Assembly: GCA_028694155.1 (NCBI GenBank)
Contig: JAQUTY010000004.1
Span: 13,773 to 77,772, forward strand
DNA from: Eubacteriales bacterium
Lineage (GTDB): Bacteria > Bacillota > Clostridia > Christensenellales > CAG-138
DNA length: 64,000 bases
Direction: 5' to 3'
In this document: positions 1 through 64,000 of the stretch, piece by piece
How the letters are laid out: each line of letters begins with the position of its first letter
Numbering within the stretch: the stretch's first letter is position 1
Program-made: the position numbers and the translations under genes
Notes under the pieces: model-generated
The model's database searches: none
What the model saw: only the letters and a program-made list of their open reading frames with translations
What the model was told of the DNA's origin: nothing

Positions 1-2
1 AC

Positions 3-1019
3 ACACTTCAATCCTCAGGCGTTGTATCGGCTTCGGGAGAGGTGCATTTTGTTTCTCAGGTGGGACTTAAAAACTGGCACTTGGTCTATGGAATACCCAG
101 TGGGCCCAGAGTGGGAATGTCGCATCAGGGCGCAAAGAAGATGGCGGAATATGGTTACAGCTATGTGGATATTCTCAAGTACTACTATCCCAATGCCACG
201 CTTACAGACCCCGATGGCTCGGTTGTTCCGTCAACTGCGGACACGAGCATAGCAGGTGTTGTCAAGGCAATCTACGGCGAGATAGTGCTTGAGGGCAGCT
301 TCTATGGTTATGTGAATATCAGCTCGGCAAGCCTCATGAGCGCACCCGAATCCAATTCGGTCAATTTGTATCAATTATCGGCAAAAGCACCAATCATTGT
401 GCTTGACAAGGCTGGAGATTGGTACTATGTCAAGGATATTCAAAGCGGCTTGTTCGGCTACCTGTACATTTCCTATGTTGCGCCATTTACCAAATTCGTT
501 TATGTTAATGACGATGACACAAATTTCAGACAGGGCCCCGGCACGGAGTACGGTGTTATCACCGTGGTCAACACCTATGAGCAACTGGCGGTGTATGGCG
601 AGAGTGGAAACTGGTATCAAGCGGCTATACTGAATACAGGCACGGTGGGATACATCTACAAGAGCCTGTGCAATGCCATGTCCACAATCACTCCTCCCAC
701 TATTCCAACCCCGACCCCAACGGCAGTTCCTACCCCAACAGCGTCACCAACGCCCACGCCCACACCCACGCCGCGCCCAACCCCAACCATTGATTATGGG
801 ATTATTCCCCAAACATTGGGCGATGTGAACGGGGACGGAGTGGTCAACGCCGCCGATGCTTCGAGCATGTTGCGCTATGTGGTCAAGCTGGAGAGATACA
901 GCAATTTGCAGACAGAAGCAGGCGATCTCAATGCCGATGGATATGTAAATGCTGCCGATGCATCCAGAATACTTAGATATTTGGTGCATCTTGAGAGCCA
1001 GCTAGCCTCTAACGGCTGA
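3..1019 (+). CDS. SpoIID/LytB-like peptidoglycan-remodelling protein (C-terminal part) with SH3b-like repeats, Pro/Thr linker and type I dockerin; 5' end outside window
   Basis: Frame 3 is open from base 3 (the listed ORF just starts at an internal GTG at 42). RVGMSHQGAKKMAEYGYSYVDILKYYYPNATL matches the conserved C-terminal SpoIID/LytB motif. Two SH3b-like segments (GDWYYVKD, GNWYQAAI). PTPTPT linker. Duplicated Ca-binding dockerin loops GDVNGDGVVNAADASSMLRYVV and GDLNADGYVNAADASRILRYLV. Confidence 0.7.
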   Translation, partial: TLQSSGVVSASGEVHFVSQVGLKNWHLVYGIPSGPRVGMSHQGAKKMAEYGYSYVDILKYYYPNATLTDPDGSVVPSTADTSIAGVVKAIYGEIVLEGSFYGYVNISSASLMSAPESNSVNLYQLSAKAPIIVLDKAGDWYYVKDIQSGLFGYLYISYVAPFTKFVYVNDDDTNFRQGPGTEYGVITVVNTYEQLAVYGESGNWYQAAILNTGTVGYIYKSLCNAMSTITPPTIPTPTPTAVPTPTASPTPTPTPTPRPTPTIDYGIIPQTLGDVNGDGVVNAADASSMLRYVVKLERYSNLQTEAGDLNADGYVNAADASRILRYLVHLESQLASNG

Positions 1020-1064
1020 AAATTGTCATAAAATCCACAAATCGGTGAACAAACAAAAAAGGTA

Positions 1065-1093
1065 TGGTCAGAACAATAAACCTGTGCTATAAT
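1065..1093 (+). promoter_or_regulatory. Putative sigma-A promoter of the surface-protein/MotA-ExbB operon
   Basis: TGGTCA (1065-1070), 17-nt spacer, extended -10 TGcTATAAT (1085-1093), about 20 nt upstream of the GGAGG at 1111-1115. Confidence 0.45.
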
Positions 1094-1116
1094 TTACAAT
1101 ATTATTGAGTGGAGGT

Positions 1117-3594
1117 ATGGCGTTGCTTGGCAACCTTTCAAGACGAATATTGAGCTACTTTGTAGTGCTGTTGCTGACAACAGCCCTGCTGCTTCCGCTT
1201 GGGCTTGCCGCAGCCGAAGGAGAGGAGACAGGAACGCCATCGGAAGAACCTACAGCAGCTCCTACCGCCGCGCCTGCGCCTGACACCGAGCCTCAACAGA
1301 TTGACGGCACAAAAGGGATTAAGCTGATTTTGGGCTACGATGTGGCTCAAACGGACGGAGCAATTATCAAGGTTCGCACAGAATACGCCGAGATAAAAAT
1401 TAGCACGCTGCTGTCCCTTGCAAAGAACCAACAGTACACATATTCATATTTTTCAGCAGGCGTACCCGCCACAGAAAGCACTCAAGCTACCGACCCCTAT
1501 GTGGTAATGAAAACGGGCAAGGGCGTGACGATGCAGCAGCTATTGGACAGCAGCAATTTGAGTGGAGTAGTGTCCTCAAGCGCAAAGGTCTCCTTCAATG
1601 AGGGAAGCGCAATCGACCTTTCGTGGTTTTCGGGCGTAAAAAATACTTATTCAGAGCTATATAAATACATATTTGACAACGGATCGGGAAGCATCAGCTA
1701 CGATTCCGATGGCACATATAACGGGCGCAGCGACGTTCCCACTATACTTGCAATCTGGAGTGGGTACAATGCCTATTCTTTGGGGGCAGACGGGTCGGTA
1801 ATAAGCTCTAGCAACGCAAGTCAGGAGAAATATCTATCCGTGTTGCGTGGACAGGACGATCCCACGCATGGCGGTAGTATTCACGACTATTACGATATTA
1901 AATCCATCACCTTCATTCTGCCAAATCCGCCGACAGTTGGGACTCTGCTGCAACAAACTTGGGATATATCCGTTGGCAGCACTCGCACAATTCCGTCAAA
2001 CATCACGGAACATGACGTATACAATAAGCTCACAGAGGAATATCTAAAGAGCGTTATTGTGTGGACTAATGCGGATTCATCAGTTGCCTGGGTCAATGCG
2101 GACAGGCTTGTATCCGCCGATAAAGAAGGAACGACCACCATTATGGGTGCGATTGACGGTCAGATTAAGTACAGCATAACCGTGAACGTACATCCAAAAT
2201 ATGAGATTAGCTTTGCCACAGGCACAACGGACACCGTTTCATCAATGCCGCAGATGCTGCAAAAGGAGTACGGCGTAGACCTCACGCTGCCAACAACGAC
2301 ACCAACAAGAACCGATTATGCTTTTATCGGCTGGAATACTAAAGAGGACGGAACCGGCACAACCTATCAAGCAGGTGCGACATATAGCGACAATGCTTCC
2401 GTGACCCTGTACGCACAATGGAAGGTGCCGTCCTTCACAGTTTCCTTTGATGCTAACGAGCCGACAGGTCAGGAGGGAAAGGCGTCCGCAACCGCACCCA
2501 TCGAGGTAATTAAGGGTGTCAAGGCGTCCATTCCCGCCGCACCAACGCTTGCAGGCTACACCTTTGTATTTTGGAACACTAAGGCAGACGGTTCGGGAGC
2601 ATCCTATGTTGCAGGGTCGACGACGGAGATTTCGGACGGAGTGACGGTTCTGTACGCCTGCTGGAAAAGGACACAGTACACAATCACCTTTGACCCCAAC
2701 AATTCAAATGGCAAGATGATAATTGATGGGACGGAGCTGACCATATATAAAAAGGTAGTGGATTCGGGATTCCTTCTCGACACAACGCAATTTGTGTGCA
2801 AAAACGTTTCCACCAAAGCATATCCCAAGCACTGGCTGCTTGTTGGAACAACCAAGACCTATTTGAGTGCAAATCAGAGCCAAAGCTATCCGTCAGGCTC
2901 CGACAGGTACATCACTGTCACCAGCGACATAACGCTTCAGGCGGTGTGGACTACCACCCCAACGGCATCTCCAACCTCAACAATATCTGTAAGCTATAAT
3001 GCCAATGCCGGTTCGGATAAGGTATCAAACTTGCCCGGCACGCAGAAGGCGAACAAGGGCAGCACCATCACAATCAGCACACAGACTCCCACTCGTGCAG
3101 GGTATACGTTTGGCGGCTGGAATACAAAGGCTAACGGAACAGGGACAAATTACAGCGGAGGATCAAAGACATCGTCTTCTTTGACGCTTTATGCCAAGTG
3201 GACGCAGGCAACGCCCACCCCCGCGGCATCACCCACGCCCACGCCAACACCGGAACCAACTCCATCGCCAACGCCAGAGCCCACGCTCATTCCCGATGCG
3301 ATTATGGACGATGATGTCGTTGTCGAGCCTGTGGAGTCCGTCATGGAGCCTGTCATATTTATCGATAACGTAGGTGCGACCGATACGCCTAATCCCGATG
3401 AGGACGGCGATGGGGAACAGAGCGAACCTACGCCCACGCCTAATCCGTGGAATGAGCAAAATCCCGATGACCCGACAGATGCCGATGTGCCGTCCGGTTC
3501 GGATGCGACCTATGCAATCGTGGGCATAGCAAATGGCGTGCTGCTTGTTGCAGGCGGCTGCCTTGCGGTAATAAAGTTTAACCTACAACTATAA
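1117..3594 (+). CDS. Secreted, C-terminally membrane-anchored surface protein with Listeria-Bacteroides (InlB B-type) repeats
   Basis: Start ambiguous: ATG 1117 lies 1 nt after GGAGG 1111-1115; in-frame TTG 1105 and TTG 1123 are alternatives. Signal/TM segment ILSYFVVLLLTTALLLPLGLAAAEG. Three canonical repeats (YAFIGWNTKEDGTGTTY...LYAQW, YTFVFWNTKADGSGASY...LYACW, YTFGGWNTKANGTGTNY...LYAKW) plus one degenerate copy. PTPTPEPTPSPTPEP stalk and an acidic segment. One C-terminal TM helix YAIVGIANGVLLVAGGCLAVI followed only by KFNLQL. No LPXTG. Confidence 0.75.
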   Translation: MALLGNLSRRILSYFVVLLLTTALLLPLGLAAAEGEETGTPSEEPTAAPTAAPAPDTEPQQIDGTKGIKLILGYDVAQTDGAIIKVRTEYAEIKISTLLSLAKNQQYTYSYFSAGVPATESTQATDPYVVMKTGKGVTMQQLLDSSNLSGVVSSSAKVSFNEGSAIDLSWFSGVKNTYSELYKYIFDNGSGSISYDSDGTYNGRSDVPTILAIWSGYNAYSLGADGSVISSSNASQEKYLSVLRGQDDPTHGGSIHDYYDIKSITFILPNPPTVGTLLQQTWDISVGSTRTIPSNITEHDVYNKLTEEYLKSVIVWTNADSSVAWVNADRLVSADKEGTTTIMGAIDGQIKYSITVNVHPKYEISFATGTTDTVSSMPQMLQKEYGVDLTLPTTTPTRTDYAFIGWNTKEDGTGTTYQAGATYSDNASVTLYAQWKVPSFTVSFDANEPTGQEGKASATAPIEVIKGVKASIPAAPTLAGYTFVFWNTKADGSGASYVAGSTTEISDGVTVLYACWKRTQYTITFDPNNSNGKMIIDGTELTIYKKVVDSGFLLDTTQFVCKNVSTKAYPKHWLLVGTTKTYLSANQSQSYPSGSDRYITVTSDITLQAVWTTTPTASPTSTISVSYNANAGSDKVSNLPGTQKANKGSTITISTQTPTRAGYTFGGWNTKANGTGTNYSGGSKTSSSLTLYAKWTQATPTPAASPTPTPTPEPTPSPTPEPTLIPDAIMDDDVVVEPVESVMEPVIFIDNVGATDTPNPDEDGDGEQSEPTPTPNPWNEQNPDDPTDADVPSGSDATYAIVGIANGVLLVAGGCLAVIKFNLQL

Positions 3595-3605
3595 GGAGAG
3601 AGAAT

Positions 3606-4277
3606 ATGTTTTTTGTGGAAATTGCGGGAACGGGAATAGCCAATACAGAGACGGCGGCATCGGGGAGCTTTTTGACTGATGCGATGCACGCAATATCGTC
3701 CGCGATGAAGTACCCCGTCATCATCATTTTGATGCTGCTGTTCGCTGCTGCGCTGGTATGCGTTGGTTGGTTGATAGCAGAGTATTTCACCGAGCGCAAG
3801 CATTTGAATGCGAAGCTGCCCCAGCTCATTGATGACATTCGCGGCAGCGATGACGCCATAGAGGAGTGCATTGAGAGAAGCGGTCTTTTGAGACGGCAGA
3901 AGGCGGCATTGTTTGAGCTGACCATGCACCCCGACCTCACGCCCGATATGCGTGAAGCGTTGGCGGTAAGGCTGATTACCGAGGAGCAGACTCGCTACGA
4001 CAAGATTGTAAAAATTACTGATATAATTGTCAAGCTAGGGCCTGTGTTCGGACTGTTGGGAACACTGATACCCCTTGGCCCGGGCATCATCGCATTGGGA
4101 CAGGGCAACACCGCCTTGCTTTCTCAATCGCTGAACGTAGCGTTCGACACAACCATCATCGGACTTATCTGTGCGGCAATAGCACTTGTTGTCTCATCAA
4201 TTCGCAAGGCATGGTATCGCAACTATATGTCCATGCTGGAAACGGTCATGGAAGCAGTACTGGAGATGCAAAAATGA
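3606..4277 (+). CDS. MotA/TolQ/ExbB-family proton-channel protein
   Basis: SD GGAG (3595-3598) overlaps the previous stop; ATG 3606 is 11 nt after that stop. Three predicted TM helices. Family signature region LGPVFGLLGTLIPLGPGIIALGQGN...AFDTTIIGLICAAIALVV. Confidence 0.75.
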   Translation: MFFVEIAGTGIANTETAASGSFLTDAMHAISSAMKYPVIIILMLLFAAALVCVGWLIAEYFTERKHLNAKLPQLIDDIRGSDDAIEECIERSGLLRRQKAALFELTMHPDLTPDMREALAVRLITEEQTRYDKIVKITDIIVKLGPVFGLLGTLIPLGPGIIALGQGNTALLSQSLNVAFDTTIIGLICAAIALVVSSIRKAWYRNYMSMLETVMEAVLEMQK

Positions 4278-4588
4278 AGCTGAATCTCGGAACGAAAAAG
4301 ATTTTCGACCGTCAAAAGGACGATGAGGAGCCAAACCCCATGGAGGGAGTTGCCAACATGGCGGACGTCATGCTGGTGCTTGCCGTGGGCATCATGCTTG
4401 CGCTCATCATAAATTGGCGAGTTGATCTTACCAAGAACCCTGCTCAAGATCAGCAGTCGATTGGGGACACCAGCAACGGCTATATCACTCAGCAGGAGGA
4501 AGGCGAGCCAATAGGCATAGTCTACGAGCGTGAGGACGGCAGTCTGTACTATGTTGTGGACGAGCCATCAGAAACTCCAACTCCGTAA
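4274..4588 (+). CDS. DUF2149-like / ExbD-TolR-like single-pass membrane protein
   Basis: ATG 4274 overlaps the stop of the MotA/ExbB-like gene (ATGA 4274-4277); the listed ORF start 4211 lies inside that gene. 104 aa. EEPNPMEGVANMADVMLVLAVGIMLALIINW has one TM helix with an Asp at its cytoplasmic edge, a pattern I recognise from DUF2149 partners of MotA/ExbB homologues. Confidence 0.55.
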   Translation: MKLNLGTKKIFDRQKDDEEPNPMEGVANMADVMLVLAVGIMLALIINWRVDLTKNPAQDQQSIGDTSNGYITQQEEGEPIGIVYEREDGSLYYVVDEPSETPTP

Positions 4589-4608
4589 ATAGTATAATCC
4601 ATTGATAT

Positions 4609-4640
4609 GGCTTCCTTCCTTGCAGGGAAGCCTTTTTTTG
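4609..4640 (+). terminator. Rho-independent terminator
   Basis: GGCTTCC (4609-4615) pairs with GGAAGCC (4626-4632), followed by TTTTTTT (4633-4639), 21 nt after the stop at 4588. Confidence 0.65.
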
Positions 4641-4668
4641 TCTGAAAAAATTTTTTTGAGAAAATTGC

Positions 4669-4697
4669 TTGACTAATTGACAACAAGGTGATATTAT
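4669..4697 (+). promoter_or_regulatory. Putative sigma-A promoter for rpoBC
   Basis: TTGACT (4669-4674), 17-nt spacer, TGaTATTAT (4689-4697). About 150 nt upstream of the rpoB start. Confidence 0.5.
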
Positions 4698-4855
4698 TTC
4701 AAATTGCATTATGATGGCTTATCTGTGGTAATATGCCCAAAATTCCATTCACAAGGTACCTTTTGAGTGGGTAGGGCGACTATTATGCAAATAGGGTTTG
4801 AGTATGCAGTTTCAAAAATCGGATGCAAAAGCATCGGCAAGGAGAGCGTGACTGT

Positions 4856-7800
4856 ATGATGCATGATGTGAAGATGGGCAGAAAATCGAGGAAGAGCTTT
4901 TCTCGTATTTCTGAGGTTCTGAACATGCCGGATCTCATCGAGGTTCAAAAAAATTCCTACTACAGATTTTTAAGAGAGGATCTAAAGGACGTTTTCGACG
5001 ACATTTCTCCGATAATCGACTATTCGGGAAAACTGGTTCTTGAGTTTGTTGACTATCGCATTGATTTGGACAAGCCGAAATACTCCATTGAAGAGAGCAA
5101 GGAACGCGACGTAAACTATACGGCTCCGCTTCGTGTTACCGTACGCCTTATAAATAAGGAAACGGGCGAGGTCAAGCAGCAAGAGGTGTTCATGGGCGAT
5201 TTTCCGCTGATGACGCCGCAGGGAACCTTCATCATCAACGGCGCAGAGCGTGTCATTGTTTCGCAGCTCGTACGCTCCCCGGGTGCATATTTCTCCGTAG
5301 CGACCGACAAGATGGGCAAAGCCCTCTATTCAAGCCAAATTATTCCCAACCGTGGCGCATGGTTGGAATATGAAACAGACTCCAACGGCATACTGTACGT
5401 CAAGATTGATCGTCAGCGCAAGGTGTTTATCACCTCGTTGCTCCGTGCAATCGGGTACGGCACAAATTCCGAGATATCCGAGCTATTGGGCGATGATGAA
5501 CGGCTGGGTGCAACCTTGCAGAAGGATCCTAATCGTTCCGTTGTCGATGGTCTGATTGAAATATACAAGCGTCAACGTCCCGGCGAGCCGCCCACGGAGG
5601 AGAGCGCACGCTCCTTGCTGCATTCTCTGTTCTTCGACAACCGCTACGATTTGGCGCGTGTTGGACGCTATAAATATAATAAGAAGCTGTCCTTAAAGTC
5701 CCGTATTGCGGGCTGCATCTCCGATGAAAACGTAATCGACCCCACAACGGGCGAGATAATCATTGAAGAGGGTCAGCAAATTACCCGTACAATGGCAAAG
5801 GCAGCGCAGAATTGCGGTGTAAATGCCGTTACAGTGCGCACCGAGGACGGCCCAATCAAGGTTGTGGGCAACAACTGCTGCTCCGCCGAGGGTTTCTTGC
5901 CCTTTGCGCCCATTGACGCAGGTCTGAACGAGGACGTTCATCTTCCCACCTTAAAAGCCCTGCTCCCCGAAATGGAGAACATGACCGATGATGAGAAGAA
6001 GGAGTTTTTACATACTCATTATTACGATTTGATTCCACGTCACATCATTCCTGATGACATAGTGGCTTCCGTATCGTATCTAATCGGACTGGCTCACGGT
6101 TTGGGCAAGACCGATGACATAGACCATTTGGGCAATCGCCGCATTCGTTCGGTGGGCGAGCTGCTGCAAAACCAGATTCGTGTTGGACTCACCCGTTTGG
6201 AGCGTGTTGTGCGTGAGCGCATGGGCTTGCAGGATATGGACGTGGTCATGCCCTCCAACCTTATCAACATTCGACCCGTGACCGCTGCAATCAAGGAATT
6301 TTTCGGTTCCTCCCAGCTTTCACAGTTTATGGATCAGACCAATCCGCTGTCAGAGCTGACGCATAAGCGTCGTCTGTCCGCATTGGGACCGGGCGGTTTG
6401 AACCGTGACCGTGCAACCTTTGAAGTTCGTGACGTTCACTATTCGCACTATGGCAGAATGTGCCCCATTGAGACGCCTGAAGGCCCGAACATCGGTCTTA
6501 TTAACTCCCTGTCCACCTATGCTCGCATCAACGAGTATGGCTTCATTGAGGCACCCTACCGTGTCATTGACAAGGACCACAAGAAGGTTACAGACACTAT
6601 TGTGTATCTGACTGCGGACGAAGAAGACGGTGCGATTGTCGCACAGGCGAACGAGCCTATTGACCAAAAGACTAATTGGTTTGTAAAGGACCGTGTTATT
6701 GCCCGTCAGCTTGACCAGATTATCGAGGTTAAAAACACCGAGGTTGACTATTTGGACGTATCGCCCAAGCAGTTGGTTTCCGTTGCTACCGCAATGATTC
6801 CCTTCCTTGAGAACGATGACGCTAACCGTGCTCTAATGGGCTCGAACATGCAGCGTCAGGCGGTTCCGCTTCTAAAGCCCGAAGCACCGATTGTCGCAAC
6901 GGGAATGGAGCACAAGGCTGCTGCCGATTCGGGCATTGTCGTGCTGTCCAAGGAGGACGGCGTGGTGAGCTACGTTTCTGCCGACAAGATAATTATTGAG
7001 ACAAAGGCGGGAGTACCGCATGAGTATCATATGACAAAGTTCCAGCGTTCCAACCAAGGCACTTGCCTCAATCAGCGACCCGTGGTTGCAAAGGGCGAGG
7101 TTGTCAAGGTCGGAGACGTCATTGCAGACGGCGCATCGACTGACGAGGGCGAGATTGCTCTTGGAAGGAACATACTAATCGGCTTTATGACGTGGGAAGG
7201 CTATAACTACGAGGACGCAGTTCTGATTTCCGAGAAGCTGGTCAAGGAGGACGTTTACACCTCCATTCATATCGAGGAGCATGAGCTGGAAGCCCGTGAT
7301 ACAAAGCTGGGGCCCGAAGAAATTACAAGGGATATTCCCAACATTGGCGAGGACGCTCTTGCGCAGCTTGATGAATTTGGTATTATCCGTCCGGGCGCAG
7401 AGGTGCGTTCAGGCGACATTTTGGTCGGCAAAGTCACCCCCAAGGGCGAGACAGAGCTGACAGCCGAGGAGAGATTGCTCCGAGCCATCTTTGGCGAGAA
7501 GGCAAGAGACGTTCGTGATACTTCGCTGCGTGTACCGCATGGCGAGGGCGGCGTTGTTGTCGATGTGAAGGTATTCACTCGAGAGAAGAAGGACGAGCTA
7601 AGCCCCGGTGTAAACCAGATGGTTCGTGTCTATATCGCCCAAAAGAGAAAGATTTCCGTTGGCGATAAGATGGCGGGACGTCATGGTAACAAGGGTGTTA
7701 TTTCAAGAATACTGCCTGAGGAGGATATGCCCTTCCTGCCCGACGGTACGCCGTTGCAGATCGTGCTGAACCCCTTGGGTGTTCCGTCCCGTATGAATAT

Positions 7801-8644
7801 TGGACAGGTTTTGGAGCTGCACTTGGGCATGGCGTGCAAGGCACTGGGCATCAAGATAGCCACCCCGGTATTCGATGGCGCAACCGAGCAGGATATTAAG
7901 GACTTGTTGGTCGCGGCAGGATGTGACGAGGACGGCAAGACGGTGTTGTATGACGGCAGAACGGGCGAAGCGTTCGAAAACCGCATCTCCGTTGGCTATA
8001 TGTACTACTTGAAGCTGCACCATTTGGTTGACGACAAGATTCACGCTCGCTCCACAGGCCCGTACTCTCTTGTCACTCAGCAGCCTTTGGGCGGCAAGGC
8101 GCAGTTCGGCGGACAGCGTTTTGGTGAGATGGAAGTCTGGGCTCTTGAGGCTTATGGCGCAGCAAACACGCTGCAGGAGATACTCACGGTCAAGTCGGAC
8201 GATGTCGTTGGCAGAGTCAAGACCTATGAGAGCATAGTCAAGGGTGAGAACATTCCGCCCGCAGGTGTGCCCGAATCGTTCAAGGTGCTCATCAAGGAGC
8301 TGCAATCGCTGGCGTTGGACGTCAAGGTACTGTCCGATACTCGTGAGGAGATTCAGATTGCCGAGGATTATGACGAAGATGTACGTTCAATGGACATCAA
8401 CATTAACGGCATCGAGGACGGTCCTGAGCTGTTTGCGGACGATGATCATGATGATGAGGACGAGGAATTCGGCGACCTGTCGTTTGATGAAGATGAGGAC
8501 GAAGAGTCCGAAGATTTTGACGACGACTTGGGGTTGGATGACGTTGAGGAAGATGATCTCGATGAGGACGAGGACGAGGACGAGGACGAAATGCCTGATG
8601 AACTCGATCTGCCTCCGCTGACGGACGATTTGGACTTGGAATAA
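4856..8644 (+). CDS. rpoB: DNA-directed RNA polymerase subunit beta
   Basis: GGAGAG (4841-4846) lies 9 nt before ATG 4856; the listed start 4823 is an upstream alternative codon. Full-length beta homology, e.g. [68 protein letters not shown]. Unusually long acidic C-terminal tail. Confidence 0.97.
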
Positions 8645-8662
8645 GCGCAAAGGAGAAGCAAT

Positions 8663-11600
8663 ATGTTTGAATTAGCTAATTTTGACGCATTACAGATAGG
8701 CTTGGCTTCGCCAGAGAAGATATTGGAGTGGTCGCATGGTGAGGTTAAAAAGCCTGAGACCATCAATTACAGAACCCTAAAGCCCGAAAAGGATGGCTTG
8801 TTCTGCGAGCGCATCTTTGGGCCGACTAAGGACTGGGAGTGCCATTGCGGAAGATATAAGCGTGGAAGGTACAAGGGAATAGTTTGCGACAAGTGCGGCG
8901 TTGAAGTCACACGAGCAAAGGTTCGCCGTGAGCGCATGGGACATATCGAACTGGCAGTCCCCGTAAGCCACATCTGGTATTTTAAGGGTATTCCCTGCCG
9001 CATGAAGATGCTGCTGGACATGAGCCCACGCGATTTGGAAAAGGTGCTCTACTTTGCATCCTATGTTGTTACCGACCCCGGAGATACGAATTTGCAGTAC
9101 AAGCAGGTTATTAGCGATGCAGAGTATCGTGAGTATCAGGAGCAGTACGGTGCCAAGTCGTTCAAGGCAGGAATGGGCGCAGAAGCGATTCGCCAACTGC
9201 TTATGGATTTGAATCTTGAGAAGCTCGATGATGAGCTTCGCAAGGAGGTCGATGGCAGCAGCGGTCAAAAGCGCATAAATGCAATTAAAAGATTGGAAGT
9301 AGTCGAGGCATTCTTAAAGAGTGGCAACAAGCCTGAGTGGATAGTCATGACGGTGCTGCCGGTAATCCCGCCCGATTTGCGCCCCATGGTGCAGCTTGAC
9401 GGCGGCAGGTTTGCCACCTCCGATCTAAATGATCTATATCGCAGGGTTATTAACCGCAACAACCGTCTCAAGAGACTGTTGGAGCTTCGCGCCCCCGATA
9501 TTATCGTAAGAAACGAGAAGCGTATGCTTCAAGAAGCAGTCGATTCTCTTATCGACAACGGACGCAGAACCCGTCCCGTAACAGGCCCGGGCAATCGTCC
9601 CTTAAAGTCGCTGTCCGATATGCTAAGAGGTAAGCAGGGACGCTTCCGCCAGAACCTTTTGGGCAAGCGTGTTGACTATTCGGGTCGTTCCGTTATCGTT
9701 GTCGGGCCTGATCTTAAGATGTTCCAATGCGGTCTTCCTAAGGAGATGGCACTTGAGCTGTTCAAGCCGTTTGTGATGAAGAAGCTCGTCAAGGGCGGCA
9801 TGGCGCAGAATGTCAAGGGCGCAAAGAGAATGGTCGAGCGCAACGACACGGCGGTATGGGGAGTGCTGGAGGAGGTCATCAAGGATCATCCTGTTATGCT
9901 CAACCGTGCGCCTACGCTGCATAGACTCGGTATTCAGGCGTTCGAACCTGTTCTGGTCGAAGGCAGAGCAATCAAGCTGCACCCGTTGGTGTGTACTGCA
10001 TTCAATGCGGACTTCGATGGCGACCAGATGGCAGTACATGTACCGCTTTCTGTTGAGGCACAGGCTGAGGCAAGGTTCCTCATGCTGGCAAGCAATAATA
10101 TTTTGAAGCCGCAGGACGGCAAGCCCGTTGTTTCGCCCACACAGGATATGGTTATGGGCTGCTATTATCTGACGGTCGATCGTGACGGTTCCAAGGGCGA
10201 GGGCAAGGCGTTCTCCTCCGAAAACGAGGCGATCATGGCTTACCAGACAGGCGAAGTTTCGCTGCAGGCAAAGGTCAAGGTTCGTATTGAAAGGGAATGG
10301 AAGGGTCAGACTTATAGAAAGGTCATCGACACCACCGTTGGACGAATCCTGTTCAACAATGCTATTCCGCAGGATCTCGGCTTTGTTGAGCGTAACTGCT
10401 TGGACGATATGTTCAAACTTGAGATTGACCGCTTGGTAGTCAAGAAGGATCTGGGCACGATCGTGGACAACTGCTATCGTATGCACGGGCCCACCATCAC
10501 AAGCGAAGTGCTTGACAGAATCAAGAAGCTGGGCTTTACCTATTCGACAAGAGGCGGCATTACGGTTGGCTTCCAAGACATTCAGGTTCCTCAGGAGAAG
10601 AAGTCTTTGGTTGCGGACGCCGAGGCACAGGTTGTCGAAATAGACGAGCTGTTCAGAATGGGTCTTTTGTCCAACGCAGAGCGCAGACAGAGAGTTATCT
10701 CGGTTTGGGAAAAGACCACGGTCGATGTTACCAATGCTTTGATGGATTCGCTGGATCCGTTCAATCCGATATTCATGATGGCAAACTCCGGAGCTCGTGG
10801 AAGCAAGGCTCAGATTCGTCAGCTGGCAGGTATGCGTGGTCTGATGGCTGATCCTAGCGGACAGATCATTGAGGTGCCTATCCGTGCAAACTTCCGTGAA
10901 GGCTTGTCGGTATTGGAATTCTTCATTTCTTCCCACGGTGCCAGAAAGGGCTTGGCAGATACCGCTTTGAGAACGGCAGACTCAGGTTACTTGACCCGCC
11001 GTTTGGTGGACGTTTCGCAGGACGTGATTGTTCGCGAGGAGGATTGCTTTGAAGCTCGTGGCGATGTGCCCAAGGGAATGTGGATAAGCGAAATCAAGGA
11101 TGGCAACAAGCTGATTGAACCGCTAAAGGCGAGAGTCATCGGCAGATATGTCATTGGGGACGTTGTGGATCCCAAGACGGGCAACGTAATCGTACCCAAC
11201 GACACCATGGTCTCCTACGAGCAGGCAGAGGCGATTGAGAAGGCAGGCATAGAAGAAGTGCTGTGCCGCAGCGTATTCACCTGCAGAAGCGAGCACGGCG
11301 TGTGCGCAAAGTGCTACGGTGCAAACTTGGCAACGGGCGGACATGTGGATATTGGCGAGGCGGTGGGCATCATTGCCGCACAGGCTATCGGCGAACCCGG
11401 TACGCAGTTGACAATGAGAACGTTCCACACGGGCGGTGTTGCATCGACCGAGGATATTACCCAAGGTTTGCCCCGTGTTGAGGAGCTTTTCGAGGCAAGA
11501 AAGCCAAAGGGACTTGCGACCATCACCGAAATATCGGGCAAGGTCAGCATTGACGAGGCAAAGCATCGTGCAGTTATCACAAATGCCGAGGGCGAGAGCG

Positions 11601-12199
11601 AAAGCTATCTGATTCCCTACGGATACAAGATGAAGGTCAAGGAGGGCGACACGGTCGAGGCAGGCGATGAGCTTACCGAAGGTTCGGTCAACCCCAACGA
11701 CATTCTCAAGATTAAGGGTGTCAAGGGCGTTCAGGCATATCTGCTCAAGGAAGTGCAGTCGGTCTACCGTCTGCAGGGCGTTGAAATCTCCGATAAGCAT
11801 ATCGAGGTCATAATTCGCCAGATGCTGCGCAAGGTTCAGGTCGAAGATGCAGGAGACACGACGCTGCTGCCGGGCGAGCTGTGCGACATCTTCCGTTTTG
11901 AGGATGAGAACGAGCGTGTTGTCACCGAAAACGAGGAGGGACGCCCCGCAATCGCAAAGCGCAAGCTGTTGGGCATCACAAAGGCATCGCTTGCAACGGA
12001 TTCGTTCCTGTCGGCGGCATCATTCCAGGAGACGACCAGAGTTCTGACCGAGGCGGCCATCAAGGGCAAGATCGATCCGTTGGTTGGCTTGAAGGAGAAT
12101 GTCATTATCGGCAAGCTGATTCCTGCAGGCATCGGACTTCGCAGGTATCGTGATGTTGAAGTAACTGAAGAAGGCGCAGTTGCGCAAGAAGAAGCGTAA
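8663..12199 (+). CDS. rpoC: DNA-directed RNA polymerase subunit beta'
   Basis: SD AAAGGAG upstream of ATG 8663. Zn-binding [20 protein letters not shown]. Catalytic [12 protein letters not shown]. Full-length beta' homology. Confidence 0.97.
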
Positions 12200-12221
12200 T
12201 TGCTTATAGAAAGGAGCAACA

Positions 12222-12968
12222 ATGAGAGAAACAGTACCTTGCACCCTTCAAGGGACACGCACATGTGCGGTCATGAATATGCACTCATGCGATCGTTGCC
12301 CCTGCAGTAAGGGCGAAGGAAAGAACGATGAGCTGATCGAGGACGTAAAGCTGTACTGCGATCTGCTCCCCGAGGAGGGGTTGTATTCGCTGTTTGACAC
12401 TGACCAATGTCAGTTGTGCAAGGGCGAGAACAAGGGGAAACGTTCGAGCTATGCTCTGCTGGATATGGCGCACGCCGGAAATGCCCGACTCTCGAAGAAG
12501 AGAAGCATTTTTCAAAAGAGGCCCATTGGTCTTTTAGCCCCCGTGCAATTCGCCCTGTGCAGCAAATGCCGCCTAAAACTGCTCTTTTTGGAGTATATCC
12601 CAATTCTCACCACCGTGCTGTTTACGGCACTGTCACTCTTCTTTGTTTCCAATGAGGATCAGAGAAGGGCGATGTCAAGCACGAGCATTGGCTTTGCACT
12701 TCCGCTGTTGATAGTGCTTGGCTGCATCGTTGTTGGATATGTGGCAGGGAGAATAGTTAAATGGCTATTTACCCGAAAGTGGAACAATGATATGTACATC
12801 AACGCACTTGAGCATCCGTTCGTAGTGAAGATGATGGAGAAGGGCTGGTTTCCGCTGTTCGATTCGAAGAAGAGCAAGGTGGTATTCACCAAGAAGCGGA
12901 TTGACGTAGGTTTGGGCACTGCCACAGAAGATGCTTATCAAGTGCTTGACAACACCGAACAAATCTGA
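12222..12968 (+). CDS. Hypothetical Cys-rich (zinc-ribbon-like) two-TM membrane protein
   Basis: AAGGAG (12211-12216) lies 5 nt before ATG 12222, 22 nt after the rpoC stop. CxxC pairs (CDRC, CQLC, CSKC). Two hydrophobic helices (YIPILTTVLFTALSLFFV, FALPLLIVLGCIVVGYVAG). Family not recognised. Confidence 0.55.
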   Translation: MRETVPCTLQGTRTCAVMNMHSCDRCPCSKGEGKNDELIEDVKLYCDLLPEEGLYSLFDTDQCQLCKGENKGKRSSYALLDMAHAGNARLSKKRSIFQKRPIGLLAPVQFALCSKCRLKLLFLEYIPILTTVLFTALSLFFVSNEDQRRAMSSTSIGFALPLLIVLGCIVVGYVAGRIVKWLFTRKWNNDMYINALEHPFVVKMMEKGWFPLFDSKKSKVVFTKKRIDVGLGTATEDAYQVLDNTEQI

Positions 12969-12974
12969 TAAAAT
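12946..12974 (+). promoter_or_regulatory. Putative sigma-A promoter of rpsL-rpsG-fusA(-tuf)
   Basis: TTGACA (12946-12951), 17-nt spacer, TGaTAAAAT (12966-12974). The -35 lies in the last codons of the upstream ORF. A hairpin ATCCTCC...GGAGGGAT follows in the leader (about 13006-13030). Confidence 0.55.
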
Positions 12975-13078
12975 ACATCTTTGCGCGGTGCAAACTCAGG
13001 ACAATATCCTCCACGGGTTGCGGAGGGATTGAAATATAGAATAAGAAACAAACATTATTTAGGAGGAACAGACAAAAC

Positions 13079-13453
13079 ATGCCGACCATTAACCAATTGG
13101 TTCGCAAGGGCAGAGAACAAGTTGAATACAAGTCCAACGCCCCTATTTTGAAGCAGTGCCCGCAGCGTCGTGGCGTATGCACAGCGGTGCGTACCATGAC
13201 CCCCAAAAAGCCGAACTCTGCTTTGCGTAAGATCGCCCGTATCCGCTTGACCGATGGTCTTGAGGGTACTGCATACATCCCCGGTATCGGACATAACCTG
13301 CAGGAGCACTCTGTCGTTCTCATCAGAGGCGGCCGTGTAAAGGACCTGCCCGGTGTTCGTTACCACATCATTCGCGGTGCATTGGATACCGCAGGCGTTG
13401 CAAACCGTCATCAGAGCCGTTCGCTCTATGGCGCAAAGCGTCCTAAGAAATAA
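13079..13453 (+). CDS. rpsL: 30S ribosomal protein S12
   Basis: SD AGGAGG upstream. [12 protein letters not shown]...[10 protein letters not shown]...VRYHIIRG are canonical S12 motifs. Confidence 0.97.
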
Positions 13454-13467
13454 GGGGGAAAAGAAGT

Positions 13468-13938
13468 ATGCCTAGAAGAGGATTTATTCCCAAGAGAGAA
13501 GTTCTTGCAGATCCTATCTACAAGAGCGTTGTCGTCACCAAGCTCATCAACCAGATTATGCAGGATGGCAAGCGTGGCGTAGCACAGAAGGCTGTTTACG
13601 ATGCCTTCGATATCATCGCACAAAAGACCGGCAAGGACGCGCTGGAAGCATTCGAGCAGGGCATGAACAACATTATGCCCGTGTTGGAAGTCAAGGCACG
13701 CAGAGTCGGTGGTTCCACATATCAGGTACCTATCGAGATTCGTCCCGAGCGTCGTCAGACATTGGGCCTTCGCTGGCTGGTATCCTTTGCAAGAAATCGC
13801 AACGAGCGCACTATCGCAGAGCGTTTGGCAGGCGAGATCATGGATGCTTGCAACAATGCAGGCAACGCCGTGAAGAAGAAGGAAGATACCCACAGAATGG
13901 CAGAGGCGAATAAGGCGTTCGCACATTATCGCTGGTAA
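13468..13938 (+). CDS. rpsG: 30S ribosomal protein S7
   Basis: MPRRG...[20 protein letters not shown]...[16 protein letters not shown], full-length S7. Confidence 0.97.
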
Positions 13939-13942
13939 TCGC

Positions 13943-16021
13943 ATGCGGGATACAGCCCTGGCATTAACCAGAAATATCGGCATCATGGCTCACATAGATG
14001 CCGGCAAGACCACTACAACCGAGCGTATTCTGTTCTATTCGGGCAGGATACATAAGGTCGGTGAGGTGCATGAGGGAGCAGCTACCATGGATTACATGGA
14101 GCAGGAGCGTGAGCGTGGAATCACAATCACCTCCGCTGCGACCACAGCATACTGGCAAGGTCATCGTATCAACATCATCGACACTCCGGGTCACGTCGAT
14201 TTCACCGTTGAGGTGGAACGTTCGCTAAGAGTGCTCGATGGTGCTGTTGCTGTATTTTGTGCCAAGGGTGGGGTCGAGCCGCAATCCGAAACTGTTTGGC
14301 ATCAGGCAATGAAGTACGGAGTACCGTGCATTGCCTATGTAAACAAAATGGACATTACAGGAGCCGACTTCTATCATGTTATGGACATGATGCGTGACAG
14401 ACTCAAGTCCAACCCTATCGCTATCCAAATGCCAATAGGCAAGGAGATGGACTTTACGGGCATCGTCGATTTGGTGACGATGAAGGCGGAGGTCTATTAT
14501 AACGACGATGGTACCGACATCCGTGAGGAGGAGATACCTGCCGACCTGTTGGACAAGGCACATGAGCTGCGTGAGGCTATGCTTGATGCGGTGTTGGAGC
14601 AGGACGATGAGGTCTTGGAACGTTATTTCGAGGGCATTCAGCCCACCCAAGACGAGCTTAAAAGCTGCATTCGCAAGGCGACCATCAACGGAACAGCCGT
14701 TCCCGTCACCTGCGGTACTTCTTACCGCAACAAGGGTGTACAACCACTCATTAACGCTATTGTTGACTATCTCCCATCTCCACTTGACATTCCCCCTGCA
14801 AAGGGTACGGATAGACACGGCGAGGGCGAGATTATAACCGAGCCTGATGATGATGCGCCCTTTGCAGCGTTGGCGTTCAAGATAGTTGCTGACGCATTTG
14901 TGGGCAAACTGGCTTTCATTCGTGTTTATAGCGGAACCATGAAAGCAGGCAGTTACGTCTACAATGTCAACAAGCAGAAGCGTGAGAGAGTAGGAAGAAT
15001 ACTTCTGATGCACGCCGATTCAAGGACAGAGGTTGATGAGTGCCATGCAGGAGACATCGTTGCTCTTGTTGGATTGAAGGATACGACCACGGGCGATACT
15101 CTGGCGGTTGAAAACAAGCAACTGCTATTGGAGCGCATGGAGTTTCCCGATCCCGTCATTCAAGTAGCGATTGAGCCAAAGACAAAGGCAGGGCAGGAAC
15201 GCATGACGCAGGCTCTATTGAAGCTTGCAGAGGAGGATCCCACCTTCCGCACCTATGTCAACCAAGAGACGGGACAGACCATCATTGCCGGCATGGGCGA
15301 GCTGCACCTTGAGATAATCGTTGACCGACTGATTAGAGAGTTCCGCGTTGAAGCGACTGTTGGCAAGCCACAGGTCGCATATAAGGAAACGCTTACCAAG
15401 AGCGTCAAGGCGCAGGGCAGATACGTCCGTCAAACGGGCGGTCACGGTCAGTTCGGAAATTGCGTGGTGCTGTTCGAGCCCAGACAGGCTGGCGAAGGTT
15501 ATCTCTTTGTCAACAAGATTGTTGGCGGAGTCATTCCACGAGAGTTCATTCCGGCGATTGACAAGGGCATTGGCGATGCGTTGCAGTCAGGACCTTTGGG
15601 CGGCTACGAGATGGTAGACATTCAAGCAACTTTGATTGATGGCTCGTATCACGAGGTCGATTCAAGCGAGATAGCTTTCCAGATTGCAGGTTCATTGGCG
15701 GTCAAGGACGGCATTGTCAAGGGAGACTGCAAGCTGCTTGAGCCCTACATGAAGGTCGAGGTCTTAGTACCCGACGAGTATCTTGGAGACATCATGGGCA
15801 ACCTTACCGCAAGGCGAGGCAAGCTCAGCGGAATGGAAACAAGGGATTCATCAACAGCAATAACAGCGGACTGTCCGCTGTCACAGATGTTTGGGTACGC
15901 AACGGAATTACGCTCCAAAACACAGGGGAGAGGAACCTTTACAATGCAGTTTGCAAGGTACGAGGAAGTTCCGTCCAGTATCGCAGAAGAAATCTTGGGC
16001 AAATACAATTATTTGTTCTAA
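13943..16021 (+). CDS. fusA: Elongation factor G
   Basis: [33 protein letters not shown], full-length EF-G. Starts 4 nt after the rpsG stop with no obvious SD, so translational coupling is likely. Confidence 0.95.
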
Positions 16022-16038
16022 GGAAACGCCGAAAACAC

Positions 16039-16067
16039 TTGCATTTTTCATCGACTAGTGTTAATAT
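16039..16067 (+). promoter_or_regulatory. Putative internal promoter for tuf
   Basis: TTGCAT (16039-16044), 17-nt spacer, TGtTAATAT (16059-16067), in the 95-nt fusA-tuf spacer. Confidence 0.5.
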
Positions 16068-16116
16068 GCTTTCGGAATGTAAAAAATACATAGAAATATT
16101 TTAAGGAGAAACAGTA

Positions 16117-17328
16117 ATGGCAAAGGCAAAATTTGAAAGAAACAAGCCGCACGTAAACATCGGCACCATTGGACACGTTGACCACGGCAAGACGACGTTG
16201 ACAGCGGCGATCACGATCGCTCTGTCCCAGCAGGGACACGCAGCGGCAATGCGTTATGACCAGATTGATAAGGCGCCCGAAGAGAAGGCGCGTGGCATCA
16301 CGATCAACACGTCACACGTTGAGTATGAGACGGACACACGTCACTATGCGCACGTTGACTGCCCGGGTCACGCAGACTATGTAAAGAACATGATCACAGG
16401 CGCAGCACAGATGGACGGCGCAATTCTGGTCGTATCGGCAGCGGATGGCCCGATGCCCCAGACCAGAGAGCACATTCTGCTTGCAAGACAGGTTGGCGTA
16501 CCTTACATCATCGTGTTCATGAACAAGACTGATCAGGTAGACGATCCCGAACTGCTCGAGCTGGTCGAGATGGAGATTCGTGAGCTGCTGTCCAGCTATG
16601 ACTTCCCGGGCGATGATATCCCGATAGTCAAGGGTTCGGCACTGTTGGCATTGGAAGCATTGACCAACGGCGCAGTAGCGAAGGAAACACCTGCATGTCA
16701 GTGCATTTTTGAGCTGATGGACGCAGTAGACAGCTACATTCCGACACCTGAGCGTGCATCGGATAAGCCGTTCTTGATGCCTGTTGAGGATGTATTCACC
16801 ATCACAGGTCGTGGCACAGTGGCAACCGGTCGTGTCGAGAGAGGCACCGTGAGAGTACAGGATAACGTGGAAATCGTCGGCTTGTCGGAAGAGACAAGAA
16901 CAACGGTAGTCACAGGCGTAGAAATGTTCCGCAAGCTGCTGGATCAGGCAATCGCAGGCGACAACATCGGCGTACTGCTGCGTGGTGTACAGCGTTCGGA
17001 CATCGAGCGTGGACAGGTTCTGGCAAAGCCGGGAACGATTAAGCCGCACACACACTTCACCTCTGAGGTGTACGTATTGACAAAGGAAGAGGGCGGCCGT
17101 CATACACCGTTCTTCCCCGGCTATCGTCCGCAGTTCTATTTCAGAACGACAGACGTTACAGGCACAATCGAACTGCCTGAGGGCGTAGAGATGGTCATGC
17201 CTGGTGACAACATCAAAATGACAATCAAGTTGATCACCCCCATCGCAATCGAGCAGGGACTGCGCTTCGCAATTCGTGAAGGCGGAAGAACAGTCGGCGC
17301 AGGCGTCGTGGCAACAGTCATCGAATAA
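16117..17328 (+). CDS. tuf: Elongation factor Tu
   Basis: SD AAGGAG upstream. [58 protein letters not shown], full-length EF-Tu. Confidence 0.98.
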
Positions 17329-17342
17329 GAACCAACAAACTC

Positions 17343-17371
17343 AAAAGAAGACCCTCGGGTCTTCTTTTTTG
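17343..17371 (+). terminator. Rho-independent terminator of tuf
   Basis: AAGAAGACCC (17345-17354), loop TCG, GGGTCTTCTT (17358-17367), running into a T-tract through 17370. Confidence 0.85.
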
Positions 17372-17396
17372 CATCTCACAACCAAATAATATATCA

Positions 17397-17434
17397 AATT
17401 CGTCTATTGGGGTCAGACCCCAAATAGACGAATT
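17397..17434 (-). terminator. Long near-perfect palindrome; probable terminator of the convergent DUF421 gene
   Basis: AATTCGTCTATTGGGGTC (17397-17414), A, GACCCCAAATAGACGAATT (17416-17434); about 18-bp arms with one bulged A. Lies 43 nt downstream of the minus-strand stop at 17477. The U-tract on the minus strand is only moderate. Confidence 0.4.
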
Positions 17435-17476
17435 ATATATAATATGAGGGGAAATGAATGCTATTGCGAGTTGTGT

Positions 17477-18151
17477 CTATTCCTCTCTATACACCGTCAG
17501 AACCCCACTTGCATCCATGCAGGCAAGAAAGATTTGCTTTGGCGATCGAAATCCGAGTGCCTTCAGCTGATCACGAAGACGTCTGGCAGACACACCTGCT
17601 TTATCCAAATTATCGTCCATAAGCTTACCGTCCATGATTAGGTTCCATTGCATTCGTTCCTGTGTGGGATTTAGGCTCATGTCCTTGGGAGTCAGAGGTC
17701 GATAAGGCTCCTTGGGCAGAAAAGAAATGCTTCCGTTTGTCTCCATGATTGCCGTTTCGAGCGTGTTGATGCAATAGTACCCATTTACTCTGGCGATGGC
17801 GAGAAACTCGTGCAGGTCGATGCGTGCCTTTTTGAAGCCCTTTTTGTACAGCTTGCCACCATCCAGAAGAAGAATTGGTCTGCCTGCGAACAGCCGCCGC
17901 ATGACAAGCGACTTGTTTGTCAAAAGAGAGATTAACACCGCTGCCAAGCCATACACGACGAGGGCAACCACGGAATTGAGTGGCGTTTCAAGCTCTATGG
18001 CAAGGTCTGCTGCAATCGAACCGATGGTTATGCCGACAATATAATCAAACAAAGATAGCTGCGAGAGTTGCTTGTTCCCCATGAGCTTTGTTAGCAAAAA
18101 TAGCACAATTAACGATGCAAGACTGGTAATTATGATTCTCAAAATATCCAT
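17477..18151 (-). CDS. DUF421 (YetF-family) membrane protein
   Basis: N-terminus MDILRIIITSLASLIVLFLLTKLMGNKQLSQLSLFDYIVGITIGSIAADLA is typical of the YetF/DUF421 family. Confidence 0.7.
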   Translation of the reverse strand: MDILRIIITSLASLIVLFLLTKLMGNKQLSQLSLFDYIVGITIGSIAADLAIELETPLNSVVALVVYGLAAVLISLLTNKSLVMRRLFAGRPILLLDGGKLYKKGFKKARIDLHEFLAIARVNGYYCINTLETAIMETNGSISFLPKEPYRPLTPKDMSLNPTQERMQWNLIMDGKLMDDNLDKAGVSARRLRDQLKALGFRSPKQIFLACMDASGVLTVYREE

Positions 18152-18257
18152 ATAGAAAGTTTGGCGTAAACTTATAAAAGTATACGCTGTTTTATTTTCA
18201 AAAAATCGGCACAGAATAGGGGATGAACTTCATACGATAAGATACAAGGAGATAAGT

Positions 18258-18989
18258 ATGCCATCTTGGTGCGTAACGACAATGGAATACGACGTAGATT
18301 TGAAGGTGCTTTTTGCGAGGCGACTCAGCAGGGCGGATATTAAACATGCGCTTGAAAAGAAGGGCGAATCGATCTATGTAACCATAAAGGGCGATGATGC
18401 TGTGGGTGCCATGGCGGACGCCTGCATAAAGGTGTTGTGCCGTGATCTTCAGTATTTTGTGCTTGCAAAGATGGCAGACAGACTGCCAATGACGATCAAT
18501 GATAAGCAGCAGGTTCTGACAGAGTCGTTGCGGCTTGCTCGCTCCCGTGAGAGCTTGGACGGATTGATTGTGGATATGAAAGATTATCTTCGTGACACAC
18601 GCGATCTGTGCATTGAGGGGTACATGCAGTTCCGATTACAGCCCAGCCTGTTGATGTGGGAACTATGCGTTGAACAGGCAGCCACCGAGGTTCTGATGCA
18701 GAAGGAATATGCAGAGCTTAGAGAGGTGCTCGAACTGTGCAGCAGGCAGCGTGGAAGTCAGGTGGGCGAGCTTCAGCTTTGTATTCATTCTGATGGATCA
18801 TGCACACTCACTGACGATACTCTTGTGCGGATAGAATATGTAGATTGCTCAATAGAGGGCATTGTGTCCCTGCTGGTCAACATGGCACCCAAGCAGCTTG
18901 TTGTTTACGATTTGACCGGCGGACAGGGAGCAGGACTCACGGAGGCAATTCAAAAGGTGTTTTGCGGGCGAGTAAAGATATACAAGTAG
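18258..18989 (+). CDS. Putative sporulation protein YtxC-like
   Basis: AAGGAG lies 6 nt before ATG 18258. IEGYMQFRLQPSLLMWELCVEQAATEVLMQKEYAELREVLELC resembles the conserved YtxC core (GF.RFRL...EKEY.EFI.LL). Confidence 0.5.
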   Translation: MPSWCVTTMEYDVDLKVLFARRLSRADIKHALEKKGESIYVTIKGDDAVGAMADACIKVLCRDLQYFVLAKMADRLPMTINDKQQVLTESLRLARSRESLDGLIVDMKDYLRDTRDLCIEGYMQFRLQPSLLMWELCVEQAATEVLMQKEYAELREVLELCSRQRGSQVGELQLCIHSDGSCTLTDDTLVRIEYVDCSIEGIVSLLVNMAPKQLVVYDLTGGQGAGLTEAIQKVFCGRVKIYK

Positions 18990-19033
18990 GAAACTTGCGC
19001 ATAAACACATCAGATTTTGATAAGCAAATAACC

Positions 19034-20314
19034 CTAGTCTTGACTCACACGCTCAATCTTTGCGCCAAGGGCATTAAACTTATGCTCAAGGTGCTCATAG
19101 CCACGATCGGTGTACTCGATGTTGCGCACTATGGTAGAACCTGAGGCGGCAAGACCGGCAACTATTAGGGATGCGCCTGCACGAAGGTCGGTAGCCGATA
19201 TGTCCGCACCATGCAGCGTCTCAACGCCGCGAACCTTTGCAGTACGTTTGGAAATAGAGATTGCTGCTCCCATTCGGCGCAGCTCCTTGACGTGGTTGAA
19301 GCGGTTCTCAAAAATATTTTCCTGAATAACCGAAGTGCCTTGTGCGGTACACAGATAAGCCATCATGGGCTGTTGAAGGTCGGTGGGGAAACCGGGGTAG
19401 ACCATAGTTTTGATATTTACGCTGCGTGGACGCTCGTTCATGGTGACACGGAGGTAGTATTCTCGACCGTCATCGCCCTCAATGACACGCGCACCACTTT
19501 CCATGAGCTTTGCAGAGATTGCTTCCATGTGGGTTGGAATTACGTTTTTAATCACAACATCGCCACGAGTTGCAGCGGCGGCAATCATGTAAGTTCCTGT
19601 CTCAATCTGGTCCGGTATGACCGCATAGTTGCAGCCATGCAGCTTTTGCTTGCCCTGGATACGGATAACGTCAGTACCTGCGCCACGAATGGACGCACCC
19701 ATCATGTTCAAAAAGTTTGCAACGTCAACAACGTGCGGCTCTTTTGCCACGTTTTGAAGGATAGTCTGACCCTCCGCCTTGCAGGCTGCAAGCATCACGT
19801 TTATGGTAGCACCCACGGATACAACGTCAAAAAATATCTCTGCGCCCCTAAGTCTGGTCGCCTGCGCACGAACAACGTTGCGTGACTCGTCCATATATAC
19901 CTTTGCGCCAAGGGCACGCATACCCTTGATGTGTTGATCTATGGGACGCTGACCGATGACACACCCTCCCGGAAGGGCTAGCTCAACCTCGCCATAGCTT
20001 CCGAGCATGGCACCAAGCAGATAGCTTGAGGCACGCATAGAACTGACCTCCTTAAAGGTCACGTCACTGGTGTTGATACCTCTAGGGTCAATTTTCAGAC
20101 AGTCGCCCCGTGTGAACTCAACGTCACAACCGAGCATACTAAATATTGTTTTTAGACTTTGAACATCCTGTATGTGCGGCAGATTTTCAAGGACGCAGCA
20201 TTCACCTGCCAAAATCGCAGCAGGGATAATTGCAACTGCGGCGTTCTTTGCGCCGCTGATGGATACCGTTCCTTCAAGTCTCTGTCCACCTTGGATGGTG
20301 TAGTATTGTTTCAT
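19034..20314 (-). CDS. murA: UDP-N-acetylglucosamine 1-carboxyvinyltransferase
   Basis: MKQYYTIQGGQRLEGTVSISGAKNAAVAIIPAAILA. Active-site region LPGGCVIGQRPIDQHIKG. Full-length MurA; SD AAAGAGGT upstream. Confidence 0.93.
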   Translation of the reverse strand: MKQYYTIQGGQRLEGTVSISGAKNAAVAIIPAAILAGECCVLENLPHIQDVQSLKTIFSMLGCDVEFTRGDCLKIDPRGINTSDVTFKEVSSMRASSYLLGAMLGSYGEVELALPGGCVIGQRPIDQHIKGMRALGAKVYMDESRNVVRAQATRLRGAEIFFDVVSVGATINVMLAACKAEGQTILQNVAKEPHVVDVANFLNMMGASIRGAGTDVIRIQGKQKLHGCNYAVIPDQIETGTYMIAAAATRGDVVIKNVIPTHMEAISAKLMESGARVIEGDDGREYYLRVTMNERPRSVNIKTMVYPGFPTDLQQPMMAYLCTAQGTSVIQENIFENRFNHVKELRRMGAAISISKRTAKVRGVETLHGADISATDLRAGASLIVAGLAASGSTIVRNIEYTDRGYEHLEHKFNALGAKIERVSQD

Positions 20315-20366
20315 TCATACCTCTTTATCTTACTATACCAAAAAATCTTGCACTCGTCAAATACTA

Positions 20367-21200
20367 TTAAAGACCGTTTTTGGAATAAAGCTCCGTAAGA
20401 ACGCCGTCCGCTGACCAATCCAACAGAAGCTCATCAATTAAATCAATGAGGACTTTGTTGTCCGAGGTCGATACTGCATAATAGTTGAGGGTACCCACAC
20501 GGGTGGCGTGATACGTCCATGACGGTTCACGGAAGGTTTCGGCAACGGAGAGGGGCATACAGAGCGCATCGACCCTACCTGCACGAAAGAGAACCAGCAT
20601 ATCGTAGTATGCGGCGGAGGGGACGATAATTATTTCCGACTCAATATCCTCTTCAAATTTTTTCAGCAGAGTATGGGCAGGAGTTCCGTTTAGTACAGCT
20701 ACCTGCATTTCAATAAAAGATGCGTTGCTGTCCCTTGTCAAAAGTACGCATGGCTCGGAATAGAATGGACGCTTGCAGGTAGAATAGCCCTTTTGCTCAA
20801 TGGCATCAATGCTCATAAGGGCAAGATCTATGGTATCATCCTCAAACGCCATCAAAACGGTGTGCCTGTCAAGCTCAACAAAGGAAACGCAGTCGTCCGC
20901 ATTGAATATTGTCTGTCCCAACAGCTTTACAAGGTCGTCCTCGTAGCCCGTGCCGTCAACGTTAAGCCCGACACGATTTGTGTCAATTCCCACACGAAGC
21001 GTTCGAGAAGAACGCAGAACATCCAGTTCAGGACTGTTAAGAAGCGAGCTTGACGATTCGTTGAGCATTATCAACAGGGCAAGAACCAACAAAATGATGG
21101 CTATCACAAGGATGAGCTTTACAGGCAGCTTTTCCTGCCAATCGCTAATCCGCTGTCTGCGCTGACCCTTGGGTAATTTTTTGTTGATTTTTGTTTCCAT
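20367..21200 (-). CDS. Membrane-anchored solute-binding (family 3, amino-acid type) domain protein
   Basis: N-terminal TM LILVIAIILLVLALLIML, then LRVGIDTNRVGLNVDGTGYEDDLVKLLG, typical of SBP_bac_3-like domains. Confidence 0.5.
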   Translation of the reverse strand: METKINKKLPKGQRRQRISDWQEKLPVKLILVIAIILLVLALLIMLNESSSSLLNSPELDVLRSSRTLRVGIDTNRVGLNVDGTGYEDDLVKLLGQTIFNADDCVSFVELDRHTVLMAFEDDTIDLALMSIDAIEQKGYSTCKRPFYSEPCVLLTRDSNASFIEMQVAVLNGTPAHTLLKKFEEDIESEIIIVPSAAYYDMLVLFRAGRVDALCMPLSVAETFREPSWTYHATRVGTLNYYAVSTSDNKVLIDLIDELLLDWSADGVLTELYSKNGL

Positions 21201-21296
21201 TGCTAAAGTATATCATAAAGATGGAGCAACATCAACTTTTACGCTTTACTTAACACAAAAAATGGAGTAAAATGATTGCAAACGAAAGGAGCAGAT

Positions 21297-21956
21297 ATGA
21301 AACTCATTGCATTCGATCTTGATGGTACGCTGTGCGATACCATTGTAGATATTACCGATTCCCTCAATCGTGCGCTGGAGGGGCGCAAGTATCCGACCTT
21401 CACGGTAGAAGAAGTCAAGGGCATGGTGGGCAAATCCATCGTGTATATGTGCCAACGTGCAATGCCAAAAGGGCATGAGAACGATTGGGAGCCGGTCAAG
21501 GACGACTATTATCAGGACTACTCAAGGCATCTTGTTGATGCAACAAGACCGTATGAGGGCATAGTGGAGGTCGTGACCGAGCTTAAAAAGAGGGGATACA
21601 CCTTAGCGGTGGTGACAAACAAGCCACACGCACACGCAGTGGCAATCGTGTGCGATCTGTTCCGCCACCATGGCGACGATTTTTCAGCAGTTCAAGGACA
21701 GGCGAGCAAGTTTGTCAACAAGCCCGATCCCGAAACGATGAACTTTGTGCTGACAAATCTGAATATAGACGCAAAAGACACCATCTATGTGGGCGACTCC
21801 GACACTGATGTTATATTTGCACACAACTCAAACATGCCCTGCATAGGTGCTGCTTGGGGTTACAGGGGTGAAAAAGCACTTTGTCTGGCAGGCGCAGATT
21901 ATATTGCGCACAAGCCGAGCGACATTCTTGACATCATTGACAGCATAGAAAAATAG
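21297..21956 (+). CDS. HAD-family hydrolase (phosphoglycolate phosphatase-like)
   Basis: AAAGGAG (21285-21291) before ATG 21297; the listed start 21276 is an upstream TTG. MKLIAFDLDGTLCDT (motif I), VVTNKP (motif II), YVGDSDTDV (motif IV). Confidence 0.8.
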   Translation: MKLIAFDLDGTLCDTIVDITDSLNRALEGRKYPTFTVEEVKGMVGKSIVYMCQRAMPKGHENDWEPVKDDYYQDYSRHLVDATRPYEGIVEVVTELKKRGYTLAVVTNKPHAHAVAIVCDLFRHHGDDFSAVQGQASKFVNKPDPETMNFVLTNLNIDAKDTIYVGDSDTDVIFAHNSNMPCIGAAWGYRGEKALCLAGADYIAHKPSDILDIIDSIEK

Positions 21957-21970
21957 ATTCCAAAGAATAT

Positions 21971-22006
21971 AGCTCTCGTTCATTTTCTGAACGGGAGCTT
22001 TTTTGC
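21971..22006 (+). terminator. Rho-independent terminator of the HAD gene
   Basis: AGCTCTCGTTCA (21971-21982), loop TTTTC, TGAACGGGAGCT (21988-21999), then TTTTTT. Confidence 0.8.
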
Positions 22007-22055
22007 GCCATACCAATGAATAATATATATTATGCTGAGCAAATGCCTTGCGTTT

Positions 22056-22092
22056 GACAAAAGAGAGCCGCCCGCTTGGTTGCGGATGGCTC
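22056..22092 (-). terminator. Rho-independent terminator of ygeW
   Basis: Minus strand reads GAGCCATCCGC-AACCAA-GCGGGCGGCTC followed by TCTTTTGTC. Confidence 0.6.
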
Positions 22093-22154
22093 ACTTTGTT
22101 GCTCATTTTCGGGTTCTACCCCAACTATTGACATAGAACTATTATATTGTGTTA

Positions 22155-23372
22155 TTACTCGCCCTGATGACGCAGCTTGCCTTCTTTTTCGAGCTTCTTG
22201 AGCGTCTCCTGCGGATTTTTGACCTTTGCAAGGAAAATCATTGCAGCAATGATGTAGGGCTTGAAAGATGCCTGCTTGTACAGCGGATCACGATAACGGT
22301 CAAACACGGTTGCGGCCACTTCGCCTGCGTCACAACTGACATCGGTGATGTCGGCGGGCAAGCAATGGAGATACAGAGCCTTGCCGTCACGGGTAAGCTT
22401 CATCATATCTTCGGTGCATTCCCAGTCCTTATGCTCGGCGTTCTGCGCAAGGAGTTTCTTTTCAAGAGCCTTGATGCCGTCCAAATCGCCCTTGCCGTAC
22501 AGTTCGGTGCGCTCTTCCATTGCCTTGAAGGGAGCCCATGACTTCGGATAAACGATGTCGGCGTCCTTAAATGCTTCCGCCATGTCGTTGGTGATGCTGA
22601 ATTTTGCGCCACTCTTTTGGCAGTTTGCCTTTGCAACCTCGGCAACCTCGTCCATAATTTCATAACCCTGGGGATATGCCAGAGTGACGTCCATGCCAAA
22701 ACGGGTGAACAGACCCACAACGCCCTGAGGAACTGACAGGGGCTTGCCATAGGAGGGGCTGTATGCCCAAGTCATGGCGACCTTCTTACCCTTGAGGTTT
22801 GCAATGGCTGTATCCAAATCATCGCTTCCGCCAAGCTCGTGGATGCAGTGGAGCATATCTGCCATGCACTGTGTGGGGTGGTCGATGTCGCACTGGAGGT
22901 TGACCAAAGTGGGCTTCTGCTCCAACACGCCGTCACGATTGCCTGCGGTCACGGCATCTACAACATTGTGCATATAGGTGTTGCCCTTGCCAATGTACAT
23001 ATCATCACGAATGCCTATAGCGTCTGCCATGAAGGAAATCATGTTGGCTGTTTCACGCACGGTTTCGCCATGTGCAATCTGGCTCTTGCCCTCATCCAGA
23101 TCCTGAACCTCAAGACCCAACAGGTTGCAAGCGGAGGCAAAGGAGAAACGGGTACGGGTGGAGTTGTCACGGAACAGGGAGATACCAAGACCGCTGTCGA
23201 AAATCTTTGTGGAGATGTTGTTCTCACGGAGGTGGCGAAGTGCATCGGCTACTGTGAAGACTGCTGCAATCTCATCGTCCGTCTTTTCCCATGTGAGGAA
23301 AAAGTCGCCGTTGTACATCTTGTCGAAGTTGAGCTTATCCAGCTTGTTTGTGTATTTTTTTACGTTGCTCAT
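22155..23372 (-). CDS. ygeW: Knotted carbamoyltransferase YgeW
   Basis: Long identity blocks with E. coli YgeW as I remember it: FLLTWE.T.DE, NISTK.F.SGLGIS.FRDNSTRTRFS.AS..NLLGL..QDLDEGKSQIAHGETVRETANMISF.ADAIGIRDDMY, LVNLQCDIDHPTQ.MAD. Confidence 0.88.
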   Translation of the reverse strand: MSNVKKYTNKLDKLNFDKMYNGDFFLTWEKTDDEIAAVFTVADALRHLRENNISTKIFDSGLGISLFRDNSTRTRFSFASACNLLGLEVQDLDEGKSQIAHGETVRETANMISFMADAIGIRDDMYIGKGNTYMHNVVDAVTAGNRDGVLEQKPTLVNLQCDIDHPTQCMADMLHCIHELGGSDDLDTAIANLKGKKVAMTWAYSPSYGKPLSVPQGVVGLFTRFGMDVTLAYPQGYEIMDEVAEVAKANCQKSGAKFSITNDMAEAFKDADIVYPKSWAPFKAMEERTELYGKGDLDGIKALEKKLLAQNAEHKDWECTEDMMKLTRDGKALYLHCLPADITDVSCDAGEVAATVFDRYRDPLYKQASFKPYIIAAMIFLAKVKNPQETLKKLEKEGKLRHQGE

Positions 23373-23387
23373 GATATATCTCCTTAA

Positions 23388-24695
23388 TTATTTGTTTGTG
23401 TAGAGCATGGGTACTGCCGCATAGACGGCTGCGCAGCGAACGAGGTCTTCTTTCCATGTAATCTCGTTGGGCGCGTGTGCCTGAGACTCTGCGCCGGGGC
23501 CGAAGCCAACGCAGGGGATTCCATAGCGACCCTGAATGGATACGCCGTTTGTCGAGAAAGTCCACTTGTCAATCAGGGGACGATTGCGAAGGTGCATCGC
23601 CTCGGGGTTGCCCATGCGCTTTTCACCGTAGAGTGCCTTGTGTGCATCGGCAAGAGCCTTGACGTGAGGTGCGGATTCCTTGTTAATCCATGTGGGGAAG
23701 TAGCACTCCGTCTCGTATACTAGACCCGTCCATGCAGGACGATCATACATATACATGGAGACCTCGGCACCGTACTTTTTGCAGGCGGGAAGCGCACGAA
23801 TTTCATCAAGACAGGATTCCCAAGTCTCGCCGGCGGTCATGCGGCGGTCGAGCGATACTGCACAGGAGTCCGCAACCGCACAACGGGAGGGGGAGGTGTA
23901 GAAAATCTGAGAGGTTGTGACGGTACCACGACCCAAGAAACGAGCGTCCTCATAATGATCGGGATTGTACTTGGGATCGAGCATCTTTACAAGACCCTTA
24001 ATCTCATCGGAATCGGTTGCGCTGTTCTCGTTGAGCGCACGGACTTCCTGAAGAATGTCCGCCATCTTGTAGATTGCGTTTTCGCCACGCTCGGGAGCCG
24101 AACCATGGCAGGAAATGCCACGAACATCGACACGAATTTCCATGCGGCCACGATGACCACGATAGATACCGCCGTCAGTAGGCTCGGTGGAGACAACAAA
24201 TTCGGGAGTGATGCCGTCCTCGTTGTGAATGTACTGCCAGCACAGTCCGTCACAATCCTCTTCCTGAACGGAGGCGACCACCAGTACGGTCACGTCCTCG
24301 GGAATGAGGTTCAAATCCTTCATAATCTTTGCGCCATAGACGGCGGAAACAACGCCGCCCTCCTGGTCGGAACCGCCACGACCGGCAATGACTTCATCTG
24401 TCTCATAGCCCTCGTAGGGATCGAACTTCCAGTTTGCAATGTTGCCAATGCCTACCGTGTCGATGTGTCCGTCAAAAGCGATGATGCGCTTGCCTGTACC
24501 CATGTAACCCAGAGCGTTGCCCTCGGGGTCAATCTCTGCCTTGTCAAAGCCCAGAGCCTTCATCTCCTCGATAGTTCTTTTTACCACGCCCTCTTCCTCG
24601 CAGCTCTCGGAGGGAATTGCGATTAAATCGCGCAGGAACTTGGTCATCTGCGGCAGATATGCCTCTGACGCCTTTTTAATTGCTTCAAAATCCAT
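23388..24695 (-). CDS. ygeY: YgeY-family M20 peptidase/hydrolase (selenium-metabolism-linked hydrolase family)
   Basis: GGAAAGGAAG precedes ATG 24695, 1 nt after the upstream stop; the listed start 24713 lies inside that gene. [34 protein letters not shown] and [10 protein letters not shown] fit an M20/ArgE-type fold and YgeY-like sequence. Confidence 0.78.
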
Positions 24696-24696
24696 T

Positions 24697-25341
24697 TTAT
24701 GCTTCCTTTCCATTTTCTATTTTTGCATCGATGTAAGAGTAAAGAGTATATTTGCTGATGCCAAAATATTTTGACACCTTATCGCCGCTTCTTGTTACTA
24801 AGAACGCGCCCTGCTGATTTAGAAACTGAATCGCCTTGATTTTATCGTCCTTGTTCATCAGCACTACGGGCTTGCCAACAATGGCGACCGACTGTTCAAT
24901 CAGATCGTCCAAAAGGTCATTGACATTCGTAGGAATACGTTCGGGTATGGAGGGTTCGACCTTATGATTAAGAATGGACTCAATCGCTTTTTCCGCCATG
25001 AGCATTTCCGTAATATCGTAGTTGATGCCAAAGATGCCCACCAGCCTGTGTTCATCGTCACGAATGTAGATGGTCGATGATTTCAAAATGCGCCCATCGT
25101 GCGTTTTTAGCAGATAGCCCGTCTCGTCCTTGAGACTGTCAGGATCCTTCTCTTGAAGTGCCTCCAAAACGATGCGTGAAGGGCCATCGCCAACCTGTCT
25201 GTGCGTGACGTGTCCGTTCTCAATAGCAATGATTGATTTATCGTGGTCGCCGCCTGTCAAATCGTGGACAACAACCTCACAGTTTTCACCAAACTGTGCC
25301 GCCAAAGATTGCGCTAAACGCTTGTAAAAAGCAAAATCCAT
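24697..25341 (-). CDS. YheO-like PAS-domain / HTH transcriptional regulator
   Basis: [20 protein letters not shown]...[18 protein letters not shown] (YheO-like PAS) and C-terminal [18 protein letters not shown] (HTH). Confidence 0.6.
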
Positions 25342-25448
25342 TTCACACCCTCATTTCACCTACAATATATCGCTTTTTTTACCAGAATACAAGGGATTTC
25401 AGAAAATATTTCAGAAAAGCTAAAATATTTTTTGTTTTCAAGTTATCC

Positions 25449-25477
25449 TTGAATTATTGGCAATAATAGGGTACAAT
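25449..25477 (+). promoter_or_regulatory. Putative sigma-A promoter of the DUF1292 gene
   Basis: TTGAAT (25449-25454), 17-nt spacer, TACAAT (25472-25477). Confidence 0.45.
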
Positions 25478-25507
25478 AATGATTAAATATGGAAAGGAGA
25501 TTATATC

Positions 25508-25837
25508 ATGGAAGAAGAAAGAGATTTGGTTACGTTTTCGGACGATGATGGCAACGAATTTGAACTTGAGGTAATAGATTATTTCGAGCATGAAGGACAG
25601 GAATATGCAGTCTTGGTAGACGCAGAACCCTGTGAGGACGAGGAGTGCGATTGCGACACCGAGGTCTACATCATGAAGATCGTTGTCAACGGCGAAATGG
25701 AAGAATTCCTGCCCGCCGATGAGGACAAGATGGACGAACTAATTAAGGTGGTCGAAGCTCGTTTTGACGATTGCGACTGCTGCGGCGATGATTGCGATCA
25801 CGATTGCGATTGCGGTTGCAACGACTGCAAAGAGTAA
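25508..25837 (+). CDS. DUF1292 domain protein with Cys/Asp-rich C-terminal tail
   Basis: SD AAAGGAGA upstream. LVTFSDDDGNEFELEVIDYFEHEGQEYAVLVD...VYIMKIV is the DUF1292 core. The tail is DDCDCCGDDCDHDCDCGCNDCKE. Confidence 0.7.
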   Translation: MEEERDLVTFSDDDGNEFELEVIDYFEHEGQEYAVLVDAEPCEDEECDCDTEVYIMKIVVNGEMEEFLPADEDKMDELIKVVEARFDDCDCCGDDCDHDCDCGCNDCKE

Positions 25838-25868
25838 TTACAGAGATATTTGATTACAAACCAAATAA

Positions 25869-25909
25869 GGCGAACGACCTAGAAAACATTTTAGGTCGCT
25901 CGCCTTTTG
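25869..25909 (+). terminator. Rho-independent terminator
   Basis: GGCGAACGACCTA (25869-25881), 9-nt loop, TTAGGTCGCTCGCC (25891-25904), TTTTGT. Also lies just downstream of the convergent small gene ending at 25930. Confidence 0.7.
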
Positions 25910-25929
25910 TGCGTAATGAAATATTTGCT

Positions 25930-26223
25930 TTATGGTTCGGTTGCTTCCCAACCCTTTTCAATGAAATAGTCTTGCCCTAAAGCATCGATTCTGTGTTCGA
26001 GCTTACAGATGAAGTCCACCGTGCGAGGCGAACTCGATTCGGATAAGTAGGTGCCCCTGCCTACTACTGAATAGAAAGCACCATTCTGCCGAACGTCAAT
26101 AATCTCAACCCTTCGATTACTTGAGTTTGAGCTTCGACGAGACATGCAGCCCATAACAATCGCCTGTGCTTCATTAACTGCATTAACGGCACGGGGATCA
26201 TTCTGCCAGTTATCATTTACCAT
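25930..26223 (-). CDS. Hypothetical 97-aa protein
   Basis: ORF with a GGGGG SD-like element about 6 nt before ATG 26223. No family recognised. Confidence 0.35.
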   Translation of the reverse strand: MVNDNWQNDPRAVNAVNEAQAIVMGCMSRRSSNSSNRRVEIIDVRQNGAFYSVVGRGTYLSESSSPRTVDFICKLEHRIDALGQDYFIEKGWEATEP

Positions 26224-26341
26224 ATTGCCCCCAAATAGTATAATTTATCTATATAGACCTATCCGATTAATGTATAGTATACAGATTTAAGCAAAGGTTG
26301 TCAAGAAACCAAGTATACTAATACGTTATATTTGTTGTACA

Positions 26342-27811
26342 TTATCTAATTAGTACAATCCTATCGCCATCGCACAACGGCTCTTTAATATCGGGGTTAA
26401 AGTCCATGATTACCGAGATTGGCACCAAAAACCGCTTGCCAATATCAAACAGAGTTTCACCACGATCTGCATAGTACAACAGTATCCCGCTTCCCACGTC
26501 ATCTGATGAGGTATGCCTAAGATCATCGACCACGTTGACAAAGCATTCCTTATAGCACTCGGCATTGAGAAGCAATGCAACCTGAGCCTCCATGAGCCTT
26601 CCGCTGCCCGACAGACGCACGTTGCCAACGGTGATGCAAGGAACGATTATATCGCAGTTACAGTCGAGTTCGAAGGAGAGAGGAAGCTCCTCAGTGAACG
26701 AGTGTATCAACCCACCATCGCATTGATAGACGGCGGTAAGCTGCAAAACCCCGTCAACAGACAGACCGTTTTCATCCCGATGCACCGCCGTGATGGCCGC
26801 CTGTGCCGTGCCGTAGAGGGGCATGTAGACCTCAGGAAGATGATTTGGCACGACAAGCTGTTCGCTTTGAATGAAGGAGCGTTGATGCGTGCAGCAAAAC
26901 TGTATGAACCTATGGCTGTGTGTCTCGGTGGCAAATGACCCGTCCAGATCATAAGCATCGCAAAGCAGAGTTGTCGTAGTTTTCAAAATACCATAGATAG
27001 AGACGGACAGGGTTGCGTCTATCTCCAGTAGACCCTCCGCCGAATCGACCGAGCGCACCACAAGCTGTGTTACCGATACGGTGGAGTGCCGTTCGGCTGA
27101 CAGTTCGCTTTGCACGATGTCGTTGAAGGGGAAGCTGAGAACTTGCTTTTTGAGCCCGCCATCGTCACAGATGAGCAACAACTCCAAAGCGAGCGTGCCG
27201 CTAACGGCGGTACCGTCCTTGGTTGGGGCAGTCTCGGTCAGCTCCGCCGCCCCACGAGCGAACAGCAGATTGCTGCTTGAGGGGATTTGCGCCTCCTCAC
27301 GGAGCTTGATTGATTTTGCGCCCAGCAGCACACGCTTGGAGAATGTAAGCTCCGTCTGCTTCTGCTGCAGGTTTTTGTCGCCAACAAGAGATGCAATCGC
27401 CTCAACAACCTCATTTCGCATCACAACCGCAGTTAGCGTGATGGATGCAACCAACCGTAGTCCGCCCTCATCGGCGGTACATCGGCACGAGAATAGCTGC
27501 GCCGTGACGTGTGCCTGCATACCGTTTTCCAGCGCAGCGTCCGCAATTCGGTGCGTGTAGTCCGCCACGGCTTCAAATGCGAACAGTCCGCCGTCGTCAC
27601 CCTCAACGACCAGAGCAAGCGCAATAGCACCGGCAACGTCAACACCGCCGGCAAGGCATACGGCGGTTTGAACGTTCACGTCTGCTCGGGTAGACAAAAC
27701 CTTTTTCGCACTTTTACCCTGCGGCAACGGGAGTGCGCTTTCGATGCGCGTTTGGGCATAGTAGGTGCCCACATAGCAATCCATGTTCAAAGTCGTTTTC
27801 TGTATATCCAT
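26342..27811 (-). CDS. DUF3794 (SPOCS) + C-terminal LysM protein, SipL-like sporulation protein
   Basis: C-terminal LysM (YYADRGETLFDIGKRFLVPISVIMDFNPDIKEPLCDGDRIVLI). The repetitive beta-rich body resembles DUF3794 proteins such as clostridial SipL. Confidence 0.5.
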   Translation of the reverse strand: MDIQKTTLNMDCYVGTYYAQTRIESALPLPQGKSAKKVLSTRADVNVQTAVCLAGGVDVAGAIALALVVEGDDGGLFAFEAVADYTHRIADAALENGMQAHVTAQLFSCRCTADEGGLRLVASITLTAVVMRNEVVEAIASLVGDKNLQQKQTELTFSKRVLLGAKSIKLREEAQIPSSSNLLFARGAAELTETAPTKDGTAVSGTLALELLLICDDGGLKKQVLSFPFNDIVQSELSAERHSTVSVTQLVVRSVDSAEGLLEIDATLSVSIYGILKTTTTLLCDAYDLDGSFATETHSHRFIQFCCTHQRSFIQSEQLVVPNHLPEVYMPLYGTAQAAITAVHRDENGLSVDGVLQLTAVYQCDGGLIHSFTEELPLSFELDCNCDIIVPCITVGNVRLSGSGRLMEAQVALLLNAECYKECFVNVVDDLRHTSSDDVGSGILLYYADRGETLFDIGKRFLVPISVIMDFNPDIKEPLCDGDRIVLIR

Positions 27812-27919
27812 CTTGTAGCCTCCTTGGCATTATTTCATAACAACTTATGCAGCCGTCAGGCCTCATAGAATATGTATAAATACGCAAAAAATATATTTGT
27901 TTTGAGAGCTTGTCAACGG

Positions 27920-27947
27920 TTGACTAAAGCTATAAAAGTGATATGAT
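27920..27947 (+). promoter_or_regulatory. Putative sigma-A promoter of gdhA
   Basis: TTGACT (27920-27925), 16-nt spacer, TGaTATGAT (27939-27947). Confidence 0.4.
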
Positions 27948-27993
27948 GAATAAAGGCAGATATGCCAAATTTGAAGTTTTGTTCGGAGGAAAT

Positions 27994-29340
27994 ATGAACA
28001 GCTACATTGAAAGAGTGCTTGAAACAGTCAAGAAGCGTGACAAGAACGAACCAGAGTTCTTGCAGACAGTCGAGGAAGTTTTGAAGTCTTTGGAAGTCGT
28101 CGTCGAGCGTCATCCCGAGTATGAGAAGGCGGGTCTTTTGGAGCGCATGGTAGAACCAGAGCGTGTCATCGAGTTCCGTGTTCCTTGGATGGACGATAAT
28201 GGTGTGGTTCGTGTCAATCGCGGTTTCCGTGTTCAGTTCAACAGTGCGATTGGACCCTACAAGGGCGGTCTTCGCTTTGCTTCCCATGTAAATCTGTCGG
28301 TCATGAAGTTCCTTGCCTTTGAGCAGACCTTCAAAAACAGCCTCACATCTTTGCCCATGGGCGGTGGCAAGGGCGGTTCCGACTTCGATCCCAACGGCAA
28401 GTCCGATATGGAGATTATGCGTTTCTGCCAGAGCTTTATGACTGAGCTTTATCGTCACATTGGGCCCAACGTTGACGTTCCGGCAGGCGACATCGGCGTA
28501 GGTGGCAGAGAAATCGGCTTCCTGTTCGGTCAATATAAGCGTATTCGCAACGGCTTTGACAATGGCGTTCTGACGGGCAAGGGCAGAAGCTACGGCGGAA
28601 GTCTCATTCGTCCCGAAGCAACCGGTTGGGGTGCGGTGTACTATTTGGTCGAGGTGCTCAAGCACGAGCATGACAGCATTGAGGGCAAGACCATTGCAAT
28701 GTCGGGCTTTGGCAACGTTGCGTGGGGCGTAGCCATGAAGGCAAGCCAACTGGGCGCAAAGGTCGTCACCTTGGCAGGCCCTGACGGATATGTATTCGAT
28801 CCCGATGGCATCGGCACACAGGAGAAGTGGGATTATCTTCTTGAGATGCGCAACAGTGGCAGAAACCGTGCGCAGGACTATGCCGACAAGTTTGGCGTCA
28901 AGTTCTTTGCAGGTCAGAAGCCTTGGGGCGAAAAGGTCGACATCTGTATGCCCTGTGCATATCAGAATGAGATTGGCATGAAGGAAGCCCAGCAGATGAT
29001 TGACAATGGTGTCAAGTATTACATCGAAGTTGCCAACATGCCTACCACCAACGAAGCAATGTATTATCTGATGGATAAGGGCGTTCTGGTCGCCCCGTCC
29101 AAGGCAGTCAACGCAGGCGGCGTTTCCGTCTCGGGCCTTGAAATGAGCCAGAACTCCGAGCGTCTGAGCTGGTCTAAGGAAGAGGTTGACAAGTGGCTCA
29201 AGGAAATCATGGTCAACATTCATGCCGCATCCGCCGAAGCATCAGAGCATTGCGGAATGGGCTACAACCTCGTGGCAGGTGCAAACATTGCAGGCTTCCT
29301 AAAGGTCGCAGATGCAATGATGGCACAGGGCTTGGTATAA
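27994..29340 (+). CDS. gdhA: NADP-specific glutamate dehydrogenase
   Basis: GGAGG before ATG 27994; the listed start 27943 would include the promoter. VQFNSAIGPYKGGLRF, LPMGGGKGGSDFDPKG-type motif, full-length GDH. Confidence 0.93.
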   Translation: MNSYIERVLETVKKRDKNEPEFLQTVEEVLKSLEVVVERHPEYEKAGLLERMVEPERVIEFRVPWMDDNGVVRVNRGFRVQFNSAIGPYKGGLRFASHVNLSVMKFLAFEQTFKNSLTSLPMGGGKGGSDFDPNGKSDMEIMRFCQSFMTELYRHIGPNVDVPAGDIGVGGREIGFLFGQYKRIRNGFDNGVLTGKGRSYGGSLIRPEATGWGAVYYLVEVLKHEHDSIEGKTIAMSGFGNVAWGVAMKASQLGAKVVTLAGPDGYVFDPDGIGTQEKWDYLLEMRNSGRNRAQDYADKFGVKFFAGQKPWGEKVDICMPCAYQNEIGMKEAQQMIDNGVKYYIEVANMPTTNEAMYYLMDKGVLVAPSKAVNAGGVSVSGLEMSQNSERLSWSKEEVDKWLKEIMVNIHAASAEASEHCGMGYNLVAGANIAGFLKVADAMMAQGLV

Positions 29341-29368
29341 GAACCGTCCAGATACAATTAACCATTAC

Positions 29369-29408
29369 AGCTCCCCAAGGTTCAGCCTTTGGGAGCTTAA
29401 TTATTTTT
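29369..29408 (+). terminator. Rho-independent terminator of gdhA
   Basis: AGCTCCCCAAGG (29369-29380), loop TTCAG, CCTTTGGGAGCT (29386-29397), then a T-rich tail TAATTATTTTT. Confidence 0.65.
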
Positions 29409-29527
29409 CGCCATTAAGCCAAAAAACGCTTGACTTTACGCATATTTTACACCATCTTTACCTCCATTTGATTGAATTGTATGTTCGCATTGGATAAACT
29501 AAAAACAGGGAAATATGGGAGGAAAGC

Positions 29528-31312
29528 ATGAGTCCATTAGTTGAAGGCATTCTTTTATTTTGTTTGGGGCTGGCATTCACGCTGTTTGGCATGAATCAAA
29601 TGAGCCATGGATTGGAGCGCATGTCTGGCGGCAAGCTCGAACGTGTTCTTGAATCTGCAACCACTACGAAGTCTAAATATCCCATAATTGGCAGACTCAA
29701 GGGAATGATTATGGGCTGCGGCATAACTGCGCTTGTACAGAGTTCATCGTCCACGACCGTAATGACGGTTGGCTTTGTCAACTCAGGCATGATGAAGCTG
29801 GAACAGGCAGTGGGCATAATCATGGGCGCAAATATCGGCACGACCATTACGCTGTGGATTCTTGCACTCACGGGACTAAGCTCTGATCTTTGGTATGTAG
29901 CCATCTTCAAGCCGTCCACGTTCTCGCCCATTCTCGCCATTATCGGCATTGCACTTTTGATATTCTCCAAGCGCACACGCAGAAGAGATATGGGTACTAC
30001 ACTTGTCAGCTTTGCGGTTTTGATGTATGGCATGACCCTGATGAGCGATACCTGCAGCCTGCTTGCGGGCAACCCCATCGTTTCAGATATTTTTGCAGCT
30101 CTTGAAAATCCCATTCTGGGCTTGCTTGTAGGCGCAATATTCACCGGCGTGATACAAGCCTCCGCCGCCGCACTTGGTATCGTTCAGGCTCTTGCAGCGA
30201 CAGGAGTAATCACCTATCGAGCAGCGATACCGATAATACTGGGCACAAATATCGGAACCTGTGTCACCGCCCTTATAAGCTGCATCGGCGCATCTAAAAA
30301 TGCAAAGCGCACCGCCATGGTTCATCTGTATTTCAACATCATCGGCAGCGTGCTTTTGATGAGTATATTCTATCTGTTGGACGCAGTATTCAATTTCGGC
30401 TTTATGGATACGGCACTTGCACCGGTCAACATCGCTTTGATTCACACGATATTCAACGTTGCTGCAACCATGCTCCTGCTGCCGCTTGGCGGCATACTTG
30501 CAAAGCTCGCCATCAAGACGGTTCGGGACAAGCACGATGGAAAGGAAGTTCCGGTTACTCTCTTGGACGAGCGTTTCATCGCCACTCCGGGGTTTGCGGT
30601 TGAGCAATGCTCCACAGTAACCGACAAAATGGCGCATCTTGCCAAAGGAACCATGTACAACGCTCTCAGCACGCTCAATAAATGGGACGATGCTATGGCA
30701 AAGACCATCATTGAGGACGAGGATCACCTTGACCGCTATGAGGACAAGCTGGGAACATATCTTGTCAAATTGTCTGAACAGTCCCTAAATGAGGAGGAGA
30801 GCAAGCGCATCAACCAACTGCTGCATGTCATTGGAGACTTTGAGCGCATCGGCGACCATGCGCTGAACATACTTGATTCCGCCCGTGAGATGAAAGAGAA
30901 GAACCTTGTCTTTTCCGATGAGGCAAAGACCGAGATGAAGGTCATTATAGATGCTTTAGAGGAGATACTTGAGCTGTCCTTCAAGTCGTTCTTTGACAAC
31001 GATATGGAAGCTGCCAACCGTGTTGAGCCGCTTGAGGACGTGATTGACGTCTTGCAGCAGGAGCTTCGCACAAGACACATCGCAAGACTGCAAAAAGGCG
31101 ACTGCACCATTCAGCTTGGCTTTGTGTACAACGACCTTCTTTCGAACATTGAGCGTGTTTCAGACCATTGCTCCAACATCGCAGTAGACCTCATCGAGGT
31201 CACACAGGCGAAGTTTGACACCCACAAATATCTGAACGCCCTGAAGCTCTCGCCCACGGAACAGTACAGCGCATATGTCAAGGAGTATACCGATAAATAT
31301 ATGCTCGGCTAA
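29528..31312 (+). CDS. Na/Pi cotransporter family protein with C-terminal PhoU-like domains
   Basis: GGGAGGAAAG SD. Multi-TM N-half with duplicated NaPi-II motifs (QSSSSTTVMTVGFV, QASAAALGIVQAL). Helical C-half with PhoU-like repeats (IGDFERIGDHALNI, IERVSDHCSNIA). Confidence 0.8.
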   Translation: MSPLVEGILLFCLGLAFTLFGMNQMSHGLERMSGGKLERVLESATTTKSKYPIIGRLKGMIMGCGITALVQSSSSTTVMTVGFVNSGMMKLEQAVGIIMGANIGTTITLWILALTGLSSDLWYVAIFKPSTFSPILAIIGIALLIFSKRTRRRDMGTTLVSFAVLMYGMTLMSDTCSLLAGNPIVSDIFAALENPILGLLVGAIFTGVIQASAAALGIVQALAATGVITYRAAIPIILGTNIGTCVTALISCIGASKNAKRTAMVHLYFNIIGSVLLMSIFYLLDAVFNFGFMDTALAPVNIALIHTIFNVAATMLLLPLGGILAKLAIKTVRDKHDGKEVPVTLLDERFIATPGFAVEQCSTVTDKMAHLAKGTMYNALSTLNKWDDAMAKTIIEDEDHLDRYEDKLGTYLVKLSEQSLNEEESKRINQLLHVIGDFERIGDHALNILDSAREMKEKNLVFSDEAKTEMKVIIDALEEILELSFKSFFDNDMEAANRVEPLEDVIDVLQQELRTRHIARLQKGDCTIQLGFVYNDLLSNIERVSDHCSNIAVDLIEVTQAKFDTHKYLNALKLSPTEQYSAYVKEYTDKYMLG

Positions 31313-32064
31313 TCCGACCAACGGGCAAGACGCTCGCGCATCCACCCGTAAACATCCATAGAATAAACTTTTTTGAGGTTGTCCTGCGAAAGGACGGCCT
31401 CAGTTTTTCCCAAATCCACAATTCTGCCCCTATCCAACAGCAGCGACTGTGAGCCGTAGCATTTTGCCAAATCAAGATCGTGCACCACCGATATGACAGC
31501 ACGGTTTGGTTCCTTTACCCAGTTGCAAATAAGCTCGAACACCTGCTTTTGATAAACCAAATCGAGATGGTTTGTGGGTTCATCCAGTATCAAAAGTTGG
31601 GGATTCTGGGCAAACACCTGCGCCAAGAAGGTGCGCTGAAGCTCGCCGCCCGATAGCGTTAAAAGGGACTGGTTCTCAATTTCCGTTAGCCCGGTTATCT
31701 CAAGAGCACGCCTAACGCTCGTGTCGTCATCACACCCAGAGGAGAAAAAGCCCTTTTTGTGCGCATATCTGCCAAGCCGCACTACCTCGCCAACCGTGAA
31801 CGAATAACCAACTCTCTGTCCCTGCGCAAGTACGCCTATGCGCCGTGCAAGCTCAATGGGCTTGTACACGGAGATGTCCTTACCCTCAAATAGAACGGTG
31901 CCAGTATAAGGAATGCCTTTGGATATAGCGTTGACAATGGTGGATTTTCCTGCGCCGTTAGGCCCAACTAGCATAAGCCATTCGCCTCTGGCAACATCAA
32001 AACTCACGTCATTAACTATGGTGGAAGAGCCGTATCGCACGGTGAGATTTCTAACTTCAAGCAT
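31309..32064 (-). CDS. btuD: ABC transporter ATP-binding protein (corrinoid/iron-chelate type)
   Basis: Walker A GPNGAGKST, signature LSGGELQR, Walker B LLILDEPTNHLD. Last gene of the B12-riboswitch operon. Its stop overlaps the convergent Na/Pi stop by 4 nt. Confidence 0.7.
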   Translation of the reverse strand: MLEVRNLTVRYGSSTIVNDVSFDVARGEWLMLVGPNGAGKSTIVNAISKGIPYTGTVLFEGKDISVYKPIELARRIGVLAQGQRVGYSFTVGEVVRLGRYAHKKGFFSSGCDDDTSVRRALEITGLTEIENQSLLTLSGGELQRTFLAQVFAQNPQLLILDEPTNHLDLVYQKQVFELICNWVKEPNRAVISVVHDLDLAKCYGSQSLLLDRGRIVDLGKTEAVLSQDNLKKVYSMDVYGWMRERLARWSD

Positions 32065-33055
32065 GGCGTGACCTCACGGATCTAAAGAATATAAACACAA
32101 ACACCACCGCACCAATAAGCGAGGTCACAACGCCAACAGGTAATTCCAAGGGAGATACAATTACCCTTGCTACAAGGTCGGCAAGCATCAAAAAACATGC
32201 GCCGCAATACATCGAGGCGGCAAGGAGCTTCTTGTGGTTTGGGCCCAAAATGAGCCGCACCATGTGGGGTATCACCAAGCCTACAAAGGCTATTGTGCCG
32301 CCTACCGATACACACACGCCGATGAGAACGGACACAGCAATGAGTATAATCAATCGCTCACGGCGCACGTTCACGCCGATGTGCCGTGCATTGTCCTCAC
32401 CGATGGCAAAGGCGTTCAGCTCTGATGCTCTTGACAGAATTACCGCCGCACAAAGGGCAAGCGTCACAAGCAGCACCAGTGCGTTTGTATAGCTGCTGCC
32501 CGACAGAGTACCCATCGTCCAGCGTGTAATATCACGAAGGCGGTCGCTGGAAAAATACATCATCAGGCTTATCATGCTTGAGGCAAACATGGAAAAGATG
32601 ATGCCGATTAGGATTATCGTGTTGGTTGCAAGCGAGCAATCGAGCTTGTAGGCAAGGGACAGAATGATGATGAGCGACAGAAAAGCAAACAGCACAGCCA
32701 TTACCATCGTGCCTGCAAAGGGGAGAGAGGGGATTGAGATTGAAAGTGTAATGGCAAGCACGGCACCAAGCGATGCGCCTGAGCTTACGCCAAGCGTTGA
32801 GCCGTCCGCCAAGGGATTTTTCAGCAATCCCTGCATGGCAGCACCGCAAAGTGACAGACTTGCGCCGGATAGTGCCACGCATAGCACACGAGGCAGACGC
32901 ACATTCAAAATGATTGAGCTTGACAGCAGCTCATCCGGCGGCACACTCACACTGCCCAAGCACACGCACAGCAACATTGTAACCAGCGTGAACACGGACA
33001 ATGCGATGTATGTCAGAACGGATAGCCCCTCTTTTTTTCCACCCTTATGCTCCAT
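32057..33055 (-). CDS. btuC: FecCD-family ABC permease (corrinoid/iron-chelate type)
   Basis: About 9 TM helices with typical FecCD motifs (RLPRVL, GASLSLCGAAMQGLLKNPLADGSTLGVSSGASLGA). Start ambiguous: ATG 33055, 33067 or 33085, none with a clear SD. Confidence 0.7.
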   Translation of the reverse strand: MEHKGGKKEGLSVLTYIALSVFTLVTMLLCVCLGSVSVPPDELLSSSIILNVRLPRVLCVALSGASLSLCGAAMQGLLKNPLADGSTLGVSSGASLGAVLAITLSISIPSLPFAGTMVMAVLFAFLSLIIILSLAYKLDCSLATNTIILIGIIFSMFASSMISLMMYFSSDRLRDITRWTMGTLSGSSYTNALVLLVTLALCAAVILSRASELNAFAIGEDNARHIGVNVRRERLIILIAVSVLIGVCVSVGGTIAFVGLVIPHMVRLILGPNHKKLLAASMYCGACFLMLADLVARVIVSPLELPVGVVTSLIGAVVFVFIFFRSVRSRHA

Positions 33056-33941
33056 AGACAAACTCATACAGCGACTCAAACGCATTTACCAGTCTGGGAG
33101 AGGGACGGCTTATCTCGTTGGAATCGGCATTGAATACCTTGCCGTTTTTAATTGCCGTCATATCCTGCCAACCAGCACGAGCCATAATTTCATCAACAGG
33201 GGTTGCCCCTTCGCCGTAGTACATCGCAATGGTGACAATATAGTCCGGATTGCGTGCAATGACCTGCTCCTGCGATATTTCCGCCCAGCCGACTACGTCC
33301 GAAAAGGCGTTTTTCAGCCCCATAAGCGAAGCAAGCTCGTCCATAAACGTTCCGCTTCCTGCTGTCCAAAGCCCATACTCAAGCGGTGAGACTTCAAAAT
33401 AGATTGTCTCCGTGCCATCGCCCTTACTGTCGATATTCTCGAAGCTGGATTTCATGCTCTTGCACAATGCGTCTGCCTGAGCGGACTTGCCAACCAGCGA
33501 ACCGATGAGCGCAATCGAGCGATATACGCCGTCAATATCCTGCGCATCTGAAACAACAACCGCAATACCTGCGTTACTTAGTGCCTCGACCTGTTCAACG
33601 GTCTGCCCCATTTTAGTCATTATGACCACCTGCGGCTCAAGGCCGATTATCTGCTCAAGATTTGTTTCATAGCCCGATTGCACGGAAGGAACGGACTCAA
33701 CCGCCTCAGGATAGTCGCAATACTCGCCACGACCAACCAGCGTATCGCCTGCACCAAGCGCAAACAGAATTTCGCAATCAGAGGCGGACAGCGCAACAAT
33801 GCGTGTTGCAGGCGCATCAAGCGAGATTACACGGTCGGTCATGTCTGTCACGGTATAACCGCTTTGCGCAGGTTCATTCTTACCGCATCCGCACAGCAAC
33901 AGCGCACAGAGCAGCAGGACAATAATGATGTTTTTCTTCAT
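33045..33941 (-). CDS. btuF: Corrinoid/iron-chelate ABC substrate-binding lipoprotein (BtuF-like)
   Basis: Lipoprotein signal MKKNIIIVLLLCALLLCGCG. Cluster-A periplasmic-binding fold motifs (RIVALSASDCEILFALGAGDTLVG, PDYIV). First gene downstream of the cobalamin riboswitch. Confidence 0.7.
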   Translation of the reverse strand: MKKNIIIVLLLCALLLCGCGKNEPAQSGYTVTDMTDRVISLDAPATRIVALSASDCEILFALGAGDTLVGRGEYCDYPEAVESVPSVQSGYETNLEQIIGLEPQVVIMTKMGQTVEQVEALSNAGIAVVVSDAQDIDGVYRSIALIGSLVGKSAQADALCKSMKSSFENIDSKGDGTETIYFEVSPLEYGLWTAGSGTFMDELASLMGLKNAFSDVVGWAEISQEQVIARNPDYIVTIAMYYGEGATPVDEIMARAGWQDMTAIKNGKVFNADSNEISRPSPRLVNAFESLYEFVYGA

Positions 33942-34044
33942 AAAAACACCCCCTCATATTATTCAAACGAACAGCCGAGAAGGGGCAAAAAATTGACCGC
34001 TTCCCCGTTTGGGAAGTAGCCAAAGAGCATGGCAACAGCCATAC

Positions 34045-34257
34045 TTACTCGTTCTTCCTCGGGAACATTATGTGTAAACAGGTCTCCCGACTTGGCTTCG
34101 TCCTCAGGAACGCCTTCCCATCAATAGACAGTGGCTCATTTGTCCCTTCGTCAGCTTCACGGTTACCGAGATAGTTCGGAACTCTCATCCGCATTCCCAT
34201 CACAGCTTCTGCTGCGGCACGACACGACTCGTGCAGATACACATGCTATTCGTTTGT
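34045..34257 (-). promoter_or_regulatory. Cobalamin (B12) riboswitch
   Basis: Minus strand contains GATGGGAATGCGGATGAGAGTTCCG, GAGCCACTGTCT...GATGGGAAGGCG and the B12 box GCCAAGTCGGGAGACCTGT (plus-strand 34078-34097). Sits between a consensus promoter and the btuF-like gene. Ends are approximate. Confidence 0.8.
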
Positions 34258-34263
34258 AATCGG

Positions 34264-34292
34264 ATTATATCATCAGCGGTTTGCTTTGTCAA
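34264..34292 (-). promoter_or_regulatory. Consensus sigma-A promoter driving the B12 riboswitch operon
   Basis: Minus strand reads TTGACA (34292-34287), exactly 17 nt, TGaTATAAT (-10 at 34269-34264). Starts 10 nt downstream of the stop of the FAD-protein gene. Confidence 0.65.
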
Positions 34293-34301
34293 ACGAGATG
34301 G

Positions 34302-35903
34302 TCAGTCCTTATACTCAAAAATGACCTGTTCGGCAGCCTTTAGCCCGTCCACGGCGGCAGATACAATTCCACCTGCGTAGCCTGCGCCCTCACCGATGGG
34401 ATACAGACCACGAACCGTGGGCGATTGCAGCGTATCATCACGCAGGATTCTCAAAGGCGAGCTTGTTCTGCTTTCGACCGCCGTTAAAACTGAATCGTTA
34501 AGGTCGTAGCCCTTGAGCTGTCGTGCAAAGCTCTTGATACCGTCACGAACACCTTGATACACAAAATCGGGCAAACAGTCCCTCATGTCCACGGGCTTGA
34601 CTCCGGGACGATAGGTGGGCTTTACTGAGCCAAAGTGCTTTGTGGCAACGCCTTTCAATATATCACCTACCAAACAGGCAGGCGCAACGCCATCTCCGCC
34701 ACCCAAGTTGAATGCGTCCTTTTCAAGCTGCTCACGGAATTTAAGACCGTCCAGCGGCTCATATCCGTAATCATCGGGCGTGACCTGAACCACTATTGCA
34801 GCGTTGGCATTTTCCCCATCACGGGCATAGTCGCTCATGCCGTTGGTCACGACCTGCTTATCTGCGGAGGCAGAGCCGATGACTTTTCCGCCCGGACACA
34901 TACAAAAGGTGTATACTCCTCGTTCACCACTCTTGCCGGTTAGAGCATAGGAGGCGGCACCAAGGCGTGGGTGATTGTAAAAATCGCCATATTGCGAACG
35001 ATTTATCATAACTTGCGGATGCTCCGCACGAACTCCCACAGCGAAAGCCTTTGGAGCAAGTGCCAAGCCTTTATTGAAGAGCATTCTGTATGTGTCGCCT
35101 GCACCCTGTCCGATTGCAAGCAATAGCGCACAGCAGGGAATACGCAGGGTTTCACAACCCGAAAAAATAGTGATGGTATCCAGTTGACCGTTTGCGCAGT
35201 GGAAATCGACCAGCTCGGTTGAGAATAGTACCTGACCGCCCAGAGTCTCAATTTCCTTTCGCATATTGACTATGACCTCACGCAGCTTATCGGTTCCAAT
35301 ATGCGGCTTTGCAAGGTATTCTATCTCCTTGGGCGCACCGCAGGATATGAGCTTGCGAAGCACCTTTGTGATGCGCTCGTCCTTAATGCGTGTGGTGAGC
35401 TTGCCGTCCGAAAAAGTACCTGCGCCGCCCTCGCCAAACACAGCGTTGCTGTTGCGAAGCACCTTGCCCGAACGCCAAAACTCCTCAACGTCCGCTTTGC
35501 GCTCGTCCATGCACTTACCACGCTCGAGTACCAAGGGCTTGTAGCCCTCCTGCGCCAACTGCCATGCTGCAAACAGACCGCACGGGCCAAGACCGACAAC
35601 TGCAATTCTGCCACGCTGTTCACGTTTACCGTGCTTTAGCGGAGTGAGTCTAAGCGGCGGCAGTTCAGATGCTTTCTTTTGAGCAATCATTTTCTGCGCC
35701 GTTGCATCGTCCATGGTCAACGCTGCATGGACTGAAAAGCAAACATCGTTTTTCTTGCGTGCATCAATGGCTTGACGCACGATTCTAACGCCGCTGATGC
35801 AATCTTTGGATAGGGAAAGCTGCCCAGCAAACAGGGAAGGATATTCCTGTGGGTCAATCTGCAAGGGCAGCTTTAGATTCTGAACCAATACTGTTTTTGA
35901 CAT
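34302..35903 (-). CDS. FAD-dependent protein (COG2509-type uncharacterised dehydrogenase)
   Basis: Dinucleotide-binding IAVVGLGPCGLFAAWQLAQEGYKPLVLERG, then FGEGGAGTFSDGKLTT and C-terminal GEGAGYAGGIVSAAVDG, typical of this family. Confidence 0.75.
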   Translation of the reverse strand: MSKTVLVQNLKLPLQIDPQEYPSLFAGQLSLSKDCISGVRIVRQAIDARKKNDVCFSVHAALTMDDATAQKMIAQKKASELPPLRLTPLKHGKREQRGRIAVVGLGPCGLFAAWQLAQEGYKPLVLERGKCMDERKADVEEFWRSGKVLRNSNAVFGEGGAGTFSDGKLTTRIKDERITKVLRKLISCGAPKEIEYLAKPHIGTDKLREVIVNMRKEIETLGGQVLFSTELVDFHCANGQLDTITIFSGCETLRIPCCALLLAIGQGAGDTYRMLFNKGLALAPKAFAVGVRAEHPQVMINRSQYGDFYNHPRLGAASYALTGKSGERGVYTFCMCPGGKVIGSASADKQVVTNGMSDYARDGENANAAIVVQVTPDDYGYEPLDGLKFREQLEKDAFNLGGGDGVAPACLVGDILKGVATKHFGSVKPTYRPGVKPVDMRDCLPDFVYQGVRDGIKSFARQLKGYDLNDSVLTAVESRTSSPLRILRDDTLQSPTVRGLYPIGEGAGYAGGIVSAAVDGLKAAEQVIFEYKD

Positions 35904-35913
35904 TATAATCCTT

Positions 35914-37206
35914 CTAGCCGCGAGAGTTATCGCCCGCTACCTTGGGTGCGAGTGACAGAGAAATCCTCAGAGTGTCGGACTTGATTATAAACGTATAATC
36001 GCCGTTGTAGGTGACGGTAACAAGCACATTGAAGACTCCAGCCTCGTAGTTGCGAAGGTCAACAACGGCAGCAAAGTCGGACGCCAAAGTAGTGTCAAGC
36101 TCCTTCTTCTTTCCCGTAACCAGAACAGTAATTTCTCGTATAGCATCGTCGGGCAGCTCAAGCGCATCGGACAAGCCGGTATATTCGATGGGGATAACGA
36201 ACTTGCGCTCCTCCTGGGCGTCACGCACCACGATGGTTGCACGCACGGTCTTCTGCTGACCCAAGCGCAGCGACACGCCATCGGGCAGAATGAGGGCGAT
36301 GGTTTCGGTGACAGTGGTATCGACCATGTCGGCAGTGATGGGTATTTTCTCTGTCAAAACAGAGGTAATGCCCGCAAGACTCTCATTGCTTCCCAGCAGG
36401 TCTATTGAGTCGAAGTTCAGGGTGATGTCAACATCCAAGTATTCCGTATCATATTCGGACAAATCAAGCTCGATAGGAACGGCGTACAGCACGGACGACA
36501 CTGATAGCTGAACGACCATGTTGGGCTGCTCGCCTGTGCGGGTAATGACGTCTATCTCGTTGCCATCGGCGTCATAGAAAGTGACGTTGACGGAGCTTTC
36601 GTAATCCTCGGTAAGCCCATCAATAGGTACTCTGACAACAGCTTTTGTGACAGGCTCGATATAGCGTGCTGCACCCTCAATGGCTATTGAGTTGGCAATC
36701 GTCTGACCTGTAATCTCATAGCCTGAAGGCATTTCCCCCTCAAGCTCCAGCTTGACAGGGACGGGCTTTGTTACAAGGCTATCAACAACAACGGATATGG
36801 TTGAAGGCGAAATTGACGCAACTGTGCCCAAATCGCTCTGTACTGAGGCGTTGACAGGAATCTGATATGTTCCGGGTGCGGTTATTGTAGCAACACTGGC
36901 GGTGCAGTTGACACGAGATGCGCTGAGCTTGCTGTGATTGTTTATGTTTGCAGAAACGCTCACGCTGGCCGATCCGCTGCCGCTTTCGACCACAATTAGG
37001 TTGCGGTTCATCAAATCAGTAGTGCCGGAAAGGGAGATAGGAACCCCTGTTACCACCTTTACCTGAACAGGATTGATTGAGGACATGACATAGCCCCAAA
37101 GAACGATGGCAAAAACAAGGGCGACAATCTTTATACCCACATTTTTGGTTGCAAAGTTCTTGAGACCTTGGAGGAGCGAACGGAAAAATCTACGACTTCT
37201 GCTCAT
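35914..37206 (-). CDS. cdaR: YbbR-domain protein, CdaA regulator
   Basis: N-terminal TM, then repeated YbbR-like beta domains. 4-nt overlap with the upstream cdaA, the conserved cdaA-cdaR arrangement. Confidence 0.75.
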   Translation of the reverse strand: MSRSRRFFRSLLQGLKNFATKNVGIKIVALVFAIVLWGYVMSSINPVQVKVVTGVPISLSGTTDLMNRNLIVVESGSGSASVSVSANINNHSKLSASRVNCTASVATITAPGTYQIPVNASVQSDLGTVASISPSTISVVVDSLVTKPVPVKLELEGEMPSGYEITGQTIANSIAIEGAARYIEPVTKAVVRVPIDGLTEDYESSVNVTFYDADGNEIDVITRTGEQPNMVVQLSVSSVLYAVPIELDLSEYDTEYLDVDITLNFDSIDLLGSNESLAGITSVLTEKIPITADMVDTTVTETIALILPDGVSLRLGQQKTVRATIVVRDAQEERKFVIPIEYTGLSDALELPDDAIREITVLVTGKKKELDTTLASDFAAVVDLRNYEAGVFNVLVTVTYNGDYTFIIKSDTLRISLSLAPKVAGDNSRG

Positions 37207-38084
37207 GCTTTTTTTCCTCCGTTCTTAGATTTTTTGTTTGCAGGTTTTTGAGCCTTGCTCTTTGCCCATGGGAAGCCTGCGCCCTGCTTTACAAAGATGC
37301 TTTCCAATACATCGTGTACCGCTTGCGAATCCAGATAGCGGACGAGCTTGCCGTCACGAGCCATGGATATTGCACCGGTTTCCTCGGATACGATTATTAC
37401 GATGCAGTCTGATACGGTCGATACGCCAAGTGCAGCACGATGTCTGGTGCCAAGCTCACGAGATATTTCATAGTCGTCCGAAAGGGGCAAAAAGCAGCTT
37501 GCGGCGACAATGGTTTGTCCACGAATGATGATTGCACCATCGTGCAAGGGAGTGTTGGGCTCAAAGATATTTTCTATGAGCGCACCGGTTAAGATTGCCT
37601 CCAGCCTCGTGCCTGTCGAAACGATGTCGCCAAGACCGGTTTTCTGCTCAAACACCAGCAGTGCGCCAACTCGGCGTTTTGAAAGGTGTAAAAGCGTGCG
37701 CTGAATATCTCGGACGACCTCGTTGCCGTTTTGATCCTTGCTCGCTTCGGCAATGGTGCGACCGATTTGCTTTCCGCTTCTGCCCAGCTTCTCAAGAACA
37801 CGCCTGATTTCGGGCTGAAAAAGAATAAACAGAACAATGATGATGGAGCCTGATTGCAGGATGGAATCGAGAACCCAGCTTAGGGTATTGGTCTGGAGCA
37901 AACGGCTTATAACAGAGAAAACAAAAAGCAAGGCAACACCTTTTATAACCTCATATGCCCTTGTCTCCCTTGTCCAACCAATCAGCTTGTACAGCAAAAA
38001 TGCGATGATGATGATATCCAACGCGTCATGCCAATCAAAGAGTTGCAGACCGCTTAAAATGGTATTAAAAACGCCGCCGTCCAT
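37203..38084 (-). CDS. cdaA: Diadenylate cyclase
   Basis: GGAAGGAGG lies 7 nt before ATG 38084; the listed ATG 38102 contains that SD. Three N-terminal TM helices. DAC domain motifs TPLHDGAIIIRG and LGTRHRAALGVS...IVIIVSEETGAIS. Confidence 0.9.
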   Translation of the reverse strand: MDGGVFNTILSGLQLFDWHDALDIIIIAFLLYKLIGWTRETRAYEVIKGVALLFVFSVISRLLQTNTLSWVLDSILQSGSIIIVLFILFQPEIRRVLEKLGRSGKQIGRTIAEASKDQNGNEVVRDIQRTLLHLSKRRVGALLVFEQKTGLGDIVSTGTRLEAILTGALIENIFEPNTPLHDGAIIIRGQTIVAASCFLPLSDDYEISRELGTRHRAALGVSTVSDCIVIIVSEETGAISMARDGKLVRYLDSQAVHDVLESIFVKQGAGFPWAKSKAQKPANKKSKNGGKKA

Positions 38085-38197
38085 GCCAAGACCTCCTTCC
38101 ACACCAGATACTAACTGAAATTATAGTATACTATACATGTGTCAGAATTGTCACGCAAAAATTACACTATTCATAAAAATGAAATAAATTTTTGTAC

Positions 38198-38235
38198 TAA
38201 CAAATAAGAACTCGGTTGCTGAACGCCGAGTTCTT
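38198..38235 (-). terminator. Rho-independent terminator of the rnf operon
   Basis: Minus strand reads AAGAACTCGG-CGTTCAGCAA-CCGAGTTCTT followed by ATTTGTTAGT. Confidence 0.65.
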
Positions 38236-38267
38236 GAAAAAGTGGTTGACAAGATAATTCTGCTTGT

Positions 38268-39101
38268 TTATTTTTCCCAGTCGTAGCTCTCCTGCAGACC
38301 CTCAAAGAAGTTGTAGATACAGTGCATAGGGCAGGTCTCCACACAGGCACCGCAACGAGTACACTTGTCCGGATCAATCTCGGCAACGCCGTTGACCACA
38401 TGAATCGCATCGGAGGGACAGGACTTTTCGCAGCGGTGACAGCCTATACAGGCGACCTTGCACTGAAGCCGTGCGGTCTTGCCCGTTTCGGTGTTGCGAC
38501 ATTGCACAACGACCGTGCGATTCTTAGGCACCAGCGCAATAATGCTGCGTGGACAGGCGTCCACACACGCACCGCAGCCCGCACAGTAGTCGTCATTTAT
38601 CTTGGCTACTCCGTTTTCGATGGTGATGCAGTTGAACTTGCAAACGTTGCAGCAGTCACCGTAACCAATGCAGGCAAAGCTGCACGCTTTAGGGCCTCCC
38701 GAAAGGGCGGCAGCGGCTCTGCACGATTGCACCCCAGTGTATTGATAACGCTCTGAGGCGTTGTCACAGGTACCATTGCAGCGCACACGTCCGACCTTAC
38801 GCTCACCAACATCGGCGGTCACACCCATGATTGCACTTACGGCATCGGCAGTCTTTTTACCACCGGCTGTGCAGCCGGTAACGGGGGCTTTTCCTTCCAC
38901 GACCGCTTTTGCAAACCCATCACAACCGGGATAGCCGCAAGCACCGCAGTTTGCACCTGCAAGAGCAGCACGAACGGCAGAAACACGCTCATCCTCTTTG
39001 ACCTCGAACTTTTTGCCCACTAAGCCCAACAGGATGCCCAAAACAAGACCCAGAACGCCCAAAACGCCCAGTGAACAAAGAATTATTACCCATGGTTCCA
39101 T
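38268..39101 (-). CDS. rnfB: Rnf complex subunit B (polyferredoxin)
   Basis: AAGGAGG before ATG 39101; the listed start 39155 overlaps rnfA. N-terminal TM, CGACGYPGC cluster motif, several CxxCxxCxxxCP ferredoxin motifs. Confidence 0.88.
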   Translation of the reverse strand: MEPWVIILCSLGVLGVLGLVLGILLGLVGKKFEVKEDERVSAVRAALAGANCGACGYPGCDGFAKAVVEGKAPVTGCTAGGKKTADAVSAIMGVTADVGERKVGRVRCNGTCDNASERYQYTGVQSCRAAAALSGGPKACSFACIGYGDCCNVCKFNCITIENGVAKINDDYCAGCGACVDACPRSIIALVPKNRTVVVQCRNTETGKTARLQCKVACIGCHRCEKSCPSDAIHVVNGVAEIDPDKCTRCGACVETCPMHCIYNFFEGLQESYDWEK

Positions 39102-39114
39102 GCTTTTGACCTCC

Positions 39115-39723
39115 TTAAATATTGTTGAACAGTCCCGAAAATCCCATAAACGCAATGCTCATAAGTCCTGCAATGATGAGGGACAGAGGGAAGCCCTTGA
39201 GAGATTTAGGAACGTTGACGCTGCCTTCGATGCGCTCACGAATACCGGCCATCAAAACGATGGCAAGCAGGAAGCCCAGCGCACCAAACACGCCGTTTAG
39301 AACCGAGAACAGCAGGTCGTGTCCTGCATTCATGTTGAGAATGCACACGCCAAGCACCGCACAGTTGGTGGTGATGAGGGGCAGGTAGATGCCCAAAGCA
39401 CCATAAAGGGAGGGACTCGATTTCTTCAAAAACATCTCAACGCATTGCACCAGTGCAGCAATAACCAGAATAAATGAGATGGTTTGCAGGTATCCAAGAC
39501 CCAGCGGCACGAGCACCCACGAGTTAATCATCCATGTAAAGAGGCTTGCAAGAGCCATAACGAAGGTCACCGCCATGCCCATGCCAAACGCCGTTTCCAC
39601 CTTGCTTGATACTCCAAGGAACGGACAGCAGCCCAGGAACTTTGAGAAGATGAAGTTGTTGGTCAGCACGCAGCTCACCATGAACAACAGAATATCCAGA
39701 AGGTTTGAATTAGCTATCTGCAT
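39115..39723 (-). CDS. rnfA: Rnf complex subunit A
   Basis: Six-TM RnfA/NqrE-family sequence (NNFIFSKFLGCCPFLGVS, LPLITTNCAVLG). Confidence 0.9.
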   Translation of the reverse strand: MQIANSNLLDILLFMVSCVLTNNFIFSKFLGCCPFLGVSSKVETAFGMGMAVTFVMALASLFTWMINSWVLVPLGLGYLQTISFILVIAALVQCVEMFLKKSSPSLYGALGIYLPLITTNCAVLGVCILNMNAGHDLLFSVLNGVFGALGFLLAIVLMAGIRERIEGSVNVPKSLKGFPLSLIIAGLMSIAFMGFSGLFNNI

Positions 39724-40336
39724 TCTTCTTGACCTCCTTTCCCTTGCTGGTTAGCAGATTGACAATCCACAGAACCAGCCCAAAGGCGATGAATCCGCCG
39801 GCCGGCATGATGAACAGCAGCATCGGCTCGTAGCCCGAACCGAGCAGATTGACACCAAAGACTGAACCGTTGCCGATAAGCTCACGAATTGCACCTATCA
39901 GGGTGATTGCCAATGTAAAGCCCATGCCCATTCCAAGCCCGTCCATAGCGGAGAGCAGCACGCCATTTTTGGAGGCATATGCTTCTGCTCGCGCCAGAAT
40001 GATGCAGTTGACCACGATGAGGGGGATAAAGATGCCCAGACTCTGATATAGCGAGGGCAAGAATGCCTGCATCAGCATCTGCACCATGGTAACAAAGGTA
40101 CAGATTATGACGATGAACGCAGGAATGCGAATCTTATCGGGAATGAAGTTTCTAAGCAGGGATATGACAATGTTGCTTCCCAATAGCACGAAGGTTGCCG
40201 CAAGCCCCATGCCTATGCCGTTAATGGCCGTGGTTGTGATTGCCATGGTGGGGCAGGTGCCAAGCACTAGGCGGAGAGTGGGGTTTTCGGGCAGGATACC
40301 GTTAAAAAATACCCGTCCGCAGCTTTTCTTTTCCAT
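39710..40336 (-). CDS. rnfE: Rnf complex subunit E
   Basis: RnfE/NqrD-family sequence (ENPTLRLVLGTCPTMAITT, FIPLIVVNCIILARAEAYA). Confidence 0.9.
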   Translation of the reverse strand: MEKKSCGRVFFNGILPENPTLRLVLGTCPTMAITTTAINGIGMGLAATFVLLGSNIVISLLRNFIPDKIRIPAFIVIICTFVTMVQMLMQAFLPSLYQSLGIFIPLIVVNCIILARAEAYASKNGVLLSAMDGLGMGMGFTLAITLIGAIRELIGNGSVFGVNLLGSGYEPMLLFIMPAGGFIAFGLVLWIVNLLTSKGKEVKKNADS

Positions 40337-40338
40337 AC

Positions 40339-40869
40339 TTAATTCCCTCCTTCCATATAGCCAATTAGCTCCTCAAGCGTGCTGTTGACACAGTTTGTAA
40401 CGGCACGAGAGGTGATGGTCGCACTTGAGATTGCGCCTATATCGCCGCCGTCTTTGGCAATGGCAATTTTGCCCGTCTTACCGATGAATTGCTCCCAAAA
40501 CCAAGGCTCCTTTGCGCGTGCGCCAAGACTGGCGGTTTCCGAGAAGTTCTCACCGCCAATGCTCACTCCCGTGATGACACCGTCAAGATTGGCACCAACC
40601 GTGACTTCAATGTCGCCGCCGTACCCTTTGGTGATGCGTGCGGTGCAGTAGCCGATGATATTTCCGTCGGCGTCCAGCCCCTTGTAAAAGTCGCCGTCCT
40701 GTTCAAAGGACACGGCATCGGGCAGAACAGTTTGCCTTGCCGAATTTTGAGCTGCAATGGTCTGCTCGGCTATCGGCTTTGCGGTGATGACGTACACGCC
40801 GCCCAGCGCAAGCCCTGCAACAGCAGCAATTAAGAGGAGCTTTAGCCCCAACTTAGCTATCTCACGCAT
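40339..40869 (-). CDS. rnfG: Rnf complex subunit G (FMN-binding)
   Basis: N-terminal TM plus FMN_bind domain with the flavinylation motif region AISSATITSRAV. Confidence 0.85.
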   Translation of the reverse strand: MREIAKLGLKLLLIAAVAGLALGGVYVITAKPIAEQTIAAQNSARQTVLPDAVSFEQDGDFYKGLDADGNIIGYCTARITKGYGGDIEVTVGANLDGVITGVSIGGENFSETASLGARAKEPWFWEQFIGKTGKIAIAKDGGDIGAISSATITSRAVTNCVNSTLEELIGYMEGGN

Positions 40870-41785
40870 GGTTTTTCACCTCCCCGTACACTCTGGGTCG
40901 CATGAAGCGATCAATAAGCGGAGTAAAGATATTCATTATCAAAATGGCGTAGGTCACACCCTCAGGATAGGTTCCAAACCTGCGAATGACGGCGACCAAA
41001 AGACCGCAGCCCACGCCGAATACGAGCTGTCCCTTGCGTGTCATGGGATTTGTCACATAGTCGGTAGCCATAAAGACCGCACCAAAGAGAACACCTCCGG
41101 ACAGAACAGCACGAAGCGGATCATAACCGAATATCCATGCAAAGAGCATGAACGAGGCAATGAACGAAAGGGGCACATGCCATGAGACGACCCTGGTTAC
41201 AAGAAGCAGCACAAGACCCAACAAAATGGCAATCTTGCAGACCTCGCCCATGCTTCCGGGTATATTGCCAATGAATAGGTCAAGCGTGGTTGCTGGCACA
41301 ACAGATGCAGACGAAACAGCACCCGAGGACGCAAGCGGTGTTGCCTGCGAAACGCCGTCAAGGACAAAGTTGTTCATTCGGGCAGGCCATGACACCAACA
41401 GGATTGCTCTTGCGGTCAGGGCAGGGTTCAAAAAATTGCAGCCGATACCGCCAAACAACTGCTTGACAAGCAGAATGGCGACCGCACTTCCCACAACCAC
41501 CATCCACCAAGAAGCGGTAGGGGGGAGGTTCAGCGCAAGAATCAGACCGGTTACTACTGCACTAAGGTCGCTCACGGTTAGGCGGCGTTTGGCAATAAGC
41601 TCCGAGAGCAGCTCGAACACGACACACGACGCAACCGAAATAGCACACAGCAGAAGAACATTCAGTCCGAATATCCATGTTGCAGCGATAACGCAGGGCA
41701 TGAGTGCGGCAATGACGACCGCCATGATGCCTTGGGTGGACACAGGTGCTTTGATATGCGGTGCGGGAGAAACAAGTAATTTCAT
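40862..41785 (-). CDS. rnfD: Rnf complex subunit D
   Basis: AGAGGTGA SD before ATG 41785. MKLLVSPAPHI start and multi-TM RnfD/NqrB-type sequence (GGIGCNFLNPAL, MATDYVTNP). Confidence 0.9.
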   Translation of the reverse strand: MKLLVSPAPHIKAPVSTQGIMAVVIAALMPCVIAATWIFGLNVLLLCAISVASCVVFELLSELIAKRRLTVSDLSAVVTGLILALNLPPTASWWMVVVGSAVAILLVKQLFGGIGCNFLNPALTARAILLVSWPARMNNFVLDGVSQATPLASSGAVSSASVVPATTLDLFIGNIPGSMGEVCKIAILLGLVLLLVTRVVSWHVPLSFIASFMLFAWIFGYDPLRAVLSGGVLFGAVFMATDYVTNPMTRKGQLVFGVGCGLLVAVIRRFGTYPEGVTYAILIMNIFTPLIDRFMRPRVYGEVKNHA

Positions 41786-41790
41786 AACTG

Positions 41791-43110
41791 TCACCTCTTT
41801 TGCTTGGCGGCAATCTGGTCCTTGGCGAGCTTAATCGCCTGAGTCAGATGTCGCTTTGCGGGGCAGGAGTAGGAGCAGATGCCGCAGGCGATGCAATCCA
41901 TCGCATTATGCTTTTGAGCTGCGTCCCAAAGCTCCTTTTCCGCATCGAACTTAATTTGATAGGGCATCAGACCTATGGGGCAGGCATTGACGCATTTGCC
42001 GCAGCGAATACAGGCAAGCTCAACGTCCTCACGGCTCATAGCCTCGTCATACACAAGTATTCCACCGCCAGCCTTGGTGATGGACACCTCATCGCTTGGG
42101 CAGGCAAAGCCGGTCATGGGGCCGCCTGAGATTATTTTTTTCGGCTCGCCCTTATAGCCTCCTGCGGCCTCGATTGCATCGCCAAACTGCGTGCCTACAC
42201 GAACAAGGAAATTGGAAGGCTGGGCTACTGCGCCGGTAACGGTGGTAATTCGGCTATATAGGGGCTTGCCCAACAGAACCGCATCGGAGACGGCGGCGGC
42301 GGTCTGAACATTGAACACCAAGGCACCCACATCAATGGGCAGCTTCTTTTGGGGTACCTGCTTGCCTGTGACCACCTCGATGAGCTGCTTTTCACCGCCC
42401 TGTGGGTACTTGGTGGGCAGTGTCAAAACGGTAATTTCGGGATAATTCATTGAAGCCGCCTTGATGGATACCACGCAGTCGGGCTTGTTGCTCTCGATGG
42501 CAATTACTCCTTTTTGAACGTTGGCAGCCTTTAGCAGCAAGCGCAGACCCGATACGATGCGCAGGGGCTGTTCGAGCATCACCCGATGGTCGCAAGTCAA
42601 ATACGGTTCACATTCCGCACCGTTAATGATGACGATTTCTGCCTTTTTGCCTTCCGGTACAGCCAGCTTGACGGCACTTGGAAAAGCTGCGCCGCCCATG
42701 CCGCATATGCCGGCTTGGCGCACTGCATTGATTATATCAGCAGGAGAAACGCTCTCAACGGTACCTGCAGGGGTAAAGGGTACGGCTTCGTCCAGACCGT
42801 CATTTTCAATGACGATGCAGTCCTCAGGATGACCCTTGAGCTGCTGGCGAGGTTCAACGGCAATGACCGTCCCCGATACAGATGCGTGGACGGGAACACC
42901 CAAAAAGCCGTTGGGCGTTGCTATGGTTTGCCCCAGCAGAACTCTGTCGCCCTTTTGGACGCAGGGCGTGCTTGGCGCACCCAAGTGCATACCAACGGGG
43001 ATAACGACTGAGGAGGGTATCAGCTCCCTGATGGCACTTCCGCTTGACAGCGGCTTGCCCTCATGTGAGCTGTGCAGCGGATGCACTCCGCCACGAAAGG
43101 TTCTGGGCAT
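41791..43110 (-). CDS. rnfC: Rnf complex subunit C
   Basis: GGGGGTGA SD before ATG 43110 (MPRTFRGGVHP). NADH/FMN-binding region GMGGAAFP. Two 4Fe-4S motifs CIRCGKCVNACP and CIACGICSYSCP. Confidence 0.9.
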   Translation of the reverse strand: MPRTFRGGVHPLHSSHEGKPLSSGSAIRELIPSSVVIPVGMHLGAPSTPCVQKGDRVLLGQTIATPNGFLGVPVHASVSGTVIAVEPRQQLKGHPEDCIVIENDGLDEAVPFTPAGTVESVSPADIINAVRQAGICGMGGAAFPSAVKLAVPEGKKAEIVIINGAECEPYLTCDHRVMLEQPLRIVSGLRLLLKAANVQKGVIAIESNKPDCVVSIKAASMNYPEITVLTLPTKYPQGGEKQLIEVVTGKQVPQKKLPIDVGALVFNVQTAAAVSDAVLLGKPLYSRITTVTGAVAQPSNFLVRVGTQFGDAIEAAGGYKGEPKKIISGGPMTGFACPSDEVSITKAGGGILVYDEAMSREDVELACIRCGKCVNACPIGLMPYQIKFDAEKELWDAAQKHNAMDCIACGICSYSCPAKRHLTQAIKLAKDQIAAKQKR

Positions 43111-43142
43111 AAAGGTAATCACCCCCAATAAAATTTCATTTT

Positions 43143-43171
43143 ATTCTAGCATAAAAGGGGTTTCTTTGCAA
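43143..43171 (-). promoter_or_regulatory. Putative sigma-A promoter of rnfCDGEAB
   Basis: Minus strand reads TTGCAA (43171-43166), 17 nt, TGcTAGAAT (-10 at 43148-43143). Overlapped by the palindrome AATAAAAT-GAA-ATTTTATT. Confidence 0.5.
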
Positions 43172-43201
43172 TGCTATTTAGCGGCCCAAAGATGTATATT
43201 A

Positions 43202-43230
43202 TTGACTATATTTTCAATCCATAGTACAAT
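43202..43230 (+). promoter_or_regulatory. Putative sigma-A promoter of the 43263 gene
   Basis: TTGACT (43202-43207), 17 nt, TACAAT (43225-43230). Confidence 0.5.
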
Positions 43231-43262
43231 GAACAAAAGGGTTAAGGGGGATATATCGGACA

Positions 43263-43997
43263 ATGGAAGCAAAGAGCAGAAACGGGTGGATAGTAGCACT
43301 CTCATTGATTCTGGTGATGATGCTGGTTGTGGGGGTACTGGTGTATGTGCTGTTTTTCTTCCTGCCATCCGTGCCAAAGTATACGGGAGCTTGGATGGCG
43401 GAAGCGGTGACGGACGAGGTTGGCGATGTATATTTATCCGTTTGGTATGACGGCACCTGCGAGCTTACAAGCTACGGAAAGAGGCTTAGCGGACGTTGGC
43501 AATCCGATGATGAGGGTATTCACATTAAAGTAGGAGATAAAGAGGAGCTATATTTCCTCAACGATAAGAACGAGCTTGTTGGCGAGGGAACAACCTTTAG
43601 AAAAATAGCATCAGGCTCCAACATGGAAGCGCAGGGAATCGTTCTTCCAACAGCCACGCCCACACCCACGCCCATCCCTACACCGACCCCCGAACCGATT
43701 GATGAGCTTGTGGGAAAGTGGTGGTTCAAGGGTGCCTCTTACGAGGGCATGGATTTGATGGGGACATTGGACAAAGAAGCCTTGGATACGCTTCAAGCAT
43801 GCTACATATCTTTTTTCAAGGATAATACCTGTGAGATTGTGCTTGGTGCGGAGCTGACGGGTTATGGAACATGGACTCATATTGGCGAAAAGGTCGCCAT
43901 CACAATAGATGGCGATATCGAGAACGCAATAATTAGGGACGGACTGCTCATCATGGAGAGAGACGGCCTAGAAATATCCTTTGAGAAGGAAAACTGA
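43263..43997 (+). CDS. Hypothetical membrane-anchored protein with two related small beta-rich domains joined by a Pro/Thr linker
   Basis: N-terminal TM IVALSLILVMMLVVGVLVYVLFFF. Two segments share the pattern G.W....(D/N)(G/N)TCE......G.W. PTATPTPTPIPTPTPEP linker. Confidence 0.5.
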   Translation: MEAKSRNGWIVALSLILVMMLVVGVLVYVLFFFLPSVPKYTGAWMAEAVTDEVGDVYLSVWYDGTCELTSYGKRLSGRWQSDDEGIHIKVGDKEELYFLNDKNELVGEGTTFRKIASGSNMEAQGIVLPTATPTPTPIPTPTPEPIDELVGKWWFKGASYEGMDLMGTLDKEALDTLQACYISFFKDNTCEIVLGAELTGYGTWTHIGEKVAITIDGDIENAIIRDGLLIMERDGLEISFEKEN

Positions 43998-44011
43998 ACA
44001 CAACTAATAAA

Positions 44012-44046
44012 CTGCCACGGGGAAATCGCCTGTGGCAGTATTTTGT
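44012..44046 (+). terminator. Hairpin terminator shared by convergent genes
   Basis: CTGCCAC...GTGGCAG hairpin (44012-44038) followed by TATTTTGTT. Located between the stop at 43997 (+) and the stop at 44046 (-). Confidence 0.55.
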
Positions 44047-44579
44047 TACTTAATCAGTATTGCTCTTGTGGGGGAGGCTTCACCGCCACGAATTTTCAGC
44101 GGAAGTGCGACAAGTGTGTATTCTCCATCGGAAGCGGCGTCAAGATTAAGGTTCTCAAGGATTACAATTCCTTTTTCAAACAATATCCGATGCACCTCCT
44201 TTTCACACCTCGGCAGGGCGATGCTGTTTTTGTCCGTGCCGATTAGAATACAATCAAGCATTTCTGCCTGCTTTGCGGAAAGCTGTACGCCCCTAAGCAG
44301 CAGCCTTTGAGCCTTAGCTGATGAGTCGGAGGTGACAATACAAGACCCCATGCAGCTTGCAAGCTCGATTGCGGCAACATCCGTCCCATTCTCACACAGA
44401 TGCAGCGGCGCATCGAAGTGAGTGGCTCCGTGCAGCGAGGCGGTAAGATACTGCGTCAAAAAACCCGCCATGTCCGAGCGTGGCGCAGCAGCCTTTAGGC
44501 TAGGTGCATCGTCACCCGGATAGGGCGGTGTGGAAAGCAGCTCTCGTGTAATGTCAATCACCCTATATGCTGATGTCAT
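44046..44579 (-). CDS. Cyclase-family protein (arylformamidase-like fold), short form
   Basis: Cyclase-family metal motif HGATHFDAPLH. Start ambiguous: ATG 44579 or 44606, both overlapping the pfkA 3' end. Confidence 0.5.
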   Translation of the reverse strand: MTSAYRVIDITRELLSTPPYPGDDAPSLKAAAPRSDMAGFLTQYLTASLHGATHFDAPLHLCENGTDVAAIELASCMGSCIVTSDSSAKAQRLLLRGVQLSAKQAEMLDCILIGTDKNSIALPRCEKEVHRILFEKGIVILENLNLDAASDGEYTLVALPLKIRGGEASPTRAILIK

Positions 44580-45534
44580 AGGCGACCTTGTACATATAGG
44601 CGTCAAGCTGTTTGGTCATGTTCATCGCATCGTCAATGGGGACGGCGACAATCCTTGAGTCACGATAGCAGACAATCTGGTTGCGATTCCCTGCAAGAAG
44701 CTGTTCAACGGCAAAGTGTCCCATGCGTGAAGCCATAACACGGTCGCGCGTTGACGGACTGCCACCACGTTGAATGTAACCAAGAATGGTTGTTCGAGCC
44801 TCCAAACCCGTTTCTTCGGTGATTCGCTTGGAAATCTCATCGCATTTGCCAACGCCCTCAGCGACAATGATGAGGTGGTGATGCTTGCCACGCATACGAC
44901 CCTCACGGATTTGCTCGGCGATGTCACGCTCAAAATCGAAAGGAAATTCGGGAATGATGATGCTTGTCGCACCCACTGCAAGTCCCACATAGACTGCAAG
45001 ATGTCCTGCGTGCCTGCCCATTACCTCGCACACGGATACTCGCTCGTGCGACTGCATGGTGTCTGCCAGCTTGTCGATGGCGAGCATGGCGGTGTTTGCG
45101 GCAGTATCAAAGCCGATGGTATAGTGAGAGCAACCAATATCGTTGTCAATGGTGCCGGGAATACCGATAACATTTACGCCTGCGTCCGACAGAGCCTTTG
45201 CGCCCCTAAACGTACCGTCTCCGCCGATGCAGATAAGCCCATCTATGCCCATGTACTTGCAGGTGCGCAATGCACGCTCCAACCCTTGCGGCTGCATGAA
45301 CTCCTCGCTTCGGGCTGTGTAAAGTATCGTGCCGCCACGGTCGGTGATGCCGTTGACGCTGCGAGCGTCCATCTCAATGGTGTCGGCGTTTATAAGGCCC
45401 TGAAAGCCCCTGCGAATGCCAATTGGGTCAACATCATGCTGCAGACAGTTGCGAACTGCAGAACGAATGGCGGCGTTCATTCCGGGGGCATCGCCGCCGC
45501 TTGTGAGTATTCCAATTCGTCTTAACTTATCCAT
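44563..45534 (-). CDS. pfkA: ATP-dependent 6-phosphofructokinase
   Basis: RIGILTSGGDAPGMNAAIR, GGDGTFRGA, PGTIDNDI, GYIQRGG: canonical PfkA motifs. Confidence 0.93.
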   Translation of the reverse strand: MDKLRRIGILTSGGDAPGMNAAIRSAVRNCLQHDVDPIGIRRGFQGLINADTIEMDARSVNGITDRGGTILYTARSEEFMQPQGLERALRTCKYMGIDGLICIGGDGTFRGAKALSDAGVNVIGIPGTIDNDIGCSHYTIGFDTAANTAMLAIDKLADTMQSHERVSVCEVMGRHAGHLAVYVGLAVGATSIIIPEFPFDFERDIAEQIREGRMRGKHHHLIIVAEGVGKCDEISKRITEETGLEARTTILGYIQRGGSPSTRDRVMASRMGHFAVEQLLAGNRNQIVCYRDSRIVAVPIDDAMNMTKQLDAYMYKVAYDISI

Positions 45535-47008
45535 TTTCTTCCTTCTTTTTCGTTGTTTTTTTGGGAATGGTTATTCCCAAAGTATTGGTGTATAGCTTGA
45601 CATATGCCTTTGCGGACGCCTTCCAGCTAAAGTCGCAGCTCATCGCACGCTTTTGCAGACGCTTCCACATGACCTTGTCATCGTAGTAGTACCTAACGGC
45701 CTGCTCGATGGTGTAAAGCATCTCGTGAGCGTTATAGTTGGTGAAGCTAAAGCCGTTGCCTGTGTCGCTGTACATATTGTATGGAATTATGCTGTCTTTC
45801 AATCCGCCTGTTTCACGCACAATGGGGATAGTGCCGTAGCGCAAAGCTATCAACTGCGAAAGACCGCATGGCTCAAATTGGGACGGCATGAGGAACATAT
45901 CCGCACCTGCATAAATTCTGTGCGCCAAAGCCTCGTTAAGCTCGATTCTCGTGGCAATCCTGCCGCCGTAGCGTGCCTGTGCGTCACAAAGAAGCTGCTC
46001 ATAATGCGCATCGCCCTTGCCCAAGAACAGAAGCTGAACGTCCATACGCATTATGTCATCCAAAACTCGCTCAATGAGATCAAGCCCCTTTTGCGAAGTG
46101 AGCCGTGAAATCAAGGCAATAAGCGGAACTCCGTCACGCACCTGAAGACCACATTCCTCTTGGAGCTGCTTTTTGAGTATCTGCTTGTTTGCAGGAGCCG
46201 TCTTTGAAAAATGAGGCTCGATAAATCTGTCGTCTGAGGGGTTATAGACAGTCACGTCAATACCGTTGAGAATGCCCGAAAGTATGCTCTGCCGATGTCT
46301 TAAAAGACCGTCAAGATGCTCGCCAAAATATTCAGTGCGAATTTCCTCGGCATAGTTTGGACTGACGGTGGTGACACGGTCGGAGTATACAATTCCGCCC
46401 TTCATAAACGACATCAATCCGTAGAACTCAAGATTATCGGGGGAGAAATAGCCGCTGTTCAGCCCCAGCACACGGTTCATGCGCTCAAAGCTGAATAGAC
46501 CCTGATATCTGAGGTTGTGAATGGTGAACACGGTGCGCACAGCCCGATAACGTTCGTCTATGCCATACTGCGCACGCAGCAGACAGGGTATAAGACCTGT
46601 TTGCCAATCGTTGCAATGCAGCACATCGGGGAAGAAGTCGATTCTTGGCAACGCCTCTAAAACCGCACGGCAGAAGAAAGCATAGCGAAAGCCCTCCTGC
46701 TCATCGCCTGTGTAGACCTGTTCACCGCCAAACATCGCCAGATTATCCACAAAGTAGTAGCGCACGCCATTATCCTCAAGCGTGTCTATACCGCAGAAAA
46801 CCTGCTGTGAACCCATGAGTATGTTGAAATGACACACATGCTCCATGCGATTGACCCAATATTGGTCAATGATGCGGTATTTGGGCAAAATGACCCTTGC
46901 ATCAACGTTTTCCTTGTGCAATGCAATGGGCAGAGAACCCAACACATCGGCAAGCCCTCCCGTTTTGACAAAGGGGACACATTCGCTGGCGACAAATAAG
47001 ACTTTCAT
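45527..47008 (-). CDS. glgA: Glycogen synthase
   Basis: MKVLFVASECVPFVKTGGLADVLGSLP and C-terminal FLMPSQFEPCGLSQLIALRYG motifs. Confidence 0.93.
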   Translation of the reverse strand: MKVLFVASECVPFVKTGGLADVLGSLPIALHKENVDARVILPKYRIIDQYWVNRMEHVCHFNILMGSQQVFCGIDTLEDNGVRYYFVDNLAMFGGEQVYTGDEQEGFRYAFFCRAVLEALPRIDFFPDVLHCNDWQTGLIPCLLRAQYGIDERYRAVRTVFTIHNLRYQGLFSFERMNRVLGLNSGYFSPDNLEFYGLMSFMKGGIVYSDRVTTVSPNYAEEIRTEYFGEHLDGLLRHRQSILSGILNGIDVTVYNPSDDRFIEPHFSKTAPANKQILKKQLQEECGLQVRDGVPLIALISRLTSQKGLDLIERVLDDIMRMDVQLLFLGKGDAHYEQLLCDAQARYGGRIATRIELNEALAHRIYAGADMFLMPSQFEPCGLSQLIALRYGTIPIVRETGGLKDSIIPYNMYSDTGNGFSFTNYNAHEMLYTIEQAVRYYYDDKVMWKRLQKRAMSCDFSWKASAKAYVKLYTNTLGITIPKKTTKKKEENG

Positions 47009-47023
47009 AGGGACCCTCCTTCT

Positions 47024-48148
47024 CTATACCGTCTGATTTTTCCTAAGCACTATGGGGAAGTTATCATATCCGATGAGACTGCGACCTGTTCTGATGGTGA
47101 CCCCCTTATCCAAAATAACATGGTCAAGCGTGGCGTCCTGCCCAATGTGCGAGCCTTGCATCACAATGCAATTTTTGACTACCGCACCCTTTTCAACGGT
47201 CACGCCACGGAAGAGAACGGAGTTTTCAATCGCACCCTCAATGTTGCAGCCGTCAGCCAACACGCTGTTGTGAACATCGGCGTCAGGGCCGTACTTTGCA
47301 GAAACCTCATCTTTGACCTTTGTGTAGATGGGGTGCTCCATGTTGTACAAATCTCCGGCAGGTTCACGATCCAGCAGCTGCATACTGGTCTTAAAATAGG
47401 TGTTCACCGAATCCAGCCTTGCAACAAAGCCATTGTATCTGTATCCATATACCTTGAGCGTGTTGTACCGTTTCAAAAGAACGTCACGCACGAAGTCATA
47501 CTGCCCACGGGCGTATGCCTCTTCTACCAGGTATTCAAGCAGAGCCTTTTTCATAATGAGAACATCGCAGCTTCTAAACGAGGTGCGTGGGCGATAGGGG
47601 TCAAGCTCCATATCCGTCACACGCCCCTCATCGTTGAACGTGAGGCGCAAATCCTTGTTCTGATCCTCAATATCAAAGGACGGATCTTCATTATACATGA
47701 TGGTGATGTCGGCTTCCGTGTCAATGTGCTGCTGCATCATCTCATCGAAGGTCATGCTAAAGATGGTGTGACTGCCCGAAAGAATGACATACTTCTCGGA
47801 ACAGCGGCGCACATAGCCCAAGCAGGAGCGAAACGCATCAATCGAGCCACGATACACGCCTGTGTTGTCCTTTGTCATAAACGGGGGAAGAATGAACAGA
47901 CCGTCACGCTTGCGATTGAGATTCCATTCCTTTCCGCTGCCAAGATGGTCCATCAGCGAGTGATAATTCTTCTGCATTATCATGCCCACCGAGGTCACGC
48001 CTGAATTGACGAGGTTTGATAGAATAAAATCAATGCAGCGGTTACGACCGCCAAATGGGACGGCAGCAACTGAACGTGACAGGGTGAGATCCTTTAAGCG
48101 TGGGTTGTTTTCGCCTGTATAGACCAAGCCGAATGCGTTGTTAATCAT
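47024..48148 (-). CDS. glgD: Glucose-1-phosphate adenylyltransferase regulatory subunit GlgD
   Basis: GlgC-like fold lacking the catalytic GGxGxRL motif (LSRSVAAVPFGGRNRCIDFILSNLVNSG). Position after glgC is typical of Firmicutes. Confidence 0.85.
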   Translation of the reverse strand: MINNAFGLVYTGENNPRLKDLTLSRSVAAVPFGGRNRCIDFILSNLVNSGVTSVGMIMQKNYHSLMDHLGSGKEWNLNRKRDGLFILPPFMTKDNTGVYRGSIDAFRSCLGYVRRCSEKYVILSGSHTIFSMTFDEMMQQHIDTEADITIMYNEDPSFDIEDQNKDLRLTFNDEGRVTDMELDPYRPRTSFRSCDVLIMKKALLEYLVEEAYARGQYDFVRDVLLKRYNTLKVYGYRYNGFVARLDSVNTYFKTSMQLLDREPAGDLYNMEHPIYTKVKDEVSAKYGPDADVHNSVLADGCNIEGAIENSVLFRGVTVEKGAVVKNCIVMQGSHIGQDATLDHVILDKGVTIRTGRSLIGYDNFPIVLRKNQTV

Positions 48149-49383
48149 TATCTGACCGCCTCCTTCAAATGATATTCCAAGGTGTCCTGATTGACCACAG
48201 CACCCTGAGGAACGTAGGTGTTATCAGGGAGAGTTATATCGTTGCCAACCAGCGTAATATCGCCCGTGAGCTTGTTATCTATTATTCCATCGCCCAAATT
48301 CGGGCCTCCCAGCTGGCAATTTGCACCGATGTGGACATTCTCGCCCACAATCGCCTTTTTGATGATGCAGCCCTTGCTGATAACCGAGCGTGGGAAAACG
48401 ATAGAGTCCTCCACAACTGCGCCCTCCTCAACCGTTGCGCCACAAAACAGTACGGAATGTTTGACCGTGCCACGCACCACACAGCCCTCGGTGACAAGAC
48501 TGTTTTTGATTACAGCGTTCTTGTCCACATAATGCGGAGGCATGATGGGGTTTTTCGTATAGATGCGCCATTGGGGGTCGTTAAGGTCGAGCACGGGCGG
48601 ATAGCCCAGCAAATCCATGTTCGCTTCCCACAGGCTTGACAGGGTTCCAACATCCTTCCAGTAGCCCTCAAATGGGAATGCGACCATCGTCTCGCCTGCT
48701 TGAAGCATGGCAGGAATGATGTTTTTGCCAAAGTCGTTTTCGGATTTGGGGTCTGCGTCATCACGAGCCATATATTCCTTGAGCAGCTTCCAGTTAAAGA
48801 TGTAAATGCCCATAGAAGCGTTGTTGCTCTTGGGATTGGCGGGCTTTTCCTCAAAAGAAACAATGCGGTCGTATTCATCGGTGTTCATTATGCCAAAGCG
48901 ATGCGCCTCCTCCATGGGTACGGAGATAACCGCAATGGTTGCCGCCGCATTTTTCTTGATGTGCTGACGCAGCATGGCGGCGTAGTCCATCTTGTAGATG
49001 TGGTCGCCTGACAGAATCAAAACATATTCGGGGTCATACTGGTCGACAAAACCGCAGTTCTGCCAAATGGCGTTTGCCGTTCCGCTGTACCACTGTCCGA
49101 CCGCCTCGGTCATGTAGGGGGGCAGGACGAACACACCGCCACCGTTTCGGTCAAGATCCCAATGCTGACCAGTGCCGAGATAGGAGTTGAGAGCCAAGGG
49201 TCTGTACTGCGTCAAAACACCAACGGTATCAATGTCGGAGTTGACACAGTTTGACAGAGGAAAGTCGATGATGCGATACTTCCCACCAAAGGGAACTGCA
49301 GGCTTTGCCATGTTGGAGGTCAAGATCCCCAGACGGCTGCCCTGTCCGCCAGCAAGCAGCATGGCTACAATTTTTTTCTTCAT
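48148..49383 (-). CDS. glgC: Glucose-1-phosphate adenylyltransferase
   Basis: [42 protein letters not shown] plus a left-handed beta-helix C-terminus. Confidence 0.93.
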
Positions 49384-51254
49384 TTGGTGCGTCCTTTCTC
49401 GGTAAATTTTAACATGCAGGCTCCGTAGGGTGCCAGCTTTATATGTATGCGGTGAGCGAACTTACCCCACTCCTCGCTCACTGTGGCAATCTGATCGTTG
49501 GCATACTGTCCCGTTCCACCGTAGCAGTACGGATCAGTGGAGAATATCTCGGTGTACACGCCCTCCTTTTGGCTGCCCATGCAATAGTCGTCCCACGGAA
49601 CAGGCGTGAAGTTGAAAGCGCAAAGAATGATGTTGCCCTTGTTGTCTTGCCGTGTGAAGGAGGCGATGGAATGAATCGAATCGTCCACCGCAACCCATTG
49701 GAAGCCGTTCCAATCGTTGTCATTTTCGTAGAGCGCAGGCGTTTCCTTATAAAGATGGTTCAATGCCTTGACAAAACGCTGCATCTCAACGTGCTTGGGA
49801 TAATCAAGCAATAGCCAATCCAGCGACTCATCGAAACGCCACTCGATAAATTGACCGAACTCCATGCCCATGAAGGTCAGCTTTTTTCCGGGGTGCGCCA
49901 TCTGGTAGAGATAGAGAGTACGAAGCTGCGCAAATTTCTGCCAGTAATCTCCGGGCATTTTGTTAAGCATACTCAGCTTGCCGTGTACGACCTCATCGTG
50001 CGAGAAGGGCAGAATGTAGCGTTCGGAAAATGCGTACATCAGCGAGAAGGTCAGCTTGTCATGGTTCCACTTGCGGAACAGACTGTCCATCTGCATGTAG
50101 GACAGCATATCGTTCATCCAGCCCATGTTCCACTTGAAGTCAAACCCAAGACTATTGTCGCCGTGCTTGTTGGTGACCATGGGGAAGGCGGTGCTTTCCT
50201 CAGCAATCAGCAGCTTTGCACCCTCGATGGTGCTCACGGCCACAGACAGCTTTTTGAACATTTCTATGGCGGCAAGGTTCTCCTTGCCACCCTCGGAGTT
50301 TGGCAGCCACTCGCCCTTTTGCCTGCCGTAATCCAAATAGAGCATACAGCTCACAGCGTCCACCCTAAGTCCGTCAATGTGGTATTCCTTGAGCCAGTAC
50401 ATTGCATTTGAAATTAGAAAGCTCTGAACCTGCGGCTTATCATAATCGAACAGCAGCGTGCCCCATTGCTTCATATCGCTTCGGCGTGGATCGGCGTGCT
50501 CATACAGTGCCGTCCCGTCAAAACGAGCAAGCCCGTAGCCGTCACGAGTGAAGTGCGCAGGAACCCAGTCCATAATTATGCCTATTCCACGCTTGTGAGC
50601 ACAGTCGATCAAATACTTTAGATCGTCGGGACTTCCGTAGCGTGCGGTCGCAGCATAGTAGCCGGTCACCTGATAGCCCCAGCTTGGATTAAAGGGGTGC
50701 GCCATGAGGGGCATAACCTCAATATGTGTGTAGCCCATGTCCTCAACATAATCAAGAAGTGAGCTTGCAAGCTCACGATAGCTTTGATTGGCACGCCACG
50801 AGCCAAGATGCACCTCATAGATATTCATTGGCGCATCGAATGGCTTCTTGTGATGCTTCAAATATTGCTTGTCCGACCAGCGAAACTTGTCGTGGGTGTA
50901 TATGCGTGAAGCAGTACCGTTCTGCTCGCAGGCGAACGCATAGGGATCCGCCTTATAGACGAGGTGATCCTCGGCATCAACAATGGCGAATTTATAGAGC
51001 TGTCCCTCCTTTGCGTCAAAGGAGAAGGCCTCCCAGACGCCAGAGTTTTGAACACGCTCCATCAAAAGGGCGGAGTCCGACCAGTCGTTGAACTCGCCCG
51101 AAACGCCCACACGCTTTGCATTGGGAGCCCAAAGCGCAAAGCGATAACACTTTTTGCCGTCAAGCTCATCGGGATGACAGCCCAAAGCATCATATGCGCA
51201 CCGCGTTGTCCCCTCGTTAAAATAATACAGTTCCAAGTCGGTCAAATGTGGCAT
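49380..51254 (-). CDS. glgB: 1,4-alpha-glucan branching enzyme
   Basis: GH13 branching-enzyme motifs ([32 protein letters not shown]). GGAGGG SD upstream. Confidence 0.93.
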
Positions 51255-51302
51255 AATTACCCTCCAATACTAGGGGAGATTGAAAAACAATCTTCCACTC
51301 AA

Positions 51303-51331
51303 ATCATACCACGATTTACCTACAAGTGCAA
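51303..51331 (-). promoter_or_regulatory. Putative sigma-A promoter of the glg-pfkA operon
   Basis: Minus strand reads TTGCAC (51331-51326), 17 nt, TGgTATGAT (-10 at 51308-51303). Confidence 0.5.
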
Positions 51332-51403
51332 GGGTACAAAAACTTCTGTTGTAAACATTTCTTTGCAGGGTCATTTCCTCCAAATCCATGGAGTGCGAGC
51401 CTG

Positions 51404-53272
51404 CTATCCCAGCTTAATGCCGAAAATATTTGCCTGTCCAAGCGAGCCGTCCGCAAGCCTGCCTGTGGTTCCCAATACGATGAAATTGTTGAATGCGGCA
51501 GGTGTGGATTCTATACCCGAACCAAGATCGAGCGTCCGCCCCAGTGCAACGCCGCACGTTGAGGAGCTTATATCAAAGAGCTTGACCTGACCCGTCCGTT
51601 CGCAGGCAACCATGAACGCATTTCCATCGGAATTATAAAGCACCAGAGGCGAGGCGGCAAACCCTGCGCTGTCACGTTGATCGAGCCGCCAAACTATTTC
51701 ACCTGTATCACAGTTGAGAGCCAGAATTGTACCGCCCTGACTGTATCCTTTGAGGCTGCCGCTATCATCATAATCGGGAATGCCGCTGCGATAGAATGAG
51801 CAGATGAGCAGGTTGGCTATCTCACCGTGACCGATATGGGGAGTTCCCTTTGCGCCGCTTTTGAGACTCGTGTCGCCCACGCCCACCAAACAGGGCTGCT
51901 CACGAACCCAAACGACCGAGCCTGTAAGCCCGTTAATCTTTCGCACAATGGAGTAGCCCCAACTGTTTGTGTCGCCCTCAAAGGCAATATCGCCGCTTTT
52001 TGTGGTGGTCTGATTGACGGTGTAGAGGTAAATCGTTCCATCGTTGCCGTCCTCCTCGATAACCACGGTTGCATCGGTGTCTCCGCCAAGGTCGAGCGCA
52101 AACTGCAATTTGAGTGTGTTTACATCAATACATTGCAGATAGCCGCCGTTGTCTGCGATATACAGATAATTCCTAAATGCGCTCACCGAGCCTTGAAAGC
52201 CATACCAGCGTGAGCCAACATTGTCTGTTGCCGAGTATCCCGATGCGGTGTAGCGATACTTAATTCTGTCGCCGGGGTTGATGGTGATGGTGTTTGCCGT
52301 GGCATCAAAGCTCGTGTTCAGCTTGATAAAGTAGATGACGCCCGCTTCGCCGGGGAGTATCAGCGTATCGTCCGAAATCAAGGGCGAGCTTGAAAATGCC
52401 GTCCAATTATCACGGTATGCAAAATAGTCCTTACCGATAAATTCGTGTACGCTCTTGTTCTGTATCAAATCCACGGCATATACCATTGCGGTATAGTTGC
52501 CCCTTTCGTTTTTGACGGGAACGCCCTGCCCCACATACAAAATGGGATAGCCGTTGGGGTCGAGCGTGGGAGTGCCAAGCAGGCTTACGCCAAGGTTGAT
52601 GGGATTGCGTGTTGCTGCGCCGCTTTCAAGCTCAAAAAAGTAGATATTGCCGTCCGCACAGGGATAGATGACCTCGGTGAAGCCCTCCATGGTTTTATAC
52701 AAATCGGATATGCCCAAGGTCTTTTTTACCTCATCGTCCCATTGAACAATGAGGGGTTGACCGTTGACGCCATAGGTTTGGTCAATGCCGCCGACCGGCT
52801 TGACCCACTTTTGCGCAAGCTCCTGCATGGTGACGGTCACAGTGCCGTAGGCAAAGCTGTTGCGATAGTTGTTAGAACCGAAGGTTATAAGCCCCTTCAC
52901 ATTGGTATAGCTGTCGGGCGAACCAAAGGATATTGACGAGGAGTTGGGATTGGACGATAGCTCCTTGCTCTCATTATTTCTGCGTATCTCATAGCTGACG
53001 CCGTTGTTGCTGCCCGAAACGGTATAGGTCGAGGTAGAGGACAGGGGCGGCGGCGTGGAGGCAATCGGGTTTTCGGTGGGGGAGGCAAGGGGGTTGACGG
53101 TTGCAAGCGGGTCGGCGGTCGAGGGCGCAGCAAGAGAGGATTCATTCTCGCAGCTTGTAATCTTATTGCTGATTGCAATGACCATCACAACGATGCCTGC
53201 AATGAGCAGCAGCGTTGCAATCAAAAAGAGAAAGAATTTCGGTTGAAACATTCGTCTGCGTCTTCGTGCCAT
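51404..53272 (-). CDS. Membrane-anchored extracellular beta-propeller (PQQ-like/BamB-like repeat) protein, paralog A
   Basis: GGAGG SD. MARRRRRMFQPK followed by a TM anchor, Ser/Pro/Thr linker, then about 480 aa of repetitive beta-strand sequence. Clear paralogy with the gene at 62482. The family call is from general resemblance only. Confidence 0.5.
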   Translation of the reverse strand: MARRRRRMFQPKFFLFLIATLLLIAGIVVMVIAISNKITSCENESSLAAPSTADPLATVNPLASPTENPIASTPPPLSSTSTYTVSGSNNGVSYEIRRNNESKELSSNPNSSSISFGSPDSYTNVKGLITFGSNNYRNSFAYGTVTVTMQELAQKWVKPVGGIDQTYGVNGQPLIVQWDDEVKKTLGISDLYKTMEGFTEVIYPCADGNIYFFELESGAATRNPINLGVSLLGTPTLDPNGYPILYVGQGVPVKNERGNYTAMVYAVDLIQNKSVHEFIGKDYFAYRDNWTAFSSSPLISDDTLILPGEAGVIYFIKLNTSFDATANTITINPGDRIKYRYTASGYSATDNVGSRWYGFQGSVSAFRNYLYIADNGGYLQCIDVNTLKLQFALDLGGDTDATVVIEEDGNDGTIYLYTVNQTTTKSGDIAFEGDTNSWGYSIVRKINGLTGSVVWVREQPCLVGVGDTSLKSGAKGTPHIGHGEIANLLICSFYRSGIPDYDDSGSLKGYSQGGTILALNCDTGEIVWRLDQRDSAGFAASPLVLYNSDGNAFMVACERTGQVKLFDISSSTCGVALGRTLDLGSGIESTPAAFNNFIVLGTTGRLADGSLGQANIFGIKLG

Positions 53273-53357
53273 AATCGACCTCCTGCAAATATTATAGCGT
53301 AAAAGCAGGAGAAATGCAAGACTGCTTCAATCTAGGGAACGGCGACACAAAACCAGA

Positions 53358-54500
53358 TTAAATTTGCTCAATAGCACCAAGGGCAGCGTCAATGTCAGCC
53401 TCCGTGGTAAATGCGCCTATGGAAAAGCGAACCAGTCCACGAGGGAACGAGCCTAGGGTCTTGTGTGCCAAGGGTGCGCAGTGCAGTCCGCAGCGTGTCA
53501 TGATTCCCTTCTGCTCAAGCCTTGACGCCGCAAGCGCATTATCGGTGCCGATAAAGTCCAGAGCAATCACGCCCACCCTGTCAATTAAGTTTGGGATTCC
53601 GTACAGTTTCACGTTTCTAAGCGAAGCAACGCCCGATAAAAAGCGAGCTGTAAGCAGCCGTTCACGCTCAAATAGTGCGTCCACACCAACGGAATGAATG
53701 TAGCCAAGAGCGGCGGAGAAGCCGTATATTCCCGGCATATTGAGCGTACCCGATTCCAGCTTGTCGGGCATTAGCCAAGGCTGGTGCTCATCGTCCGACC
53801 TGCTTCCCGTACCGCCGGTAATGAGAGGTCTTATTGCATCGGCAAGCCGCCTTGACAGCAGCAGCGCGCCTATTCCGCTTGGGCCCATCAGCCCCTTGTG
53901 CGCAGGCAGAACGAGTGCATCAAGGTTCCATTTTGCAAAATCAATATTTACATGACCTGCGGTTTGCGCTCCGTCAAGCACATATAATAGGTTATGCTCC
54001 TTGCACACCTGTCCCACGGCGGCAGCGTTTTGAAGCGTACCGCACACGTTTGAGGCATGGCAAAGAACGAGCATTTTTGTGTTGGGCTTAATGAGCTGGG
54101 GTATCTTATTTGGGTCGAGCCTTCCTTGGCTGTCGCAGGGAATGTGGTCAAAGCTCACCCCACGACATTCAAGCTCATGAAGCGGACGCATCACGGCATT
54201 GTGCTCCATGGAGCTTACAAGAACGTGGTCGCCTTCGTTCAGCGAACCAATAAGAACGGTGTTCATGCCCATTGTTGCGCCTGCGTTGATTACAACGTTT
54301 TTAATCTCATCGTGGTTGAACAGCTCGCAAAGCTGTTCACGCAGGGTCAGAGCAGCATTCTCAACCTCAAAAACCGAGCCGTAATCGCCCCTGTGAAGGC
54401 TTGCACCGTTGTTGGTCATGTAGTCCACCATAGCCTCAGCAACGCACTTAGGCTTTGGAAAACTCGTGGCAGCATTGTCCAAATAAATTTTTTTCGACAA
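53358..54500 (-). CDS. Class-V aminotransferase-fold cysteine desulfurase / selenocysteine lyase-like enzyme
   Basis: IYLDNAATSFPKP start, PLP-lysine region LVLPAHKGLMGPSG, active-site Cys loop TRCGLHCAP. Confidence 0.75.
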   Translation of the reverse strand: MSKKIYLDNAATSFPKPKCVAEAMVDYMTNNGASLHRGDYGSVFEVENAALTLREQLCELFNHDEIKNVVINAGATMGMNTVLIGSLNEGDHVLVSSMEHNAVMRPLHELECRGVSFDHIPCDSQGRLDPNKIPQLIKPNTKMLVLCHASNVCGTLQNAAAVGQVCKEHNLLYVLDGAQTAGHVNIDFAKWNLDALVLPAHKGLMGPSGIGALLLSRRLADAIRPLITGGTGSRSDDEHQPWLMPDKLESGTLNMPGIYGFSAALGYIHSVGVDALFERERLLTARFLSGVASLRNVKLYGIPNLIDRVGVIALDFIGTDNALAASRLEQKGIMTRCGLHCAPLAHKTLGSFPRGLVRFSIGAFTTEADIDAALGAIEQI

Positions 54501-54516
54501 AATTCGTTATCCTCAC

Positions 54517-54545
54517 TTGCATATAACGCTTGTTTGTGTTAGTAT
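54517..54545 (+). promoter_or_regulatory. Putative sigma-A promoter of yedE operon with overlapping palindrome
   Basis: TTGCAT (54517-54522), 17 nt, TGtTAGTAT (54537-54545). The palindrome GTGTTA-gta-TAACAC (54536-54550) covers the -10. Confidence 0.45.
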
Positions 54546-54579
54546 AACACAGGACACTTGAAATAACAAGGAGGAAAAC

Positions 54580-55650
54580 ATGAGGAACATTTTGAAAAAG
54601 TATTGGCTCGTCGTACTGACGGGACTATGCGTAGGTGCTGCGGCAGTCTTTCTGACTGCGGAGGGCAACCCTGCAAACATGGGCTTTTGCATAGCCTGCT
54701 TTATTCGTGACATCACCGGGGCGGTGGGATTCCACGGCGCAGGCGTGGTGCAGTATGTACGCCCCGAAATCATCGGATTGGTGCTCGGCGCATTTATCAT
54801 CTCTGTCATTCGCAGAGAGTGGAAGCCCACAGGCGGCTCATCGCCCATGACAAGATTTTTGCTCGGCATGATTGTAATGATTGGCGCACTCATTTTCTTG
54901 GGCTGTCCGCTTCGCATGGTCATTCGCATCGGCGGCGGCGACCTAAACGCCATCGTTGGTCTGTTGGGCTTCGTGGTCGGCATCTTAATCGGCGTTGTAC
55001 CACTCAAGCTGGGCTTTACATTGAAGCGTGCCTATAAGCAGAGTAAGGTTGAGGGACTGATTTTCCCCGCTTTGATGGTCATTTTGTTTGTTGTATCCAT
55101 CCTTGCACCTGCCCTGTTTAAGAGCAGCGTTGAAGGTCCCGGCTCGCAGCACGCAAATGTATACATTGCGCTTGTGGTTGCGCTCATCGTTGGTGCGCTT
55201 TGCCAGCAGAGCAGATTGTGCATGGCAGGCGGCGTGCGTGATGCCGTCATGTTCAAAGATTTTAAGCTCATTGCAGGCTTTATCGCCATCATCGTGGCAG
55301 TTCTTGTTGGCAACCTCATCGTCAAGGGAAGCCTTGCATTCTCGTTTGAGGGTCAACCCATTGCCCACACCGATGGCGTGTTCAACTTCTTGGGCATGGC
55401 ACTTGTAGGCTGGGGCTCGGTGCTGCTGGGCGGCTGTCCGCTTCGCCAGCTCATTTTGGCAGGCGAGGGCAACACCGATTCGGCAATCACCATCTGCGGC
55501 TTTGTGGCAGGTGCGGCAGTCGCTCACAACTTTGGCTTGGCGTCAAGCGGCGCAGGAATCGGCACAGGACCCGTGCTCATCGTTGTGATTGCATCGTTGG
55601 TAATATTGGCGTTGGTTTCCGTATTCAATATTGCAAAAGGAGAAAAATAA
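54580..55650 (+). CDS. yedE: YedE-family putative selenium/sulfur-compound transport membrane protein
   Basis: AAGGAGGAAAAC SD. Multi-TM protein with duplicated Cys-containing motifs (GNPANMGFCIACFIRD and LCQQSRLCMAGGVRD) typical of the YedE/YeeE family. Confidence 0.75.
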   Translation: MRNILKKYWLVVLTGLCVGAAAVFLTAEGNPANMGFCIACFIRDITGAVGFHGAGVVQYVRPEIIGLVLGAFIISVIRREWKPTGGSSPMTRFLLGMIVMIGALIFLGCPLRMVIRIGGGDLNAIVGLLGFVVGILIGVVPLKLGFTLKRAYKQSKVEGLIFPALMVILFVVSILAPALFKSSVEGPGSQHANVYIALVVALIVGALCQQSRLCMAGGVRDAVMFKDFKLIAGFIAIIVAVLVGNLIVKGSLAFSFEGQPIAHTDGVFNFLGMALVGWGSVLLGGCPLRQLILAGEGNTDSAITICGFVAGAAVAHNFGLASSGAGIGTGPVLIVVIASLVILALVSVFNIAKGEK

Positions 55651-55654
55651 GCAT

Positions 55655-55858
55655 ATGATAGACGCAAGAGGATTATCCTGTCCGCAGCCCGTGCTGCTGG
55701 TGCAACGCTTTGTAAAGGCAAACAAGCCTGAGCTTGTTGAGGTCGTGGTGGACCACGAGGCGGCAGTACAGAACATCACCCGCTATGCAAACAGTCAAGG
55801 CTATTGTGTTGATAAAGCGGCTGACGGTGACGATACTAAACTAACACTAAGGAAGTAA
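55655..55858 (+). CDS. yedF: YedF/TusA-like sulfurtransferase-fold protein
   Basis: 67 aa. MIDARGLSCPQPVLL carries the TusA-family CPxP active-site motif. Starts 4 nt after the yedE stop. Confidence 0.75.
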   Translation: MIDARGLSCPQPVLLVQRFVKANKPELVEVVVDHEAAVQNITRYANSQGYCVDKAADGDDTKLTLRK

Positions 55859-55859
55859 T

Positions 55860-56096
55860 TTGGACTATATCGCAACATTCTACACACATTTGAGTGCCAT
55901 GCGCACTCATAAGGAACTGAAAAAACGGGGTGCGGACGCAAGACTTGCGCCCGTGCCCCGAAAGCTGTCCTCGTCCTGCGGTACCTGCGTGTTTTACACG
56001 GCGGACGCACCGATGCTGGAATGTATGGACAGCGATTATGAGGCGGTATACGGCGCACAGGGCGAGAACTACACACGCCTAAGCTACAAGGAGTAA
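55860..56096 (+). CDS. DUF3343 (putative Se/S carrier-like) protein
   Basis: TTG start 1 nt after the yedF stop. 78 aa; LAPVPRKLSSSCGTCV matches the conserved P.P..(L/I)S..CG core of DUF3343. Confidence 0.6.
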   Translation: MDYIATFYTHLSAMRTHKELKKRGADARLAPVPRKLSSSCGTCVFYTADAPMLECMDSDYEAVYGAQGENYTRLSYKE

Positions 56097-56098
56097 CG

Positions 56099-56614
56099 AT
56101 GGAGCATATTTTAATTGTGGGTCATCAGGGCGTTGGCAAGAGTACGCTCATAGGCAAAATTCTTAATGAGCTTCAGCTCCCTGTTTGCGGCTTTGTCACA
56201 AAGAAGGAAGCGCAGCTTGAGGACGGTTCATGCCCTGTCTACATACATTCAGCGGTTGGCGAACGCCAATACGACAAATCAAATCTAATTGGCAGCTGCA
56301 AGGATTTTTGCTCAACAGGCTATCCCGAGGTGTTTGACGCACACGCGCATCTGATTACGGGCGCGCCCGAGGGCGGCGTAATGCTCATGGACGAGCTGGG
56401 AGTAATGGAAAACAAGGCGGAGATATTCCGTGCCGCAGTCATGGGGGCATTGGACACACGACAGCTTGTAGTTGCGTCCGTTCGAGACAAGAACAGCGAA
56501 TTTTTAGATGCCGTCCGTGCGCACAAAAAGGCACGCTGCTTTTACGTTACAAAGGACAGCAGGGATAAGGTGTGGGAAGAAGTGCTAAGCTACATCAGGG
56601 CTTCAAAACGGTGA
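56099..56614 (+). CDS. P-loop NTPase (THEP1/NTPase_1-like)
   Basis: AAGGAG SD inside the end of the previous gene. Walker A GHQGVGKST, Walker B-like VMLMDELG. Size and layout resemble THEP1-type nucleoside triphosphatases. Confidence 0.6.
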   Translation: MEHILIVGHQGVGKSTLIGKILNELQLPVCGFVTKKEAQLEDGSCPVYIHSAVGERQYDKSNLIGSCKDFCSTGYPEVFDAHAHLITGAPEGGVMLMDELGVMENKAEIFRAAVMGALDTRQLVVASVRDKNSEFLDAVRAHKKARCFYVTKDSRDKVWEEVLSYIRASKR

Positions 56615-57884
56615 TTAGGCAATACACCATGTCGTGATCGGTGATATTTGTTGTTCGAGTATCTACTATTTCAAATGCCGAGGGGATAATTCCATCCGTA
56701 TACAGAATATTGTCGAGTATCTTCGGTACACTTCCGTCTCCGAAGGTGCTTTTGTCTATATTGACATAATAGATGTCGGGCAGATAGTCGTCAATGCGTG
56801 GGGGAGAGCAGTTGAAGTCGCCCGAAACGGTGTAGGCTTCAACGCCGGTTGCCTTAAGCTCATATTGGAGCGAGGCAAGGTTGATTGACTTATAGCACAT
56901 GGACGAGGGGCATAGGTGTGTGTTGAACACGTTGACCGTGCCGCCGTCAAGAAGGATTCGAGCATAGCCAAGCGACCTTCGCTCCATGCCCGATGCAACG
57001 TCCAGCTTGAAGGTTGCAGCGTCCACAATGGGATAGCGTGAGATGATAGCCGTGCCAAAGTAGCCACCCTCATACCCTGTTGCAGCCGAGAACGACCAAT
57101 AGGGATAGCCCAACGCTTTTGCCAAAAGCTCCGTGCAGTTTGCGCCCTCCACACGTCTGGTGCCAAGGTCGACCTCCTGAATGCAAACAACGTCAACGCC
57201 TTGAAGCTGTATCACCTCTGCAAGCTCGTCTACACGAGAGCCGTTGCCCATATTATGTACGTTTAAGGAACAGAGGGAATAGCTAAGGTCGCTTTGCTGC
57301 TGACAATCCACGCTGCGTGCGGAAACATAATCTGATTTCACAAATCCAACATTGCCGTTGAACAGTATCTGCGTCCAATCATTTCCGTTTGACAGCACAC
57401 GGTAACTCGTTCCAAGTGCAGCGGTACCGATTACATCGGAAGAAGTGCTGCCGCCGCTTCGAACATAGACATATTCGGAACAGTTCTCAATCGTTGCAAG
57501 CTCGATTGTTGGCTCGGTTTTAACCGTTGGCTCACCGGTAGGAGAGGGATAGGGCGTAGCCCACGGCGGTGTGGGCGATGCGTCCACGGCGTTTGGATCG
57601 GGTGTCGAAGGGGGCAGGGGGACATAGGTCAGCCTCGGAGTTGCGGTAATGACAACCGCAGGTCTGGAGGAGGGATAGCGGCGTGGGGGAGTGTGCATCG
57701 GCTCAATGATGGTGGGAGTGGGCGATGCAAGAAGCTCAACGGTATTGCCCGATGGCAAAGCAGAATACTCCGTTTCTTTGGGCGAGCCAAAGACAGACCC
57801 AACGGTGCTGCTTTGCGCCGAGCAGGCGGACAGCAGCAGCATTAGGCAAAGAACCACTATGCTCCTTTTGTATTTTACAAACAT
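56595..57884 (-). CDS. Endonuclease/exonuclease/phosphatase (EEP) family lipoprotein with SH3b-like domain
   Basis: Start at ATG 57884 gives the lipoprotein signal MFVKYKRSIVVLCLMLLLSAC; the listed ORF is extended 72 codons upstream without coding character. Pro/Thr linker, SH3-like segment (YVYVRSGGSTSSDVIG...GNDWTQILFNGNVGFVKSDYV), EEP motifs (LCSLNVHN, VVCIQEV, SGDFN, ITDHDMV). Confidence 0.7.
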   Translation of the reverse strand: MFVKYKRSIVVLCLMLLLSACSAQSSTVGSVFGSPKETEYSALPSGNTVELLASPTPTIIEPMHTPPRRYPSSRPAVVITATPRLTYVPLPPSTPDPNAVDASPTPPWATPYPSPTGEPTVKTEPTIELATIENCSEYVYVRSGGSTSSDVIGTAALGTSYRVLSNGNDWTQILFNGNVGFVKSDYVSARSVDCQQQSDLSYSLCSLNVHNMGNGSRVDELAEVIQLQGVDVVCIQEVDLGTRRVEGANCTELLAKALGYPYWSFSAATGYEGGYFGTAIISRYPIVDAATFKLDVASGMERRSLGYARILLDGGTVNVFNTHLCPSSMCYKSINLASLQYELKATGVEAYTVSGDFNCSPPRIDDYLPDIYYVNIDKSTFGDGSVPKILDNILYTDGIIPSAFEIVDTRTTNITDHDMVYCLITVLKP

Positions 57885-57890
57885 ATTAAG

Positions 57891-57919
57891 ATTATAGCAC
57901 GCTTGACAATAATTCGCAA
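57891..57919 (-). promoter_or_regulatory. Putative promoter placing the TSS on the ATG of the EEP lipoprotein gene (leaderless candidate)
   Basis: Minus strand reads TTGCGA (57919-57914), 17 nt, TGcTATAAT (-10 at 57896-57891). Only 6 nt (CTTAAT) separate the -10 from ATG 57884, and there is no SD. Confidence 0.45.
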
Positions 57920-58325
57920 TGGCTGCGCCTATGCTTGACACTTCCACATTTTTATCACCATTTGCAATCGCTTTTCCTTGAATACCTATGAGTATTATGG
58001 CTGTATTACTAGTTTTAGCGGCAGCTTGGATTAGGGGGACAGGGGGAGCGACATTTATTGGGTAGATGCCGCTGCGGTCACGGACTGGTAATTCTGGCAA
58101 AATAAAAGTACAACTGCACCATTCAAGGTGAATTAAGGCGGCTCAGTTGAACACATTTTCAGCATAATGTCAGGTGCTAACGCCAATTAACAGGAGAGCA
58201 CTCATGTGAGCAAACAAAATGACAACACAATCAAGCACCAATGTAACCATCTATCCATCTTGAAGCGCGGTATAATGCGCTGTAAAATATATTGTGGCGA
58301 TTTCGTGATTTTCGTCCTTGAGCAG

Positions 58326-58354
58326 TTGACCCTGCGTTCGGCTTGTCATATAAT
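58326..58354 (+). promoter_or_regulatory. Putative sigma-A promoter of the CBS-domain gene
   Basis: TTGACC (58326-58331), 17 nt, TATAAT (58349-58354). The AAGGAG SD follows at 58365-58370. Confidence 0.55.
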
Positions 58355-58377
58355 GGTATCAGATAAGGAGTGCAGTT

Positions 58378-58779
58378 ATGAATCTTTTGTTCTTTTTAAC
58401 TCCAAAGCAGGACGTTTGCGTTCTAAAGAAAGACTACACTATTCGCCAATCCATCGAAAAACTTAGAGCATTCAAGCATGCCGCCGTCCCTGTCATTGAC
58501 TGTGAGGGCCGTTATTGCGGTACTATCGCAGAGGGCGATTTATTGCATGTGATAATCGACCACGAGAGTCCGCGTGAGTGGGAACGCATTCCCATCTCGT
58601 CCATACTTGACAAGGAGCGCAACCCTGCGGTGAATGCTTCGACCAACGTTGATGACCTGCTGCAATCCGCCACGGAGCAAAACTTTGTTCCGGTTGTGGA
58701 CGACTACGGCGTGTTTATCGGCATCGTCACTCGAAAGGACATCATCAGGCACTTTATCACTCAGCTTGCCAACAAATAG
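58378..58779 (+). CDS. CBS-pair domain protein
   Basis: 133 aa with two CBS motifs (VPVIDCEGRYCGTIAEGDLL and VPVVDDYGVFIGIVTRKDII). Confidence 0.8.
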   Translation: MNLLFFLTPKQDVCVLKKDYTIRQSIEKLRAFKHAAVPVIDCEGRYCGTIAEGDLLHVIIDHESPREWERIPISSILDKERNPAVNASTNVDDLLQSATEQNFVPVVDDYGVFIGIVTRKDIIRHFITQLANK

Positions 58780-58799
58780 TAAGTTGTAGGTAGGCTTTG

Positions 58800-58825
58800 C
58801 TCCGAATTATTCGGAGTATTTCTTC
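58800..58825 (+). terminator. Possible terminator of the CBS gene overlapping the pepT 3' end
   Basis: CTCCGAA (58800-58806), TTA, TTCGGAG (58810-58816), then TATTTCTTC. Confidence 0.4.
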
Positions 58826-60024
58826 GCTATACCCAAAAGAATGTTCACGCAGGCCTCCATACCCTCCACGGTGATATGCTCGTAGGGGCCGTGGAAAGCG
58901 TAGCCTGCTGTGCCCAGATTGGGGCAGGGCAGACCCATATAGCTCAATCGTGCGCCGTCCGTTCCTCCACGAATAGGCTCTATGTGCGGTTCAATGCCCA
59001 GTGCGGAAATTACCGCCTTTGCATTGTCAATAAGGTGCATATGCTCCTTTAGCTGTTCCTTCATATTTAGATATTGCTCCTTAAAGCTGACCGCAGCCGT
59101 GCCGCTTCCGTACTTGTGGTTGAGCAGGTTTTCGATATGCTCCATTTGAGCTTTGCGAGCATGAAAACGCTCCAAATCGTGATCACGAATGATATAGTGC
59201 AGCTTGGCGTGTTCAACATCGCCACTCATGTCGCAAAGGTGGAAAAATCCCTCGTAGTTTTCGGTGTCACGGGGCGTTTCGCCTGACGGAAGCATTGAAT
59301 TAAATTCTATTGCGACCAAAGAAGCGTTAATCATGGTATCCTTCGAGGAGCCGGGATGCACATTAAAGCCGTTAATTACTACACGAGCTTCCATGGCGTT
59401 AAAGTTTTCATATTGCAGCTCGCCCTCTCTGCCACCGTCCACGGTATAGGCAAAGTCTGCGCCGAATGCCTCAACATCGAAGCCGTCCGCACCCGAACCA
59501 ATCTCCTCATCCGGAGTAAATCCAACACAGATTTTTCCGTGTGGGATATTTTCCGACACAAGACGCTCAAGCAGAGTCATTATCTCGGCAATGCCGGCCT
59601 TGTCATCGCTTGCAAGGAGCGTGGTGCCATCGGTGGTAATCAAGGTGCGACCCTTGAGGTCGGATAGGGATGGAAAATCTGCAACCCGTAAAACACGCTT
59701 GCCATCGCCAAGCACCACATCGCCGCCGTCATAGTTGGGAATGATCTGCGGATTTACACCTGTGCCTGAAAAGTCGGGCGCAGTATCAAGGTGAGCAATG
59801 AAGCCCAGCGCAGGGCAGTCCCCCTTGCCCTTTGTGGCAGGAAGCGTTGCATAGACGTAGCACTTTTGGTCGATGCGAGCATCGTTCAGCCCGATTGCCT
59901 TCAATTCGTCGACCAAAAGCCGACCCAGATTAAACTGTATGTCGGTGCTTGGCAGCGTCTTATCGCCATCATGGCTTGTAGTGTCTATCTTGATGTAGCG
60001 CAGGAATCTTTCTGTTACGTTCAT
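58807..60024 (-). CDS. pepT: Peptidase T (tripeptide aminopeptidase, M20B)
   Basis: GGAGGG lies 6 nt before ATG 60024; the listed start 60099 is an upstream extension. MNVTERFLRYIKIDTTS, GFIAHLDTAPD, SDDKAGIAEIM, GFTPDEEIG motifs. Confidence 0.9.
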   Translation of the reverse strand: MNVTERFLRYIKIDTTSHDGDKTLPSTDIQFNLGRLLVDELKAIGLNDARIDQKCYVYATLPATKGKGDCPALGFIAHLDTAPDFSGTGVNPQIIPNYDGGDVVLGDGKRVLRVADFPSLSDLKGRTLITTDGTTLLASDDKAGIAEIMTLLERLVSENIPHGKICVGFTPDEEIGSGADGFDVEAFGADFAYTVDGGREGELQYENFNAMEARVVINGFNVHPGSSKDTMINASLVAIEFNSMLPSGETPRDTENYEGFFHLCDMSGDVEHAKLHYIIRDHDLERFHARKAQMEHIENLLNHKYGSGTAAVSFKEQYLNMKEQLKEHMHLIDNAKAVISALGIEPHIEPIRGGTDGARLSYMGLPCPNLGTAGYAFHGPYEHITVEGMEACVNILLGIAKKYSE

Positions 60025-60083
60025 GCTCACCCTCCAATGTTTTTTCTTATTATAACAACTAATGCTCGGATATGAAAGTGGTA

Positions 60084-60112
60084 TTGATAAAAATATCAAA
60101 GAAGAGTATACT
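60084..60112 (+). promoter_or_regulatory. Putative sigma-A promoter of the M32 carboxypeptidase gene
   Basis: TTGATA (60084-60089), 17 nt, TATACT (60107-60112). The -35 is part of the palindrome TTGATA-aaaa-TATCAA (60084-60099). Confidence 0.4.
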
Positions 60113-60136
60113 CAAGAAAAAAAGAGGAGTACGACC

Positions 60137-61633
60137 ATGAAAGACACTATTGCCGCATTCAAGAAGCATCTTAGCAAGCTGGGCGCATACGAACATGCGA
60201 TGAGCAAACTGTATAACGACAGCGTGACCGTCATGCCGCCAAAGGGCAGTGAGGTTGTTGGAAACGCAATGGGCGTGTTGAGCGAGGAGGAATATAAGCT
60301 CGCTACAAGCTCGGAGCTTAGGGATATGATTGAGACCATCTTGGCGCACAAGGACGAGGTGGATTTAATTACCCTAAGAGAGGCGGAGGAGAAGCATGAG
60401 GAGCTTTGTAAGCTGGAGAAAATCCCGATGGACGAGTATGTTCAGCATCAGATAGATGTCAATGCGGCTTCGGCGGCGTGGCACGAGGCAAAGGCGACAA
60501 ATGATTTTGAGTTGTTCAGACCGCACCTTGAGAAGATGGTCGCCTTCAACAGAAAGATGGCGCACTACTACGCACCCGATAAGCCTGCTTACGACACCCT
60601 GCTCAACGAATATGAGAAGGGCTTGACAATGGAGACGCTCGATAAGTTCTTTGCAGATGTCAGAAAGAAAGTCGTTCCGCTGCTCAACGACATTGTTGCC
60701 CGTGGCAGAAGGATTGACACCGATTTTCTAGACAAGGAATACCCTGTTGACAAGCAGCGGATTCTCACGGACAGACTGATGAAAATTATGTGCATGGATC
60801 CACAGCGCAGCTGCATTGGCGAGACTGAGCATCCCTACACAATCAATTTTACAAAGAACGATGTCCGCATCATGACGCACTATCATTCCGACATGCTGCT
60901 GTCGAGCTTCTATTCGGTCGTACACGAGGCAGGTCATGCGACCTACGAGCTGAATATCGGAGACGAGCTGACCGATTCTTTTCTCGGTTCGGGCGTGAGC
61001 ATGGGCGTTCACGAATCCCAGTCTAGACTGTATGAAAACATCATTGGCAGGAGCGAGGAGTTCATGTCTGTGGTGTATGATGACCTAAAGGAGCTTTTCC
61101 CTGAGCAGTTGAAAGACGTTACCCGTGAGCAGCTGTTTTTGGCGGCAAACAAGGTCGAGCCGTCGCTTATCAGAACGGAGGCGGACGAGCTGACATATCC
61201 TCTGCACATCATGGTTCGTTATGAGCTTGAAAAGCAACTCATTTCGGGCACGCTGGAGGTCAAGGACCTTCCCAAGGCGTGGAACGAGATGATGAAGGAG
61301 TATCTTGGCGTGGACGTTCCCTCGGATACGGAGGGGGTGCTTCAGGATTCGCATTGGTCGGGCGGAATGTTCGGCTACTTCCCGTCCTACGCAATCGGCA
61401 GCGCATACGGCGCACAGATGATTGCAGCAATGAAGCAGGATTTTGATGTGATGGAACAGGTGAAATCGGGAGAATTGCAGCCCATTATCGACTGGCTCAC
61501 AGAGAGAATTTATCGCTTTGGCTGCATCAAAAAGCCTAAGGAGCTTGTTGAGAACGCTTGCAAAGCAGAGTTCGATCCAAAATACTACACCGACTACCTT
61601 TCAGAGAAATTCACCAAGATTTATCAGCTATGA
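60137..61633 (+). CDS. M32 carboxypeptidase (Taq-type thermostable carboxypeptidase 1 family)
   Basis: AAAGAGGAG lies 7 nt before ATG 60137. HEAGHATYE zinc motif, HESQSRLYEN, IRTEADELTYPLHI: M32 signatures. Confidence 0.88.
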   Translation: MKDTIAAFKKHLSKLGAYEHAMSKLYNDSVTVMPPKGSEVVGNAMGVLSEEEYKLATSSELRDMIETILAHKDEVDLITLREAEEKHEELCKLEKIPMDEYVQHQIDVNAASAAWHEAKATNDFELFRPHLEKMVAFNRKMAHYYAPDKPAYDTLLNEYEKGLTMETLDKFFADVRKKVVPLLNDIVARGRRIDTDFLDKEYPVDKQRILTDRLMKIMCMDPQRSCIGETEHPYTINFTKNDVRIMTHYHSDMLLSSFYSVVHEAGHATYELNIGDELTDSFLGSGVSMGVHESQSRLYENIIGRSEEFMSVVYDDLKELFPEQLKDVTREQLFLAANKVEPSLIRTEADELTYPLHIMVRYELEKQLISGTLEVKDLPKAWNEMMKEYLGVDVPSDTEGVLQDSHWSGGMFGYFPSYAIGSAYGAQMIAAMKQDFDVMEQVKSGELQPIIDWLTERIYRFGCIKKPKELVENACKAEFDPKYYTDYLSEKFTKIYQL

Positions 61634-62163
61634 TAGCCACCATAGAACGGCTGCTTAGGAACAAGGATAGGGTCATTGTAGCCATAGACGGCATGGCGGC
61701 ATCGGGCAAGACCACGCTTGCAGGTGAGCTTGATGGGATATTTTCGGCAACGGTCATACATATGGACGACTTTTTCCTGCCCACGGAGCTTCGCACGCAG
61801 GAGCGTTACGCCCAAATTGGCGGCAACGTACACTATGAGCGATTCATTGACGAGGTGCTAAAGCCGCTGCAAGGACATGATATGCTTGCCTTCAGGCGGT
61901 TCGACTGCCATAGCATGGCGTATTCCATCGTCGAGCCGTTTTATCCCAAGCAGCTCATCATAGTCGAGGGAGCATATGCGCTGCATCCGAAATTTGGCAG
62001 GTATTACGATCTGCCGATAGTATTAAGAATTGATGCGGACGAGCAAAAGAAACGTATTCTGGCACGAAACGGCACGGACGGTTGGAAGAACTTCGAACAG
62101 CGGTGGATACCCATGGAGAATGCTTATCTGTCCGAACTGCGTTCGCTTCCGAACCAAATGTAA
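61630..62163 (+). CDS. P-loop kinase-like protein (uridine kinase/PRK family-like)
   Basis: ATG 61630 overlaps the M32 stop (ATGA). Walker A IDGMAASGKTT, then VIHMDDFF. 177 aa. Confidence 0.6.
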   Translation: MIATIERLLRNKDRVIVAIDGMAASGKTTLAGELDGIFSATVIHMDDFFLPTELRTQERYAQIGGNVHYERFIDEVLKPLQGHDMLAFRRFDCHSMAYSIVEPFYPKQLIIVEGAYALHPKFGRYYDLPIVLRIDADEQKKRILARNGTDGWKNFEQRWIPMENAYLSELRSLPNQM

Positions 62164-62186
62164 GGACTAACCATTTTGACAAGCTG

Positions 62187-62212
62187 AAGCCCTCATATCC
62201 GAGGGCTTTTTG
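62187..62212 (+). terminator. Rho-independent terminator
   Basis: AAGCCCTC (62187-62194), loop ATATCC, GAGGGCTT (62201-62208), then TTTT. Confidence 0.8.
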
Positions 62213-62387
62213 CTTATTTACACTAATAATTGTAGCCCCTGACAGACGTGAACACACCCGTCCCATTTCGGCACCAGCCGACAACAAACGTATAAATATA
62301 CGCACTTTGCATAACTATACCGCCAAAAATATCCACATATATGACGAAAACTGTTCACACTTACACAAACAAATGTTCAAAGAAGCG

Positions 62388-62396
62388 TGGTATAAT
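62388..62396 (+). promoter_or_regulatory. Extended -10 element upstream of propeller paralog B
   Basis: TGgTATAAT at 62388-62396. No good -35. Would give a leader of about 80 nt. Confidence 0.35.
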
Positions 62397-62481
62397 GGCG
62401 ATGATGGAAAATTATGGGGACGTATTTTTATTCATCTGGTTTTGAGATTGCCCCCAATATATGGGCTTGAAGGAGTAAAAA

Positions 62482-64000
62482 ATGCACAAGATACAGTTCG
62501 CAATAAATATCAGACTTGCGATTGTGACAATTTTTTCTGTCGCTTTATTAACTTTTATCGGTTGCCAAAAGAAAGCGGGTTCCGATGTACAAATTATACC
62601 TCCGTCAGAGAATCCTTACGCTACTGCGGTGAGCATAGAGATAACGACTGCCACGCCCGAACCGACGGACGTACCCACGCCCACGCCGGAGCCGACACCG
62701 ACCCCTGTGCCAACGCCGCACGCCGTGGACGCTTCGCAGCCGTACAACTGGGGCTTTGAGACGGAGCTTGAGGTTAACGGCTTTGTGGTTGACAGCTATG
62801 ATCGTACCACCCCAATTTCTTTTGGCAGCGGAGATGATTATTCCCAGCTTAATGGAGTAATCGGATTTAGGAGCAACAACTATCGGCAGAACGCCGCATA
62901 CGGCACTGCTTCAACGGCAAACGAACGATTGACGCAAATATGGAATGTAGCAACCGCAAGTATGCCAAAGGGCGAGGGCGGAAGCGGAACATGGACGGGC
63001 AGCGGTTGGACGGGTCAGCCCATTTTGGTTGAATGGCCTGCGCAAACCAAGCAGATAATGAACATGTACGACTGGGCAAAGGAGAAGGACGGACTTGTCG
63101 AGGTGATTTATGCGACCATGGACGGCAATGTCTACTTTTTAGACCTTGAATCGGGCGAAGCGACCCGAGATAAGCTAAACATCGGAATGCCCTTCAAGGG
63201 CGCAGGCGCACTTGACCCTAGAGGCTATCCGATTTTGTATCTGGGAAGCGGCGACAGCTATCCCGATGACGACAGCAAGATAACCCGTGCAATGGCATAT
63301 TCGCTGGTGGATTATACACGCCTCTATGAGTTTGGCAAGAAGCCGGACAGCTTTGCCCTGCGCATTTGGCACGCTTACGACAGCGGACCTTTGGTGGACG
63401 CAAAGACTGATACGCTGATATATCCGGGTGAGAACGGCATTCTTTACACTATTCATCTCAACACCTATTTCGATGTTACAACGGGAACGCTCACGATGAA
63501 CCCCGATGATGTTGTGAGGCTTCGCTATCATGCCAACCGAACCGGCGAGAACGCTTACTGGCTTGGCTACGAGGGGAGCTGTGCGGTGTGGAACGGCTTT
63601 GCGTATCTGACCGAAAATTCGGGATTGATGCACTGTGTTGACCTCAATACCATGGAGGTCAAGTGGGTGCAGGACATTCACGACGACACGAATGCCTCAC
63701 CTGCCTTGGAGGTCATTTCCGAGACTGAGGCGTATCTGTATGTTGGCAACACGCTTGACAACACCATTGACGCTAGCAATCAGGGCACGACGAGCATTTT
63801 CAAGATTGACGCCATGACAGGCGAGATAGTTTGGCAGTATTCCAAGACAATCGGTACGACAAAGAACGTTACAGGCGGAGTCATGGGCAGCGCAATCATC
63901 GGTCACGGTGATATGGAGGGGTTGGTCATAACCAGCTTTGCAAGCTACGATGGCGAAACGAACGAAGGCGTGGTCGTGGCACTGAACAGGCAGACAGGCG
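62482..64000 (+). CDS. Beta-propeller (PQQ-like/BamB-like repeat) lipoprotein, paralog B; 3' end outside window
   Basis: Absent from the ORF track because no stop is reached. AGGAG (62471-62475) lies 6 nt before ATG 62482. My translation MHKIQFAINIRLAIVTIFSVALLTFIGCQKK has a lipobox. PT linker, then sequence colinear with the 51404-53272 protein. The frame is open to base 64000. Confidence 0.7.
   Translation, partial: MHKIQFAINIRLAIVTIFSVALLTFIGCQKKAGSDVQIIPPSENPYATAVSIEITTATPEPTDVPTPTPEPTPTPVPTPHAVDASQPYNWGFETELEVNGFVVDSYDRTTPISFGSGDDYSQLNGVIGFRSNNYRQNAAYGTASTANERLTQIWNVATASMPKGEGGSGTWTGSGWTGQPILVEWPAQTKQIMNMYDWAKEKDGLVEVIYATMDGNVYFLDLESGEATRDKLNIGMPFKGAGALDPRGYPILYLGSGDSYPDDDSKITRAMAYSLVDYTRLYEFGKKPDSFALRIWHAYDSGPLVDAKTDTLIYPGENGILYTIHLNTYFDVTTGTLTMNPDDVVRLRYHANRTGENAYWLGYEGSCAVWNGFAYLTENSGLMHCVDLNTMEVKWVQDIHDDTNASPALEVISETEAYLYVGNTLDNTIDASNQGTTSIFKIDAMTGEIVWQYSKTIGTTKNVTGGVMGSAIIGHGDMEGLVITSFASYDGETNEGVVVALNRQTG

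Follow-up and report, generated by a model that had tools for sequence, protein, structure and literature searches.

What is a MotA/ExbB-type channel gene, followed by a gene for a small membrane protein, doing directly behind the gene of a secreted surface protein in the genome of a Gram-positive, gut-type member of the Clostridia? The initial annotation of the window (the whole stretch of 64,000 nt analysed here) proposed these genes as a possible powered device for surface adhesion or capture. We asked whether the three genes form one unit, and for what function.

Three close-packed genes

ORF reading and a pattern scan place genes A, B and C at 1117-4588, flanked by promoter-like and terminator-like sites.

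1065..1093, + strand: promoter-like site (TGGTCA, 17-nt spacer, TG-TATAAT; 10/12 matches with extended -10 TG; consensus match only)
1117..3594, + strand: gene A, 825-aa secreted, C-terminally membrane-anchored surface protein, divergent member of family X (ORF; family X HMM)
1117..1215, + strand: putative signal peptide of A, residues 1-33 (RR n-region, hydrophobic core, AAA then E; read from the translation)
1300..1956, + strand: N-domain of A, residues ~62-280, homologous to the family X N-domain with its SUOX/PruR-like fold
1966..2190, + strand: Ig-like (Big_2-type) domain of A, residues ~284-358 (aligns to the family X Big_2 region)
2194..3186, + strand: insert specific to the A-type clade, with Flg_new repeats (Pfam Flg_new; repeat HMM on A and its relatives in loci L005 and L006)
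3199..3510, + strand: low-complexity spacer of A, residues 695-798, a PT-rich stalk and then an acidic segment
3511..3591, + strand: C-terminal anchor of A, TM helix YAIVGIANGVLLVAGGCLAVI (residues 799-819; hydrophobic window score 2.11), then the 6-residue tail KFNLQL
3606..4277, + strand: gene B, 223-aa three-TM MotA/TolQ/ExbB-family channel protein (Pfam PF01618, profile alignment)
4274..4588, + strand: gene C, 104-aa single-pass DUF2149 protein (Pfam PF09919)
4349-4414, + strand: TM of C, containing Asp31 (codon GAC at 4364-4366) in NMADVMLVLAVG
4514-4558, + strand: conserved extracellular beta-hairpin motif G.VY.D..G..Y of C
4609..4640, + strand: terminator-like hairpin GGCTTCCTT...AGGGAAGCC with T7 (9 pairs, 5 GC; consensus match only)

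The ORF list and the sequence bear out the three reading frames and both junctions as first annotated. At the A/B junction, AAGGAG overlaps the TAA stop of A and lies 7 nt from the ATG of B. At the B/C junction, C starts on the stop of B through an ATGA overlap. The scan also recovered the TATAAT promoter and the hairpin/T7 terminator that had been proposed, as consensus matches only. The gene after the hairpin is rpoB, with its own promoter-like site at 4669-4697. The ATG of A at 1117 is just 1 nt from GGAGG (1111-1115), and an alternative TTG start at 1123 has a normal spacing of 7 nt; public gene calls give A either 823 or 825 aa.

B and C as a candidate motor pair

B, claimed to be a MotA/ExbB-type channel, matches Pfam MotA_ExbB at 4.8e-12, with 46 bits against a cut-off of 22.9. 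Its family profile aligns over the full length with E. coli ExbB (5sv0; E = 4.6e-6) and also matches MotA and TolQ structures. We found 2506 homologues, with identities of 57-81% among the matches listed. Across 80 species B is 50-76% identical, and its TM2-TM3 core (GLLGTLIPLGPGIIALGQG.T ... AFDTT, 4038-4166) is invariant or nearly so. B falls far under the cut-off of every named NCBIfam equivalog, and PADLOC returned no matches, so that B/C are not Zorya.

C had been described as a DUF2149/ExbD-like protein. The first half of this stands, with a DUF2149 match at 3.7e-11 (43.6 bits, cut-off 27.1). The second holds for layout: C begins with a short cytoplasmic segment, crosses the membrane once by a helix that carries an invariant Asp, and has a small domain (only about 55 aa) outside, in the manner of ExbD, TolR and MotB. 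Neither Pfam nor profile comparison detects a sequence relation to any of the three. An alignment of 24 sequences shows Asp31 without exception, and over 79 sequences its conservation is at least 90%. Conservation of this residue and of the B core argues for function.

Recurrence of the trio in Clostridia

Synteny was surveyed in 80 other Clostridial genomes with a B relative. C follows B in 84 of 85 loci. With an HMM of the membrane anchor, 69 of 80 loci show an anchor-bearing ORF ahead of B, with a median gap to B of 9 nt; 7 of the remaining loci have no upstream sequence, which makes about 70 of 73 judgeable loci. Chance would hardly give this arrangement: of 59 genes that immediately precede B, 47 encode a signal peptide together with a lone C-terminal helix, a combination seen in 7 of the 345 remaining genes of these loci (Fisher p = 2e-42). 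In the reverse direction, all five partner proteins found through their N-domain alone precede a MotA_ExbB gene and a DUF2149-sized gene, the latter matching Pfam DUF2149 in four cases. Thus, MotA_ExbB and DUF2149 pairs in Clostridia are indeed recurrently preceded by a secreted protein with a lone TM helix.

Two further observations concern the integrity of the unit. In one strain variant with a natural deletion, the anchor, B, C and a giant neighbouring protein are gone together, leaving a soluble partner beside a binding protein. In three species carrying an A-type trio the flanking genes are unrelated, which marks the trio as the conserved unit. Together, the Pfam matches and the recurrent synteny make the reading of A, B and C as one functional unit well supported. 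Operon adjacency as such may reflect nothing beyond co-regulation.

A as a divergent member of partner family X

The proteins encoded upstream of B form a family, here called X, with a common order: N-domain, Ig domain, disordered spacer, conserved near-membrane motif, a single TM helix at the C-terminal end and, after it, a short basic tail. The N-domain is new, about 200 aa long, and has a predicted sulfite-oxidase (SUOX)/PruR-like fold (AF2 model of a typical member, pLDDT 90.3). The best Foldseek matches of this model are the sulfite dehydrogenase SorA, the pterin-binding PruR and the Mo-domain of nitrate reductase, all weak (E about 0.02, TM 0.43-0.53). With no invariant Cys, the X N-domain is unlikely to be a molybdoenzyme. 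In 19 loci, small lipoprotein paralogues match Pfam Oxidored_molyb above the cut-off.

The spacer (40-210 aa, median 87 aa) is disordered, rich in G/S/D/A/T/E, and long enough to cross the wall. The anchor helix has a conserved Gly and an aromatic-basic pair and is otherwise variable. Its HMM matches only the B-adjacent gene (64 loci) and two displaced copies, and about 40 N-domain paralogues elsewhere in the same loci lack the anchor. An LPXTG-like motif occurs in 1 of 56 members, and none was found in A.

By sequence, A is a rare, divergent member of this family. A is recognised at E = 3.3e-22 by an HMM that was built from 53 partners encoded at other loci, and an N-domain-only HMM made without A matches its N-domain at 7.9e-8. 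The comparison of A-type with X N-domains by hhalign gives 99.1% probability (E = 7.8e-19, 187 columns). The N-domain, formerly called unassigned, thus joins a conserved family.

The Ig-like and InlB-B-type repeats claimed for A were recovered too. Pfam Flg_new matches three stretches at 4.6e-34, with three clear copies at residues 360-432, 437-513 and 618-690, and a divergent domain of ~95 aa (517-611) lies between the second and third. The single Ig-like domain is assigned by alignment and by Foldseek, where an AF2 model of residues 60-370 matches LigA and Big_2-CBM56; Pfam Big_2 stays below threshold on A. The spacer contains P 23, T 15, D 14 and E 9 per 105 residues. The lone C-terminal helix with a six-residue tail is present as claimed; the anchor HMM matches it weakly (E = 0.0045) and matches the L006 relative at 2e-5, and its Gly-then-aromatic/basic pattern is common to family X. 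Across the family, conservation extends to the SUOX/PruR-like N-domain and the Ig domain but not to the Flg_new repeats and the Pro-rich stalk.

Neighbouring genes and ligand clues

In typical loci the trio is preceded by a FecCD/ABC_tran/Peripla_BP_2 importer and followed by a giant GLUG/Flg_new_2/SLH wall protein. The Peripla_BP_2 binding protein is directly upstream of X in 26 loci. The giant family is present in 53 of 80 loci; where its distance can be judged, 42 of 61 loci have it no more than 4 kb downstream of B. Neither importer nor giant protein adjoins A-B-C in the window, and a FecCD-type importer is encoded 27 kb from it; the two A-type relatives of the window locus also lack the giant protein. 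An uptake role for the window is therefore extrapolated from its relatives.

Clues to the ligand are few. No riboswitch or Fur box naming a substrate was found, the best NCBIfam match of the binding protein is IsdE, far under cut-off, and a Shr-like haemoglobin-interacting domain is present in 2 of 26 giant neighbours. The conserved N-domain and Ig domain and the typical FecCD importers point to ligand capture and uptake rather than adhesion. The initial annotation is partly supported: the single three-gene unit stands on Pfam and synteny, an energised A with its helix on the B/C complex is a proposal, and adhesion is the less likely purpose.

A proposed Ton-like motor with a surface capture protein

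In our favoured reading, A-B-C is a divergent copy, reduced to the minimum, of a three-gene module common in Clostridia, in which a Ton-like ion-driven motor would be coupled to a wall-spanning capture protein. We are evenly divided on this reading, in which coupling and contact are the inferred parts. B and C would assemble in the cytoplasmic membrane as an ion-driven 5:2-type motor. The tail helix of X would dock on it as the TonB or TolA helix does, but out-to-in; we know of no 5:2 motor whose partner helix has this opposite orientation. By pulling or twisting the spacer, the motor would make the distal binding domain capture its ligand, or let go of it, within the thick wall or outside it. 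In typical loci the ligand would probably be a metal-chelate or planar cofactor, handed to the ABC importer. The A-type clade would have retained motor and anchor, its stalk lengthened by Flg_new repeats. Given that about 70 further Clostridia have the trio, a surface machine of the Ton type, powered by ions, is probably at work without an outer membrane, and our literature search found no description of such a module in monoderms.

Another possibility, unlikely but the strongest of the alternatives, is a shared operon without mechanical coupling, where X is a membrane-tethered extra receptor for the importer and B/C is an ion channel or motor with some other target, such as the importer, the giant protein or the wall. 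The binding protein directly upstream of X would fit, as would its staying beside X even in the variant lacking anchor and B/C, and anchorless N-domain paralogues are common. The literature on HmuU/HmuV, the sole named pair, also gives them other partners. However, the anchor type is limited to the B-adjacent gene and is lost jointly with B/C, the X-to-B gap is short, and the trio stands alone, free of importer and giant protein, in three A-type species.

Rather improbable is a motor for surface display or wall translocation, threading or retaining very large wall proteins or adhesins with X as adaptor. Among the compared motors GldLM serves type IX secretion and SiiAB serves the SiiE adhesin, and both the frequent giant neighbour and the Flg_new repeats in A itself would agree with such a role. 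Against it, the giant protein is missing from the window and its two A-type relatives and is not nearby in about a third of judgeable loci, and the FecCD importers and the ligand-binding fold of X are left unexplained.

An adhesion or motility device, the adhesion part of which the initial annotation had proposed, with the motor moving adhesin A along or through the envelope for gliding-like movement or regulated attachment, seems very improbable. Adhesins often contain Flg_new (InlB B-repeat type) and Ig domains, and a dockerin-bearing protein is encoded upstream. However, only a rare clade bears the Flg_new repeats (4 of 1.84 billion representative clusters), conservation lies in the SUOX-like N-domain and the importer link, and no other motility genes were seen nearby.

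Least credible is a vestigial, non-functional Ton remnant, as a recent survey (PMC12204202) would suggest in calling the Ton systems of Clostridia and other monoderms 'likely non-functional': none of the three ORFs is disrupted, conservation covers gene order and translational coupling as well as the B cores and the C Asp, and TonB and TonB-dependent receptors are absent, so this is not a decayed Ton locus.

Comparison with known systems

The Clostridial module, in its preferred reading as a Ton-like motor with a capture protein, resembles ExbB-ExbD-TonB, the Ton system of diderm bacteria. B is a three-TM protein of the same family, alignable to ExbB over its full length; C is a small single-pass partner whose Asp in the membrane is conserved; X, as third component, joins a distal binding domain through a long flexible spacer to its one TM helix; and the FecCD/Peripla_BP_2 neighbours tie the module to nutrient import of the metal-chelate type. 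On the other hand, the Clostridia lack an outer membrane, the module has neither a TonB-dependent receptor nor a TonB_C domain, and no TonB, CobN or flagellar genes were found in the Pfam-labelled loci. X is anchored by its C-terminal rather than an N-terminal helix, its distal part is a SUOX/PruR-like fold with an Ig domain, C is DUF2149 rather than ExbD family, and B is under all equivalog cut-offs.

HmuU-HmuV of the Bacteroidota haem operon hmuYRSTUV are likened to B/C by their Pfam pair, being adjacent MotA_ExbB and DUF2149 genes in a metal-tetrapyrrole uptake operon, with an equally putative role. Hmu loci have HmuY, HmuR (TonB-dependent receptor), HmuS (CobN-like dechelatase) and HmuT (putative permease), none of which has a counterpart in the Clostridial loci examined; these carry family X, the ABC importer and the giant wall protein instead.

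TolQ-TolR-TolA, MotA-MotB, GldL-GldM and ZorA-ZorB, further ion-driven motors of the 5:2 type, share the MotA/ExbB-type channel with a single-pass Asp-bearing partner. B has three TM helices as do ExbB and TolQ, whereas MotA has four. Unlike in the Tol, Mot and Gld systems, no Tol-Pal, flagellar or type IX genes lie near the Clostridial module.

PruR, a SUOX-family protein that binds pterin in the periplasm (PMC11194511), is with SorA and the nitrate reductase Mo-domain among the best structural matches of the modelled X N-domain. Unlike PruR and other small SUOX-fold binders, the X N-domain continues in one chain into an Ig domain, a spacer and a membrane anchor, and it would be coupled to a motor pair.

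Finally, in the wall-spanning Isd/NEAT and Shr haem relays of Gram-positive bacteria, surface receptors likewise supply a Peripla_BP_2/FecCD importer through the thick wall. Family X lacks their NEAT domains and sortase signal, and while Isd relays are passive and motor-free, the Clostridial module has the B/C pair.

Organization of the window locus

A gene trio, for an ExbB-like protein, a protein with DUF2149 and a surface receptor with a tail anchor, occurs in dozens of Clostridial species, many of them from gut or rumen. In the window, the three ORFs are arranged head to tail on the + strand. The compact unit described in the initial annotation was recovered with its ORFs, junctions, and promoter-like and terminator-like sites, the latter two as consensus matches.

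Features of the A-B-C unit in the window
1065-1093, + strand, promoter-like TGGTCA-17-TG-TATAAT (pattern scan, consensus match only)
1117-3594, + strand, gene A, surface protein (ORF)
3606-4277, + strand, gene B, MotA_ExbB channel protein (ORF)
4274-4588, + strand, gene C, DUF2149 protein (ORF)
4609-4640, + strand, terminator-like 9-bp hairpin with T7 (pattern scan, consensus match only)

The gap from A to B is 11 nt, where AAGGAG overlaps the TAA stop of A and is followed by 7 nt to the ATG of B. The ATG of C lies on the TGA of B (ATGA overlap). At the start of A, GGAGG is just 1 nt before ATG 1117 and TTG 1123 is better spaced; public gene calls give A a length of 823 or 825 aa.

The flanks are unrelated to the unit, with a SpoIID/SH3_3/dockerin protein encoded upstream and rpoB/rpoC downstream. 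The upstream neighbour (42-1019, + strand; whole gene at 5300-7414 of fetched locus L001) contains a SpoIID domain, SH3_3 domains, a PT-rich linker and a type I dockerin, an odd mix of a sporulation lytic-transglycosylase-type domain and a cellulosome docking module. RpoB (rpoB, 4823-8644) has a C-terminal tail of ~90 residues (8400-8644), nearly all acidic and ending in DLDLE; an acidic tail of this kind is unusual among bacterial beta subunits.

Family assignment of B and C

B matches Pfam MotA_ExbB with E = 4.8e-12 (46.2 bits, cut-off 22.9), and C matches DUF2149 (PF09919) with E = 3.7e-11 (43.6 bits, cut-off 27.1). Both matches, expected from the initial annotation, are above the Pfam curated cut-offs, and C-position neighbours in other loci also match DUF2149.

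Three hydrophobic segments give B the ExbB/TolQ-type layout, with three TM helices and a large cytoplasmic loop after TM1. Polar residues are conserved within TM2 and TM3. The B profile aligns with E. coli ExbB (5sv0) along its whole length, residues 17-208 against 21-222, at E = 4.6e-6, MotA and TolQ matching more weakly. The motif GLLGTLIPLGPG is near-invariant, as are TM2 with its next loop (GLLGTLIPLGPGIIALGQG[DN]T) and TM3 (AFDTT). There are 2506 B homologues, with 57-100% identity among the 120 matches listed. When B was compared with named NCBIfam equivalogs (ExbB, TolQ, MotA and PomA), the best matches were PomA at 16 bits (cut-off 341) and PRK10414 at 13 bits (cut-off 402). Judged by sequence, B is an orthologue of no named protein. 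Protein A matches of the B profile among solved structures were rejected as a repeat artefact.

The N-terminus of C is basic and precedes a single TM helix, which holds Asp31 (N[LM]AD.ML) near its cytoplasmic end; a short outside part follows. Asp31 is present in all of 24 aligned sequences, and across 79 sequences its conservation is 90% or higher. C had no match to ExbD (Pfam PF02472) at E <= 0.1, and no ExbD, TolR or MotB chain was found among solved structures at E <= 10 with either the single C sequence or a 24-sequence profile. An ExbD assignment of C, as had been suggested initially, is thus unsupported. Because no sequence relation to ExbD, TolR or MotB is detectable, we liken C to ExbD by layout, not by family.

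The outside part of C ends in a conserved hairpin-like motif, G.VY.D..G..Y (4514-4558), which resembles the hairpin of a single beta-propeller blade. The only structure matches of C came from designed 'Cake' propellers and were dismissed as beta-hairpin noise. As a speculation, the C hairpin could pair by strand addition with the conserved near-membrane motif of the upstream-encoded partner family (NWRVYEMSE.A.EL, or M..DAEQL).

Synteny of the trio

Synteny was surveyed in 80 genome loci containing B relatives at 50-76% identity, with ORFs called by our own script. Nearly all are from Clostridia (Oscillospiraceae, Lachnospiraceae, Anaerovoracaceae, Christensenellaceae, Peptococcaceae, Eubacteriaceae and Thermacetogenium). 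C comes after B in 84/85 loci. On the other side of B, the secreted, tail-anchored proteins encoded just upstream are here called family X, and their last ~60 residues were used as an anchor profile. In 69 of the 80 independent loci, an anchor-profile ORF on the strand of B stops shortly before B, with a median gap of 9 nt. Among the other 11 loci, 7 have <1.3 kb of upstream sequence, 2 have a displaced anchor gene, and in 1 (L005, whose X member has Flg_new repeats as A does and is called A-type) the anchor was recognized by eye.

The anchor is specific to this position. By a simple heuristic, a signal-like start and a lone C-terminal helix occur together in 47 of 59 complete genes upstream of B; among the remaining genes of these loci with 300 aa or more, they do so in 7 of 345 (Fisher p = 2e-42). 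Anchor-profile matches are confined to the B-adjacent gene (64 loci) and two displaced copies, and ~40 N-domain paralogues elsewhere in the loci have no anchor. In a reverse search, X proteins that were found only via the N-domain/Ig profile, on long contigs, were directly followed by MotA_ExbB and a small DUF2149-type gene in 5/5 cases. Searches from either end answer positively the question, raised in the initial annotation, whether a secreted lone-TM protein recurrently precedes MotA/ExbB and DUF2149 pairs in Clostridia.

A natural deletion is also informative. The locus of the X protein P0203 (423 aa, anchored) encodes, in order, a binding protein, X, MotA_ExbB, DUF2149, a 1426-aa protein and an SLH protein. 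In the near-identical P0144, found on many contigs, X ends before the anchor, and B, C and the gene for the 1426-aa protein are gone. Comparison of loci L085-L087 (10001-11080) with L089 (1226-7810) shows that the anchor, MotA_ExbB, DUF2149 and the 1426-aa protein were lost as one block. What remains in the P0144 variant, a strain-level difference, is the binding protein and an X truncated before the anchor.

Because the flanks all differ among the three A-type species, the trio itself is the conserved unit. We are confident that A, B and C work as one functional unit. The rival to their coupling, that these closely spaced genes encode co-regulated but uncoupled parts, we consider unlikely.

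Protein A as a member of family X

X proteins are usually 400-800 aa long. A signal-like N-terminal segment is accompanied by a conserved start, TDTLT[IV]KVGYFG; a disordered spacer (median 87 aa, range 40-210 aa) precedes the hydrophobic helix at the C-terminus, and the protein ends in a short basic tail. The family was reached only by profile search. A word-indexed search with residues 60-370 of A gave no matches, although a different library contains A as P0241.

A contains, in order, a signal peptide, an N-domain (~62-280), an Ig/Big_2-like domain (~284-358), two Flg_new repeats, a divergent domain and a third Flg_new repeat (Pfam Flg_new 4.6e-34, above the curated cut-off). A spacer rich in P, T, D and E (residues 695-798), first PT-rich and then acidic, leads to a TM helix (799-819) and the tail KFNLQL. 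This layout is common to A-type proteins of L005 and L006, and the A-type clade is rare, with only 4 representative clusters out of 1.84 billion in the library searched.

An HMM of 53 X proteins, built without A and its two nearest relatives, matched A at 3.3e-22. An N-domain-only HMM, built without A, matched A at 7.9e-8 and the relatives in L005 and L006 at 2.8e-17 and 8.6e-12, respectively. When A-type and X N-domains were aligned by hhalign, the probability was 99.1% (E = 7.8e-19, 187 columns). The anchor HMM match to A is weak (E = 0.0045). A has the signal peptide, Ig domain and spacer, its single C-terminal TM helix contains Gly and exits with an aromatic-basic pair, and its gene ends just before MotA_ExbB and DUF2149. 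On these profile comparisons, A is a member of the conserved family X.

Sortase anchoring of A or X was ruled out for lack of an LPXTG-type motif: A has no LPXTG motif and no match to C-terminal sorting-domain models (NCBIfam), and 1 of 56 family members has an LPXTG-like string. Incidentally, some X proteins encoded upstream of B (L038, L011) give two N-domain matches, a second, partial N-domain lying ahead of the full one, and anchorless paralogues with the N-domain are scattered over many loci.

Fold of the N-domain

The AF2 model computed for a typical X N-domain was confident (pLDDT 90.3, pTM 0.87). Its best Foldseek matches to solved structures were the molybdenum-cofactor domain of sulfite dehydrogenase SorA (probability 0.98, TM 0.43-0.45), pterin-binding PruR (probability 0.84-0.90, TM ~0.5) and a nitrate reductase Mo-fragment, with weak E-values of ~0.02 and a TM range of 0.43-0.53. 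PruR belongs to the SUOX family and binds pterin in the periplasm (PMC11194511). In support of the fold, small lipoprotein paralogues that are Oxidored_molyb-positive align with the X N-domain at 86% hhalign probability over 68 columns. Neither A nor X has a SUOX-fold Pfam match (Oxidored_molyb). The fold assignment of A itself rests on homology, because its own model was weaker (pLDDT 74.5) and gave Ig matches only in Foldseek.

The X N-domain has no invariant Cys, so that a binding role appears more likely than a catalytic one. The N-domain, with its putative SUOX/PruR-like fold, represents a previously unrecognised extracellular domain family.

Neighbours in canonical loci

Typical X loci are termed canonical here. 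Neighbouring genes were counted over the loci by clustering and Pfam scans.

Neighbouring genes of the module
FecCD permease, 38 loci
ABC ATPase, 38 loci
Peripla_BP_2 binding protein, 36 loci, mostly directly upstream of X
Crp/Fnr-type regulator, 21 loci
~168-aa lipoprotein matching Pfam Oxidored_molyb, 19 loci
Giant secreted protein family at any position, 53/80 loci
Giant protein <=4 kb downstream of B, 42/61 judgeable loci

The structures closest to the Peripla_BP_2 binding protein name no ligand, and the NCBIfam matches of this protein (IsdE, ferrichrome and BtuF) all score far below cut-off. No riboswitch was found by Rfam upstream of seven canonical loci; a tRNA and a raiA RNA, both elsewhere, were the only matches. 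The raiA RNA motif (RF03072, 130 bits), found at the border of a canonical locus (L020, 20092-20258, - strand), probably has nothing to do with the module. A search of 1.2 Mb of loci gave no Fur-box-like site in intergenic DNA, and CobN/HmuS was absent from every locus examined.

A gene for an XdhC/CoxI-type molybdenum-cofactor insertion chaperone is near the module in ~7 loci (e.g. L012, 16787-17818; L091, 99-1133). This gene and the putative SUOX/PruR-like fold of the N-domain together raise the idea of a pterin or molybdenum-cofactor ligand; the proximity could equally reflect synteny peculiar to certain lineages.

Domain scans of 26 giant proteins gave GLUG in 16, Flg_new_2 in 11, SLH in 7, fn3 in 5, dockerin in 3 and Shr-like_HID in 2. 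The Shr-like haemoglobin-interacting domain occurs in giants of the GLUG family downstream of C (loci of alignment A6; best E = 1.8e-16), and one of the 26 has an Oxidored_molyb match. By sequence match, these are hints of a substrate and form no pattern. The frequent giant neighbours bring up another reading, in which B and C would drive the display or translocation of giant wall proteins; we give it a small chance.

No FecCD/ABC/Peripla_BP_2 importer, giant wall protein or other canonical neighbour adjoins A-B-C in the window. A complete FecCD-type importer (Peripla_BP_2 lipoprotein, FecCD permease and ABC ATPase) is at 31309-33941 on the minus strand, 27 kb from A-B-C. It could be the counterpart of the one adjacent in canonical loci, with no link between the two here.

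Possible mechanism

By analogy with known motors, B and C would form a 5:2-type ion-driven motor, a pentamer around a dimer of the Asp-bearing partner, and we regard an ion-driven motor as the probable role of the pair. The window has an Rnf-type ion-translocating ferredoxin:NAD oxidoreductase cluster at 38268-43128 (- strand), recognized from RnfC, RnfD and RnfB-like Pfam matches, which is a likely source of an H+ or Na+ gradient for such a motor. The tail helix of X would dock on the motor, whose action would pass along the 40-210-aa disordered spacer to distal binding domains in or beyond the wall. Whether X or A is the mechanically energised partner of B and C we judge to be evenly balanced.

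In canonical loci, the module would likely serve to capture a chelate-like nutrient, or to release it, for the ABC importer. Because the trio is conserved and tightly coupled, usually with a chelate-type ABC importer, it suggests that energy-dependent surface capture exists also in bacteria without an outer membrane. We conceived, tentatively, that monoderm Clostridia could own an equivalent of Ton: an ion-driven ExbB-like/DUF2149 motor would pull a wall-spanning, tail-anchored receptor with a SUOX/PruR-like binding domain, and the pull would extract a scarce planar cofactor or metal chelate or pass it to a FecCD-type importer. Candidate ligands would be haem, pterin, a molybdenum-cofactor-type molecule or similar, and A-B-C of the window would be a stripped-down offshoot of this machine.

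The initial annotation had proposed that, in a monoderm, a motor pair might be coupled to a surface protein with a tail anchor. Family matches and synteny favor this part and make the module a widespread one, while its emphasis on adhesion is unsupported; that the module is an adhesion or motility device we consider very improbable.

Comparison with known motor and surface systems

[quoted passage not shown] Such motors have been reviewed (PMC9389320), and structures have been described (PMC12215075). In our literature search on ExbB-type motors in monoderms and Clostridia, nothing was found on this module. Ton systems in monoderms were judged likely non-functional in a 2025 survey (PMC12204202); we hardly believe that the present module is a vestigial Ton remnant. 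A, B and C had no match to PADLOC models at E <= 0.01, and a Zorya or other MotAB-like defence system was ruled out by the lack of a ZorA/ZorB match.

In the Bacteroidota haem operon hmuYRSTUV, DUF2149 is HmuV, encoded beside the MotA/TolQ/ExbB protein HmuU, and the literature assumes that HmuU and HmuV power HmuR or serve inner-membrane transport with HmuT. The MotA_ExbB and DUF2149 pair is common to both systems, whereas Hmu adds HmuY, the TonB-dependent receptor HmuR, the CobN-like HmuS and HmuT; no CobN, TonB-dependent receptor or HmuY family member was found in the window or in Pfam-labelled loci. If the Ton-like logic is true, it would also account for what HmuU and HmuV do in Bacteroidota. 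DUF2149 and these uncharacterised proteins gain a testable role from the present finding.

Like TonB and TolA, which have a long flexible, often Pro-rich spacer, A (residues 695-798) and X have a spacer that fits. TonB and TolA have an N-terminal TM anchor, whereas the anchor of A is C-terminal and its N-terminus is a cleavable signal peptide, and A has no TonB_C or TolA Pfam match. The three-gene system offers a simple subject for how a 5:2 motor couples to a partner with the opposite helix orientation.
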